In this document: positions 1-64,000 of the stretch, piece after piece
Position numbering within the stretch: position 1 is the first letter of the stretch
Layout of the letters: each line of letters starts with the position of its first letter
From: Malacoraja senta
Taxonomy: Eukaryota
Reading direction: 5' to 3'
Length of the DNA stretch: 64,000 nt
NCBI GenBank assembly: GCA_038087875.1
Contig: CM075991.1
Span: 7,566,001-7,630,000 of the forward strand
The notes under the pieces: generated by a model
Database searches by the model: none
Told to the model about the DNA's origin: nothing
What the model saw: the letters and a program-made list of their open reading frames with translations, nothing else
Translations under genes and position numbers: made by a program

Positions 1-175
1 TACCTCTTATCTGATGGGGGAAGGGAGACGAGGGAGTGAGATGCGACCTTGATTATGCTGGTGGCCTTGCTGAGGCAGCGTGAAGTGTTGATGGAGCCAA
101 TGGAAGGGAGGTTGATTTATGTGATGGTCTGGGCTGCGTCCACAATTCTCTGCAACTTCTTGCAGTTTGGATGGG
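1..175 (-). mobile_element. Rex1/Babar-like LINE fragment (C-terminal region after RT)
   Basis: Minus strand reads KLQRIVDAAQTIT*INLPSIGSINTSRCLSKATSIIKV; homologous to 53692-54102 and 42175-42767. Confidence 0.75.
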
Positions 176-1490
176 GCTGTGACACATCCCTCCCTATCCA
201 CATTCTCCAGAGATGCTGCCTCTCTACTCCAGCACTATGTGTCTTTTTCTAATTAAAAAGTGGTGTTGATCTCGATATATTATGCACCAAAGTGATGCCT
301 CAGAGATAACATTTTATTTTGCCAAACTCACTGGCGGCATCAATGATGTCAATTTACATTGTATTACATTTACCGTAGTAGTAATCAGATGTTGTGTAAG
401 AGAGAGAGAAAGAAACGTAGATATCCAAACTGTTGGCAATATCAAGAGCTGTTGGACTATATGGGCCTGAAAGATTTCATCCACAAGACAAAGCCCTCAC
501 CTATTATTCAATTCCCTGTAGACAGGATTTCATAGTTCTTTTCTGTGAGCTGTAGAATTCAGTTGTTTAAATCTCAAGCTGTGCTCGGGGTAATGCAATC
601 AAGTTGCTCTGCCAAGGCAGGTCAGGAGAATCTCTCCAAGGTCATGAGAGTGGTGATTGAATGTCTTCTTCCTTGGCGACATAAATTTCTTAACAGACGT
701 TCCCTCGCACTGATTCTGTTTCGAATTGAACTGAGCTACTCCCTGCCTGGCAAATGGATGGCGGGGCGATAGGACACCTTTTGTGAGGACGCAGATTAAA
801 ACACGATCAGGATTTGATGGGGAGAAAAAGAATGCTCTCGGGCTTCGAACTGTGCATTTGAAGAGAAGCACAAAGGGAAATGTTTGAACCAAGGGTTTTG
901 TCTGATCATTTTGCTGACGGGTGAGCTCTCACAGGGTGACGCTTCCCCCTCCAGTTCTCAAAGCACAACAACATTGTTGACAATCAAACTACAGAGAGAG
1001 TCGGCACAGATCTCTTTGTTGTTGTGCGACCAGGCAAGCAATCCACCTGAGTAAGACATCAAAGACAGCAGAGACGTTGGGAAATGAATGTTGCAACATC
1101 GGGTTGTCTATGTCAGCTGGATGTACTCGAATAGCACAAAGGTGAAATGATGCTTTGGGTTGTCAAGGTAACATTGACGATGATATCGTCCTGATGGGTT
1201 GATCATTCCGGCCTTTTTATTTTCCACCATAAGCCTGATGATTGGCAGAGCTTTCTTCAGGCCAAATGGATTCCATGCTTTTCTTGTAGGAAGAAATATA
1301 TAGACCATATTTCCATAGTGCTTATACTGTGCTGCAAATTTCTGTTGTTCGAAACTTGAAACTCTGCTTTGGGCAATGCAACATGGATGCCCTATCAAGG
1401 ACAAGAAGATGGCAATTACATTTCATCTTTGAAATAAAGCACAGGATACCCGAAGAATGGAAAAGAAGGAGCAACAAGCAAGAAGTAATG

Positions 1491-1602
1491 TACAGAAATG
1501 AACTGCCGTCTGAAGAAGGGTTCCGACCCGAAACGTCACCCATCCTTTTTCTCCAGGGATGCTGCCCGACCCGCTGAGTTACTCCAGCACTGAGTCCATC
1601 CT
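1491..1602 (+). mobile_element. Penelope-like terminal module inserted alone, 16-bp flanking duplication
   Basis: caagcaagaagtaatg at 1475-1490 and 1603-1618 flanks a copy of the module that follows the GIY-YIG ORF end at 5740. Confidence 0.85.
1510..1537 (+). ncRNA. Minimal type I hammerhead ribozyme motif
   Basis: CTGAAGA-A-GGGT(TCCG)ACCC-GAAAC-GTC: both conserved boxes, 4-bp helix II, ACGT helix III palindrome, GUC triplet. Confidence 0.75.
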
Positions 1603-2928
1603 CAAGCAAGAAGTAATGGCGTCCAAGGATATCAGCAAAGGTGGCAAGTCAGGTATTCTGCGGTTTCAGTGATGAAGGGAGGGTTCAGGTGATACTGGCA
1701 TTAGGTTTGGAGCTGCACAAACTTCAAGATTTTCTTTTCTCTGCAACCAAGTTGAAATATTTCTGTCTGTCTTCTAAGATGGTGGGCAGTGAGTACAATT
1801 TTCCTAATGCACTGGCGTTTATGCTTTTTATGAAACTGTAGGAATGGTGCAAATGGTTTTAAGTTCAATAAAGGCATTGATTCTCACCATCCTTACTTAC
1901 TCAGAAGTAAAGCCCTAATTTAATCTTCAGGTCAGATAAGGGTGGTTGATGCTCAGTAAACACCTCGATCCTTCCATACTGGAAACTAAAGCCCCTATAT
2001 TATCTTCAGTTCAGATAAGTGTTGTTAGGTACTTAATGTGAGCTCAAGGGTCCAAACTCTCAACCTTTGATCTTTTGAAAAATTACGTCAATATATCAGC
2101 TGTGAGAGTTGAAGTCTTAATCTGTAAACTCATTCCCAAAGCATGAGTTTTACTAAAAGATCAGTTTGATGCATGAATCTCATTTACCAACCTGTCAAAC
2201 CAGAAATGGACTCTTCTTGGACGTCGAGAAACATTGAACAGTTTGGTGGCAATTTCTCTTTCATTCTTGTCTAAATGTTTACTGTCACTGACGCAAAGCA
2301 TGAGTAGCATTGATGAGAACATTGCATTCCACTGGTCAGTTTCAATATGCATCCGGATTCATGCTAAATTTGGATGCACATTTTCTGAGCCTAAGGCTGT
2401 GTAGATCAGTTTATTGTTCAAATAATGTTGGCACAATGAAACGGAGAATTTGCTCATGAATCAATACGTTCGGCAGTGAAAGATGAAACTAGTTTGTAAG
2501 TGGAAGTCCACCTCTACGATGTGTGTTTTAATTATCATCTCACTTTACCTTGAAGATGTACAATTCATCCCACCTGTTTAATTAATTCCTTCCCACAGTA
2601 AATCCCAACTTTCCTGTGATATTTATGCTGGGGATTTTTTCAGATACCTTTGCAAGCTCCAAAACATGACGGTGAATATGCCACTTTCATTTCCTCACTC
2701 ACTGAACAAGTCATCTCTGTGGCTGCCGCCTTGAGGAAGATTTAGGTTTATTATTGTCACGTGAACTGATACGCAGTGAAACGTTTTGTTTTGCAAGCTA
2801 TCAGTCAGATCAGATAATACTATCCATAAATCTAATAAGTCAAACTCAAGTGCACTAAATAGAGCAAAGGGGAAGATACAGAATATTGTTCTCAGCATTA
2901 TGGTGCATCAGTTTCATAGACAATGTCT

Positions 2929-3190
2929 AGGGCGGTTACGGTGGCGCAGCGGTAGAGTTGCTGCCTTACAGCGAATGCAGCGCGGGTTTCTCCAAGATCT
3001 TCGGTTTCCTCCTACATTCCAAAGATGTACAGGTTTGTAGGTTAATTGGCTTGGTAAATGTAAAACTTGTCCCTAGTGAGTGTAGGATCGTAATGTGCGG
3101 GGATCGCTGGTCGGCGCGGTCCCGGTGGGCCGAATGGCCTGTTTCCGCACTGTATCTCGAAACTAAATGAAACGAAATGAAACTAAACAA
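2929..3190 (+). mobile_element. HE1-type V-SINE, internally deleted
   Basis: A-box head gtggcgcagcggtagagttgctgcc; ggtttcctcctacattccaaaga V domain; gcctgtttccgcactgtatctc and aactaa tail. Confidence 0.85.
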
Positions 3191-3499
3191 AGTCCTACTT
3201 CTGCAATGGGGTAGATTGAACCAGACAATATGCTAGCTGATGGAAGGTCCATTCAGAAGCCTGATAACACTGTTCATGAATCTGGTAGTGCGGACTTTCA
3301 GGGATCTGTATCTTCTGCTGCACCGGATCAGGGAGAAGAGGAACGATGAGGTGGAACAAGTCTTTGACTATGTTAGCTGCTTTTCCAAGGCATCTAATCA
3401 TGCATCCAGCATTTCCCAGATTAGTACTTGTCCCTCTGCATAACAATGCAGAACATGTTCTAAGCATTATCACCTTACTTCAAACACCTTCGCCATAAC

Positions 3500-3812
3500 T
3501 GGCGGTACGATGGCACAGCGGTAGAGTTGCTGCCTTACAGCGCCAGAGACCTGGGTTCAATCCTGTCTACGGGTGCTGTCTGTACGGAGTTTGTATATTC
3601 TCCCCGTGACCGTGTGGGTTTTCTCCGGGACCTCCAGTTTCCACCCACACTCCAAAGACGTACAACTTTGTAGGTTAATTGGCTTGGTATAATTGTACAT
3701 TGTCCCTAGTGTGTGTAGGATGGCGATAGTGTGCGGGAATCACTGGTCTGTGCGGACTTGGTGGGCCGAAGGGCCTGTTTCCGCGCTGTATCTCTAAACT
3801 AAACTAAACTGA
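3500..3812 (+). mobile_element. HE1-type tRNA-derived V-SINE, full length
   Basis: A box tggcacagcgg, B box ggttcaatcc, V domain, CR1-like tail gggccgaagggcctgtttcc, (aaact)n end. Confidence 0.9.
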
Positions 3813-4452
3813 ACCAGAAAATTTTAAGCTTTAAAATCTGATGTCCTAGTTTAAAGTCAAATTCCCGTTGCAATATTCAGAATGTGCACCTGCTGTATAA
3901 CTTCTCCATTATCTGAATTGTAATAAATGTTTATTTATTAAACCAATGGATCGTCTTCAAGAGTAAACCTGGGAGGTACAATTTACAAGATTCTGGATTC
4001 ATGCAATAACACAGCTTTAACTAGGTTGATTTACACATTGCCATTTCAGGCATAATTAGGGTCATGCTGTCCTGAAGGCTTTTCATTCGGCATTCTATGC
4101 TTGCGAATATATCATTTTCATTACACCTTTGCACTGATAGGTATGGTTTCACACCATTAGCTACAAGGGAATCGAAAAAAATAATTATTCAGCTTGCTAC
4201 ATTCACAGGGAATATGGAATGTCTGACGAATCGGCAAATTTATAAAGATGAAGCTAAGGCAAGAAATCCCTGTCAGTATTCTTAAAGCCACAGCTTACCT
4301 TTTCCATCACATTTAACTCTAAAAGACGTAAAGGCTGGATTCTGTTGGCAAGCAAACATTTAATGAAAATCCCTTTAGTACAGTTTAGTTTAGTTTATTT
4401 AGGTGGCCAAGTTAGCTCTTGTTTTCATTCGATCTAGTTCAGTTTAGTTTAC

Positions 4453-4728
4453 TGAACGTTGAATTCTCCCAATTCTGCTAGCCCTGGCTGCCCCCTCCCC
4501 TTCATCAGCCATCTGGTTGTCTCCTCCCCTCCCCCAGCCCTCGGGCTCCTCCTCCGCCTTTTCCTTTTTTCCTTTCTTCTCCCCACCCCCTATCAGTCTG
4601 AAGAAGGGTTTCGGCCCGAAACGTTACCTATTTCCTTCGCTCCATAGATGCTGCTGCACCCGCTGAGTTTCTCCAGCATTTTTGTGTACCTTCGATTTTC
4701 CAGCATCTGCAGTTCCTTCTTTAACACT
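4453..4728 (+). mobile_element. Penelope-like element 3' end, subfamily B
   Basis: aacgttgaattctcccaattctgctag reads NVEFSQFC*, compare NIDFSNFK* at 5740; then a pyrimidine-rich tract and a hammerhead module ending ccagcatctgcagttccttct. Confidence 0.8.
4598..4625 (+). ncRNA. Minimal hammerhead motif, subfamily B (UUCG loop, GUU triplet)
   Basis: CTGAAGA-A-GGGT(TTCG)GCCC-GAAAC-GTT; helix II kept by a U-G pair. Confidence 0.7.
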
Positions 4729-5015
4729 TAGTTTATTGTCACGTGTACCGTGGTACGGTGAGAAGCTTTTGTTGCGTGCTATCCAGTCAGCGGAAAGACA
4801 GTACATGATTACAATCGAGCCATTTACAGTGCATAGATACATGATAAGGGAAGACGTTAAGTGTAAGGTTAAGCCAGCAAAGTCTGATCAAGGACAGTCC
4901 GAGGGCCACCAAAGAGGTAGGTAGAAGTTCAGCACTGCTCTCTGGTTGTAGTAGTTGCCTGATAACAGCTGGGTAGAAACTGTCTCTGAATCTGAAGGTG
5001 TGCATATTCACACTT
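4728..5015 (-). mobile_element. Rex1/Babar-like LINE 3' end
   Basis: Minus ORF HTFRFRDSFYPAVIRQL, 3' UTR and terminal stem-loop (plus strand ttattgtcacgtgtaccgtggtacggtga). Confidence 0.75.
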
Positions 5016-5579
5016 TATGCTATTTTGCACACTAGATGCTATTTTAACAGAAAAATGTGATGCACAAGAATTCAAGATGGAGGAATCAGTATTATTAGAT
5101 GCATCTTCAAGTATAATTTGTCATTCCTGTGTTTTTGTTGTCCTCTTTCCTCCTCCGTCCCAAATTCCTTGATACCCTTATTGACTTATTGATCAGTCTG
5201 GAGCACATTAAGCAACTGAACATTCACAACACTTTGGCACATAGAATTCCAAAGTTTCTTCACCCTATTTAGTCAGGAAAATGTTTCTCATCTCAATTCT
5301 AAATGGAATAGAGAAAACAAACACAGTGAAATGTTCTTGGGTATGCTCGGGACAGATCAGCTGTTTGAATTGCAGATTTGATCATTGTGCAATAATCCAT
5401 CATCATCGCTTACCATAATACCATTACTGCTCAGCGCTGTGCCACTAATGTTCCTATGATATGAAATCATAAAAATCACATTGAGTCCACAGAGATGATG
5501 GGCACAAATTTAATGTAAGTGCATAACACTGTAATCTGGAATGTGTTTTTGTTCATGGAAAGTTCACAGGACTCAACAA

Positions 5580-6091
5580 CATTGAACTCCCCCTCCCATT
5601 CCTACACTGACTTTTCTGTCCAGGGCCTCCTCCATTGTCAGAGTGAGGCCCAGCACAAATTGGAGGAACAGCACCTCATATCTCGCTTGGGTACCTTACA
5701 TCCCAGCGGTATGAACATTGACTTCTCTAACTTCAAGTAGCCCTTGCTTGCCCTCTCTCTCCATCCCTCCCCCTTCCCAGTTCCCCGACCAATCTGACTG
5801 TCCCCGATACATTTTATCTCTGTTCGCTTTGTTGTCACCTTCTCTTATCTAACAATGATCTATTCTACATTTCCCTTGATCCCCGTCTCTTTTGATGTCT
5901 CGTTGTCACACACTGCACCCTTCCTTATCTCTGAGTGTCTCCCTCTCCCCGGACTCTCATTCTGAAGAAGGGTTTGGATCTGAAACGTCACCCATTCCTT
6001 CCATCCAGGGATGCTACCTGTCCCACTGAGTTGCTCCAGCATTTTGTGCATTTTTATTTTAAATCCAGCATCTGCAGTTCCTTCCTACACA
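5580..6091 (+). mobile_element. Penelope-like retroelement 3' portion: GIY-YIG endonuclease C-terminus, 3' UTR, hammerhead module
   Basis: NSPSHSYTDFSVQGLLHCQSEAQHKLEEQHLISRLGTLHPSGMNIDFSNFK* (stop 5740) matches the vertebrate PLE GIY-YIG end; hammerhead core at 5962-5989. Confidence 0.88.
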
Positions 6092-6489
6092 ATGAAGGTT
6101 TTGATATTTGTTTCTTGTTATTTGTCCTTTTCCTTTCTTAAGATACCACTGGCCTTCGCCCAAGCAAACTGATTTAGACAGAGCTCCTGAAATTAATTTC
6201 CCCAGACTACAACAGGAAATCAGGTTAGAAGAGGCAGTAGTTTGAGCAGAGTAAATAAGAGGTATTATGTGCACAGAGTCCGTCTAAGTAAACTAGGATT
6301 TGACATGCTGCCCCTAGATGGACAGATCTATAAACCAGGGAGTTGCTTCCTTGTAAAGGGGGTGTTTGATTTGCTGTAATTAGGGATTAGCAGTCAAGGA
6401 GACTAAAGGGAAGCCAGGAAATTCATAAAGCTCTGGAGAGTGTTAAAAAGGCACATTAAAGGAGTTTAGATTTGACATCTTGCAATAAT

Positions 6490-6752
6490 GGCCGCGGGGC
6501 ATATTTACCATTGTCCGCCGGGGGCTTTGACTTTGACATCGGGAGGAGAATGTGGAGTGCAGGGGAGGGATAAGACTTTGCCTTCCATCACAGCGAGGAG
6601 GAGATTCGCTGTGATGGATGTTTGTGTAAATTGTGTTGTGTCTTGGTTCTTTTTACTTGTTTGTATGACTGCAGAAACCAAATTTCGTTTGAACTTCATT
6701 TGAGGTTCAAATGACAATAAACGGTATTGTATTGTATTGTATATTGTATTGT
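6490..6752 (+). mobile_element. Truncated copy of the GC-rich non-autonomous family
   Basis: Shares tttgccttccatcacag...gctgtgatggatgtttgtgt with 22150-22850; ends atgacaataaa plus (gtatt)n. Confidence 0.6.
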
Positions 6753-6899
6753 AATGACCGAGGGTGGGGGTGGCAGAAACTAAATCTGAACCTCAAAGCT
6801 GGATCGCAGTCCTTCAGTGCAGTGAGGAAATGTGTTCTATTTTTGCTGTATGGCACGTAGGTTTTAAGAGATGGGAGAATTGTCTGCAATATAGTTCAC

Positions 6900-7106
6900 T
6901 ACGGAGCCTCCCTGGGTTATGGACGCCTGACTTATGTACACCCGTGCTATGTGAAACCACTGGGATGGATTTGCCGGTCACAGTCAGGCTTCAAAGGCAT
7001 CTTCTACCACGAGGGAACTTGGTTCGCTGCTGCATTTTCCACTTGCAAATTTCTCCGGGTCGCAAAGAGTTCCTGAATCGTGTTCATGACCCAGGGACAA
7101 CATGCA
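6900..7106. mobile_element. Probable old Tc1/mariner (Tigger/pogo-like) MITE
   Basis: Inverted ends tccctgggttatg (6909-6921) and catgacccaggga (7085-7097). Confidence 0.45.
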
Positions 7107-7175
7107 TCCGAACACCCTGTTTGTCAAATTGCCCAATTCTACACATTGATTTATTTCTAGTGTTTATAAAGCCAG

Positions 7176-7655
7176 CTTTAGTGCAGCACAATGGTGAAGT
7201 GGTAGAGTTGCTGGCTTAAAGCGTAAGAGACCCAGGTTCGATCATGACCTCAGGTGCTGTCTGTGCAGAGCTTGCGTGTTCACACAGGGCAGTTTGTATC
7301 TGGAATGAGCTGATGGAGGAAGCTATGGTAGTAGAAATAATTACAGTTTAGAAGGATGTTTAGGTAGATACCTGTATATGGACAGGAAGGGGTTAGAGGG
7401 ATATGGGACAAATGCAGGCATATGTGCCAGAATGCCAACTTGGTCGGCATGGACAAGGTGGGCCAAAGAAGCTGTTTCCGTGCTCTACAGTTCCAGACTT
7501 TGTTGGAGGTAATGAAGAGGAAGTAGATACATCTTTGAAAAATCAGGGAGCTGGCAGAGAATAGGGAAGGAGGCCCCGAGAGCGATCAGCCATGGTCATA
7601 CTGAATGGTGAGGCAGGCTTGAAGGGCCAAGTGACCTACTCCCCACTCCTTTTCT
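7176..7655 (+). mobile_element. SINE head followed by two degraded CR1 3' ends
   Basis: ggtagagttgctggc/ggttcgatc head; tggaatgagctg..ggaggaag and gggatatggg..aaatgcaggca CR1 motifs. Confidence 0.7.
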
Positions 7656-8294
7656 CTTCTGTTCTTCTTCTGTCCGAGATATTGAGTCTCCCATGCGTGT
7701 GAGATTCAGCTTTTTCCAATTAAGTTCCAGTGAGCCTGAATGGGCAAGGGCAGATGATATTTACAAACATACATCCTACACCAGCCATCAAAGATGAATG
7801 TATCATTGTGATGCAAACATTCAGGGAAGATTCAATTTGGTATTCCATTCTCTCCAGCGAACAACTCATGCATTTGAAGAGCAACATTCTTGGCTGAATG
7901 CAATTATGTGTTAGGATGCATTAGTTTGCTATAATTCCTGAAAGGGCAGGGTAAGCACTTTTATTCTGTTTTCAAACTCTTTGAAGGTACATTTAGTCGG
8001 ATCGGAAAAAATTGGTTCTCACAAAGAATATTGAGCATTACTGCAATTATTAAGGGCTTCCTCACTCCCACCCAGAAGTGATTCCTCTCCAACTTTAACT
8101 GGCAAAATAATAATCCTTCCATCGTGTATTGATTGGCAAGCGCTCCTTCAGAACACTACAAAGCGCCCGATCAATCAATTTGGGCCTTTAATATTTAATT
8201 TAATTTAGGTGGACATGTCAGTACTTTTGTACAGAAGTGTTCATTGTGTTATTGAGTGATGACCTTGACTGAGGAGAAACGTTAGCCTGGACAC

Positions 8295-8590
8295 TATAGA
8301 CAATAGACAATAGATAATAGGTGCAGGAGTAGGCCATTTGGCCCTTCGAGCCAGCACCGCCATTCAATGTGATCATGGCTGATCATCCCCAATCGGTACC
8401 CCGTTCCTGCCTTCTCCCCATATCCCCTGACTCCGCTATTTTTAAGAGCCCTATCTAGCTCTCTCTTGAAAGCATCCGGAGAACCTGCCTCCACCGCCCT
8501 CTGAGGCAGAGAATTCCACAGACTCACCATTCTCTGTGAGAAAAAGTGTTTCCTTGTCTCCGTTCTAAATGGCTTACTCCTTATTCTTAT
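8295..8590 (-). mobile_element. CR1 (HER1-like) LINE 3' end
   Basis: Minus ORF VSLWNSLPQRAVEAGSPDAFKRELDRAL; (tagacaa)n terminal repeat. Confidence 0.9.
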
Positions 8591-8914
8591 AGAGTATGAA
8601 CCTCTTTTATTCTTAAAGAGTATTCTTAAAGACTATGAACCACCACCACTACACATCTAAAACATTCTGCCCTGTCCACAACCACAACGCCACTTTGATG
8701 TCAGTTTGCATGTTTTGTTACGGAATCTCTAAAATCCAGCTGATCCACTGATAAAATAAGACAAAGCCCGATTCAGCGAGAAGAAATAGACTGCTATTTA
8801 TCTCGTAGAAATTTTTGCAACCAGTGCACCAGGGTAGTCACTGGTTGAATGTAGGATATCAAAAGGAAATCTCAGCCACCGATTCTCACCTTGCTTCTTA
8901 ATTGCAAGAGAACT

Positions 8915-9790
8915 GGGTGGAGCAGTGGCACAGCAGAAGAGATGCTACCTTACAGCGCCAGAGACCTGGGTTCGATCCTGACCCACAGGTGCCATCTGTG
9001 CGGAGTTTGTACATTCCCCCTGTGACCACGTGGGTTTTCTCCGGGTGCTCCAGTTTCCTCCCACACTCCAAAGAAGTACAGGTTTGTAGGTTAATAGGCT
9101 TTGATATATGTGGATTATAGAAATGATGGAGACCTTACACTTGGAAAGAATTAGACTTGTCCTGTTGGACAAACAGGAACTATTCGTCGGAACATGGTCT
9201 CCCTTTATTGACTATTTAAAGGGTCAGAATGGTTCAGCACAGGAACCTGACTAACACCCGTGCCAAGGAATAGATGAAAGGTTATACTCTGAAATGTATG
9301 AATATATCTCGAATGAAGTTTTTTATCGTAGTAAATTATTCCATTCTTCTTAATTATCTTTTTGTTTTTTTTTTTGTTTTTTTTTTTGTTTTTGTTTTTT
9401 GTTTTGTTTTTGGTTGTTTTTTTTTTTTGTTTTTGTTTTTTTTCTTGTTTCTTCTCTTTTTTCTCTTTCTTTCTTTATTTCATCTATATCTTTTTAGTTC
9501 TATTTAGTTTAACAAAAAAAAAAAAGAAAAAAGTATTGGAGACATTGTAATAATAATGGACGATATTTGTAATTTAAAAATGTAAGACTGGTATCGATTT
9601 TAATATGATATGTATAATATCCAATAAAAAATATCTTAAAAAAAAAAATAAAAAAAAAAATAGGCTTTGATGAAAATTGTAAATTGTCTCTAGTGTGTAG
9701 GATAGTGCTGGAGTACAGGGTGACCACTGGTCAATGCAGCCTCGGTGGGCCGAAGGGCCTGTTTCCGTGCTGTATCTCTAAAGTCTAATG
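8915..9790 (+). mobile_element. HE1-type V-SINE split by an L1 insertion
   Basis: 5' half 8915-9105 and 3' half 9659-9790 join to a full SINE. Confidence 0.85.
9106..9658 (+). mobile_element. 5'-truncated L1-clade LINE with 13-bp TSD
   Basis: WIIEMMETLHLERIRLVLLDKQELFVGTWSPFIDYLK (fish-type L1 ORF2 end), T-rich 3' UTR, aataaa plus poly(A); TSD aataggctttgat at 9093-9105 and 9659-9671. Confidence 0.88.
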
Positions 9791-9924
9791 AAAGATGATA
9801 TTCATTGAGAGATAAATGTTGTTCATAATGTCTGGAGAATTCCTCTGATTGAGGGACTTTTGTTTCCATCCAAGAGGGCTGAGACTGGGAGGACTGTTTC
9901 AGCATCTCATTGAGAATCCTAGTA

Positions 9925-10105
9925 ATAGAATTGAAGCAATGGCCAAGAAAGCACACCAACGCCTCTACTTCCTTGTAAGGCTTAGGAGGTTCAGCACATC
10001 CCCGACAAATCTCACCAATTTCTACAAACGTAGAAAACATTTTATTCGGATGCATCAGAGCATGGTTTGGGAACAGCTCCATCCAGGACCTCAAGAAATT
10101 GCCAA
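9925..10105 (+). mobile_element. Rex1/Babar-like LINE fragment
   Basis: IEAMAKKAHQRLYFLVRLRRFSTSPTNLTNFYK. Confidence 0.8.
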
Positions 10106-10189
10106 GGGAGAAATTGTTCCCACTCTGCATCTGTCAGCCTCAGCTTCTGTCTGCCATTATCTGTTCCAAAACTTACCTCAGTCCTTTAA

Positions 10190-10750
10190 CATACTGCACA
10201 GCATAGATGTACACTGTATACTCTAAATAATACACCGTGTAGATGTGTACTGTACACTCTATATAATACAGAGCACAGATCTGCCCTGCACACTCTGCAT
10301 AATGGATAACACAGATTACTCTTTACACTATGATGTACATTGTACACCAATACACACTGTATTAGTACACTCATTAGTGGATAATGAGTGTACAACACGT
10401 GAACACACCTCATGAGTGTCTCATGTACACTCGTTAATACACAGCACAGGTACACTGCACTAATAGACAGTACACTGCACACTCTGTATAATACACAGTA
10501 GTTATATGCTGAAGATAGACCCAGAATGCTGGAGTAACTCAGCGGGACAGGCAGCATCTCGAGTGGGTGACGTTTCGGGTCAAGACCTTTCTTCAGGCTA
10601 TATGCTGCATGTTCTGCAAAATACACAGCAGAGATAGGCACTACACATTCTTTGTTATACTGTAACAGGAAGGTTGGCATCCAGAAACATACAGCAACCC
10701 TTCTACATAGTTCACTGTAAAGGTATACCCGATATACACTGCTAAGCTGA
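10190..10750. repeat. Degenerate ~30-35 bp minisatellite interrupted by a PLE module (10510-10599, minus)
   Basis: Recurrent tacactg.acactct.tataatacac units; PLE insert flanked by duplicated tatatgctg. Confidence 0.6.
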
Positions 10751-10880
10751 ATGAGTCTGTGTCTCATGGTGATGTGTGGGGCCACTTGCAACGCATGGCT
10801 CCATCATAGTCGACATTTGCTCATTTGGAAGGGGCTGAGATTGCCAGACACCTTGAAGACAAGTTCCCCCTTCCCCATTT

Positions 10881-11312
10881 TTTTTTTTTTTTTAATTATT
10901 TTTATTAGAAGTACGGTAAATTACAGTAATACACAACACATATATCTTAATACATTTTTTGTACCGCTTCATTTTTTTGAGCTTTAAGAGAAAGATAGAA
11001 GTAAGAAAAGTAAAGAAAGTGCGCAAGAGTCGTGAGGTGCAAGAGAGTGTTGTGAAAAGAAAGCCCCTTAGAAAAGAAGTTAGAGAAGGAAGTAAAGTAA
11101 GAAAGTAGACCCTAGAAAAGAAAGAAAAAGAAAGTAGGAACAATCGCAGAAAGGGGACTACCAACCAAGTCTGTTTTTGTTGTTTTACCTCCCATTACCA
11201 GGTCCTGATACCATTTATTTATTTATTTATTTTTAAAATTACTATTGCACCTCATGCTTGTAATAGGTCCAGAAACGTAGACCACGTCTTTTGGAATTGG
11301 TCTGCTTTACCT
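10881..11312 (-). mobile_element. 5'-truncated L1-clade LINE with 14-bp TSD
   Basis: Minus strand GKADQFQKTWSTFLDLLQA*, poly(A) tail; TSD ccccttccccattt at 10867-10880 and 11313-11326. Confidence 0.85.
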
Positions 11313-11391
11313 CCCCTTCCCCATTTAAAGCTCTCCCCTTTACATTAAGCACACCAGAAGAGGGTCAATTCCAATTTCTAGACAGCTGCAG

Positions 11392-12090
11392 CAGCACGGT
11401 GGTGCAGCGGAAGAGTTGCTGCCTTATTAAGCCCCTGTCCCACTTAGGAGACCTAAACAGCAACCTCTGGTGATCCTTGCCCGCCACCCAAGGTTTCCAT
11501 GAGGTCACCGGAGGTTTTGGTCACTCTCCCTAATGTTCGAAAGTGGTTTCCGCGTGGTCGAGGCTTCATCTAGGTTGCTGCTATTTTTTCATCATGTTTA
11601 AAACCGGCCTCGACTAAAAATAGGTTGCCGTTTTAAAAATCGATAATTTTTTAGTCGCAGGTCTAGTCGAAGCCGGTTTTCTTCATAGTCGAGGAAGGTT
11701 TTCAACATATGCGTGGGAGGTGGTAGGAGGTTGCAGGTCACCTCGACCTTGATTTTTTTTTGGGTGGCGCGCAAGTCACCCGCGGTTGCTGTTTAGGTCT
11801 CCTAAGTGGGACAGGGGCTTTACAGTGCTTGCAGCGCCAGATACACGGGTTCGATCCCCACTACGGAAGCTGTCTGTACGGAGTTTGTACGTTCTCCCTG
11901 TGACCATGTGGGTTTTCTCCGAGATCTTCGGTTTCCCCCTACACTCCAAAGATGTACAGGTTTATAGGTTAATTGGCTTGGTATAAGTGTAATTTGTCCC
12001 TAGTGCGGGGATCGCTGGTCGGTGCGGACTCGGTGGGCCCCACTGTTTCCCCACTGTATCTCTAAACTAAGCTAAAAAAAAAACTAAACT
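11392..12090 (+). mobile_element. HE1-type V-SINE split by a MITE
   Basis: Head gttgctgcctta resumes as cagtgcttgcagcgccaga after 11822. Confidence 0.85.
11430..11819. mobile_element. PIF/Harbinger-type MITE, 390 bp
   Basis: TIR agcccctgtcccacttaggagacctaaacagcaacc at both ends; TTA on both sides; no ORF. Confidence 0.85.
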
Positions 12091-13147
12091 GGGAAGTATA
12101 AATTAGATATAATTCCTTGTAACATCACAAACAGAAAGAAGAGGGCAGGATGAGTTGAGGTAAAGATAAAGATAAAAGAAACAGAAGGAAAATAATGTTT
12201 ATTTAACTATTTCTTTAAACTAATTAAATGCGACTTTGTCAAATTAAATTTGTCAATGAAATGTTCAGTGCCAGAGACATCGGTCCAGAAATTTTATTTT
12301 ATGTTTATTTCATGCTTCACCATCATTTTCAACTCAACATCCAGACCAATATATGTCTTTGGGGATCTGAACTTACAAAATAACCTGCTAGCAATTGTTC
12401 GAACTTTGAAACTGGAGCCATTTTTTAATTGAGATTCTTGATATACGTGTGACATTTTCAACAAACTATCGACATTCAATATGGCTTCATATGTGTGGAA
12501 AAGGATTGTTGTTATCTGGAACATTTAACAAGAATTGGATATCTGCTGCGTCTTCAGCTTTGAAGCCTTCTACATACATTACACAAGCAATTAAACACTT
12601 CAGGTACATGACAGACTTGTGAAGCTGGGCGGACAACAAAATATGTTGACAGCATAAGCCAGTTTTCATGAGAGTTGGTTTTGTCTATTGACATGGCAGA
12701 TCAGTTTAGTCGCTCTTATGTAAACACAGCCAGACCTTTAGCGATAAAATGCTTGATGCATTGTCAAGCCAAATGCAAGCACCATCTAATCATTAATAAC
12801 CCCTCTCTCAAGGTCACTTCTCAAAGTTCTTAAAGTTTTGATTGTTAGATTTGAGGGGAAACCAGTTAGAACTCACAGGATAGAGAAAATAGCCAGCAAA
12901 CGGTGAATGGATTTCAGTTTGGATTTAATCAGAATCTTGCCTGTTTTTTTTTAAAGCGGATTGGGTAGAACTCTGAATGCAGCCATACATTAAGATTAAT
13001 CTTGCTCAACTAAAGCTTGCTGACTTGCATGTGTGAAAGCTTCCAGAATCAATTTTTGTGAGAAGAAAATGACATGGAAAATGGAAATTATTCTTGTTCT
13101 GCTTAACGATGAGAAAGAAGAAGCAAAATAACCAAGAAACTAAGGTA

Positions 13148-13756
13148 GTCGAAATGTTTAAGAAAGAACTGCAGATACTGGAAAAATCGAAGGTAGCAAA
13201 ACAGCTGGAGAAACTCAGCGGGTGAGGCAGCATCTATGGAGTGAAGGAACAGGCGACGTGTTGGGTTGAGACCCTTCTTCAGACTGAAGAAGGGTCTCGA
13301 CCCGGAACGTCGCCTATTCATAGAAACATAGAAAATAGGTGCAGGACGAGCCAGCACCGCCATTCATTGAGATCATGGCTGATCTTCCCCAATCAATAAC
13401 CCGTGCCTGCCTTCTCCCCATATCTCTTGATTCCACTAGCCACTAGAGCTCTATCTAACTCTCTCTTAAATCCATCCAGTGATTTGGCCTCCACTGCCCT
13501 CTGTGACAGAGAATTCCACAAATTCACAACTCTCTGGGTGAAAAAGCTTTTTCTCACCTCAGTCTTAAATGGCCTCCCCTTTATTCTAAGACTGTGGCCC
13601 CTGGTTCTGGACTCGCCCAACATTGGGAACATTTTTCCTGCATCCAGCTTGTCCAGTCCTTTTATAATTGTATAAGTTTCTATAAGATCCCCCCTCATTC
13701 TTCGCTGCATAGATGCTGCCTCACCCGCTGAGTTTCATCAGCATTTTTGTCTACCT
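13148..13756. mobile_element. Head-to-head palindromic PLE module pair with nested CR1
   Basis: acccttcttcag-a-ctgaagaagggt centre at 13283; aagaaactaaggta duplicated at 13134-13147 and 13757-13770. Confidence 0.8.
13320..13699 (-). mobile_element. CR1 (HER1-like) LINE 3' end
   Basis: RRMRGDLIETYTIIKGLD...SRTRGHSLRIKGRPFKTEVRKSFFTQRVVNLWNSL. Confidence 0.92.
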
Positions 13757-14004
13757 AAGAAACTAAGGTATGTCACCAATATTTTCTTATGCTCAAATTG
13801 CGCATACAATCACGTTAGCGCAAACTATAATGTATCTGTGTCCATTTTCTGAGCATTTTCTGAGTTCATGCATGTTAGGACAAAAACTGCATTTAAGCTT
13901 CACAGTCTATAGTTTTAATATTTTTAGTCACAGTCAATATAGAAGCAAATCCTGCTTCAAATATTCAGGTAAAGATGAGTTAAAGTGTCCCAATTGGGAT
14001 ATCA

Positions 14005-14525
14005 ATGTTTCGCACTCAGTTTCAGGCACCATGTTATAGGAAAGACGTTGTTAACCTGGAAGGGTGCAAAGATTTATGAGGATGTTGCCAGGGCTCAAGG
14101 GCCTGAGATATAGGGAGAGGTTGTGCAGGCTGGGACTCTCTTCATTAAAGCACAAGAGGATGAGGTGGTCAAAATCATGAGTGGAATAGATCAGGTAAAC
14201 ATACAGAGTCTGTTGCCTAAATAGGTGAATTGTGAACCAGAGGACATACATTTGAAGTTGAGGGAGGAAAGAATTAATAGATTTAAGGGGTAACATTTTT
14301 ATACAAAGGGTGGTGGGTGTATGGAACGAGCTACCAGAGGAGGTAGTTGAGGGAAGTACCATCCCAATGTTTAAGAAACAGTTATATAGATACATGGATA
14401 GGAAAGGTTTAAAGGGATATGGGCCAAATGCAGGCAGGTGGGAGTAGCACAGCATTGACATGTTGGTTGGTGTGGGCAAGATGGGCTGAAGGGCCTGTTT
14501 CCATGCTGTATGACTTGATGACTCT
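14005..14525 (+). mobile_element. CR1 LINE 3' end, decayed
   Basis: Homologous to 32798-33485; tail gggctgaagggcctgtttccatgctgtatgact. Confidence 0.85.
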
Positions 14526-14762
14526 ATCAATGCTCAGTGACTACAACGTCAGCCATAGTACATGCTGCAGTCTGAAGGTTTATGAGTTGTGATGTGGGAT
14601 TACACAATGGATACCGGCAATCACAGGGTGAAGGAGGGGGGCAGCTACAGATACTCAAGAAATATATTCCCTTTGGTTTCTTGCACCTTTGTGGCAACTT
14701 TATGTACCTGCAGGAAAAAGACTTAAAGCACTGGAGGTAACTCAGCGGGCCAGGCAGAATCT

Positions 14763-15075
14763 TTAGTTTCATTTAGTTTAGAGATACATCGTGTAAACAG
14801 GCCCTTCGGCCCACCGTCCGTGCTGACCAGCGATTCCCGCACACGAACACTATCCTACACACACTCGGGACAATTTACAATTTTGCCAAAGCCAATTAAC
14901 CTCCAAACCTGTACGTCTTTGGAGTGCGAGAAGAAACCGGAGCACCCGGAGAAAACCCGTACAGGTCACAGGGAGAACGTACAAACTCTGTACAGACAGC
15001 ACCCGTGGTCAGGATCGAACCCGGATCTCTGGAGCTGTAAGACAGCAACTCTACTGTGGCTGCGTCAGCATGCCG
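14763..15075 (-). mobile_element. HE1-type V-SINE
   Basis: Reverse complement of the 3500-3812 unit. Confidence 0.88.
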
Positions 15076-15169
15076 CCTCTCTGGAGAACACGGCTAAGTG
15101 GTGTTTCGGAATGCATCTGCAGACTGCACCTTGGCTGCCACAAGGAGTGCACTTTAATGCACCAGCTAA

Positions 15170-15757
15170 AGGGGCTGTCCCACTTGGGCGACCTAATTCG
15201 CGAGTTCTGGCGAGTTTGCCCCCGACTCATACTCGCAGCATGGTCGACACGAGGTCGTAGGAGGTCTTCGTAACTCTCCTTCATGCTCGAGAGTAGTGTA
15301 CTCGAGGCCTCAGCTAGGTCGCGGCGTATTGTTCAACATGTTGAAAAATGCCCGCGAGAAAAAAAAGGTCGCCATGGAAAAAAACGATACTTTTTTTACT
15401 TGTAGGTTTAGTCGTAGTAGGTCGGCATGTTAGTCGTAGGTAATCGAGGGTGGTCGAGGGTAAACGAAGGTAGTCGAAGGTAGTCATAGATAGTCTTCAT
15501 CAAAGTCGAAGGGAGGTCGAAGGGAGGTCGAAGGGAGGTCGAAGGAGATCGAAGGAGGTCGTCTTCACTCTCCACTATTCAGTGTCCAATTTTCCTGAAT
15601 TTAGTCGTAGCTAGTCGAAGCTGGTCTTCAACATAGTCGAAGGAGGTTGAAGTTAGTCTTCTACATAGTCGAAGGAGGTCTTCAACATGACACTTTTTAA
15701 AACTCTCCTAAACTCTTCTAAGCTCGCCAATTAGATCGCCCAAGTGGGACAGCCCCT
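15170..15757. mobile_element. PIF/Harbinger-type MITE, 588 bp, internal gtcgaagg(g)ag array
   Basis: TIR aggggctgtcccacttgggcga; TAA TSD at 15167-15169 and 15758-15760. Confidence 0.85.
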
Positions 15758-16312
15758 TAAAACTCCACTTTCATTGCCAGTCTAACACGGCGAGCCGCCA
15801 TCAGAAAATGCAGCCTAATATGTCACAAATTTTGCGAATGTTTCACCAAGCTGCACCTTAAATGGAGCAACACTGTAGCCTTTGACTTTAATCTTGATCT
15901 CTTTGAAGTTTGTTTGAAGCAGTTCTAATTGTATCAATCTTTTTAAATTTCCCATGTCGATTTTCACTTTGCACACAAAACTATTGATTTCCAAGTTACA
16001 ACTTGCAGTGATGAAGGGAGCAATCATACTTCCTACCAATATGGTTATTAAAGGTTACAAAGAGAGATGGAGCTTCTAAATTGTTGCGTTGTGTAAAATA
16101 TGCAGTATGTAAATATCCATGATTTTTGCATTTTGGTTGACCTTTTACACTGTTCTATATTCTGCAGAGAAATGGTTCCCAATCTATTTGACTGAAAACT
16201 CTTATTTGTTCTCACAGAGTAAAATACACCGCAACTCACAAAGAATATCATGGACTTTTGTTTTCAGGGCCGAGTTACGAGCTTCTCGAAGAGTTGGTCA
16301 GGGCTTGGTAGG

Positions 16313-16530
16313 TTTACAGTTTAGTTTATTGTCACGTGTACTGAGGTACAGTGAAAAGCTTTTGTTGCGTGCTATCCAGTCAGTGGAAAGGCAATACATG
16401 TTTGCAATCGAGCCATTTACAGTGTGTAGAGATACATGATAAGGGAATAACATTTAGTGCAAGGTAAAGCCAGCTAAGACCGATCAAAGATAGTCCAAGG
16501 GTCACTAAAGTGTTACATAGTAGTTCAGGT
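16313..16530 (-). mobile_element. Rex1/Babar-like LINE 3' UTR
   Basis: Same tail as 4728-4930 (ttattgtcacgtgtactgaggtacagtgaaaagc). Confidence 0.75.
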
Positions 16531-17261
16531 GAATTGACTGCTGAAAATTGAACTTAGTGGAGATGGGTGATGGGGAAAGCACTGGGAATGTTAATGGATA
16601 CATGGGTGAGAATATGTTACAGGGCAATGCAGGAGGAATGGGATGCTCTTGTTGCTGGCAGTGATTCGAAGGGCTGAATGGCCTCCTTCTACCATGAGGA
16701 AATACATGACTATGAGGTTGCTTGAGAGTTACCTGCCTTCTAGGGAAGTTTCCAAAACATAAATATCCCAGAACTCAGTCAAAGTCTCCTCTACAGTAGG
16801 GTCTAAACCAGTATAGATTGTTCCACGGCCAGTTTGACCTGCTGAAATAGCACCCCAGTTGAACCAGTCTGGCTAAGGAGGGTGCGTGGACATTCTGCAG
16901 ATCTGTCAAAGGATGATCTCCCTACAACAGCTATCTGTCTCTGCAGTGGAGATGTCCATCACCAGAACACTGCCTAAAGAAACACCTGTAATGCACATCA
17001 CCTAATCCCAATAGGGCTGCACTGGCCCAAATGTTCGCTTGCCTGGCACACATGTTGAACTACCATGAACATCTTTCTTGCCGAATCAAATCATTACTTA
17101 GAAAGCAAACTTTTGTGATTTTCCTTTCTGATCATCTTTGGCCGATGCAATACGGCATGGAGGTACCCAGATATGCACAGTAGCATTAAGCAGTGTGCGA
17201 TGTAGGCATGGTCACCATTTCTGCGAGCACGTGGGCAACACAGAGAAGCAGGTGGCAAAGT

Positions 17262-18012
17262 CTCGTTGCTGTAAAGTTGCTGCCTTACAGTGGCCAATTG
17301 TCCCTGGTGTGCAGTGCAATTGTACGGGGTGATCGATGGTCGGTGCCGACTCGGTGAGCGGAAGGACCTTTTTACATTGTATCTCTAAAGACTAAAGGGC
17401 GGCACGGTGGCGCAGCGGTAGAGTTGCTGCCTTACAGAGCTTGCAGCGCTGGAGACCCAGGTTCGATCTCGACTACGGGTGCTGACTGGTTGGAGTTTGT
17501 ATGTTCTTCCCATGACCACGTGGGGTTTACTCCGAGATCTACGGTTTCCAAAGACGTACAGGTGTGTAGGTTAATTGGCTTGGTGTATGTGTAAAAAATT
17601 GTCCCTTGTGTATGTAGGAGAGAGTCAAGAGTTTTTTTACCATATGTCCCAGATAGAACAATGAAATTCTTACTTGCAAAATAGTGTAAAAACTTCATGA
17701 GTTACCGCGTTTCCTGAGTACCTGCCGTTAGCGTTACGAGCCGCTACGAGACATCCACGAGCTCCGACGTAGCCGCTACGTACATTCTACGTACTTACTA
17801 CGAGTTTTTTTTTTTTTTAAACTCGGGAGAGGTCTTGAATTACCTCGTACAGTGGGACAGGCCCTCAACACTATTCTGCAAGTAAGAATTTCATTGTTCT
17901 ATCTGGGACCTATGGCAAAAAAACTCTTGACTCTCTCCTACATACACAAGGGACTCAATGGGCCGAAGAGCCTATTCTGTGCTTTATCTGTAAACTAAAC
18001 TAAAGTCTAAAG
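17262..18012 (+). mobile_element. Two adjacent HE1-type SINEs, the second carrying a fold-back insertion and half a MITE (17690-17865)
   Basis: Head gggcggcacggtggcgcagcgg at 17397; tail resumes near 17956; MITE right TIR gtacagtgggacaggccct. Confidence 0.75.
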
Positions 18013-18439
18013 GACTTTAAATCAAATGTGAAGACTATTTAGGCACGGGGGTTTCTCCGAGCAGGTTTGAGGGTCTGGTACAGGAACCGGCCACGGGTAA
18101 ATCCTCTTTAATTTAAAAGCCTGTTCTTTTTACAGCAACTCTCTATCAGACCACCCCACTCCCCCAAAAGCCCATTCTCACCACCCTGGCTCCCATTCCT
18201 TATCCTGACTTCAAGCCCCAATTTGCCTCCAAGAGCAATCAAGGTCCCACCTGCCAATGTCTTTCATATCATCCACTCACACCCAGCATAACCTCTGTGT
18301 GACACACAACCTATCTCTTTTCCACTGAGGGCTTCACTTTCATGTAACCAGCAGTGAAAAGACTTTTCAGTGAATGAGGTTGTGAGGCTCATTCGTTGTG
18401 TAAGCCCATGGACATGGCAATAGGTGATCATTGGTGTAT

Positions 18440-18810
18440 AGGTGATCTTATGGAGGTGTTCAAAATCACGAGAGGAATAGAACAGGTGGACACACAGAAT
18501 CTCTTGCCCAGAGTAGGGAAATTGAGAACCAGAGGACATAGGTTTTAAGGTAAGGGGGGAAAGATTTAATAGGAACCTGAGGAAAAACTTTTTTACACAA
18601 TGGGTGGTGTGTGTCTGGAACGAGCTGCACGAGGAGCTAATTGAGGCAGGTACTATTGCAAAGTTTAAGAAGAATTTAGATTGGTACATGGATAGGATAG
18701 ATTTAGAGGGGTATGGACCAAGTACAGGTAGATTGGACATGTTGGTCGGTGTGTGGCCAAGTTGGGCCAAAGGCCCTGTTTCTGCACTGTAAGACCCTAT
18801 GACTGTATAA
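18440..18810 (+). mobile_element. CR1 LINE 3' end
   Basis: VCVWNELHEELIEAGTIAKFKKNLDWYMDR. Confidence 0.88.
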
Positions 18811-19493
18811 CTCTTCGACCTTGTGCAGTGTAAGACATCTGGCTTTGTTGCTCCATATTTTAGCACCTGCGGTCTCTTGTGCCTCTATTTCTTGCAGTTG
18901 GTTTATTCAAAAAATAGGAAACATTTGCATCTGTTTCCTGCCCACATTAGTACCCTCGCCCGGTGAATGCATTGAAAGAAATCTGCTGGAAATGAAGGGG
19001 AAAAGATGATGGATTTTCCATTTTGCCACTCAGCAGTGAACTGTTTAGCAGTGAAAGCCTCAGCAGTAGCCCAGGCATGCTAAGACTTTACGAATTACTG
19101 AGACACGACATACCATTTCCCATTTCTAGATGCAGTGGAAGGAGTCATATTTTTTTAACAAATTTATTTATTTTCCTAAGATGTCAGAGAGCCAAACTTT
19201 AAAAAGAAACTTGCAGATCATTAGCAAATGGTGTTTTTCTTTAATTGAGTCAGTAATTGAAAGATCAGAGTAGCTGACATTAATTGGAGTGTATGAGATA
19301 GCATATTACCAAATGCTATTTACTTGTCAACATTTAAAGCTACTGTTGATTATAAGAGGTCCCTGCGATACTCAAGTAGGCAGCTTTGTCAGTAATAAGT
19401 TTAATTATTCTGCTGGAGGAGTTTATTTGTCTGGAACCTTTGCTCATCAAGTTCTTCACCCTCTGTGCCTCATTGTTAGTTTCTCGGGAGTTA

Positions 19494-19821
19494 AAGCCCT
19501 GTCCCACTGTACGAGTTCATTCAAGAGTTCTCCCCGAGTTTGCCCTGAGTCGAACTCGGAGATTTACGGTAATGGCCGCTCGTAAGTAATCGGGGCTCTC
19601 GTGGATATTTTTCAACATGTTGAAAAATCTTCACGTCTTCCCGAGCTTACCTGCCATTAGCGAGTCTTTCCGAGCACCTGCCGTTAGCGTTACGAGCCGC
19701 TAAGAGACGTCCCCGAGCTCCGACGTACCCGTTACGTTCATTCTACGTGATTACCAGGAGTTTGATTTTTTTTTAAACTCGGGAGAGCACTTGAATGAAC
19801 TCGTACAGTTGGAGAGGGCCA
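19494..19821. mobile_element. PIF/Harbinger-type MITE, 328 bp
   Basis: TIR aagccctgtcccactgtacgagttcattcaag with decayed right copy; TTA at 19491-19493 and 19822-19824. Confidence 0.8.
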
Positions 19822-19991
19822 TTAGATTGGGTGCAGCCTATTCATGGGCCTCGGTCAGTTTTTTTTCAGTCATTTTAGTTATTGTCACGTCTGCAGTGAA
19901 AAGCTTTTGTTGCATGCTAACCAGCCAAGACAATACTTCATTACAATCAAGCCATTCCCAGTGTACAGATGCATGATAAGGGAATCATGGT

Positions 19992-20019
19992 CTGAAGAAG
20001 GGTCTCGACCCGAAACGTC
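19992..20019 (+). ncRNA. Intact minimal hammerhead motif in a PLE module (19986-20103)
   Basis: CTGAAGA-A-GGGT(CTCG)ACCC-GAAAC-GTC; helix I ggt/acc; module flanked by catgataagggaat at 19972-19985 and 20104-20117 inside a Rex1-like tail. Confidence 0.8.
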
Positions 20020-20179
20020 ACCCATTACTTCCTGTGCCGCTGACTTACTCCAGCATTTTGTGTCTACCTTCGATTTAAGCCAGCTCTGCAGTTTTTTCCT
20101 GCACATGATAAGGGAATAACATTCAGTGCAAGGTAAAGCCAGTAAAGTCCGATCAAGGATAGTCGGATGGTCCCCAATG

Positions 20180-20570
20180 AGGAGATCCAATCACATGGGA
20201 CCCAGGACACGCTAGCCAATTGGATACAAAGTTGGCTTGAAGGTTGGAGACAGAGGGTGGTGGTAGAGGGTTGCTTTTCAAACTGGAATCCTATAACAAG
20301 TAATGTGCCACATGGATTGGTGCTAGATCGACACTGTTGCTCGTTATTAATTATAACGGATTGAATATGAATGTAAATGGCATGGTTAGTAAGTTTGCAG
20401 ATTGCTCCAAAATTTGTGGTATAGTGCACAGTGAAGAAGACTCTCCAAGATTACAACAGGATTTTGTTTGATTGAGTCAATGGGCCAAGGATGTCAGATA
20501 AATATGTCGATTTGCTTTCTAATAAGACAGAGTAGGGCAGGACATACACGACAAATGGTAGGGCCCTCCA
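20180..20570 (+). mobile_element. CR1 RT-domain fragment
   Basis: HGTQDTLANWIQSWLEGWRQRVVVEGCFSNWNPITSNVPHGLVL. Confidence 0.85.
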
Positions 20571-20693
20571 GTGCCTCTATATTGTTGTTCAATCCCAACC
20601 TTGGATGCTGCTGTGCAGAATTTGTAGATTCTCTGGTTTCCTCCCACTTTGCCAAGATGTGCTGGAAAGTCAATTGTGCTTTAGTGTGGGGTT

Positions 20694-20990
20694 AGTTTCG
20701 TTTAGAGATACATAGCAGAAACAGGCCCTTCGGCCCACCGAGTCCGCACACGACCAGCGATCCCCGCACACTGACATTATCCTAAAGACAATCTGTAATT
20801 ATACCAAGCAATTAACCTACAAACCTGTACGTCCTTGGAGTGTGGAGAAAACCGGAGCTCCCAGAGAAAACCCACGCAGGTCATGGAGAGAACGCTCAAA
20901 CTCCGTACAGGCAAGCACCCGTAGTCAGGATTGAACCCAGGACTCTGGTGCTGTAAGGCAGCAACTCTACCACTGTGCCTCTGTGCTGCC
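20694..20990 (-). mobile_element. HE1-type V-SINE
   Basis: Reverse complement of SINE unit. Confidence 0.87.
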
Positions 20991-22149
20991 TTTGGTGTAT
21001 GTGCTAGAAGAATCATAAAGGGGGTGGGGATTTAATAGACATGTGAGAGATAATACATTGCATCGCAGGGGAGCAGGGAAATAAGGAGAGGGGGTATGGA
21101 GCTGATGGGATTACTCTGCTAGGAGATGGCATGGACCTGATGGGCCGAGTGGCCTCCCTCAGTGTTGAAATATGTAGGATTTCCCATAGCACATCCACAA
21201 TACTGCACCAATAACAGAGGGGATTATGTAATTAATCTCTGATGTGAGGGTCAAATCCAGGAGTTTCTGAGCTTGAAGCAAAGTGCTAGCAAGCGTCCAG
21301 ACACATGGAGAGAAAGTCAACAAGCGATATCACTCAGCAGGCAAGAACGGGTAGGTTACCTCTTCAATAGTCGTAGTCATTTCCTTTCTCATTGTGGAGA
21401 AGATGGGTAGCTTGTGAAGTTTAAACTGTAATCTCGCCTGCTTTGTGGAAAAGTCAAATGTCACCCTTCCTGTCTCACGATGGCTGTACGTTCCTTTTTT
21501 CGATTTCTGCGCCTTTTATTCTGGGTGCAGAGATTTCCAGTTTTCCGTGTCAAGTGTCTGAAGCAATTCCTAGCCGTGCATGAATAGCAATCAGCCCAGC
21601 ACATTGCACAGATTCATTCCAAGGCAACCTTCCAGCAAGCTGTCTCACAGACATGCGTTCGCCAGAAGAGGCCCACATGCTTGCCAACACAATTTAGCCA
21701 CAGACACCAAAAGCCTTTGCAGTGGTGCCAACGCTCCAGCTGCCTGTCCGCTGCCAAGTTGCCATTCAGATCCTCCATCCACCCACAGCTTTGTCCTTCC
21801 TTCTCTCTGGCCATCTGTCCATCCAACAGTTTCAGCCATGCAGCACACGGCCCATTGCAGTAAAGAGGTGATATCACTGCATGCAGAGTGTTGGGCAGCT
21901 GTCTCTGTAAGACAAGCTTATCACAAACACCTCTTTCCCTTCTCTACTGCACTCCTCTAACCAATAGCTTAAATTCTTTGATTTTTTTATTCCTGGATCC
22001 TTGATCCGACATTGCAGCAAACGGCTGCATTTTATATCTGGTCTGACTAATGTTTAGACACAGGATTGATTCTTTTCTATTTCCTACCCAGTGCATCAGG
22101 TCTTTCACAGTGTCCTGATCCATTATAAGAGTTGGCTGCCTCGCCAACA

Positions 22150-22848
22150 GTCTGTCTGTCCTTTCCTTCTTTGTGTTTTAATTGTATGTGCTAAATGTAT
22201 GTTTTTAGTGTTCTTTAGTTTGTTTTATGTGGGGGGTGGGGTGGGGGGGAGGGCAAGTTAGGGGAGACTTTTTCTAATCTCTTACCTCGCCGGAGATGCG
22301 ATTTTTTTCCGTATTGTATCTCCGTCCGCACTGCAGCCTAACATCGAGGAGTTGGCGGCCTTTGCTGGAGACCGATCTTGAGAGCTCCACCGCGGTCGCC
22401 TGCGGACCTACCATCGCGAAGCTCGCGATCCCTTTGCAGGGGTCGACCTCGGAGCTCCAACCGTGGGTGCTTGCTGGCTTAACATCACGGAGCCTGTGGT
22501 CTCTGGTCAGAGGCCGACTTCGGGAACTCCAAGCCGCGGGAGTTTTGACCGCCCTGACGCGGGAGTTTCGACACGGGGACTTCGACTGCCGGCTGCGGGG
22601 GCTTGATCGCCCAACGGATGGTTCGACTGCCCCGACAATGGGAGAATAAAGAGGAAGGAAATTGGACTTTTTTGCCTTCCATCACAGTGAAGAATGTGGG
22701 GAATCCGCTGTGGTGGATGTTTATGTTAACTTTTATGTAGTTGTGTGTCTTGTTGCTTTCTTTATCGTATGGCTATATGGTAATTCACATATCACTGTAC
22801 CTTAATTGGTACACTTGACAATAAAATACCTTTGAAACCTTTGAATTC
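22150..22848 (+). mobile_element. Unclassified GC/CpG-rich non-autonomous element with Rex1-like 3' stem-loop tail
   Basis: Homologous to 27130-27520, 39520-39780, 6490-6752; ends cactgtaccttaattggtacacttgacaataaa plus (ctttgaaa)n. Confidence 0.6.
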
Positions 22849-22944
22849 CTGTATGAACCTAAATCCCAGCCATTTGATTCTTGCTCAACAGAAGGTCCCA
22901 CACTGTATTAGCTAGAAGGAGAGTTTGGACAAACTTGGATGGTT

Positions 22945-23335
22945 TTCTCCGGAGCGTTGGAGATTGACGGGAGATCTTGAAGACGTTTATAAAATTATGA
23001 GAATCATAGATAATGTAGACAGTCGGAAACTTTTTTCCCAGGGTGGAAATGTCAAAGACTAGAGGGTACAGCTTCAAGGTGAGAGGGCAAAGTCTAAAGG
23101 AGATTTTTTACACAGAGGATAGTGAGTGCCTTGAATGTGCTGCCGGAGGTGGTAGTGGAGGCAGACATGATAGTGATAATTAAGTGCTTTTTAGACAGGC
23201 ACACGGATAAGCAGGAATGGAGGGGTATGGATCAGGAGCAGGCAGTGGAGGTTAATTGATGTGGCATCATGTGCGGTGTAGGCATTGTGGGCCGAAGGGC
23301 CTGTTCCTGTGCTGTACCATTCTGTGTTCTATGTT
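22945..23335 (+). mobile_element. CR1 LINE 3' end
   Basis: actagagggtacagcttcaaggtgag; gggccgaagggcctgttcctgtgctgtac tail. Confidence 0.8.
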
Positions 23336-23799
23336 TGTATGTCACATCGCTCCCGAAGGATCTGTTTCCTTCAGTTTAACGCCGAGCTTCATCTTCTTTG
23401 CCATCCTCGCAAATGACAGTCCCTCGTGTGTACGTGTGAGTGTTGGCCAGCTTTTCCACATGGTGTACTGAGAAAATATCAGGGAGTTAAAATGTCCTAA
23501 TTGGTTAAATGATAGTTACTGCCTCATAAAGTAAACAACTGTGGCACAAGCAACATTGCTCATTTCGGAGCCAAAATAATGCGTGACTACTTTTGTTTTT
23601 GGGCAGTGGCTCCAATCCTATCTTCAGCTGCCCAGAGATGATCAGGTCTGGCCAATTTTCCACTCTCCCTGGCCCACAGCCACTGAAGTCACTGGAGGCT
23701 TTCCAGCATTGCTTCAGCACAGATCAGTTTCACATGCTAAGAAGGGAAGGTACATTGAAGAGTCAAGCACTAGAACTGATGTGGGCCGAATAGTGAAAG

Positions 23800-24203
23800 T
23801 GAATAGTGAAAGGCTTGGGTAGAGTGGATGTGGAGAGGATGTCTCCACTGGTGTGAGAGTCCGGGACTAGAGGTCATAGCCTCAGAATTAAATAACCTTC
23901 CTTTAGGAATACCTTCCTTTAGGAATGTCTTTAGTCAGAGGGTGGTGAATCAGTGAAATTCATTTGGCCACAGAAGGCTGTCGAGGCCAAGTCAATGGAT
24001 ATTTTTTAGACAGAGGTAGATAGATTCTAGGCAGAGGTAGATAGATTTAGGCAGAGGTAGATAGATACGAGTCTCAGAGGTTATGGGGAGAAGGCAGGAG
24101 AATGGGGTTAAGAGGGAAAGATAGATCAGCCATGGTTCAATGGCAAAGTAGACTTGATGGGCCGAATGGCCTAATTCTGCTCCTATTGCTTATGACCTTA
24201 TGA
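23800..24203 (+). mobile_element. CR1 LINE 3' end with internal tandem duplications
   Basis: Homologous to 62115-62565; 3x cagaggtagatagat at ~24010-24067. Confidence 0.85.
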
Positions 24204-24489
24204 TGTCCGTGCTCAACATGATACCAGAATGCTGTTTAGGAGGGGTTTTTCCCCCCAATTAATTATAATAACACAGTGGCCATGACAATTACAAACTCAA
24301 CAAAATCATTGCGCAACATGGGCTAAATTCAAAATGTCATGGAACATTGTTGCACATATGTACATGGAATAGTTCAGCCCAGGAGCAGGCCCTTCGGCCC
24401 ACAACAATGGCACGTCAAACTAATCCCATCAAGTCAAGTCAAGTTTTAAAGTGCAGTGAATTGAATTTGCCAGCAGCGGTACAATAAAG

Positions 24490-24875
24490 TCATAAGTAAT
24501 AGGAGCAGAATTAGGCCGTTCGGCCCATCAAGTCTACTCCGCCATTCAATCATGGCTGATCTATCTTTCCCTCCTCACCCCATTCTCCTACCTTCTCCCC
24601 ATAACCCCTGACAGCCGTACTAATCAAGAATTATGAACCAAGAGGTACAACGTATTTGTATGTGATCCATATCCCTCCATTCCCTGCATATCCACATGCC
24701 TATCTAAAAGCCTCTTAAACTACCAACGCCCTGGCAGCATGTTCCAGGCACCCACCTCCCTCTGTGCAACAAAACATGCCCTGCACAGCTCCATAATACT
24801 TTACCCCTCCTATCTTAAAGTTATGCCCTGTCATCTTTGGCATTTCCACCCTGCGTAAAAGGTTCTGAGTGTCTC
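24490..24875 (-). mobile_element. Two CR1 3' fragments
   Basis: gcagaattaggccgttcggcccatc tail; gcagcatgttccaggcacccacc. Confidence 0.75.
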
Positions 24876-25187
24876 TAACGGGGTGACCAGAACCACACAC
24901 CAAATGCGACCAAACCTTACGCAAAATCCAAATTCTGTGAGGTTGTATCTAACAGTGGATTTCAAACAGGATGAGCATCTTTTCCTCACACAGGATAGGA
25001 CTGATGGGTGCCCTGACAGAGTTGAAGTAGCGACTATTTGAATGTTTGACTGAAAAATGAATCAAATGTACAAAATATTCAGCAATAAATCCACCAGGAG
25101 GTCTGCTTATCCAAAGAGTAGATGGGATCTGAGGTTTGCCACCACAAATCACATTTCACAAATCTTCTATCCTGATCTCACACCTTT

Positions 25188-25506
25188 TTGGTTTAGTTTA
25201 GAGATACAGCGTGGAAACAGGCCCTTCGGCCCACCAAGTCCGCCCTGACCAGCGATGCCCGCACACCAACACTATCCTACACCCACTAGGGACAATTTAC
25301 ACATACACCAAGCCAATTAACCTACAAACCTGTACGTCTTTGGGGTGTGGGAGGAAACCGAAGATCTCAGAGAAAACCCACGCATTCACGGGGAGAGGGT
25401 ACAAACTCCGTACGGACAGCACCCGTAGTCGGGATCGAACCCGGGTCTCCGGAACTGCAAGCACTGTAAGGCAGCAACTCTACCGCTGCGCCACCGTGTT
25501 GCCCGG
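25188..25506 (-). mobile_element. HE1-type V-SINE, CpG-rich (young)
   Basis: Full head (ctaccgctgcgccaccgtgttgccc), B box, V domain and tail. Confidence 0.9.
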
Positions 25507-25554
25507 TCTACTCAAATCTGGCCTTTATCCAAACATCTACATATGAAAACTCCC

Positions 25555-25750
25555 CTTCCCAGTATCTACCCAGCGCTTGCCAGGCTTTGTCCTGCCCAAC
25601 CTCTCTTCCAGCTTTCAGCCTCTCCCCCCCCACCACCCCTCCCCCCCCAATCAGTCTGAAGAAAGATCATAACCTGAAATGTCCCCTATCCATGTTCTCC
25701 AGAGATGCTGCCTGACCCGCTGAGTTACCCCAGCACTTTGTGCCTTCCTT
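25555..25750 (+). mobile_element. PLE 3' end with decayed hammerhead
   Basis: C-rich UTR then tcagtctgaagaaagatcataacctgaaatgtc. Confidence 0.7.
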
Positions 25751-26126
25751 TCCATATAAATGTTTGTTATTACTTAATTTTCAATCTACTTACCAGTAGA
25801 TTGAAAATTACTGAATCCATTACTGAAAATTACTGAAAATTACCAATCTGCCCTCTTTGTATTCAATCCCGCAAGAAAAAATTAAATCGCCAGCCACCCG
25901 GATCTGAAGATTAAAATATAATTAAATTTAAATATTTGAAGTGAAACATTATTTCGACAGTAGCATTCTGATAATCTACCTGGTGAAATTGTGACCACTT
26001 GCTTTTGGTACTCAAGTTACAAATTTGGGACAAGAGCCAAGTGTTGGAACTCTTCCTGCGGATTCTTGCACGAAGTTGTTTAAATTATTCTGTATTGGCA
26101 ATGATCAAAGTAATATGCTGATGTGA

Positions 26127-26326
26127 NNNNNNNNNNNNNNNNNNNNNNNNNNNNNNNNNNNNNNNNNNNNNNNNNNNNNNNNNNNNNNNNNNNNNNNNNN
26201 NNNNNNNNNNNNNNNNNNNNNNNNNNNNNNNNNNNNNNNNNNNNNNNNNNNNNNNNNNNNNNNNNNNNNNNNNNNNNNNNNNNNNNNNNNNNNNNNNNNN
26301 NNNNNNNNNNNNNNNNNNNNNNNNNN
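26127..26326. other. Assembly gap (200 N)
   Basis: Run of N. Confidence 1.
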
Positions 26327-26639
26327 TAACAATTTGATATCATCACTGAAATGGATGCTGAGAAATGCCTTGCAGTTGAAGTCAGAAATGACGCAAGTAT
26401 TGTCTGCAGCACACAATAGGGCAAAAGCAGGATTTATATTTATTTGCATTTACTGGAGAAGAAATGATGGATGCTTGAGTTAGATGTTTATTTAGCATAA
26501 ACACAGAAACATGGATATGTTCCAGGAAGATCATTTTGCGAGTTCAAAGCACTTGAAGCAGCAATGTTTTGTGGATAGCTTCCATCTATCAGAAGTCTTG
26601 AGTTTAAGTCCTTTGCTAGGGAACTGAGGTCAAACAGAG

Positions 26640-26800
26640 GGGCTGACATTCCAGTGCAGTACTGAGGGTATGCTACTCAGATGCAAGTGCTGAGTTTAGA
26701 TATTAATCTGAAGCTTTGTCTGTTTGCTTCACTGGGCCTAAAAAAATTCCATTGTAGTTCTCTGGGGGAAAATGGGTCTTGTACCTGATCTAAATCTTAT
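26640..26800 (+). mobile_element. Old Deu-domain SINE remnant (SacSINE1/AmnSINE1-like)
   Basis: ggctgacattccagtgcagtactgagggtatgct resembles the remembered DeuSINE consensus. Confidence 0.55.
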
Positions 26801-27129
26801 CCTTTATAGAACTGCAGATGCGGGCTAACAAACAAAAGGACACAATGTGCTGGAGTTACTCAGCAGGTCAGGCAGCATCCCTGGAGAACATAGATAGGTG
26901 ACGTCACCTATCCATGTTCTGCAGGGTTGCTGCCTGACCTGCTGAGTTAATCCATGTCTTTCTTTCCATATCAATGTTTGTTGTTATTAATTAGTTTTAA
27001 ATTCTACCTGCCAGTGAACTCCCTGGCCTGTTTGTATTCAATTCCACAAGCAAAAAAATTAAACCGCCAGCCATCCAACTCTGAAGATTAAAATGTAATT
27101 AAGTTTAAATATCTGAAGTCAATATGTGT

Positions 27130-27520
27130 CATATGACGTGTGTCATTGTCGATGGCGCCACCACTCTGGAGCCTGTGGGCTTCGGGAGCCGCGGTCTCCG
27201 GTTGGAAGCGGCCGATTTGGAAACTCCAAGTCGTTGAGAGTGTTCTTCCGACGCCGGAATACCAACATCCGGCGAGAGGGCCTGAAACATCGGGCCGTCC
27301 GTAGCGGCGACTGCGGAGGCCTCACAAAGGCCCCGACCACGGGTGAACAAGAGGAAGAGGACTGAACTTGTATTGCCTTCCCTCACAGTGGGAAACTTTG
27401 ATGGGGATGTTTTATGTTAAATTCTATAGTGTTGTGTTTAACTTATTTGTGTGTTGCATGGTAACTCAAATTTCACTGCACCAATTGGTGTATGGGACAA
27501 TAAATGTCCTTTGTCCTTTG
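27130..27520 (+). mobile_element. GC-rich non-autonomous family member
   Basis: gaggaagaggactgaacttgtattgccttccctcacagtggga; tail tttcactgcaccaattggtgtatgggacaataaa. Confidence 0.55.
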
Positions 27521-28004
27521 TGTCTACCTATCGCCCACCAGCCCCTGTCTCACCCCTCCCTCTCACTTCTTTACACTATCCATCTTCCCTCCACACATTC
27601 AGTCCTGACGCATGGCCTTGACCTGAAATGTCGACCATATGTTTTTCTCCACAGAAACTGCTTGACCCACTGGGTTCTTCCAGAAGTTATTTATTTGTTT
27701 GCTCCAGATTCCCGCATCTGCAGTCTCGTGTGCCTACAGTGGGAGCCCAGCATTATCGCCATTGCTGTACCTCTGCTGGCAGATTTAAATAGAAGCTCTC
27801 ACTGCTTTTTACGGTGAAGCTGAAGACCCCCAGGGATCAGGACGTTTGACTTCTTCTGAACCTGATAACGCAAGAAAAGGTTGATTGGATATTTATTTTT
27901 ACAACTTGTTGAAATTTTGCCACATGTAAAATGATTTCCCATGCATGAGACCTAACGGCAGTCACCACACTCCTGATTAACTTCACCATGTGAATGCTAT
28001 TGTG

Positions 28005-28595
28005 TGATAAGGTGAGGCTGGAAAGGGTACAGAGAAGATTTACGAGGATTTTGCCAGGACTAGAGGGTCTGAGTTATAGAGAGAGGTTGAGTAGGCTGGG
28101 ACTCTATTCCTTGGAGGGCAGGAGGATGAGGGGTGATCTTACAGAGGTGTATAAAATCATGAGAAGAAAAGATCGGGTTTCTTGCCCAGAGTAGGTGAAT
28201 CGAGGACCAGAGGACATAGGTTTAAGGTGAAGGGAAAAAGATTTAATAGGAATCTGAGGGATAACTTTTTCATACAAAGAGTGGTGTGTGTATGGAACAA
28301 GCTGCCAGAGGAGGTAGTTGAGGCTGGGACTATCCCAACGTTTAAGAACAGTTAGTCAAATACATTGGTACACAAAAATGCTGGAGAAACTCAGCGGATG
28401 CAGCAGCATCTATGGAGCGAAGGAGATAGGCAACTTTTCGGGCCGAAACCCTTCTTCAGACTGTCAAATACATAGATAGGACAGTTTGGAGGGATATGGA
28501 CCAAACTCGGGCAAGGTGGGACTAGGGTAGCTGGGACATGTTGGCCGGTGTGGGCAAGTTGGGCCGAAGGGCCAGTTTGCACGCTGTATGACTCT
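28005..28595 (+). mobile_element. CR1 LINE 3' end with nested PLE module (28366-28462, minus)
   Basis: LERVQRRFTRILPGLEGLSYRERLSRLGLYSLE; PLE flanked by gtcaaatacat at 28355-28365 and 28463-28473. Confidence 0.9.
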
Positions 28596-29054
28596 AAGGA
28601 GCTGTATAGAATTTTTTTTTGGTTTTAACTTCATTGCTGGTGTCTGTCCCCTGCCTGTTTCGATCAGTTTTGCAGGAACTTGTTTCCTTGTCAACTCTAT
28701 TCTCAACTCCTGACGCCACAACTTGTGAGTGATATAAGGCAAAAGTAGTGAACTAGACAGTGCTGACATGGTCAGATCTGTCATGTTATTTGATGACCCA
28801 GTTCATGCAACACATTCCCCATCGGACTTCCTGCCTCTTATTCTCCAAGAACACATTCATATTCCTGACTGAATCTTGCTGACGATCCTCGGAGTTCAAC
28901 GAACAAAGAAGAGTTATAGTCATTACCGGCTGTCCTGGTTGATCGTTTTGGATCTTGCTGCATCTGTATTTGAGTGGATAAAAATACAGTGGGAATTGTA
29001 AATTCTGCCTCACACTGGAGTACAGCGCACTCATCACTTCCCCAAAAAGCCTCG

Positions 29055-29470
29055 TAGAAACATTGAAACATAGAAAATAGGTGCAGGAGGAGGCCATTCG
29101 GCCTTTCGAGCCAGCACCGCCATTCATTGTGATCATGGCTGATCATCCCTATCAATAACCCGTGCCTGCCTTCTCCCCATATCCCTTGAGTCCACTAGCC
29201 CTTAGAGCTCTATCTAACTCTCTCTTAAATCCATCCATCCCTTTGTGGCAGGGAATTCCACAAATTCACAACTCTCGGGGGGAAAACGTTTTTTTCTCAC
29301 CTCAGTCTTAAATGGCCTCCCCTTAATTCTAAGACTGTGGCCCCTGGTTCTGGACTTGCCCAACATTGGGAACATTTTTCCTGCATCTAGCTTGTCCAGT
29401 CCTTTTATAATTTTATATGTTTCTATAAGATCCCCCCTCATCCTTCTAAACTCCAGTGAATACAAGCCTG
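29055..29470 (-). mobile_element. CR1 LINE 3' end
   Basis: GLYSLEFRRMRGDLIETYKIIKGLDKLDAGKMFPML. Confidence 0.92.
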
Positions 29471-29784
29471 TCGTAATGTGTTGTGTTGTGTTGCCAGCAT
29501 TCACAGTCTTCTCAAAAATTACGAATTGTGCCTTAAAATATACGGAGGCAATCCGGTGCATTCAGGATATTCGCTGCAGATGAGAGGTAAAAGTTGCAGC
29601 ATGTTTTGCCAAGCTATCAAAACTATCCCAGCCTAAAATTCCCCAATGGAATACCGACCAAATGTTTCCCGGTAATTTTCCCTTGCCTCTTTCAAAGAAG
29701 AATTAATCTTTTCAAAGTGGGTTTCGATCAAATAGAAGATGGCTAAAAACGTATACATTGTAGTAACACTAGTGGTGGTACTGT

Positions 29785-30085
29785 TTGTTTAGTTTGGTTT
29801 GGAGAAACAGTCCCTTCAGCCCACCGAGTCCACGCCGAACAGCGATCACCACATGCACTGGCAGTATCCTTCACAATTGGGACAATTTATAATTTTGCCA
29901 AAGCCAGTCAAGCTACAAACCTGTACGTCTTTGGAGTGTGGAAGGAAACCAGAGCACCCGAAGAAAACCCACAATGTCATGGGGAGAGTGTAAAAACTCC
30001 GTACAGACAGCACCTTTAGCCAGGATCGACCCGGGTCTCTGGCGCTGTCAGGAAACAAGTCTACCGCTGCCCCACTGTACCACCC
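29785..30085 (-). mobile_element. HE1-type V-SINE
   Basis: Reverse complement of SINE unit. Confidence 0.85.
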
Positions 30086-30518
30086 TAGTGAGAAGATAGT
30101 TTCAACTTACAGAACTATATTGTAAACTGGACAGAGTAATGGTGGCTGATATTTAACCCTAATAAGTCCAGTTATGAAACTTTGGGAGATTGAATAATAA
30201 TAGAACATTCACCAGAAATGGGAAGGCCAAATAAAGTTTTGAGGAATAAGAGGGGTTATAAAGCTATAGATGGCCTACTGAGTCGACACCAACCATCAAG
30301 CACGCATTTACCCTCACCCTATGACAACCCCATGTATTTTCTCATATTTCCACCAATTCGGTCCACTCCAACTTCTATTACTCACTGGCTTCAGGAGCAA
30401 CTTACAGTGGCCAACTAGCCGACCACCCCACATATCTTTGGGATGTAGATTGACATTGGGGCTGCTGGAAGAAACCAGTGCAGTCGCAAGGAGAGAAGGA
30501 ATAGGTGACGTTTTCAGT

Positions 30519-30546
30519 CTGAAGAAGGGTCTCGACCCGAAACGTC
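30519..30546 (+). ncRNA. Intact minimal hammerhead motif preceded by a short inverted arm
   Basis: CTGAAGA-A-GGGT(CTCG)ACCC-GAAAC-GTC in module 30490-30648. Confidence 0.78.
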
Positions 30547-31399
30547 ACCCATTCATTCTCTCCATAGATGCTGCCTCACCCGCTCAGTGACCCCAGCATT
30601 TTGCGTCTGCCTTCGATTTTATCCAGCATCTGCAGTTCTTTCTCACACAGTCAGAAGGAGAACATGCAAACCACACTTTTAGTGTCAGAGGTAGGAGGTT
30701 GCAGGTCACCTCGACCTCAGATCATGACAGAAGCCCCTCGTGGCACTCCCCAGAAACGACAACACCATGCACTCTGTGACACGTCGGGCAACCAATTCTG
30801 TCAACATGTTGGACGACAGCGAACTATGCGTCGTCTGGCCCATGGGCGAACGAAGTGCCAGAGGCCAGAATCACACTCGGGTCACTGGAGCTGTGAGGCA
30901 CCAGTACTATCAGTCACACCAATAGGCGGGACTCAATTAGAGAAAGGTTCTGGTCTCCATGCTCTTTGAAGAAGAGATGTCTGCAGCAGAAGGGTGGCAA
31001 CATGGCGATATCACCATGGAAACTCACCCCACTAGTTGTTCCTGTGCCCTGGTGGCTGATGGATACTGCTGGTCTATTAGCCACTGACAGCGATGAGGAG
31101 TACTTCCCTAATCTGCAAAACGTGAGAAATGAGAGGACTCCAACTGTGCTATTGTGGGTCTGCTCCAGCATTCACATAATCATGGGCATATTTCCAGGGA
31201 GATATATTTCCAGCAGAGTATGGCATTGATTGGAAGTTATTTGTGTCGCTGTGTGACGGCTGCCCTTCAATCAAGATGGAGCAAGACTAGGCTTCTCTTC
31301 AAGATGGGGAGCAAGGTTGACAATTTGTTTCCTTCCATTTTACGCACAAAAACATACTGCAGGCTTGGCGTCACTATGGACTGCAGTGAAGTTCAGTTA

Positions 31400-31789
31400 A
31401 GCCCCTGTCCCACTTAGGAGACCTAAACAGCAACCTCTGGTGACCTTGCCCGCCACCCAAGGTTTCCATGAGGTCACCGGAGGTTTTGGTCACTCTCCCT
31501 AATGGTCGAAAGTGGTTTCCGCGTGGTCGAGCCTTCATCTCGGTTGCTGCTATTTTTTCATCATGTTTAAAACCGGCCTCGACTAAAAATAGGTCGCCGT
31601 TTTAAATATCGATAATTTTTTAGTCGCAGGTCTAGTCGAAGCCAGTTTTCTTCATAGTCGAGGAAGGTTTTCAACACATGCGTGGGAGGTGGTAGGAGGT
31701 TGCAGGTCACCTCGACCTTGATTTTTTTTTGGGTGGCGGGCAATGTCACCAGAGGTTGCTGTTTAGGTCTCCTAAGTGGGACAGGGGCT
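31400..31789. mobile_element. PIF/Harbinger-type MITE, 390 bp, near-identical to 11430-11819
   Basis: ~60-bp TIRs agcccctgtcccacttaggagacc...gcccgccaccca; left flank TTA, right flank TAC. Confidence 0.85.
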
Positions 31790-31792
31790 TAC

Positions 31793-32135
31793 AGTCGTCG
31801 TGGCTATCCCTCGAGGTTGAGGATGATGGTCCATGTTCTGTTGTTTTTATGGACTCTCAGATGGCTTATGTTCAATCCTGGCTTTGAAAGTTCTTCGACA
31901 TTCAGGGAGAAGTTTTGTGCTGTTCACAGAACGAAGATGCCCGTGCGTGTGTTTGTATAACGTGTACTTGATGTTGCACTCCAAGAAGCGCATGGTCCTT
32001 CACAAATCAATCAACTAATTCCAATGGCAAATGAACCAAGATGATTGGAGCTGATAGATCTCTTGCAGCCTTCATCCACCTTCACAGCTGTTGAGTTCAA
32101 GATAACTTTGTCCGCCTGGTCCGCCAGTACTTGGC
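31793..32135 (-). mobile_element. Probable RTE-derived non-autonomous element
   Basis: Minus 3' end ccatcatcctcaacctcgagggatagccacgacgac resembles RTE termini; body non-coding. From memory only. Confidence 0.4.
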
Positions 32136-32156
32136 GAGGGGATGATAATGTTAGGG

Positions 32157-32290
32157 GTGTAGGAAGAAACTGCAGATGCTGGTTTAAACTGAAGATAGAC
32201 ACAAAATGCTGGAGTAACTCAGCAGGACAGGCAGCATCTCTGGAGAGAAGGAATGGGTGAGGTTTCGGTTCGAAGCCCTTCTTCAGATTG
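32157..32290 (-). mobile_element. PLE terminal module
   Basis: Reverse complement of module; hammerhead mutated. Confidence 0.8.
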
Positions 32291-32604
32291 ATATTAGGAG
32301 TGCTTAGAACCAAGTCAATTAAAGTTCCACTATTTTTTCAGCTTCATTTAATAACAAGATGAAACCTATATCTTCAGAGCTGTTCAGGTTAACTCAAGAA
32401 ACCTGACTTGTCCCTGTCAGATGGTGCAGATTCAAGAGAAATCGCCTCTACATGCCGACTTTGAAGGAGTTCTCCTCTCTCTGACAGGAGTTCCTTGAGA
32501 CCCTCACTGCTCCCCCTCCGTGATTCCTGTTCCCCCCCAGTTGATATTCTGTTGTGCATTTGCACAATTCCAGAGATACCTTTGCAGCTATAGCAGAAGA
32601 TGCT

Positions 32605-33485
32605 ATCGTCCCGTTACTGTTTGTCATCTACATCAATGATTTGGATGAGAACATACCCTTGAAGGGTCTCGACTCGAAATGTCACCCATTCCTTCTCTCA
32701 GAGATGCTGACTGTCCCGCTGAGTTACTCCAGCTATTTGTGTCCATCTTCGGTTTAAATCAGCATTTGCAGTTCCTTCTTACACATTAGGAGTACAGGTG
32801 CATGGTTCCTTGAAGGTCGAGTCGCAGGTAGATACGTTGGTCAAAAAGGCTTTTGGCACTTTGGCCTTCATCAGTCAGAGTATTGAGTATAGAAGTTGGG
32901 AGGTCATGTTGCAGTTGTATAAGATGTTGGTGAGACCGCATTTAGAATATTGTGTTCAGTTCTGGGCACCATGTTATAGGAAAGATATTGTCAAGCTTGA
33001 AAGGGTTCAGAAAAGATTTACGAGGATGTTGACAGAACTAGAGGGTGTGAGCTATAGGGAGAGGTTGAGTAGACTGGGTCTCTATTCCATGGAGCACAGG
33101 GTGATGAGGAGGGATCTTATAGAGGTGTACAAAATCATGAGAGGAATAGATCGGATAGATCCTTGCCCAGAGTAGGGGAATCGAGGACCAGAGGACGCAG
33201 GTTCAAGGTGAATGGGAAAACATTTAATAGGAATCCGAGGGGTAACTTTTTCATACAAAGGGTGGTGGGTGTATGGAATAAGCTGCCAGAGGAGGTCGTT
33301 GAGGCTGGGACTATCCCTTAGTTTCAGAAACAGTGAGACAGGTACGTGGGTAGGCCAGGTTTGGAGGGATATGGACCAAGCGCGTGCAAGTGGGACTGGG
33401 GTAGCTGGGACATGTTGGCCGGTGTGGACAAGTTAGGTCGAAGGGCCCCTCTCCACACTGTATCACTCTATGACTATGACTCTAT
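32605..33485 (+). mobile_element. CR1 LINE 3' portion with nested PLE module (32660-32785)
   Basis: PLLFVIYINDLDEN; LYKMLVRPHLEYCVQFWAPCYRKDIVKLERVQKRFTRM; (ctatga)n end. Confidence 0.92.
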
Positions 33486-34516
33486 GCTAGCAGTAGCTAA
33501 TGCTGGACTGATTCCTTGAAGAAGAAAACAGTGCCAATCTTCCAGGTCAACAATCTTTCATCAGAACAAAAAAAGCAGCAAAGATTTTGAGACCGAGAGA
33601 AAAGCAGGAGCGGGGATAGAAGGACGGGTTGTTATTGTACAGAGGGCAGGAGAGGTTAGATGACAAAACCGGTGATGGGGGCAGACATCAATAGCATTTC
33701 CGGCTCCTGCAATTTCTTCTCTATGGTACCATTGAGAAGAGAGCGTGGCTGCGATGGTGCGGATCTTTCATGGTATTAGCTAGCTTTACGAAGCCGCATT
33801 TCATGTAGATCCTTTTGATGGTGGAGAGGTGAGCACTCCTGAAGGACTGGGCAATATCCACTACTTTTGGTACCGTGCTGTGGCATTGTCCACCATACCC
33901 TTCAAATGGTGGAGAGAAGAATATCTAGGGAGCCTGGACTGGAGTGGGGTACCTGGGATGGGGGGGGGGGGGGGGGGTCAAATTACCATGAGAAGCAACC
34001 ATCCATTCGGAAAAGCGAAAGCAGATTGTCCCAGGATGTGTGATATGGACGTGGATATGGATGTGGTGCGAGTGTCACGTACTCGCTGTAGGCTGGCAAG
34101 CTTGCTGTCTGATGAAAAGCTCTGGGTTCAAACATAGAGCCTGAGAGCCACATGTCTTTCTGTCACTTCCTGAAAGCACCAAGTCCCAGCCACAGCTCCT
34201 GCTCTCTTGCAAGAGGAGGCGGAGGTGGGTTTCAGTGACATGACTGCAGTGTGAGGTTAAACACTTTGTAAGTCAGTAGCAGCTGTTTGGAATGATCGGG
34301 GAGAAGGATGGGGGCATGAGGTTCTGGACAAAAATGACCCTCACTTTCCCAGTGCCAAGTGATCCAGCGTGGGCATATGGCTTGATTAGTGCCCAATCCA
34401 TGCTTAACAGTGGCTTTGAGCAAAACCCCCAGATGTATTGAGCATTGGTCTGGTAGAGGAACGAGTGTTGATCTTGGATAATCCTAAAAATTACCTCGCT
34501 TGGCCACTGCTTTCTC

Positions 34517-34710
34517 AGTTTAGTTTATTGTCATGTGTACAGAGGTGCAGTGAGAAGCTTTTGTTGGAGTCAGTGATGTGGAATCTGGTCTGTGTGATGG
34601 ACTGAGCCACGTCTCCAACTCTGCAATTTCTTGCAGTCTTGGGCCGAGTTGATCGCAAACCGGGCTGCGATGCAACCTGCCAGTCTGCTTTCTGTGGAGC
34701 ATAAAAGATG
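34517..34710 (-). mobile_element. Rex1/Babar-like fragments
   Basis: LAGCIAARFAINSAQDCKKLQ plus stem-loop tail. Confidence 0.65.
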
Positions 34711-34826
34711 GCCGCAGCCTTTCAGACTGAGTACTGGCCGAGTCCCGCGCAGGTCCCGCGTCACCGTCCTCCGATCCGATGGTGTTTCCAATGTACCGCT
34801 CGCCCGTGACATTCCCGGCAGGCAAC

Positions 34827-34980
34827 GATGCAGGCAGGGATGCAGGCATGGATGCATGGTTAGATGCAAGCATGGATACAAGCATGGATGCAGGCAGGGA
34901 TGCAGGCATGGGTACAGGCATGGATGCAGGCAGGGATACAGGTAGAGCTGCAGGCAGGGATGCAGAGAGGGATGCGCGGG
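34827..34980. repeat. 12-bp minisatellite (gatgcaggcakg)n, about 13 units
   Basis: gatgcaggcagg gatgcaggcatg gatgcatggtta gatgcaagcatg ... Confidence 0.9.
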
Positions 34981-35159
34981 ATCTTTCTGCCATCGGTCCC
35001 TGGCCTCCTCTGTGAATGAAGCCCTGCCTGCAGGCCCTCTCTCTCGAGCATCGCTGGTCTTTCTGCTGCCACAGCTGAACCACAAACGACCACACGGTCT
35101 TCACCTTGCCAAAAAGAAAATAACTCGTTTACAGTCCCAGCTCTGGAACTCCACGTGGC

Positions 35160-35570
35160 TCCACAAAGAGTGGCGGGTGTGTGGAACAAGCTGCCGGAGG
35201 AGGTATTTGAGGCAGTACTATCACAACGTTGAAGAAACATTTAGACAGGAACATGAATAGGACAGGTTTGGAGGGATATGGGCCAAATGCAGCCAGGAGG
35301 GACTAGGTTAGATGGGACATGTTGTGGGCAATTTGGGCCAAAGGGCCTGTTTCCACAGTATAAGTCTATGATTCTATGACTCTATGAATCTATGCCAAGT
35401 CAATGGATATTTTTAAGGCAGAGATAGATAGATTCTTGATTAATATGGGTCAGGGGTTATGGGGAGAAGGCAGGAGAATGGGGTTAGGAGGGAGAAATAG
35501 ATCAGCCATGATTGAATGGTGGAATAGACTTGATGGGCCGAATGGCCTAATTCTGCTCCTATTGCTGATT
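35160..35570 (+). mobile_element. Two consecutive CR1 3' ends
   Basis: tggaacaagctgccggaggagg to (ctatga)n, then gccaagtcaatggatatttttaaggc to aattctgctcct. Confidence 0.85.
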
Positions 35571-36827
35571 ACCTTATAGCTATAACCAACAAACTCTACT
35601 CCAACAAAATGTAAGTGATTGGTGATCCATTTGAAGAACAAATGCAGAAGTATTTCTCAATGTCCTTTGTGCTTTGGGCTATGCATTTGATAGGCATAGT
35701 GGTTTATGATTAAATTGGATACATGCAAGAGGCACCATAATCTATTGGATTGTAACTCACTCTCAATTTTATGCAATAATTCACGTTCAAAGCGCATCGA
35801 GAAATGCTAGATGACATCCGATACTGGACAATGTCTCGAGATTGTAATTCTTTTTCATTATTTGTGTCTTATGTGCATGTGGATGGAGATTAGCTATCAG
35901 GAAACATGAACTGTAAATAATAGTGATGTGAATATTCCTCTTCTCATTCAAATACCAGTTGTCAAAATTAATGCTTTGACCTTTTGAAAGCTAACTTACC
36001 ACAGTGTAGCTCTGAACCCACTGAAGTAATTTGTAGTAAGCATGTCAATGGCACTGCTCGTTAAAGTTTATTGTGAAGCAGCATATTTTTTATGAATATA
36101 TTGGTGACCCCTGCAAACTTATTAAAGCTGTTAGGAAGGCAGAGTACTTGATTGCAACTGGAGTTCACTGCCATCTCTTAATGAGGAGAGATGCAACGTT
36201 CTTAGTCCATACCCTGAAACCCTTTACGCCCACAGCCATCCACTAGGCAAGACAGAAGATAGATGATCACTGCCTTTGAAGCTGACAAACCTTCCATTAC
36301 ATTTCATCTCTGCAAACTCAAGCATTTTTAAATCAAATTTATTGCAATCAGTTCACAGTTCAATGCATTTTATTGATTGCTGCTAACAGTATAGAAATCA
36401 TCTTTCACATTTTTCACGCATCCCATTTCAGTCTCTTATTAAAACAAGCCATGGAAATGTATTAAATATCTAAATATATATTTTAAGCTGTCAGATGTGT
36501 TATCCTAACAACCATTTGATATGTAGGCATAAATTAAGAAATGTAAAAATGGTAATGTCTTGTCTTAAGTGACTTTCCCAACATTAGTGACCGTTGTCAG
36601 GCATAGACATCAACCTTGGGTTCATTGATCATCTTTCGATGCATCAAAGGAGCACAGAAAGTGATCATTGTCAGTTACACAATGTGATTTGAGACGTTGC
36701 TAAGAGATGATGAAAGACTACGTGAATGAGTTCTTTATTAATAATCAAGGCTAATCACATGAGCTAACAGAAGCGTAAGGTATAATTTAGAATATTTCTT
36801 CCCTGATGGATAGAAAGTTTTAAACAT

Positions 36828-37165
36828 TAGACAATAGACAATAGACAATAGGTGCAGGAGTAGGCCATTCGGCCCCTCGAGCCAGCACCGCCATTCAATG
36901 TGATCATGGCTGATCATCCACAATCAGTATCCCGTTCCTGTCTTCTCCCCATATCACTTGACTCTGCTATCTTTTAGAGCTCTGTCTCACTCTCTCTTGA
37001 AATCATCCTGAGAACCAGCCTCCACCGCCCTCTGAGGCAGAGAATTCCACAGACTCGCAACTCTCTGTGTGAAAAAGTTTTTCCTCATCCCCGTTCTAAA
37101 TGGTTTACCCCTTATTCTTAAACTGTGGCCCCTGGTTCTGGACTCCCCCAACATCGGGAACATTA
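36828..37165 (-). mobile_element. CR1 LINE 3' end
   Basis: MFPMLGESRTRGHSLRIRGKPFRTGMRKNFFTQRVASLWNSL; (tagacaa)n. Confidence 0.9.
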
Positions 37166-37559
37166 AAGTCGCCAACTGCACCCAATGTGACTGTGATACA
37201 ATTCATCCAGCCAGTGTTTTTCGTCCACAAAAAGTTGCCGCAACACACGATTGATAAACATCCATGTCGCATAGCCTGAAAACAAAATAATGCATTTGAC
37301 TTTTTCGAGGTGCCGGTACATCGCGTACCGTTACAGAAAAAACCTCTGGAACCATCACTCATTGTCCTTCTCAGCCTTTTGCAGTGATTCACTGTTGACC
37401 ATACAATCCTCCTCCAAGGCATCTCCACAAATGCCAGCTGGATTAGACTCCCCACATCTTCCCTCATTCTTATCTGAGCCAGAAAATCACTTGGGAAGGT
37501 CCTCTTGTTCTCTTCTGCACTGTGATCTTTGAGCAACTACCCTCGGTCCCTCTTATTTT

Positions 37560-37875
37560 CAGTTTAGTTCAGCCTAGTTTAGGAATACAGTGCAGAAACA
37601 GGCTCTTCAGCCCACCGAGCCCGCACTGACCTGCGATCCCCGTACACCTACACTATCCTACACACTAGGGACAATTTACAATTTTTACCGAAGCCAATTA
37701 ACCTACAAATCTCCACGTCTTTGGAGTGTGGGAGGGAACCGGAGCACCCGGAGAAATCCCAGGCAGTCACAAGGAGAACACGCAAACTCCGTACAGACCG
37801 CACCCGTAGTCAGGATCGAACCCATGTCTCTGATGCTGTAAGGCAGCAACTCTACCATTGCGCCACTGTGTTACC
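37560..37875 (-). mobile_element. HE1-type V-SINE
   Basis: Reverse complement of SINE unit. Confidence 0.88.
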
Positions 37876-37894
37876 TTACTTAGATGTACAGAGC

Positions 37895-39030
37895 CATTTA
37901 GCAATGTGAAATTTAATCAAGGGCAAGGCAATGCACTTTGGAAGGTCAAGTTGTGGCAGGACACATGAAGTAAGTGGTAGGGACCTTAGGATCATTAATG
38001 TACAAATGGATCTTGGGGTACAAGTCGCTAGCTTTCTGAAGGTGGCAGCACAAGTGGATAAGTCAGTCAAGAATACATTTAACGTGCTTGCCTTCACAGT
38101 TTGAGGTATTGCGTATTGGAGTTGGGACATCATTAGCTAAACACAAAGTGCTGGAGTAACTCAGCAGGTCAGGCAGCATCTGTGGAGGGCATGGATAGGT
38201 GATGTTTCAGATCAGGACCCTTCTTCAGACTGGGACATCATGGAACATCAGACTGGGACATCATGTTGCATTTGCACAATACATTAGTTAGACCGACAGA
38301 GTATTGTGTACACACAGACAGCACTAGAAGTCAGGAGTGAACTCATACCATTGAAGCTATAAGACAGAATCCTTACCAGAAAGGCCATTGTGTGGGCATG
38401 TTATATTACACACCAGTTCCTGTTAACACATTGGTCTTGTGATCAAAATTGGCTCCCTGTTAATTTACTGCTTAGTTCTAAAACTCTCATATTTCCAGAT
38501 AGGTTGCATCGTTTTAATGTGTTACTATTTTAATATTGAGTACAGTTTCAGTGCCACGCGGCAAGAGTAACGCTGTAGAAATAGAGAGAATGCTGATTCA
38601 CCATTCATGTCTCTAATTGATGGCTGTAGGTATAAGGAGAGGTTGGATAGGCTGTGTTTATTGCCACTGGGATGTAGGTGGCTGAGGGGTGACCATATAT
38701 AGGTTTATAAAATTAAGAGGGGCACTCATATGAGAGATCGTCTCCTATGGGAGGTTAGAACTAGAGGGCACGGGTTTAATGTGAGAGGAGAGAAATTTCC
38801 GAGGGGTTTGTTTTTCTACCGAGAAGACAATGAATATTTGTAACGAGCTGCCAGAGGTGGTGAAGTGGTGGAGGCAGATACTAGTACCAGGTTTAAAGGA
38901 CATTTGGACAGATGGGAAAGGAGTAGAGGGATACACTCCTGATGTGGGCAAATGGAATTAGTGTAATTAGTATTAGATGGGGATGAGGTGATCCATAAGG
39001 GCCCATTCCATGCTGTGTGTTTCTATGACT
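37895..39030 (+). mobile_element. Decayed CR1 pieces (37895-38310, 38620-39030) with PLE module at 38135-38232
   Basis: ggatcttggggtacaagtc, ggctgaggggtgacc; tgggacatcat duplicated around the PLE. Confidence 0.7.
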
Positions 39031-39514
39031 CAGAATGTCCTGATGATATTGAGCTTGGTCTCTCTCTGCCAATTCTCATTCCATTTCCTCAAGTCAGACC
39101 GCTTGTCTGATGCACAACACAGAATGAGCAGACATCTCTTCCAGCTAAATACTGCAAAGCCAATTTCTTCAGATCCTGTCTCTGGCGACCAACTCCATTC
39201 TTCCCTCTGGCAGCAATCATAAACCGATCACGATTGTCTACAACCTTCCAGTCATATTTCGAATCTGAAAAATTGGAAAAAATGGACAATGTCAAAGGAG
39301 GCTGCGTAGTCCACAGTATCCATGCCAATTAAAGAAGAGCAACCTGTCTCGACTCATATTCCAGTAACCGTGTCATTACTGGAAGGTTGTAGACATGTAG
39401 CAAAATTAAGCCATTCGACTCATCAAGTCTACTCCGCCATTCAATTATGTTTTCACACCTTACACTTCATTATCTCTGTATCTCCCTCTCCCCTGACTCA
39501 ATCTGAAGACGGAC

Positions 39515-40180
39515 ATGTGACTTTTTCCGTATCATATCTCCGTCCGCATTGCGGCCTTAACATCGTGGAGCTGGTGGTTCATTTGTTAGCGATCGACTTC
39601 GGGAGCTCCAAACGCATGAACTTTGACCGACCCGATCGCGGGAGCCTCGATCGTCCCGTTGCAGGGACTTCGATTGCCCCAACTACGGATGTTTCGATCG
39701 ACCCCACCGCGGGAGAAAAGGAGGAAGAAGGTATAATTTATTTGCCTTCCATCACAGTGGGGAATGTGAGGTCGCCAAAATCAAGATGGATGTGCTGCCT
39801 GCGCTGGTGGGGACTTGGAGGGATTGCCGTGAGTGCAATGATCTCGGTGTTTGCGGGGACATCGCGCCACGAGGACATCCTGGAGTCTGGTGCGAGTGTG
39901 GACGGATTTCTGACGGTTCGGGCGGACAGGGACTGCAGAGACAGCGGTCGGTATAACTCTAGTCACGTCACGGTGAAGGAGCGTGTGTGTGGCCCGGACA
40001 TTGAACTAATGGCTGCGGGACTCCGCTTATGCTGTGTGCCCTAGGGATTCTCACACGCCGCTGTGGTGGCCGCTTATGTTCAATCTTTGTGTCGTTTTGT
40101 ATCTTGTTGCATTTTGTGTGACGGTATGGTAAATCAAATTTCACTGTCCCTCGGTACACGTGACAATAAATGGCCATGGA
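39515..40180 (+). mobile_element. GC-rich element joined to an APE-like endonuclease fragment and Rex1-like tail
   Basis: LPSITVGNVRS...SVDGFLTVRADRDCRDSG...VTVKERVCGPDIELMAAGLR; ends tttcactgtccctcggtacacgtgacaataaa. Confidence 0.65.
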
Positions 40181-41879
40181 ACCATTAAATCCAATATCTG
40201 TTGCAAACCACAGCTTTAAGAGCTTCTGTCATGACAGTATAACATGCAGCAGTCTCTTCATCTAACAAATATTTACTATTACAAACACCGTGCACATCGT
40301 ACTCTTATGACAATTGCTCTCCCTTGGCCCCAGAAGAGAGAGGTGGAAGGCACAACACAATTTTAACACTATTGCCATGTACTGAACAGTTTCTTGCCTT
40401 GTTTGCCTGTTTGGTTTTGATACCCCTACCGTTGGATTTGATTCGGAGAATTGGCTGGAATGGGTCATCGTCTTGGAGGATTTGAAACATGGAACAAGGA
40501 TGCTGGGACATTGGAAGTTCCACATATCAAAAGATCAGTACATATCAAAGTGAGGTTGGAAGGCGCGAATGATGAATTGAAGTGATTTTTGTATGAAACA
40601 TTAAAATCATAGATATAGCCTGTGAGATTTTGGATGGGGTTTAGTTTGGAAGGTGGAAGAGTAGTTGACGTGATCTTTTACAGAAAAGAGAGTCACAAAA
40701 TACTGCTGGAAAGCCTCAGTAGGTCAGACAGCATCTGTGGAAAGAGAAACAGTGTTAACACTCCACGTGAAAGATTCTTTATTGGAACTTTGATCTGAAA
40801 ACTAAATTCTGTTCTAAACACAAAGTGCTGGAGGAACTCAACAGGGCAGGCAGCATCTGTCGAGGGAATGGGCGGTCTGAAGAATGACCACAGATATAAA
40901 CTCTGTTTCTCTTCCTACAGGAACTGCCTGACCAGCTTAGTATTGTCGACATTTTCTGTTTTTGTTGCAGTGGCTCTTATTCCATAATGCATAAAGTAAC
41001 ATAATTTGGGAGAGCCCCCCGAGAATGATTTAGGCTTCCAGGAACGGCCATTAACCAATTGTAACTTGTATTCTGAAGATGAGAGTCGAGGTCTTTGTTC
41101 ACATTTATTATCCATGGAAGGCCAGCAAGAGATCTTCAGCGTCAAATGGTGATTCTTGGGAATGGCTGGCTGTCTCCTGCACTGAGACTCGATAATGACG
41201 GGGGAAGATGACTTTGACAGAAATCTTGCTCTGGGGGAATATCACCAGTTAAGCAATTGATTTTCCTGCTCGCCAGCAGTCATTGTCACAGTAAAACTAA
41301 TTCAGTTGTAGCTTGCAACTGCCAGGAGGTGTACCATGTTTAGTGTCAGTGGACCCCTTATAACCACCAAGATACAAAGACTAATGTGTTCACTTTTGCA
41401 GAGAGAACAACATGGAGACATTGATCAGCAATGCCAATACAATTTTGACTTTTTAGAGAGCAGAAACAAGGAACTGCAGATGCTGATTTACCAAGGAAAG
41501 ACACAAAATGCTGGAGTAACTCAACAGGTCCTGACTACGGGTGCTGTCTGTATGGAGTTCGGATGTTCTCCCCTTGACCTGCGTGGGATTTTTTCTCCGG
41601 GTGCTCTGGTTTCCTTCCACACTTCAAAGACGAATAGGTTAGTAGGTTAATAGGTTTGTAGACAAGGATCCTTCTTCAAACTCAGAAGGCCTCTGAAGAA
41701 GGGTCCTGACCCGAAACATCATGTTCTCCAGGGATGTTGCCTGACCCGCTGAGTTACTCTGTCATTTTATGACTTTTCTTGAATTTTTTGAGTATTTTTT
41801 GCTGACGTATTTCTTCCACGGTCAACACCTGGACAAACATGATGTTGCCTGGGGATTTTTTGACTTGGGAAGGGAGAAG

Positions 41880-42745
41880 ATTTCCATTTCAATCAACCTT
41901 TATTGTCATCTTGCAAGCAACAGTTGTACAGAGCAAAATGAAAAGACGTTTCCCAGGGAATACTGGAGCATCGCACATGAAATTTAAAACATTTCACACA
42001 TAATGACATTAAAAACAATCCAGTCCCTAATAGTTAAAAAGTAGGTAAAACAACAACGTTAAAATACAGTAAAACCAATCATAAACATGTCCGGGGCAGC
42101 TGATTTGAGTGGCCAGTGCCAGTTATTGAAGTGGCCAGTGCCAGTTATTAAAGTGTCCGTGCCAAGCCGCAGAATCAGGTGACTGTGAGTACAGAGTGGC
42201 TGTTTAGCAGCCTCACAGCATATGGCAGGAAGCTGTTTAGCAGTCTTGTAGTCCGGGCTTTGATGCTGTGATATCTCTTGCCTGATGGCAGGAGATCCAG
42301 GTGTATGTGGAGGGGGTGCAGTTTGTCCTTAGCAATTCTCTGAGCTTTTTTCAGACAGCGACTCTGGAACAGTTCTTGTACCGAGGTAGGGTGACGCCAA
42401 TGATCCTCTCTGCTCCCTTCACTACCCTCTGCAGAGCCTTCCTGTCCGAGCAGTTGCAGGTGGAGTACCACGTATTTAAACAGTACGTGAGTACAGGCTC
42501 CACCGTACCCCTGTAGAAAGTCCTGAGGATGTTGGTGGGGAGTGAGGCCTGTGCAGTCGCAGGAAGTGCAGTCGCTGATGGGCCCGTTTGACGGTCCCAG
42601 TGGTGTTCCTGTACCAGGTGAGGCTGTCTGTAATTTGCACCCCGAGGAACTTTATGCTCTCCACTCTCTCCACTGTGGCGCCACTGATGTTGAGGGGTGT
42701 ATGCTTTGGCTGCGCCCTCCTGAAGTCGACAACCATCTCCTTTCC
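41880..42745 (-). mobile_element. Rex1/Babar-like LINE 3' portion, frameshifted
   Basis: KEMVVDFRRAQPKHTPLNISGATVERVESIKFLGVQITDSLTW; FYRGTVEPVLTYCLNTWY; LLPSGKRYHSIKARTTRLLNSFLP. Confidence 0.9.
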
Positions 42746-43149
42746 AATCACTAACCAATGACTCCAATGAGTCGCCTAAATAATCGCCTAAGTGGGACAG
42801 GCCCTTAAGGAGAAGAGAAGGCCAATTCCCTGACCCGAGAGATCAATAACAAGGGGGCAGTTATTTAAGGTAGTTTGTCACAAAATTTGATGAAGCTGAA
42901 TAAAGATTTTTAACCTAAAGTGTGGTGGGGTCCAAAACTGTCCCCAATGAGTGGTGGAAGCTGGAAAGCACATCTCATTTATAAGATACTTGGAATGGGC
43001 TCCTAATTTTCCACAAAGCTGTAGATGGATAGCTGGAAAATGGGGATTGTCCACATATTTTGTTTATTGGCCCCAAAGGACATAACTGGCGCAATGGTAC
43101 ACTTTTGTAAACCAGCATCTGCAGTTCCCTGTGTCGCTCTGGTGTCACG

Positions 43150-43358
43150 TTCACAAGTTATTGGAGTAGAATTAGGCCATTCGGCCCATCGCATCTACTC
43201 CACCAATCTATCATGGTTGATCTCTGCATCCTAATCCCAGTTTCCTGCCTTCTCCCCATAACCCTCGACACCTGTTCTAATCAAGAATTTATCTATCTCT
43301 TCCTTCAAAATATCCACTGACTTGGCCTCCACAGCCCTCTGTGGCGGAGTTCCACAGT
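43150..43358 (-). mobile_element. CR1 LINE 3' end
   Basis: PQRAVEAKSVDILKEEIDKFLIRTGVEGYGEKAG. Confidence 0.85.
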
Positions 43359-44129
43359 TCCTTCTATGCTGTGCTTTTCTTTGATTCCTGCATTGAATGG
43401 GACCCAGGGTAATGTCGCCATTAGCAAGCTGCTTCTGTGCAAGCATTGTCTGCAATGCAATTTGATATATTTCTCCTTTAAATTAAAGAAGATAGATGGT
43501 GTTTGACCCATTGAAAATCGCCTTCTTGTGTGCCAAGGTTAGACATTGTATGGGATCAATGCAAATTTAACACTTCAGGAAACATGTAAAAAAGCCCCTG
43601 TTCTGTTTGTTGCCTCTACGTACAGGCCAGGTGTAATTTAGTTGTTATTCTTTCCCATTTATCGCTGCAACTCCCAATCAATTTTGTATTTATTTCTCAG
43701 GTTTATCATCTATGCCTTCTGCTCCTTTTCAAAGCTACCTCTTGCCTGTGTTTGACACAGTGGGTTCCTTCTCTTCTTCACGTGAACTGCAGGAGGGGGG
43801 AATAAGGGTGCAGAATAGAAGAACATAGCAATACAGGTGGGAGTTTTCCATACTGCGCCACATGCCTCTTGTATAAATAAGCCTGGCCAGTCATTAATTC
43901 ATGGTTTATCCTCAAAATCTTTTCCAATCCATATATTGCCATTCTCGTTATGTTCTAAGATCTATAAGCCTCAGCCTTAATGCTATTCAAAACTGAGCAT
44001 CAGTTCTCAGAACTATCATCTCTATCTCAAAGAATCACCTCATTGCAGCCCCTAATGCCTTATCCTGAGGCAGAGCTACCTTTCTCCAGATATGCCAGCA
44101 GGGGGAAAAAAATCTCTGTTAAAGCATAA

Positions 44130-44552
44130 TGGCACAGTGGCGCAGAGGTAAAGTTGCTGCCTCACAGCGCCAGAGACCCTGGGATCGATCCTGACTACCA
44201 GTGCAGTCTGTAAGGGAGTTTGTAGGATCTTCCCGTGACAACGTGGGTTTAAGCCAGCTACTCCGGTTCCCTCCCACATTCCAAAGATGTGCAGGTTTGT
44301 AGGTTAATTGGCTTCTGTAAATTGTCCCTAGTGTGTGTAGGATAGAACTGGTGTACACTGGTCATCGTGGAGTTGGTTGGCCAAAGGTAGACACAAAATG
44401 CTGGAGTAAATCAGCGGGTCAGGCAGCATCTCTGGAGAGAAGGAATGGGTGATGTTTCTGGTCGAGACCCTTCTTCGGACTGACGTTTCGGCTCGAGACC
44501 CCTCTGGCCAAAGGGCCTGTTTCCACACTGTATCTCGAAAGAAAAAGTTAAA
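44130..44552 (+). mobile_element. HE1-type V-SINE with nested PLE module (44386-44500, minus)
   Basis: SINE head and V domain; tggccaaagg duplicated around the insert. Confidence 0.85.
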
Positions 44553-45909
44553 CATATTCAGAATACCACGTTAAATTTGAGAACAATTCCCATTCTCCTT
44601 CAATTCTGTAACTCCGCATAGATGAAGACTTTCATGCTGCGAATGACTACAGCAAATCTGCACTGCACTGTGTCCAGAGGAAATCCCTTCCTCTGATGTA
44701 AAGGTCAAATCGAGAGCAATACTCCAGATGCAGTATCACCAGTTGAAGTAATATGTCCTCACCGTTATACTCCTGAAACCTTGCAATAAAGGTCAAGATA
44801 TCATTTGACTTCCTTTTCACTCACTGTAACTGCACACCAAGAAGCCACCATAGACCAACATTTACTAGCTTCTCAAAGAAAATATTTTTCCTCTATTCCT
44901 TACACTAAAGTGAGTAAACCCACAATTGTCGACATTATAATCTATTATCTACCAAGTTGCTGCTCAATCTATCTATTATCTCTTTGCAACTACTCTTAAT
45001 TCCTTGTTACAGCCACTTTCTTACCTTCTTCCGTACCGACACCAAACTGGAAACTCTGAGGAAGAATCAAGGAACTGCGGACGCCGATTTACAAAAAAAA
45101 AACACACAAAGTGCTGGAGTAACTCAGCGGGTCAGGCACAGCACTGGCAGGCCGTGGTGCCTGACCCGCTGATTTTCCACAAGAATAACTTAGATGAGTA
45201 TCAGAGTTTCCAAAAGAAGACACAAAGTGCTGAAATAAATCAGCGGGTCAGGTAGCATCAACTGCATAATGCTATCCGGGCCCGCTGATTCGATCCAGCA
45301 TTTTGTACCTCTGTTGGAAACTAAGACTCATCTAAGTTTTCCTTGTGGATAGTAAAAATAAATGATGGCAATCCATAATTAAAGATCATCAGTATGTAAA
45401 GACCTATCAATTTCTCTTTCCTTTAACAAATTTCTCTATTCATAATAATTTGTTACTGCACACCCCAATGTAGCAGCCTTCGCGAATGCCTATTAAAAAT
45501 CTAAATATACTACATCTATAGTCTCCCCTTATCCATCCTCCTGGTTGTAACCTCAAAACACCTATTTGATCATCTTCATGATTATTCTGATGTAATTTGG
45601 TAAATATTTTTAATATTTTCACTGTTACCACCTCATTTTCCTCACAGCTGATTTTCAGCTGACTTTTTTTTCTTTCAAACTATGTGGTAGATTGGTGTCA
45701 CCTTTGCTTTCTTTCAATCTGCTGGATCTATTCTAAAGTCCCCAAAAATCTGAAAGTTCTCTTCAACGGATCTATTATCCCCACAGTCATTTCGTTTTGA
45801 CCCAAGGATGCAAACTATCGGGTTCAGGAGAATCGTAGTTTATAATCATCTTAATTTCCCTAATAATTCCTCTTTATTGATAGTAATTTGACTTTCTCAC
45901 CTTCTTTAC

Positions 45910-46415
45910 TTTGTCAAGCTGGTAAGGGTGCAGAGAAGATTTACGAGGATGTTGCCAGGACTAGAGGGTCTGAGCTATAGGCAGAGGTTGAGTAGGCTGG
46001 GACTCTATTCCTTGGAGTGCAGGATGATGAGAGGTGATCTCATAGAGTTGTATAAGACCATGAGAGGAATAGATCGGGTACATGCACAGAGTCTCTTGCC
46101 CAGAGTAGGTGAATCGAGGACCAGAGGACATAGGTTTAAGGTGAAGGAGAAAAGATTTAATAGGAATCTGAGGGTTAACCTTTTCACACAAAGGGTGGTG
46201 GATGTATGGAACAAGCTGCCAGAGGAGGTAGTTGAGGCTGGGACTATCCCAACATTTAAGAAGCAGTTACATGACAGGTACATGGATAGGACAGGATTGG
46301 AGGGATATGGACCAAATGCTGGCAGGTGGGACTAGTGTAGCTGGGACATGTTGGCCGGTGTGGGCAAGTTGGGCCGAAGGGCCTGTTTCCACACTGTATC
46401 ACTCTATGACTCTAT
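45910..46415 (+). mobile_element. CR1 LINE 3' end, open frame
   Basis: QRRFTRMLPGLEGLSYRQRLSRLGLYSLE...SRTRGHRFKV...FTQRVVDVWNKLPEEVVEAG. Confidence 0.93.
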
Positions 46416-47004
46416 TAGACGTCTTTGTTCTCCACTATAAATCATTGTATTAAGACTTGCAGAAAATAATTGTTTGAGTCATTAGCCATTTCATTATATC
46501 CAATTATAATTTTCCTTTCTCTCCGGAACTCAGAATTTCATTTGTTGGTTTCTTCCTTTTGAAATCCTTTCAGAAGTTGTTACAAACCTTTGTATTGTTT
46601 CTTGCTGGTCTATTCCTATCTATCTTCTTAGTTTATATTAATTTTTGATCATTCACTGCAACTTCCACAATCCCCAAGGTTGCCTTTTCATCTTAATAGT
46701 ATTATGTTTCTTTTAACATTATACAAACATTGACTTGTTTTGCCATTCACAGATGAATTGCTTTATTTTCTATTGGTTTATCTCTCAGTAATTTTTCCTG
46801 GAGCATCATGGAAGATGTCTTTAATTGCTTACCATTGTTCTGACAAAACCTTCACTATAACTTTTCTGTCTGCGTAGCCAACTCCAACTAATGGAATTGC
46901 CCGTACATTTTCATGTTCTATACTTCCGTGTGGCATAGAAGGAGGCTATTTGGCCCATTGAGTTGATGCTGACTCACAGAGCAATTCCATTCTCCACCAT
47001 TCTA

Positions 47005-47355
47005 CCTCCAGGTCCCTCTGGTCGGCCGACTTGGCCATCCTGCGGACCATCCAGTTATAAGCTCAGGGGCGACTGCACTTTTGCGGTTGCAGCACCTAGA
47101 CTGTGGAACAGCATCCCTCTTCTCATCAGAACTGCCCCCTCCATCGACTCCTTTAAGTCTAAACTTAAAACTTATTTCTACTCACAAGCGTTTCTTGAGG
47201 TCCTCTGAGGGAGCACTGTATGTATGTATTTATGTATGTATTGTTAGATCTATGTACCATTGTATGTAGCATGTTGGTACCTGCACTGATGTAAAACACT
47301 TTGGTCAACGAGAGTTGTTTATAAATGTGCTATAGAAATAAAATTGACTTGACTA
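47005..47355 (+). mobile_element. L2-clade LINE 3' end
   Basis: KLRGDCTFAVAAPRLWNSIPLLIRTAPSIDSFKSKLKTYFYSQAF; aaatgtgctatagaaataaa plus (ttgac)n. Confidence 0.8.
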
Positions 47356-47719
47356 ATTTCCCATTGACCTGTTTTCCCCATATTCCCCTCAATGTTATCA
47401 CCCACTTACCAGAGGAAGTAGCAGGGGACCGTGCTTAGTTCATGGTCAGCACAGACTCGATGGGCTGAAGGGCCAGTCTGCACGCTGTATCTCTCTATTA
47501 CTTTATTTCAAGATCACTCTGCATCAATCTGTCAACCACTAACAATACCTGCGTGAGACTACCTGCAGAGCTAGCTGGAGCATAAGTTATTGATGAGTAA
47601 AGTATGAATTTATACTGTAAAGTTTATACTGTAAAAGTTATTTACAAAACCGGATCTGTTTCATGTCAGTGCACATTTCAAGATTGAACAGGGCTACTGA
47701 AGTACAGACAGTTACATGG

Positions 47720-47910
47720 GACACAGAGTGCTGGAGTAACTCAGCAGGACAGGCAGTATATCTATAGAACACGGACAGGTGACGTTTCAGGGCGAGACCC
47801 TTCTTTAGACTGATTGTAAGGGGGTAGAAAAAAGCTGGAAAACCATGGCAGGTCGACAGTGGTCAGGGTTCTTGTCTCACAGGCAGATGATTGGAACAAA
47901 GGCCAGAGAT
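47720..47910 (-). mobile_element. PLE 3' end
   Basis: Module with decayed hammerhead plus upstream UTR. Confidence 0.7.
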
Positions 47911-48421
47911 AAGAACTGAAGGTTCCTTCTTCCTAACCCCATTCTCCTGCCTTCTCCCCATAACTTCTGACACCCATACTAAGCAAGAATCTATCTATCT
48001 CTGCCTTAAATATATCCACTGACTTTTCCCATGGTTAAAGTTTCACAAGGTGTCGGTCACTGTTTATATGGTCAGGATGATTTTTTTAATAATTATGCCT
48101 GTGGATGAGAAAAATTCCACGGATGTGCGAGTGTTACACAAACACAACACAAAATTAACGAGAACATGTGCGATTTTGTACAAGATGAAATGTTTCTGTT
48201 CTCTGCCTACATGTGGATACACATGGTTTGCATTCTGCAAAATAATGTAAAATCCATTATAAGGATTCTGAAGCCAGAGAATGTGTCTGAACTAAGATTA
48301 TTCTTGTGAATTGTATATATTATTTACGCTTTCATCTGGAGTCAACAATCGTTTTCATTGCTTGTGCACTTGACATGGGATAAAGAGCAACACCCTGCAT
48401 GTACAATTTGCTCCCGGAGAT

Positions 48422-48655
48422 ATGTGAATCTGTGGAATTCTCTGCTGCAGAAGGCAGTGGAGGCCAATTATCTGGATGTTTTCAAGAGAAAGTTAGATAT
48501 AGCTCTTAGGGCTAATGGAATCAAGGGATATTGAGCGAAAGCTGGAATGGGGTACTGATTTTGGATGATCAGCCATGATCATATTGAATGGCGGTGCTGG
48601 CTCAAAGGGCCGAATGGCCTACTCCTGCACCAATTGTCTATGTTTCTATGTTTCT
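48422..48655 (+). mobile_element. CR1 LINE 3' end
   Basis: gtgaatctgtggaattctctg...gggccgaatggcctactcctgcac, (tatgtttc)n. Confidence 0.88.
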
Positions 48656-48688
48656 GTGCGAAGTGTAGCATTGAATCCAATTGAGTTA

Positions 48689-49008
48689 AAGCCCTGTCCC
48701 ACGGTTCAAGTTCATTCCAAGAGCTCTCCCGAGTTTAAAAAAAATCAAACTCATGGTAAGCACGGAGAATGAACGTAGCGGGTACGTAGAAGCTCGGGGA
48801 CGTCTCTTAGCACTAACGGCAGGTACTCGGGAAGACTCGCTAACGGCAGGTAAGCACGGGAAGACTCGTGAAGATTTTTCAACATGATGAAAAATGTCCA
48901 CGAGAGCCCAGAGTACCGACGAGTGGCCATTACCGTAAATCTCCAAGTTCGAATCAGGGCAAACTCGGGAGAGCTCTTGGAATTAACTCGTACCGTGGGA
49001 CAGGGCTT
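48689..49008. mobile_element. PIF/Harbinger-type MITE, 320 bp, opposite orientation to 19494-19821
   Basis: TIR aagccctgtcccacggt; TTA at 48686-48688 and 49009-49011. Confidence 0.85.
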
Positions 49009-49622
49009 TTAGGTGTGTTACAGTACTTTAGACTTTGGCTTTTGAGCAGTCTTCAGCCATGTGATGGATAACGAATGGGCAGCAGTTCTAATACTTGTTG
49101 ATGAACAAAGTTCATAGACTGGATGTGATATTGTGAAAGAGTGGCGGCAGGCAGTAGATCGGACTGTCCTGGGAACTTTTGTAACTTTGGCGGAGCCAGA
49201 AATGTAGTGCCACTTGTATTGTTTTTCCACTGACTGGTTAGCACACAACAAAAGCTCTTCACTGTACCTCAGTACATGTGACAATACACTAAACTAAACT
49301 ATACAGTCTAAGCGAGGTCTGCTTTTTTGATTTTACCAGATTGTATGCAAAACAAAGCATTTCACTGTACCTAGGTACATGTGACAATAAAGTATCAAAG
49401 AATTGAATAATTGAAAATGCTGTTTATATTCCAAGCCACATAAGTGATAATTTACTGATGAAATTACAGGAAGAGTGAAGCAATATAATTCTAAATTTTG
49501 CTTACCAACACCCCCTTTAAAGTTGACTCTGACTCTTAAAAGTTGAAGTGAAAAGGAAACAGAAAGTGAAATAAGAAGGAAAGTAATTGCAACAAAATTT
49601 TAAGTTGTTAAATCCTTTAGTA

Positions 49623-49853
49623 ATCTATGGACCCATCTCCAAAATTGTGTTATTGGTAACCTCCTTTGTTTTCTCCTTCTCTATTATTTTATAGTTTCCC
49701 TTTTTTTTCCCTTTTTTTCTTTTCTTTCTATAGTTCTATCTTTCAAAAATATTTTTTTATAAAAAAAATAGAAGCTTTGCATATATGTAATTGGTAATCA
49801 AATCGTGTTTTGGCTATTATATGCTTCTAATAAAAATATTAAAAAATAAATAA
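49623..49853 (+). mobile_element. Short L1-type 3' UTR insertion with 13-bp TSD
   Basis: T-rich UTR, cttctaataaaa and A tail like 10881-11312; TSD aaatcctttagta at 49610-49622 and 49854-49866. Confidence 0.75.
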
Positions 49854-49902
49854 AAATCCTTTAGTAGCGCTTGAAATGCAGGAATGAGATGCAATTTTAC
49901 AT

Positions 49903-50003
49903 TGAAGATAGACACAAACAGCTGGAGTAACTCAGCGGGTCAGACAACATCTCTGGAGAAAAAGAATAGGTGACGTTTCGGGTTGAGACTCTTCTTCAGA
50001 CTG
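49903..50003 (-). mobile_element. PLE terminal module
   Basis: gacgtttcgggttgagactcttcttcag core. Confidence 0.8.
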
Positions 50004-50734
50004 GATATTTCACATTGTTCTATTTCCTAGTCAGAGAGATTGATTTGCATCTCTGTAACAATTAGTGAATGATTAAAAAGAGGTTGCCATTCTCAATCAC
50101 CATTCTGTACTTTTTTCATCAGCTCATAAGGTGATAGGGAATAGGAGTAGAATTAGGCCATTCGGCCCATCAAGTCTACTCCACCATTCAATCATGGCTG
50201 ATCTATCTCTCCCTCCTAACCCCATTCTCCTGCCTTCTCCCCATAACCTCTGACACCCGTACTAATTAAGAATCAATCTCTTTCTGCCTTAAAAATGCAG
50301 CATCTTACAGCAGATGTTGAAGGAGCGGAGCCTCCTCAGAAAGTACAGACGGCTCTGTCCCTACTTATCCAGTGTTCCTGTCCAGGTAAACTCCAAGGTA
50401 CTTGTACTGCTTGGTAAACTGCGCATCCACACCCTTGATGGAGACAGGGGGACAGGGGTGTTCCTCTCCTCCTAAATTAATGAACGCATGTGTCATTAAC
50501 ATGCTATTACTTTGCCAGTACAATTTGGACCTTTGCACATTCAGAGAGTCTCATTGGCACATGGTCACTCAGAACTCTGTGGCCACCCTTATTCAAGCAG
50601 AGGCCAAGTTTCCAAGATGAGTTGAAAAATCAATAGTCGAGATAGAAATTGCAAATAAAACAACGATAATGTGATTCAGAGCAGTGGAAGGTGATAATGA
50701 TAAATTATAGAGAAGGGAAAGTCTGAATTATAAG

Positions 50735-51175
50735 TTCATGTTCATAAGTGATAGGAGCAGAATTAGGTCATTCGGCCCATCAAGTCTACTCACCCATTCA
50801 CACATGGCTGATTTATCTTTCCCCACTGAACCCCATTCTCCTGCCTTCTCCCCCTAAATCCCTGACACCCATTCTAATCAAGAATCTATCAATCTCTGCC
50901 TTAATTATATCCACTGTCGGCCTCCATGGCCTTCTGCGGCAAAGAATTCCATAACTCACCACCATCTGACTGAAGAAATTCCTCCTCATCTCCTTCCGAA
51001 AAGAACGCCCTTTAATTCTGAGGCTATAACCTCTAGTCCTAGACTCTCCCACTAGTGGAAAAATCCTCTCCCCATTCACTCTATCCAAGCCTTTCACTAT
51101 TCTGTAAGTTTCAATGAGGTCTCCCCTCGTCCTTCTGAACTCCAGCAAGTACAGGCCCAGTGGCGTCAAACGCTT
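50735..51175 (-). mobile_element. CR1 LINE 3' end (shorter one at 50120-50295)
   Basis: LGLYLLEFRRTRGDLIETYRIVKGLDRVNGERIFPLVGESRTRGYSLRIKG. Confidence 0.9.
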
Positions 51176-51564
51176 GGGTAACTGTGCCAAATAGTAAAGA
51201 ACATCCTGGAGAAATGGATAATGAAGTACAGAAAAATGATGGACTAGTAAGAGGAAGTGAAAATATTTGATGGAAAATTCATGCTTTATCAATCTTTATT
51301 GCATTCTTTGAGGGAGTCATAGAATGTTCATCAGAGATGAACACTGTGCCACACATCATTCCATTAGGAGTGTACACCTCCACTTCAGGGAACCTAATGG
51401 CACTGATGGTCTGATATTGGCCAGGCACTGTGCATTTACTCAGCAGCGGCATGAAGAGGCAAGGAGCGGCACGTTTTTTTAAAATATCCCCAGTGTTCGA
51501 GCTCCATCATCCTCTGGGAGAGAATTCCAGGGATTCGCCACCTTGATCCAGGTTGTTGTCCTGA

Positions 51565-52125
51565 CACTGAAGAAGGGTCTCGACCTGAAACATCACCCAT
51601 TCCTTCTCTCGAGAGATGCTGCCTGTCCCGCTGAGTTAATCCAGCTTTTTGTGTCTATCTTTGGTTTAAACCAGCATCTGTAAGCAGTTCCTTCCTACAC
51701 AACTGATTATTTCATCTCACTAGCATTGAGAGCTAGCTTGTTGTCCTAACACCACGACACAAAGCACTTACAAGAAAGGACACCACTCTATATGTGAATG
51801 TGAAAATATAACAGGACGACTGATCGGAGGTTTGGTGAGTTTGAGAAGAATAGAGCTATGGAGAGAAGTGGTCGGCAAGAAAGACTCCTCAATATGCATC
51901 ACTCCCCCAGGTCTGGCTCAGTGGAACCGACATTGGAATTGCACAAAGCCAGAACTGCAGGTCTGATGTAAATCAAACAGTTGTTTTTCTTTGTGTACGA
52001 AAGAACTGCAGATGCTGGTTTAAATTGAACGTCGACACAAAATGCTGGAGTAACTCAGCGGGACAGGCAGCATCTCTGGAGAGAAGGAATGGGTGGCGTT
52101 TCGGGTCGAGACTCTTCTTCAGCCT
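51565..52125. mobile_element. Two PLE modules (51565-51700 plus; 51992-52125 minus)
   Basis: Full modules; second flanked by duplicated cagttgtttttctt. Confidence 0.8.
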
Positions 52126-53029
52126 TTTCTTCTTCAGTTGTTTTTCTTTCTCGTGTGTGCTCTTTCCCCGGCGTGCTCATTGCATTGAACTTTCCTTCCG
52201 ACATCCCTCTCCAGGGGATGGCAAGACAATGAGAGCAGGTCAGGCTAATTGAGAGCGCTGCCCGCTGACTTGCTTTCCTCCTCCACCCCCTGACACAGGG
52301 TGCACTTGCAACAGGATGGGCCTGATAATCATCACGAGAAGTAACCTTGATTGGCTTTTCACGAACCCAGGGGGCGGATGGCAGGCGAGCAAACACGCAG
52401 CGGGAAGGATAGCGAGCATCTTTTGGATGCGTCTGATTCAGCACCACGCTGGGCACAAATCAACTTTAATGCTCGAAACACTGAGAGCAACAGAAATAAA
52501 GTTATTACTTAAACATGAGCTGAAACAATTAATTTACGCTTGGCTATCTGCCTTCACTCTTCCTAACCTCACCTAGACTATAATTATTATCAAGTGTTTT
52601 TTTTAATGTGGTACATCTGCTGAAGTGCCCTTATTACCAGTGACATAAACATTCAAGTCCAGCTCTGGTGAATTATAAGCCCTTCTAGTTCAACCCGAAG
52701 TTGGTGGTCCATAGATTGGCTCCAGGAGCTGCCAGATCATGCTGTGTTTCAATTCTCCTGTCTCCTCTCTGCTCATGCAATTATTTTGCACAGCACTTTG
52801 AGATTTTTTTTTTTATTCTCTCACGGTCAGTGGGTACTTATTAACCTTTTTTTCCCTCGTTCGAGCGCTGTCATCTTGAGCAGTGATATACTCACGGGTC
52901 CCCTTCAGAGACCTGAGCAGCATCGCCACGTGTTTCTCAAAGAAAGGACACTTTTGCCTCCTTTTCTGCTCTTTTACTTTTCTTCTCCTCTGAACCCATC
53001 ATCAAGGACCCTCACCATCCTGGCCACAC

Positions 53030-53345
53030 ACTCATGTCTCCGCTGCCTTCAGGTAGAAGGTACAGGAGCCTGAAATCTGCAACATCCAGGTTCAGGAACA
53101 GCTTCTTCCCCACAGCCATCAGACTATTAAACTCAATTCAAACAAAAATCTGAACTTTAATAGCCTATTGCACTTTATCTGCTTATTTATGTATGTATAT
53201 ATATATATGTATATATTCAATGGTATATGGACACACTAATCTGTTCTGTATTTATTTATGTCTACTATGTTCAGTTGTGCTGAAGCAAAGCAAGAATTTC
53301 ATTGTTCCATCTGGGACACATGACAATAAACTCTCTTGAATCAAT
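53030..53345 (+). mobile_element. Rex1/Babar-like LINE 3' end
   Basis: LPSGRRYRSLKSATSRFRNSFFPTAIRLLN; tail atctgggacacatgacaataaa. Confidence 0.8.
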
Positions 53346-53569
53346 GTGACCTTCAGGGAAATGCCTGTGGCAGGTCACCTTTGGACTACAGGTAAGGGAT
53401 CTCATAGAAACATAGAAACGTAGAAAATAGGTGCAGGAGTAGGCCATTCAGCCCTTCGAGCCAGAGCTGATCATCCAAAATCAGTACCCCCTTCCTGCTT
53501 TCTCCCCATATCCCTTGATTCCATTAGCTCTAAGAGCTATCATCTCATGAGTGAATCTCAACCATTGTG

Positions 53570-54130
53570 TTTAGTTTAGTTCAGTCTCATGTGTACCGAG
53601 GTACAGTTAAAAGCTTTTTGTTATCCAGTCAGCGGAAAGACTACAACCAAGCCGTCTACAGTGTACAGATGCAGGATAAAGGGAATAACATCTAGTGCAA
53701 GAGGAAATCCAGTAAAGACAGATTAAAGATAGTCTGAGGATCTCCAATGAGGTACTGTAGATAGTGGCTCCCTAGTTGGTGATAGGATGGTTCAGTTGCC
53801 TGCTGACAGTGAGGAAGAGACTGGTCCTGTATCTGGAGGTGTGCCTTTTCACACTTCTGATCCTCTTGCCTGATGGGAGGGGGGTAGAGAATTGTGCTGG
53901 TAGCCTTGCCGGGGCAGAGTGAAGTGTAGATGGGGTGAATAGAAGAGAGGCTGGTTTGTGTGACGGTCTGGGCAGCGTTTACAATTCTCAGCGATTTCTT
54001 ATGGACTGGCACGGAGCTGTTAACAAGCCATGCTGTGATGCATCCCGATAAAATGCTCTCTACAGCGCATCTGTAGAAGGTGGTGAGAGTTGTTGGGAAC
54101 ATGCTGAACTTCCGAAGCCTTCTAACGAAC
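53570..54130 (-). mobile_element. Rex1/Babar-like LINE 3' portion
   Basis: TLTTFYRCAVESILSGCITAWLVNSS...LRIVNAAQTVTQTSL. Confidence 0.88.
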
Positions 54131-54477
54131 TAATGAAGTGAAATCAGTGGTTGATCTGACGTAGGTATCCTACATCTCTGCAGGATAACCATGGAATGAT
54201 CTGCTTCAAAGACAGATTCAGATCAGATGAGTTTATCATCATATATATCAAGTGCAATGAAATTCTTTGCTCACACTACCCAGCATACATATAGTCACGA
54301 TAACTACAACAATAATAATCACAATGAGAGCAAAACAGCAGAGTGGTGCAAGATTGTGGTGCAAAATCCAAAGTAGTGTAAAAAAATATTAAATATAAAA
54401 GTACAATAATGGAATGTGTTAGAGCTAAGAGTGAGAGTACGTGGCAACATCTCAGAGAAATGAGGTTGGAGGAGGTC

Positions 54478-54683
54478 AAACACAAAAAGCTGGAGTAACT
54501 CAGCGGGTCAGGCAGCATCTCTGGAGAAAAGGAACAGGGTTCAGAATGGAGTCTGAATCCAAGGTCTCAATCCAAAATATCACTTATTCCTTCTCTCCAG
54601 AGATGCTACCTGACCTGCTGGGTCACTCCAGCTTTTTGTGTCTGTCTTCAGTTTAAGCAGCATCTGCGGTTTCTCCCTGTACA
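54478..54683. mobile_element. Head-to-head PLE module pair
   Basis: acacaaaaagctggagtaactcagcgggtcagg arm is the reverse complement of cctgacctgctgggtcactccagctttttgtgt. Confidence 0.8.
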
Positions 54684-54849
54684 GGATGAAAGAGGTAGGT
54701 GTTGGTTGAGGAGATTGATAGTAGTGGGGAAGAACCAGAATATCTGGCCCTTAAGTCCCGAATCGGTGCTTCCCTACCGGAGACTGCAGCAGGTCTCCGG
54801 TAGGGAAGATCTGTTGACTATTTCTACAGCAGCCCCATTCACTGGGACA

Positions 54850-55140
54850 AGGTTGTATTCACCCTTTCGCTTCCTTTGATGGGCAACAAATTCTTTCATC
54901 TCGCTAACGTTAAGAGCTAGGTTTGTTGTCTTGACACCATGACACATGGTACTGGATCTATTTCACGTACTTCATTTCATTATTGATGTTGATCCATCAC
55001 TGGTATCATCGAGGAGCTTTAAGATTGCACTGGCATTGTGTGCGGCTACAGGGCCCTGGGTGCACAGAATGCATCGCAAGGGGCTGAGTACACAACCCCG
55101 ATGTGTGCCAGTGATGAGGGTCAGTTTGGAGGAAATGTTG
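54850..55140 (-). mobile_element. LINE RT-domain fragment (Rex1/L2-like)
   Basis: Minus strand LTLITGTHRGCVLSPL, similar to the GxPQGCVLSPLL RT motif. Confidence 0.6.
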
Positions 55141-55154
55141 AGTTTTGCCGCTCA

Positions 55155-55565
55155 GTTTAGTTTAGTGCAAAGATAATAGTGTGGAAACTGGCCCTTCAGC
55201 CCACCGAGTCCTCGCCGATCAACGATCAGTCTGAAGAACGGTCTCGACCCGAAACCGTCGCCCATTCCTTCTCTCCAGAGATGCTGCCTGACCCGCTGAG
55301 TTACTCCAGCATTTTGTGTCTATTTCCGACCAATGATCGCCCGAACGCTAGTTCTATGCTACACTAGGGACAATTCACAAAAGCCAATTAGCCGACAAAC
55401 CTCCATGTCTTTGGAATGTGGGAGGAAACCGGAGCACCCAGAGAAAACCCACTCGGTCACGGGGAGAATGTACAAATTCCATACAGCTAGCACCCTTAGT
55501 CAGGATCGAACCCGGGTTTCTGGCGCTGTAAGGCAGCAAATCTATTGCTGCGCCATTATACTGCC
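55155..55565 (-). mobile_element. HE1-type V-SINE with nested PLE module (55226-55325, plus)
   Basis: ccga.caa.gatc duplicated around the insert. Confidence 0.85.
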
Positions 55566-55928
55566 TCTATAGTCAGTAAATGCTAGAGACTGTAGCAGAT
55601 AGAGGCCCCAAGGCAATGGTCCAGAATTTATTGGTTTCGTTCACAACCTGAAAATAAATATCAAAAATGAATCTAGTTCTTGTTGGTTTATTGTTAAATG
55701 CTCATAGCGTAAATACAACTTTTATGGTGCTCCAACACAGATTCCCTCCAAATGTGGAGAAAAGTAGAAAATACAATGTAAATCTTTCATTTTTATTCAT
55801 TAAACGTGGGACATAGAACAGTGCAGCACAGGCAAAGGCCCTTCAGCCCGCATTGTCCATTCTGAACATGATGCCAAATTAAATTAAACTGCACATGATC
55901 CTCACCCCACTTCATTTCCTCTCCTAAG

Positions 55929-56160
55929 CTAGACACAAAAAGCTGGAGTAACTCAGCGGGACAGGCAGCATCTCTGGAGAGAAGGAATGGGTGACGTTTC
56001 GAAGATCTGAAAAAGAAGGTCTGCTTCAGTCTGAAGAAGGGCCTCGACCCGAAATGTCACCCGTTCCTTCTCTCCAGAGATGCTGCCTGTCCCGCTGAGT
56101 TACTCCAGCTTTTTTGTTTCTATCTTCGGTTTAAACCAACATCTGCAGTTCCTTCCTACT
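55929..56160. mobile_element. Head-to-head PLE module pair
   Basis: ~70-bp inverted arms; catttcct.tcct duplicated in the flanks. Confidence 0.85.
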
Positions 56161-56549
56161 CATTTCCTTTCCTGCTAGGATCATGAATATTTCTGCCGGG
56201 AAAGTAGACGCAGAATTCACGGAACAACAGGATTTTATTTGAACTTTTCACATACAGTTTAAGTATTGTAATTTTTCATTCTAGACTTATTTACTGAATC
56301 AGTTGTTTGAAAGTAACTGACTTCATTTCCCATGGGATTTAAGATCACTTGACATGATTAAACATTCAGCAATTGACCAACTTAATCATATTCCTGACCT
56401 TTTCACGAGGCCAATATTATAGCTGTTGTTTCTTTTTTATTTATTCATTTCTCATGACCTGGGCTCGCTAGAAAAGCCTGCACTCCGTGTTCATCACTAA
56501 TCGCCCTTCAGATGGCAGGGGTGAGTCACATTCTTGAACTGCTGCAGCC

Positions 56550-56845
56550 TTTAGACTTTAGACTTTAGAGATACAGCATGAAAACAGGCCCTTCGACCCA
56601 TCAGGTCCACACCGACCAGCGATCACCCCGTACACTAACACTATCCTATACACTAGGGACTTACCGAAACCAATTAACCTGTTTGTCTTTGGAGTGTGGG
56701 AGGAAACTGGAGCACCCGGAGAAAACCCACACAGTCCCAGGGAGAACGTACAAACTCTATGCAGACAGCACCCATAGTCAGATGCGGACCTGGGTCGCTG
56801 GCACTGTAAGGCAGCAACTCTACCACTGCACCACTGTGCTGTCCT
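56550..56845 (-). mobile_element. HE1-type V-SINE
   Basis: Reverse complement of SINE unit. Confidence 0.87.
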
Positions 56846-57359
56846 TACAGTCCTTATAATGAAATTAATCCCACAGAAGGGTCTCGACTCGAAACGTCAC
56901 CTATTCCTTCTAACCAGAGATGCTGCCTGTCCTGCTGAGTTACACCAGCTGCTTGTGTCTGTCCCCACATAGTCATAGATTAATAGACAATAGACAATAG
57001 GTGCAGGAGTAGGCCATTCGGCCCTTCGAGCCAGATGCAGCAAAGAAACAAGCCCTTGACCCCACTGAGTCTGTCAACCATCCATTTACACATAATCTCT
57101 TTATTTTCCCCACATTCTCTCAATTTCCCCATCCTCTAGTATTTACCCACACAGCAGGGTCAATTTACAGTGCGTGATTATCCTGCCACCCAAATGTCTA
57201 TGAGATATGGGAGGAAACCCTCGTGGTTATGGGGAGAGCATGCAAACTCCACAGATCCAGCACCGGAGGTCAGGATTGAACCTGTGTCGCTGGAGCTTTG
57301 TAGCAGTGGCTCCATCAGATGCACCACAGTGTGGCCCTATGCGGTCAAAATACTCCCCT

Positions 57360-57740
57360 TTCAAGAGGCTGAGGGGTGATATTATAGAGGTGTAGAGAAT
57401 AGAAAGAGTGAATGCATTGAATCTTTAATCCCAGGGTTGGGGTATCAAGAACCATGGGACATAGATTTAAAGTGAGAGGCGAAAGATTTAATAGGAACCT
57501 GAGGGACAACTTTTCCACACAGAGGGTGGGGGAATATGGAATGATCGGCCAGATGAAGTGGTTGAGGCAGGTGCAATAACAGCATTTAAAGACATTTGTT
57601 CAGGTACTTGGGCAGTTAAGGTTTAGAGAGATATGGGCCAAACGCAGGTAAATGGGACTGGCTTGGATCGAGCATCTTGGGGGGTTGGCATGCTCATGTT
57701 TGGTCAAATGGCCGGTTTCCATGCTGTCTGACACAATGAA
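57360..57740 (+). mobile_element. CR1 LINE 3' end, decayed
   Basis: gaggctgaggggtgatattatagaggtg; gatttaataggaacctgaggg. Confidence 0.8.
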
Positions 57741-58219
57741 TATGAATATGCACAGCAATAACAAGAATAATCAATAAAATATTTTCACAGAAGAAGGGTC
57801 TCGACCTGAAACTTTGCTCATTCCTTCTCTCCAGAGATGCTGCCTGTCCCGTTATGTTACTCCAGCATTTTGTGTCTATCTTCGGTGTAAACCAGCATCT
57901 GCAGTTCCTTCCTACAAATATTTGGACATGATATACAACTTCCACAGTTTATTAAAGAGAGGACAGATACTGAAAGGCTGCTTCGACTGATTGGAGCACA
58001 GTCGTGGGATAAGTGTTTGAGCATGAAAGATTGAACTGAGGAGATTTCTTTCCACTCAGGGGGCTGTGAATTGTCCGAGTTCTGTGGTGAAGCTCAGTCA
58101 CCGAGCACACTTGAGACTGAGGTATGGAACTGGACACGCCAACGCCATTGCTGCAGTCCTCCAAGGTTAAGGTTGTCCTGTAGCTCTCCAAGGCTTAGGT
58201 ATGTCGAGGAAAGAACCCA

Positions 58220-58610
58220 AGGGGCACGTTCTTCACACAGAGTATCTGGAACAAGATGCCAGAGGAAGTGGTTGAGGCAGATGCAACAACAAGATTTAAA
58301 GGGAGATAGACACAAAATGCTGGAGTAACTCAGCAGGCCAGGCAGCATCTCTGGAGAGAAGGAATGGGTGACCTTTCGGGTCGAGACCCTTCTTCAGTTA
58401 CTCCAGCATTTTGTGTCTATCTTCGGTTTAAGCCAGCATCTGCAATTCCTTCCTGCAATATTTAATGGGAGTTTGCACAAGTGCAGAAGCATAGGAAAAG
58501 TTTAGAGAGATATGGACCAAGAGCAGGCAAACGGGAACTTGCGTAGATGGGGCAACTTGGTCAGTATGGGCTGAAGGGCCAGTTTCCATGCTGTATGACT
58601 CTGACACTAT
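58220..58610 (+). mobile_element. CR1 3' end with nested inverted PLE pair (58305-58456)
   Basis: atttaa.gggag duplicated around the insert. Confidence 0.75.
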
Positions 58611-58760
58611 GGACGGCAAAATACCTCCAGGTGTGGATGTGGTGGTAATAAGTGGGGAATCTTTATGTGGTGATGTTCCCTTGTAGTAAATTATGGCAGT
58701 TTAGTTTTGTTTAAGCTTAACTTAGCTTATTTTAGCTTAACTTAGCTCAAAGTATTCAGT

Positions 58761-58788
58761 CTGAAGAAGGGTCTCGACCCGAAACGTC
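58761..58788 (+). ncRNA. Intact minimal hammerhead motif in PLE module (58756-58852)
   Basis: CTGAAGA-A-GGGT(CTCG)ACCC-GAAAC-GTC. Confidence 0.8.
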
Positions 58789-59158
58789 ACCCATTCCTTC
58801 TCTCCAGAGATGCTGCCTGTCCCGCTGAGTTATTCCAGCATTTTGTGTCTACATTTAGTTTAGCTCAGTTTAGTTTCGTTTATTGTCACATATACCGAGG
58901 TACGGTGAAAAGCCTTTTTTTCCCCACTGGGTAGAGGTCAAAGATAATTAAACACATACTTTTTCTCACTTTTACTGATCCCAGAATTCTATTAGAAACT
59001 GAAGTTAAACTCGCTGCAAACCGCTGCAAACTGCAAACTCATCTTGATTATTAGTCCACTGACATGAGCACAACCCATCACACCCACACATTGATCACAA
59101 TCGATCTGCTTCCCTTGTGGCAGTGTTAGTCAAACCTGGAATGCTCCAGACTTCATTC

Positions 59159-59184
59159 TGTGTGTGTGTGTGTGTGTGTGTGTG
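59159..59184. repeat. (TG)n microsatellite
   Basis: About 13 TG units. Confidence 0.95.
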
Positions 59185-60055
59185 CTCTGTTTGCTGATCG
59201 CTGCCAGGGTGACAATATATAGCTACTAAAATTTACCCTGGGCTCCCTGGTTTGGTTTAGAGATCCAGCATGGAAACAGGCTCTTCCTACAAATTCAGAA
59301 ATAGGCTTGTATTAAGTTGCAGGTGAAGGCGAGAAATGGAGAGAACAATATCAGCAATATGGAGGAGACTGAGAGAGAGAGTGGCCAAACGTATATTGGT
59401 GTCAACTGGGAGAGTCTGAAGCGTTTTGGTGATGACAGGTTATCTGTCCGGAGAAGTATGAATGAAGGGAGAACAGTGGAGAGAAAAACACACATGAAAT
59501 TCTCCTGGAACTGTAAGAGCAGTTACTGAAAATCTGAAATAAAGGAGAACACTTAGAGGTCGGACAACATTTGTGGAGAAAGAAATGCAGAATGGCGCAT
59601 GCATCAGTACAGCTGCCTTATTTTCCTGGGTCCCAGGTTCGATCCTGACTTTGGTTGCTGTCTATATGGAGTTGGTACCTTCACCATCCAGGTGGTTTCC
59701 TCCAGGTGCTGCAGTTTCATTCCACATCTCAAAGATATCATGGCAGGCTAATTGGCTGTCTCCGATGTAGGGCGGAGGCAAAAGAATCAAAGGGGAGGTC
59801 TAGGGCGGTGAGAGCGAGACAGGTTGCAAGGCTACAGGGAAATAAGGAGATGGGGAATGGGACTAGATGGGATTCTTCCCCAAGGAGCTATTTTGACGGA
59901 CGCCAATTAACCTACAAACCCATGTCTTCGGGATGTGGGAGAATTGCAAACTCCACACAGACAGCACCCAAGGTCAGGATCCAACCTGGGTCTCTGGCAC
60001 CGTGAGGCAGCGGCTCTCTCAGCTGCGTCACTGTGCCGCCCTGTTCTAGTTAGGT

Positions 60056-60255
60056 NNNNNNNNNNNNNNNNNNNNNNNNNNNNNNNNNNNNNNNNNNNNN
60101 NNNNNNNNNNNNNNNNNNNNNNNNNNNNNNNNNNNNNNNNNNNNNNNNNNNNNNNNNNNNNNNNNNNNNNNNNNNNNNNNNNNNNNNNNNNNNNNNNNNN
60201 NNNNNNNNNNNNNNNNNNNNNNNNNNNNNNNNNNNNNNNNNNNNNNNNNNNNNNN
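60056..60255. other. Assembly gap (200 N)
   Basis: Run of N. Confidence 1.
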
Positions 60256-60429
60256 GGCCTTCAATGTTTGTGACATCCATCTATACTCTGCTTTGAAGGG
60301 AGCACTAATGTCTTTATTCTTCTGTATAAATCCAAATGTGGAATCTTGGCAAATATCTCTCTCATTGTTAGGTAGGAATTATACTGGTCTCTGACTCCAG
60401 CAACGTTGTAAAAAGAATAGAGAAATAAA

Positions 60430-60612
60430 GACCCCAGGATGTTCCCGAGTGTTTAACTGCCTTCTTCTGAAGTGTACTCCCTGTTGTAATGCAGGAGAGG
60501 CAGCAGCCAATTTGTGCAGAGCAGGTTGCCACAAACAATTCAGCGATGATGGCCAGATAACATTTTCTATTGATGTTTATTGAGACAGAATTGCTGGCAA
60601 AACATTGTAGAT
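60430..60612 (-). mobile_element. Old Deu-domain SINE remnant (SacSINE1/AmnSINE1-like)
   Basis: tgaagtgtactccctgttgtaatgcagga...gcagccaatttgtgcagagcagg...ccacaaaca resembles the remembered reverse-complemented DeuSINE. Confidence 0.65.
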
Positions 60613-61139
60613 AACCCGGCCTCGCTGGTGGTTGTGAGTTTATTGGAAGTTTCAAATGGAGCAAATCCAGACAAACACATTATGATTGCAGAACGTCTGT
60701 GAACCGTAGCAATTCTTTCCCCTCAGTTTTCACTTGTATATTCTGACAGCATCAGATGAGGCCATTCGGCCCATTTTTCCTGTGCCAGTTCAATAAAACC
60801 ATGTGGAAATGACAGTTTTATCAGTCGAGGAATAGAGCGCAAAAAGCAAGATGATGTCAAATCATAATTTCAGCCAGTTAGAATGTTGTGGCCAATGAAA
60901 GATGCATCTAGATGGACCTAATTGGTGTCAATCACCGACTCTTTCACTAGATGCTACAAAACATATCCTTTTCAATTTTGCGTCTGGTTTCATTTTAATC
61001 ATTACCGGTGCTTTTAGTGTAGAGAAAAAAGGTGCCCGTACGCATATAGATATGACTGTATGACTCTATAACTGGGGCTATCCCACCTCAACATCCCTGG
61101 ATATGAAACTGATCAATAAGTGAATCACTATTTCTGAAC

Positions 61140-61462
61140 ACGGAGCGACACGGTGGCGCAGCGGTAGAGCTGCTGCCTCACAGCGCCAGAGACCCCAGGT
61201 TCGATCCTGACCTCGGTTGCCATCAATGCGGAGTTTGCACGGTCTCCCCGTGACCACATGGGTTACCTGCGGGTTTTCCGGTTTCCTCCCACATCCCAAA
61301 GACGTGCGAGTTTGGAGCTTAATTGGCTGCGGTAAAATTTCCCCTTGTGTGCAGCGAGTCGATGTGAGCGTGAAGTTACATGGAACGAATGTGAATGGAT
61401 GATCAGTGGCCGTTGAAGGGCTGTTTCCATGCTGTGTCTCTCAAACTGAAACTAAAATTAAA
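61140..61462 (+). mobile_element. HE1-type V-SINE
   Basis: cacggtggcgcagcggtagagctgctgcc head, ggttcgatcc B box. Confidence 0.87.
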
Positions 61463-62114
61463 CCAACTCTTTGTCTCACCCTTCCCCATACGGTGGACAA
61501 AGACCCCGCTTTCCCTGCACCTTGACGTGACTGAAAGTTTGCTGATCTGGCAACATCCTTTTGCAGGTCCACCATCGATATTCCTGGAACCTGGGGGTCT
61601 GTTGCCTTTAATATGGTCAAAATTACGAGAGTGCACCTGAAATCACCCCCGAAAATCTGGAGCCTCGGCCGGGGTGAGGCGGCTGATCTCGACCTCATCG
61701 GGACTTCCGCGGCCGATCGGCGGGTTGAATTTGCCCCCGGAGGCCGGGGCTCTGGAAGTCCAGCTTGGCTGGAGCCAGCAGATCCTTCCCCATAGCCAAC
61801 TTCCGAGGCCAATTTTGCAGACCAGTATCTCGGTCCATTGGAGGCCAACGTTCCAGCACCGTTGGACTCCTCTCGGAGGCCATGACCACTGTTGCTCCGG
61901 CAAAACGGATAATCCAGAAAGGCTCTGGAACCAAGAATGGCGGAAAATCGTTGGTGATCAATTCTGCAAACTGTCCTTAACATTGACATTTTTTTCTCAT
62001 GTGTGCTGCTTAGTAATGGCCACAACATTCTAACTGGCTGATCTTATGATTTTTCATCATCTTGCTTTTTAGATGACAATGGAGGCCATATTAAGATGCA
62101 AGGCCATCTTCAAG

Positions 62115-62565
62115 TTCGCAAGTTCACGTTATGGGTGTAGAATTAGGCCATTCAGCCCATCGAGTGCACTCCGCCATTTAATCATGGCTGATCTCTGCCT
62201 CCTGATCCTCCTGCCTCCAAAGTTTTCCTGCCTTCTCCCCATAACCCTTGACACCCGTTCTAATCAAGAATCTGCCTACCCCTGCCTTAAAAATATCCAT
62301 TAACTTAACCTCCACTGCCCTCTGTGGCAATGAGTTCCACGGATTAACTACCGTCTGACTAAACAAGTTCCTCCTCACCTCCTTTCTAAAAGAGCGTCCT
62401 TTAATTCTGAGGCTCTGACCTCTGGTCCTAGACTCTCCCACCAGTGGAAACATCCTTTCCACATCCACTCTAACTATGCCTTTCATTATTCTGTAGGTTT
62501 CAATGAGGTCCCCCCTCAACCTTCTAAACTCCAGCTAGTGGAGGCCCAGTGCTGTCAAACGTTCA
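62115..62565 (-). mobile_element. CR1 LINE 3' end
   Basis: RGDLIETYRIMKGIVRVDVERMFPLVGESRTRGQSLRIKGRSFRKEVRRNLF. Confidence 0.92.
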
Positions 62566-62639
62566 AGTTGAGGACTTAACTTAGCAAAGACAGATTTATG
62601 CTCATGCAGTTTCGTACACCCATGCTGGGAAATTGGATG

Positions 62640-63060
62640 ATTTTTCTGTGGCACCGTTCCACTTCTTTGAAGAGCTTGCTGCAGGTGGCCCCTGTTACTG
62701 GACCATGCAATATCTGCAGCATCTTCCAAATCCATTGGCAGGATAATTGAACCAAGGTCCTCTTCCAAGCCAAACATCTCCAGCTTGAAGACTCCAATTA
62801 CACTCCACCAGCTGTAACATCCAGGAGGGATGATTAACTTGGCCAACATCTGAAACAGGCACTCTGCTCCGCGGCGTCAAGAGAATGCCAGGGGGATAGA
62901 GGAGTCGTTGCAAGGATGTTGTCAACGCCTCCTTGAGAAGATTTCACACCCTCATTGACTTGTGTAATTCTCTGGGCCAAGTCCAAATCAATTGGAAAGA
63001 ACATCTCGAAGGGGACAGAGAATTTCAAGTCAGAATCAGTCAGAGGCCCAGTCTCAGTGT
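62640..63060 (+). mobile_element. Decayed RTE-clade LINE ORF fragment
   Basis: Broken frames read SIFQIHWQD...KRMPGG*RSRCKDVVNASL, compare RTE ILQIHWQD...GKRxxGGQRKRFKDxLKASL. Confidence 0.7.
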
Positions 63061-63327
63061 ATAATGTAGCACCCCACCCACTTGTACTGTCCCATCAACA
63101 CCTCCTAGTCTACAAAGGCACGTCCTACGCATCCCACATAAGACTTGTCAAGTCCCCAAAGGTGAAAGCAAGCCAACCAGCATCTGCAGTTCCTTCCTAC
63201 TCAACCGTGAGGCACTGCCTCAGAGGAAAAGTAATTTGACCTACAGTTGCCGTAAGAATCACCAATGCCAGGAGAGGTTGCAGATATTGTGAATGCCTCG
63301 AGCACACGTCATCAACTTGTTCATCGA

Positions 63328-63710
63328 AAAACAAGGAACAGCAGATTCCGATTTAACGAGGAACGATGCAAAATGCTGCAATAACTCAGCAGGTCAGGCA
63401 GCATCCCTGGAGAACATGGATAGGTGAGCCGAAACGTCACCAATCCATTTTCTCCATGGATGCTGCCTGACCCACTGAATTCCTCCTGCAGTTTGTTCCG
63501 ATCGACTTCAGGCTTTCTCCGGGGTCTCCGGTTTCCTCCCACACTCCAAAGACGTACAGATTTGTAGGCTGATTGGCTTGGTATAATTGTAAATTGTCCC
63601 TAGTGTGTGTAGGATCGTGTAAGTGTGTGGGGATCGCTGGTCAGCACGGATTCGGTGGGCCGAAGGGCCCGTTTCCACGCTGTATCTCTAAACTAAACCA
63701 AACTAAAACT
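63328..63710. mobile_element. Inverted PLE pair (63328-63500) followed by SINE 3' half (63512-63710, plus)
   Basis: caggtcaggcagcatccctggagaa / ttctccatggatgctgcctgacc arms; SINE V domain and tail. Confidence 0.75.
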
Positions 63711-63785
63711 CATTAATATTTAATTCATCATCCCCTAACATGTTTGCATGTTTACAGGATTCAATCAGTCAGTCCTTTGCCTGAA

Positions 63786-63878
63786 GGTACACAAAAATGC
63801 TGGAGAAACTCAGCGGGTGCAGCAGCATCTATGGAGCGAAGGAAATAGGCAACGTTTCGGGACGAAACCCTTCTTCAG
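63786..63878 (-). mobile_element. PLE module, subfamily B, 17-bp flanking duplication
   Basis: tcagtcctttgcctgaa at 63769-63785 and 63875-63891. Confidence 0.82.
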
Positions 63879-64000
63879 TCCTTTGCCTGAAATGTCTGCT
63901 GTTATTCTCTGGATCAAACGCAATTTTTTTTTTTTTTTTTAAGTTATATTTTCTCAATTTCAATTCCACTTCGCTTTTTTTGTGAATCTGATCTTCGTAA

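Follow-up and report, generated by a model that had tools for sequence, protein, structure and literature searches.

The dispersed hammerhead-bearing repeat in the window, by which we mean the whole 64,000-nucleotide stretch of Malacoraja senta DNA analyzed here, is very probably the 3′ pseudo-LTR of a Penelope-like retrotransposon (PLE), scattered as 5′-truncated copies and carrying the known minimal hammerhead motif. We make this identification because the repeat is linked to an open reading frame (ORF) with reverse transcriptase (RT) and GIY-YIG endonuclease, and because many homologues of the encoded protein have the corresponding domains.

The letters at window positions 58761-58788 read CTGAAGA-A-GGGT(CTCG)ACCC-GAAA-CG-TC, exactly as reported in a first-pass annotation of this DNA, and the four other cores listed there as intact (at 1510, 4598, 19992 and 30519) all proved to be so. 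When both strands were searched with CTGANGA-N13-GAAAC, allowing at most one mismatch, 26 matches were obtained where 1.68 were expected and 100 shuffles gave no more than 6; about three of the 26 (8256, 34109 and 40877) looked like chance or very degenerate matches. The focal copy used as a BLAST query detected 44 pieces in the window and none in any of 10 shuffles, and nhmmer likewise returned 44 pieces, 27 of which contained the core, confirming that the dispersed repeat is real. Its previously assigned length of 97 bp is too short, because copies may have an optional tail of 35-40 bp and run upstream into a 3′ UTR and an ORF. The window is about 1.8 times denser in pieces than randomly placed samples (0.69 vs 0.39 per kb), and its neighborhood is also denser than those samples. 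Rfam models run on the window detected no hammerhead family even at E up to 10. The miRNA-like Rfam matches were rejected, as they correspond to inverted pairs of the repeat. Family features of the window are given below.

192..63879, both strands: all 44 family pieces
1508..1591, + strand: truncated copy, core intact
4452..4730, + strand: copy with 3′ UTR, intact hammerhead at 4598 (UUCG loop) and tail; 98.6% identity to the 3′ UTR of locus L093
5582..6096, + strand: longest copy in the window, with the C-terminus of the GIY-YIG ORF (5582-5740), 3′ UTR, hammerhead at 5962 and tail
13153..13321, no strand assigned: head-to-head inverted pair, centre TCAG(A/T)CTGA
19990..20108, + strand: truncated copy with intact core, internal deletion and tail
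26808..26986, no strand assigned: palindromic head-to-head pair centred on the ACGT palindrome, core without its 5′ half
30490..30652, + strand: intact core and tail, with a short inverted piece in front
54476..54685, no strand assigned: head-to-head inverted pair
55923..56163, no strand assigned: head-to-head inverted pair
58289..58458, no strand assigned: head-to-head inverted pair, 360 bp upstream of the focal copy
58742-58749 and 58860-58867, + strand: possible target duplication TTAGCTCA bracketing the focal copy
58756..58852, + strand: focal copy, very probably a 5′-truncated pseudo-LTR end of a PLE, without tail
58756..58762, + strand: TCAGTCT, the commonest copy start (190/571 at -7..+1), function putative
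58759..58790, + strand: 2-bp helix I, GU (58759-58760) with AC (58789-58790); U-A or U-G across subfamilies
58761..58788, + strand: minimal type I hammerhead core by sequence, fitting the published consensus; CUGAAGA 58761-58767, extra A 58768, helix II 58769-58772 with 58777-58780, GAAA 58781-58784, ACGU palindrome 58784-58787, predicted cut 3′ of 58788
63323..63544, no strand assigned: palindromic head-to-head pair, core without its 5′ half

The connection to a PLE, which had been suggested earlier, is established by ORF linkage, the tail, inverted partners and target duplications. The repeat lay 100-230 bp downstream, in the same orientation, at 25 of the 30 genomic loci where the endonuclease C-terminus was found; the 25 include one 15-nt piece and two rearranged cases, and a further locus, with the repeat at +97, falls narrowly outside the cut-off. 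Among 20 loci chosen for long RT frames, 18 had the repeat behind the matched ORF and the remaining two had it behind a second ORF copy. Extension upstream yielded a 693-aa frame containing DKG, YIDD, a C-x4-C-x2-C linker and a GIY-YIG endonuclease with CxxC/H/H. The single ORF with RT and C-terminal GIY-YIG, DKG and CCHH is the arrangement of an endonuclease-bearing PLE. Comparison of the frame with Pfam gave RVT_1 and GIY-YIG matches that were weak and under the cut-offs. RT or GIY-YIG domains were present in many of the 33 homologues of the element protein, and its matches included proteins named from Rhinoraja and Leucoraja, which suggests a skate or ray as host. Three loci (L092, L093 and L110) are continuous from the repeat into the ORF start, with pseudo-LTRs from partial tandems flanking the ORF, as in PLEs, and L110 has the repeat at both ends, ~4.1 kb apart. 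The ORF-start motif has 1,056 exact matches in the genome. Within the window, the 51 endonuclease codons at 5582-5740 show 71% identity to residues 642-692 of the 693-aa frame.

A CX2-5CxxC linker between RT and endonuclease, present here as C-x4-C-x2-C, suggests by this motif alone that the element likely belongs to the Neptune clade. The accessible part of Craig et al. (2021, PMC8557442) defines that clade by RT, this linker and, at the C-terminus, a GIY-YIG with CCHH, and describes partial tandems, an inverted 5′-truncated copy and a tail, all of which recur in the skate element; in contrast to the clade as described there, no microsatellite targeting was evident in the skate-element flanks examined. 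Nematis has the same linker according to that part of the paper, and the element may instead belong there. A skate neuromedin-U receptor 1 model (protein P0001) ends in ~60 residues of the element's endonuclease, a fusion that is either an annotation artefact or an exon capture.

To describe how copies end, we mapped insertion ends on 571 pieces in 1.06 Mb of sampled DNA, counting positions from C3. The 3′ ends formed two peaks, at +88..+101 (199/571) and +125..+135 (197/571); the second lies near the end of the model, but raw copies nonetheless stop there. The two peaks are separated by the optional 35-40 bp tail, a PLE hallmark. Inverted, 5′-truncated partners, which together with an optional 30-40 bp tail characterize PLEs, were also abundant, as head-to-head partners accompanied 249 of the 571 pieces where ~26 were expected. 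Target duplications were indicated by flanking words of at least 9 nt shared by 25 of 86 simple copies, compared with 1.2% of controls. The apparent duplication around the focal copy may be a chance match, given its TTAG-rich flanks.

At the 5′ side, 190 of 571 ends fell at -7..+1 and 13 within one base of the cut site, with no clear peak at +28 for copies derived from cut RNA (9/571, compared with 13 at +10 and 10 at +15). Because copies start just before the core and not at the cut site, the template of the dispersed copies was most likely uncut RNA. In the part of Frangieh et al. (2024, PMC11167929) available to us, the 30-40 bp tail of the Anolis carolinensis Poseidon element PAc is linked to two internal sites at which RT starts. 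If the skate element behaves like Anolis Poseidon, its protein would nick DNA and prime reverse transcription at either internal site (~+95 or ~+131 from C3), and the two start sites would give the two 3′ ends. Copying would then mostly halt a few bases before the core is reached; the probable cause is either that the template RNA begins at this point or that the RT stalls at a C-rich tract, and a halt at this place would imply an uncut template. The core would be held by selection in active source elements, and the dispersed copies would decay neutrally.

The sharpness of the common 5′ end might also be explained if the short copies propagate themselves as a SINE-like or retrozyme-like non-autonomous element with its own start at the hammerhead and a borrowed PLE protein. 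Consistent with this idea, 3,350 and 2,898 exact copies depart from the element directly upstream of G-2 and A-3, and C1:28.90 Mb carries a tandem array of 13 units, of 384 bp, that lacks the ORF. We nevertheless regard such an element as unlikely: the same subfamily sequences are also found attached to the ORF, the 5′ ends scatter across ~6 nt and grade upstream into a long tail of copies of greater length, and informal inspection revealed no diagnostic sequence peculiar to the short copies.

The sequence TCAGTCT at the 5′ hot spot resembles the consensus motifs of initiator elements and of CAG splice acceptors. A cap-G signature at the hot spot was considered and gained at most equivocal support: G preceded AGTCTG in 1,257 of 2,898 cases (43% vs 32-39% expected), a modest cap-like excess, but the excess was not position-specific, since a neighboring control position had a similar level (G in 53 of the first 100 rows, with an internal repeat accounting for a third of these). 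At L093:6407, ~720 reads in each of two RNA runs are joined, immediately ahead of A-3, to one shared foreign sequence; a search of the genome did not find this sequence.

A donor-like AAG/GTATG at the ORF start, ~165 nt downstream of C3, raises the prospect of splicing. A 165-nt hammerhead unit would be bracketed by an acceptor (pyrimidine tract and CAG) and this donor; splicing would drop the ORF and yield a hammerhead dimer or circle in which cutting is switched on, and the short copies, several hundred thousand in number, would have arisen as run-off cDNAs from uncut RNA starting at the ribozyme. An exact donor-to-acceptor join does occur in both inverted arms of one insertion (G000:C4:79,901,887-79,902,171; L151 and L152). 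Of 16 matches to the junction pattern, donor-side element sequence was present in only the two from this insertion, and relaxing the search brought in one further locus, L202, which is ambiguous, and a single chance match. Template switching on two shared bases explains the junction equally well. The RNA runs offered no support for splicing, as read depth continued across the donor and the best 24 of 100 rows contained no loose end from a spliced product. We consider this splicing scheme highly improbable.

The tandem array noted above (G000:C1:28,902,525-28,907,151; L193-L198) consists of 13 units of 384 bp, each composed of the pseudo-LTR and the ORF start with the ORF deleted. Six full units were compared and were identical, so that the array is either very recent or an assembly artefact; the motif is intact in each unit examined. 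Tandem units with a complete hammerhead, the hallmark of retrozymes, were found in this array and not in the window, and the array constitutes a ready dimer substrate. A unit-length back joint indicative of circular RNA was not seen among the best 15 of 147 joints in the RNA runs.

The motif itself agrees exactly with the consensus in the available part of Cervera and De la Pena (2014, PMC4209133); the agreement extends to the extra base, to G10.1-C11.1 and to the palindrome through which helix III would form in a dimer. The minimal type I layout proposed in the first-pass annotation is thereby upheld: CUGANGA, GAAA and UH are present with the extra base before helix II, positions 15.2-16.2 are palindromic, a stable helix III is absent, and ACGU occurs in all subfamily consensuses. 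Helix I closes the core with 2 bp (GU/AC, or GU/GC in one subfamily), at the short end of published examples. The extra A had been likened to that of a viroid hammerhead; it has been described in the minimal hammerheads of PLEs themselves and points to no special viroid link.

Conservation was assessed per copy and between subfamilies. Per copy, mismatches affected 18 of 816 core A residues (2.2%) compared with 18 of 204 at the free N7 position (8.8%; p=4e-5) and 55 of 1027 at invariant non-core A residues (5.4%); core G residues were mismatched in 17 of 412 cases (4.1%) and other G residues in 109 of 1396 (7.8%). Alignment anchoring and unresolved subfamilies could inflate this roughly twofold signal. 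Between subfamily consensuses, 0 of 11 core positions and 15 of 77 other positions were variable (p=0.11; range 0.11 to 0.23). The greater conservation of the core that had been proposed as a test of the ribozyme was thus seen within copies but not significantly between consensuses. In finer clusters, G12 varied once, at a CpG in one old cluster, and clear subfamily changes in the motif were located in loop 2, at H17 or at wobble-compatible sites. Across subfamilies, helix changes were one-sided and wobble-type, with no two-sided compensation. These patterns moderately favor selection on the core in the source elements.

Very short helices and unfavorable predicted folds would also suit a motif that is a non-catalytic relic retained for another role, such as protein binding or an initiator or splice signal, and Anolis ribozyme mutants were still inserted in vitro, according to the part of PMC11167929 at hand. 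This explanation is not a likely one, because conservation follows the catalytic positions and not the free N7.

The family is very large genome-wide, as had been surmised. The focal 28-mer has 18,728 exact copies in the 1.94 Gb genome and its reversed control has none. Samples placed regardless of the repeat (558 kb) contained 219 pieces, 122 with core, from which we estimate ~760,000 pieces and ~420,000 cores in the genome. Among 271 copies covering the whole unit, 117 retained the core bases; helix II was preserved as well in 85 of these, ACGU in addition in 51, and helix I on top of all the others in 36. All motif features are thus intact in 36 of 271 sampled copies, and tens of thousands of the estimated cores in the genome would be intact. 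A search of the sampled DNA with all listed descriptor variants gave 77 matches, all belonging to this family, and none in shuffles, so no hammerhead outside the family was found there.

Whether these cores cut RNA was approached by predicted folding, with models that ignore tertiary contacts and proteins. In all four copies, the hammerhead fold was 6-10 kcal/mol less stable than an inactive fold in which the purine-rich core pairs with a downstream pyrimidine stretch and is buried. A forced dimer fold was 28 kcal/mol worse than the minimum. Because helices I and II are short (2 and 4 bp) and the dimer fold is so unfavorable, the motif may not cut at all. The models suggest that in single copies it is likely near-inactive, which makes the original caveat about inactive monomers probable, and cutting is predicted only as a dimer or with the help of protein. 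Published precedents, as far as the available parts of the papers go, are similar: single minimal motifs were inactive and dimers weakly active (PMC4209133), the PAc hammerhead required protein for cutting (PMC11167929), and of nine Xenopus dimers one cut strongly and eight did not (Li et al. 2026, bioRxiv 10.64898/2026.07.22.740005).

In four RNA runs, the repeat was present in ~0.1% of reads and the core was covered at depths in the thousands, with no pile-up of read starts or ends at the core; the libraries were poorly suited and perhaps from a related species, and this absence is weak negative evidence on cutting. The tens of thousands of intact cores, their presence in RNA, the low activity of published dimers and the strong cutting by one Xenopus dimer could be taken to mean that intact copies work as ribozymes in host RNA, as monomers or as pairs joined through the ACGU palindrome. 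We hold this to be very doubtful in view of the monomer folds in all four copies, the missing read-end pile-up, the inactivity of published monomers, the protein dependence of the Anolis motif and the eight uncut Xenopus dimers. The earlier idea that the repeat might cut transcripts crossing it likewise gains no support, as only 36 of 271 copies are intact, the predicted fold buries the core and read ends do not accumulate.

The kind of feature is known; abundance alone stands out. The accessible part of PMC4209133 reports minimal type I hammerheads in the pseudo-LTRs of metazoan PLEs, mostly as single dispersed copies with some opposite-strand pairs, and with CUGANGAH, G10.1-C11.1, GAAA, a palindromic C-G at 15.2/16.2 and UH, as in the skate. 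Helices I and II are shorter in the skate (2 and 4 bp) than is typical there (4-5 and 7-8 bp), and a 2-bp helix I is also given for D. virilis. No cartilaginous fish was among the alignment rows examined in that part. The top vertebrate counts in it are ~4,000 and 9,000 descriptor matches, compared with 18,728 for one exact variant in the skate, by different methods.

Judged from the available part of PMC11167929, Anolis PAc resembles the skate element in its two 3′ ends and 30-40 bp tail, in a hammerhead near the ORF start, in an uncut RNA as the likely template and in the lack of RNA reads ending at the cut. The two differ in that the PAc ORF starts inside the hammerhead, whereas the first ATG of the skate frame lies ~165 nt downstream of C3, and in that the skate element has a Neptune-type linker. 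Animal non-LTR retrozymes, in the portion of Li et al. (2026, bioRxiv 10.64898/2026.07.22.740005) at our disposal, are likewise tandem units derived from pseudo-LTRs with a hammerhead in each, and are recorded in one chondrichthyan with a mean unit of 363 bp; the 384-bp array fits this description, whereas the window copies are dispersed monomers or inverted pairs. We found no specific description of a skate or shark family in the literature searched, which left Repbase, Dfam and most subscription papers outside, and the family may already be in repeat catalogues. What the skate family adds is scale, with ~420,000 estimated cores and tens of thousands of intact ones, and an extensive natural collection of insertion ends in line with the in vitro finding on Anolis that uncut RNA is the template. 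It bears on the role of hammerheads at PLE ends; it reveals no new ribozyme class and no effect on host RNA.

Pfam scans of 33 and 108 reading frames from the window found no host gene, and short exons could have been missed in such scans. ALKBH8_N (PF09004) matches at 9849-10223 and 53695-54129 are of a kind that typifies the ends of LINE ORFs. Another abundant repeat, ~300 bp long, is found at 25187-25504 and in no fewer than 15 further places (e.g. 3507-3808 and 14772-15054) and is SINE-like by length and number. The window also contains two runs of 200 N (26127-26326 and 60056-60255), a T-rich run of 122 bases (9359-9480) and a minisatellite of 13 copies of 12 bp (34818-34975).
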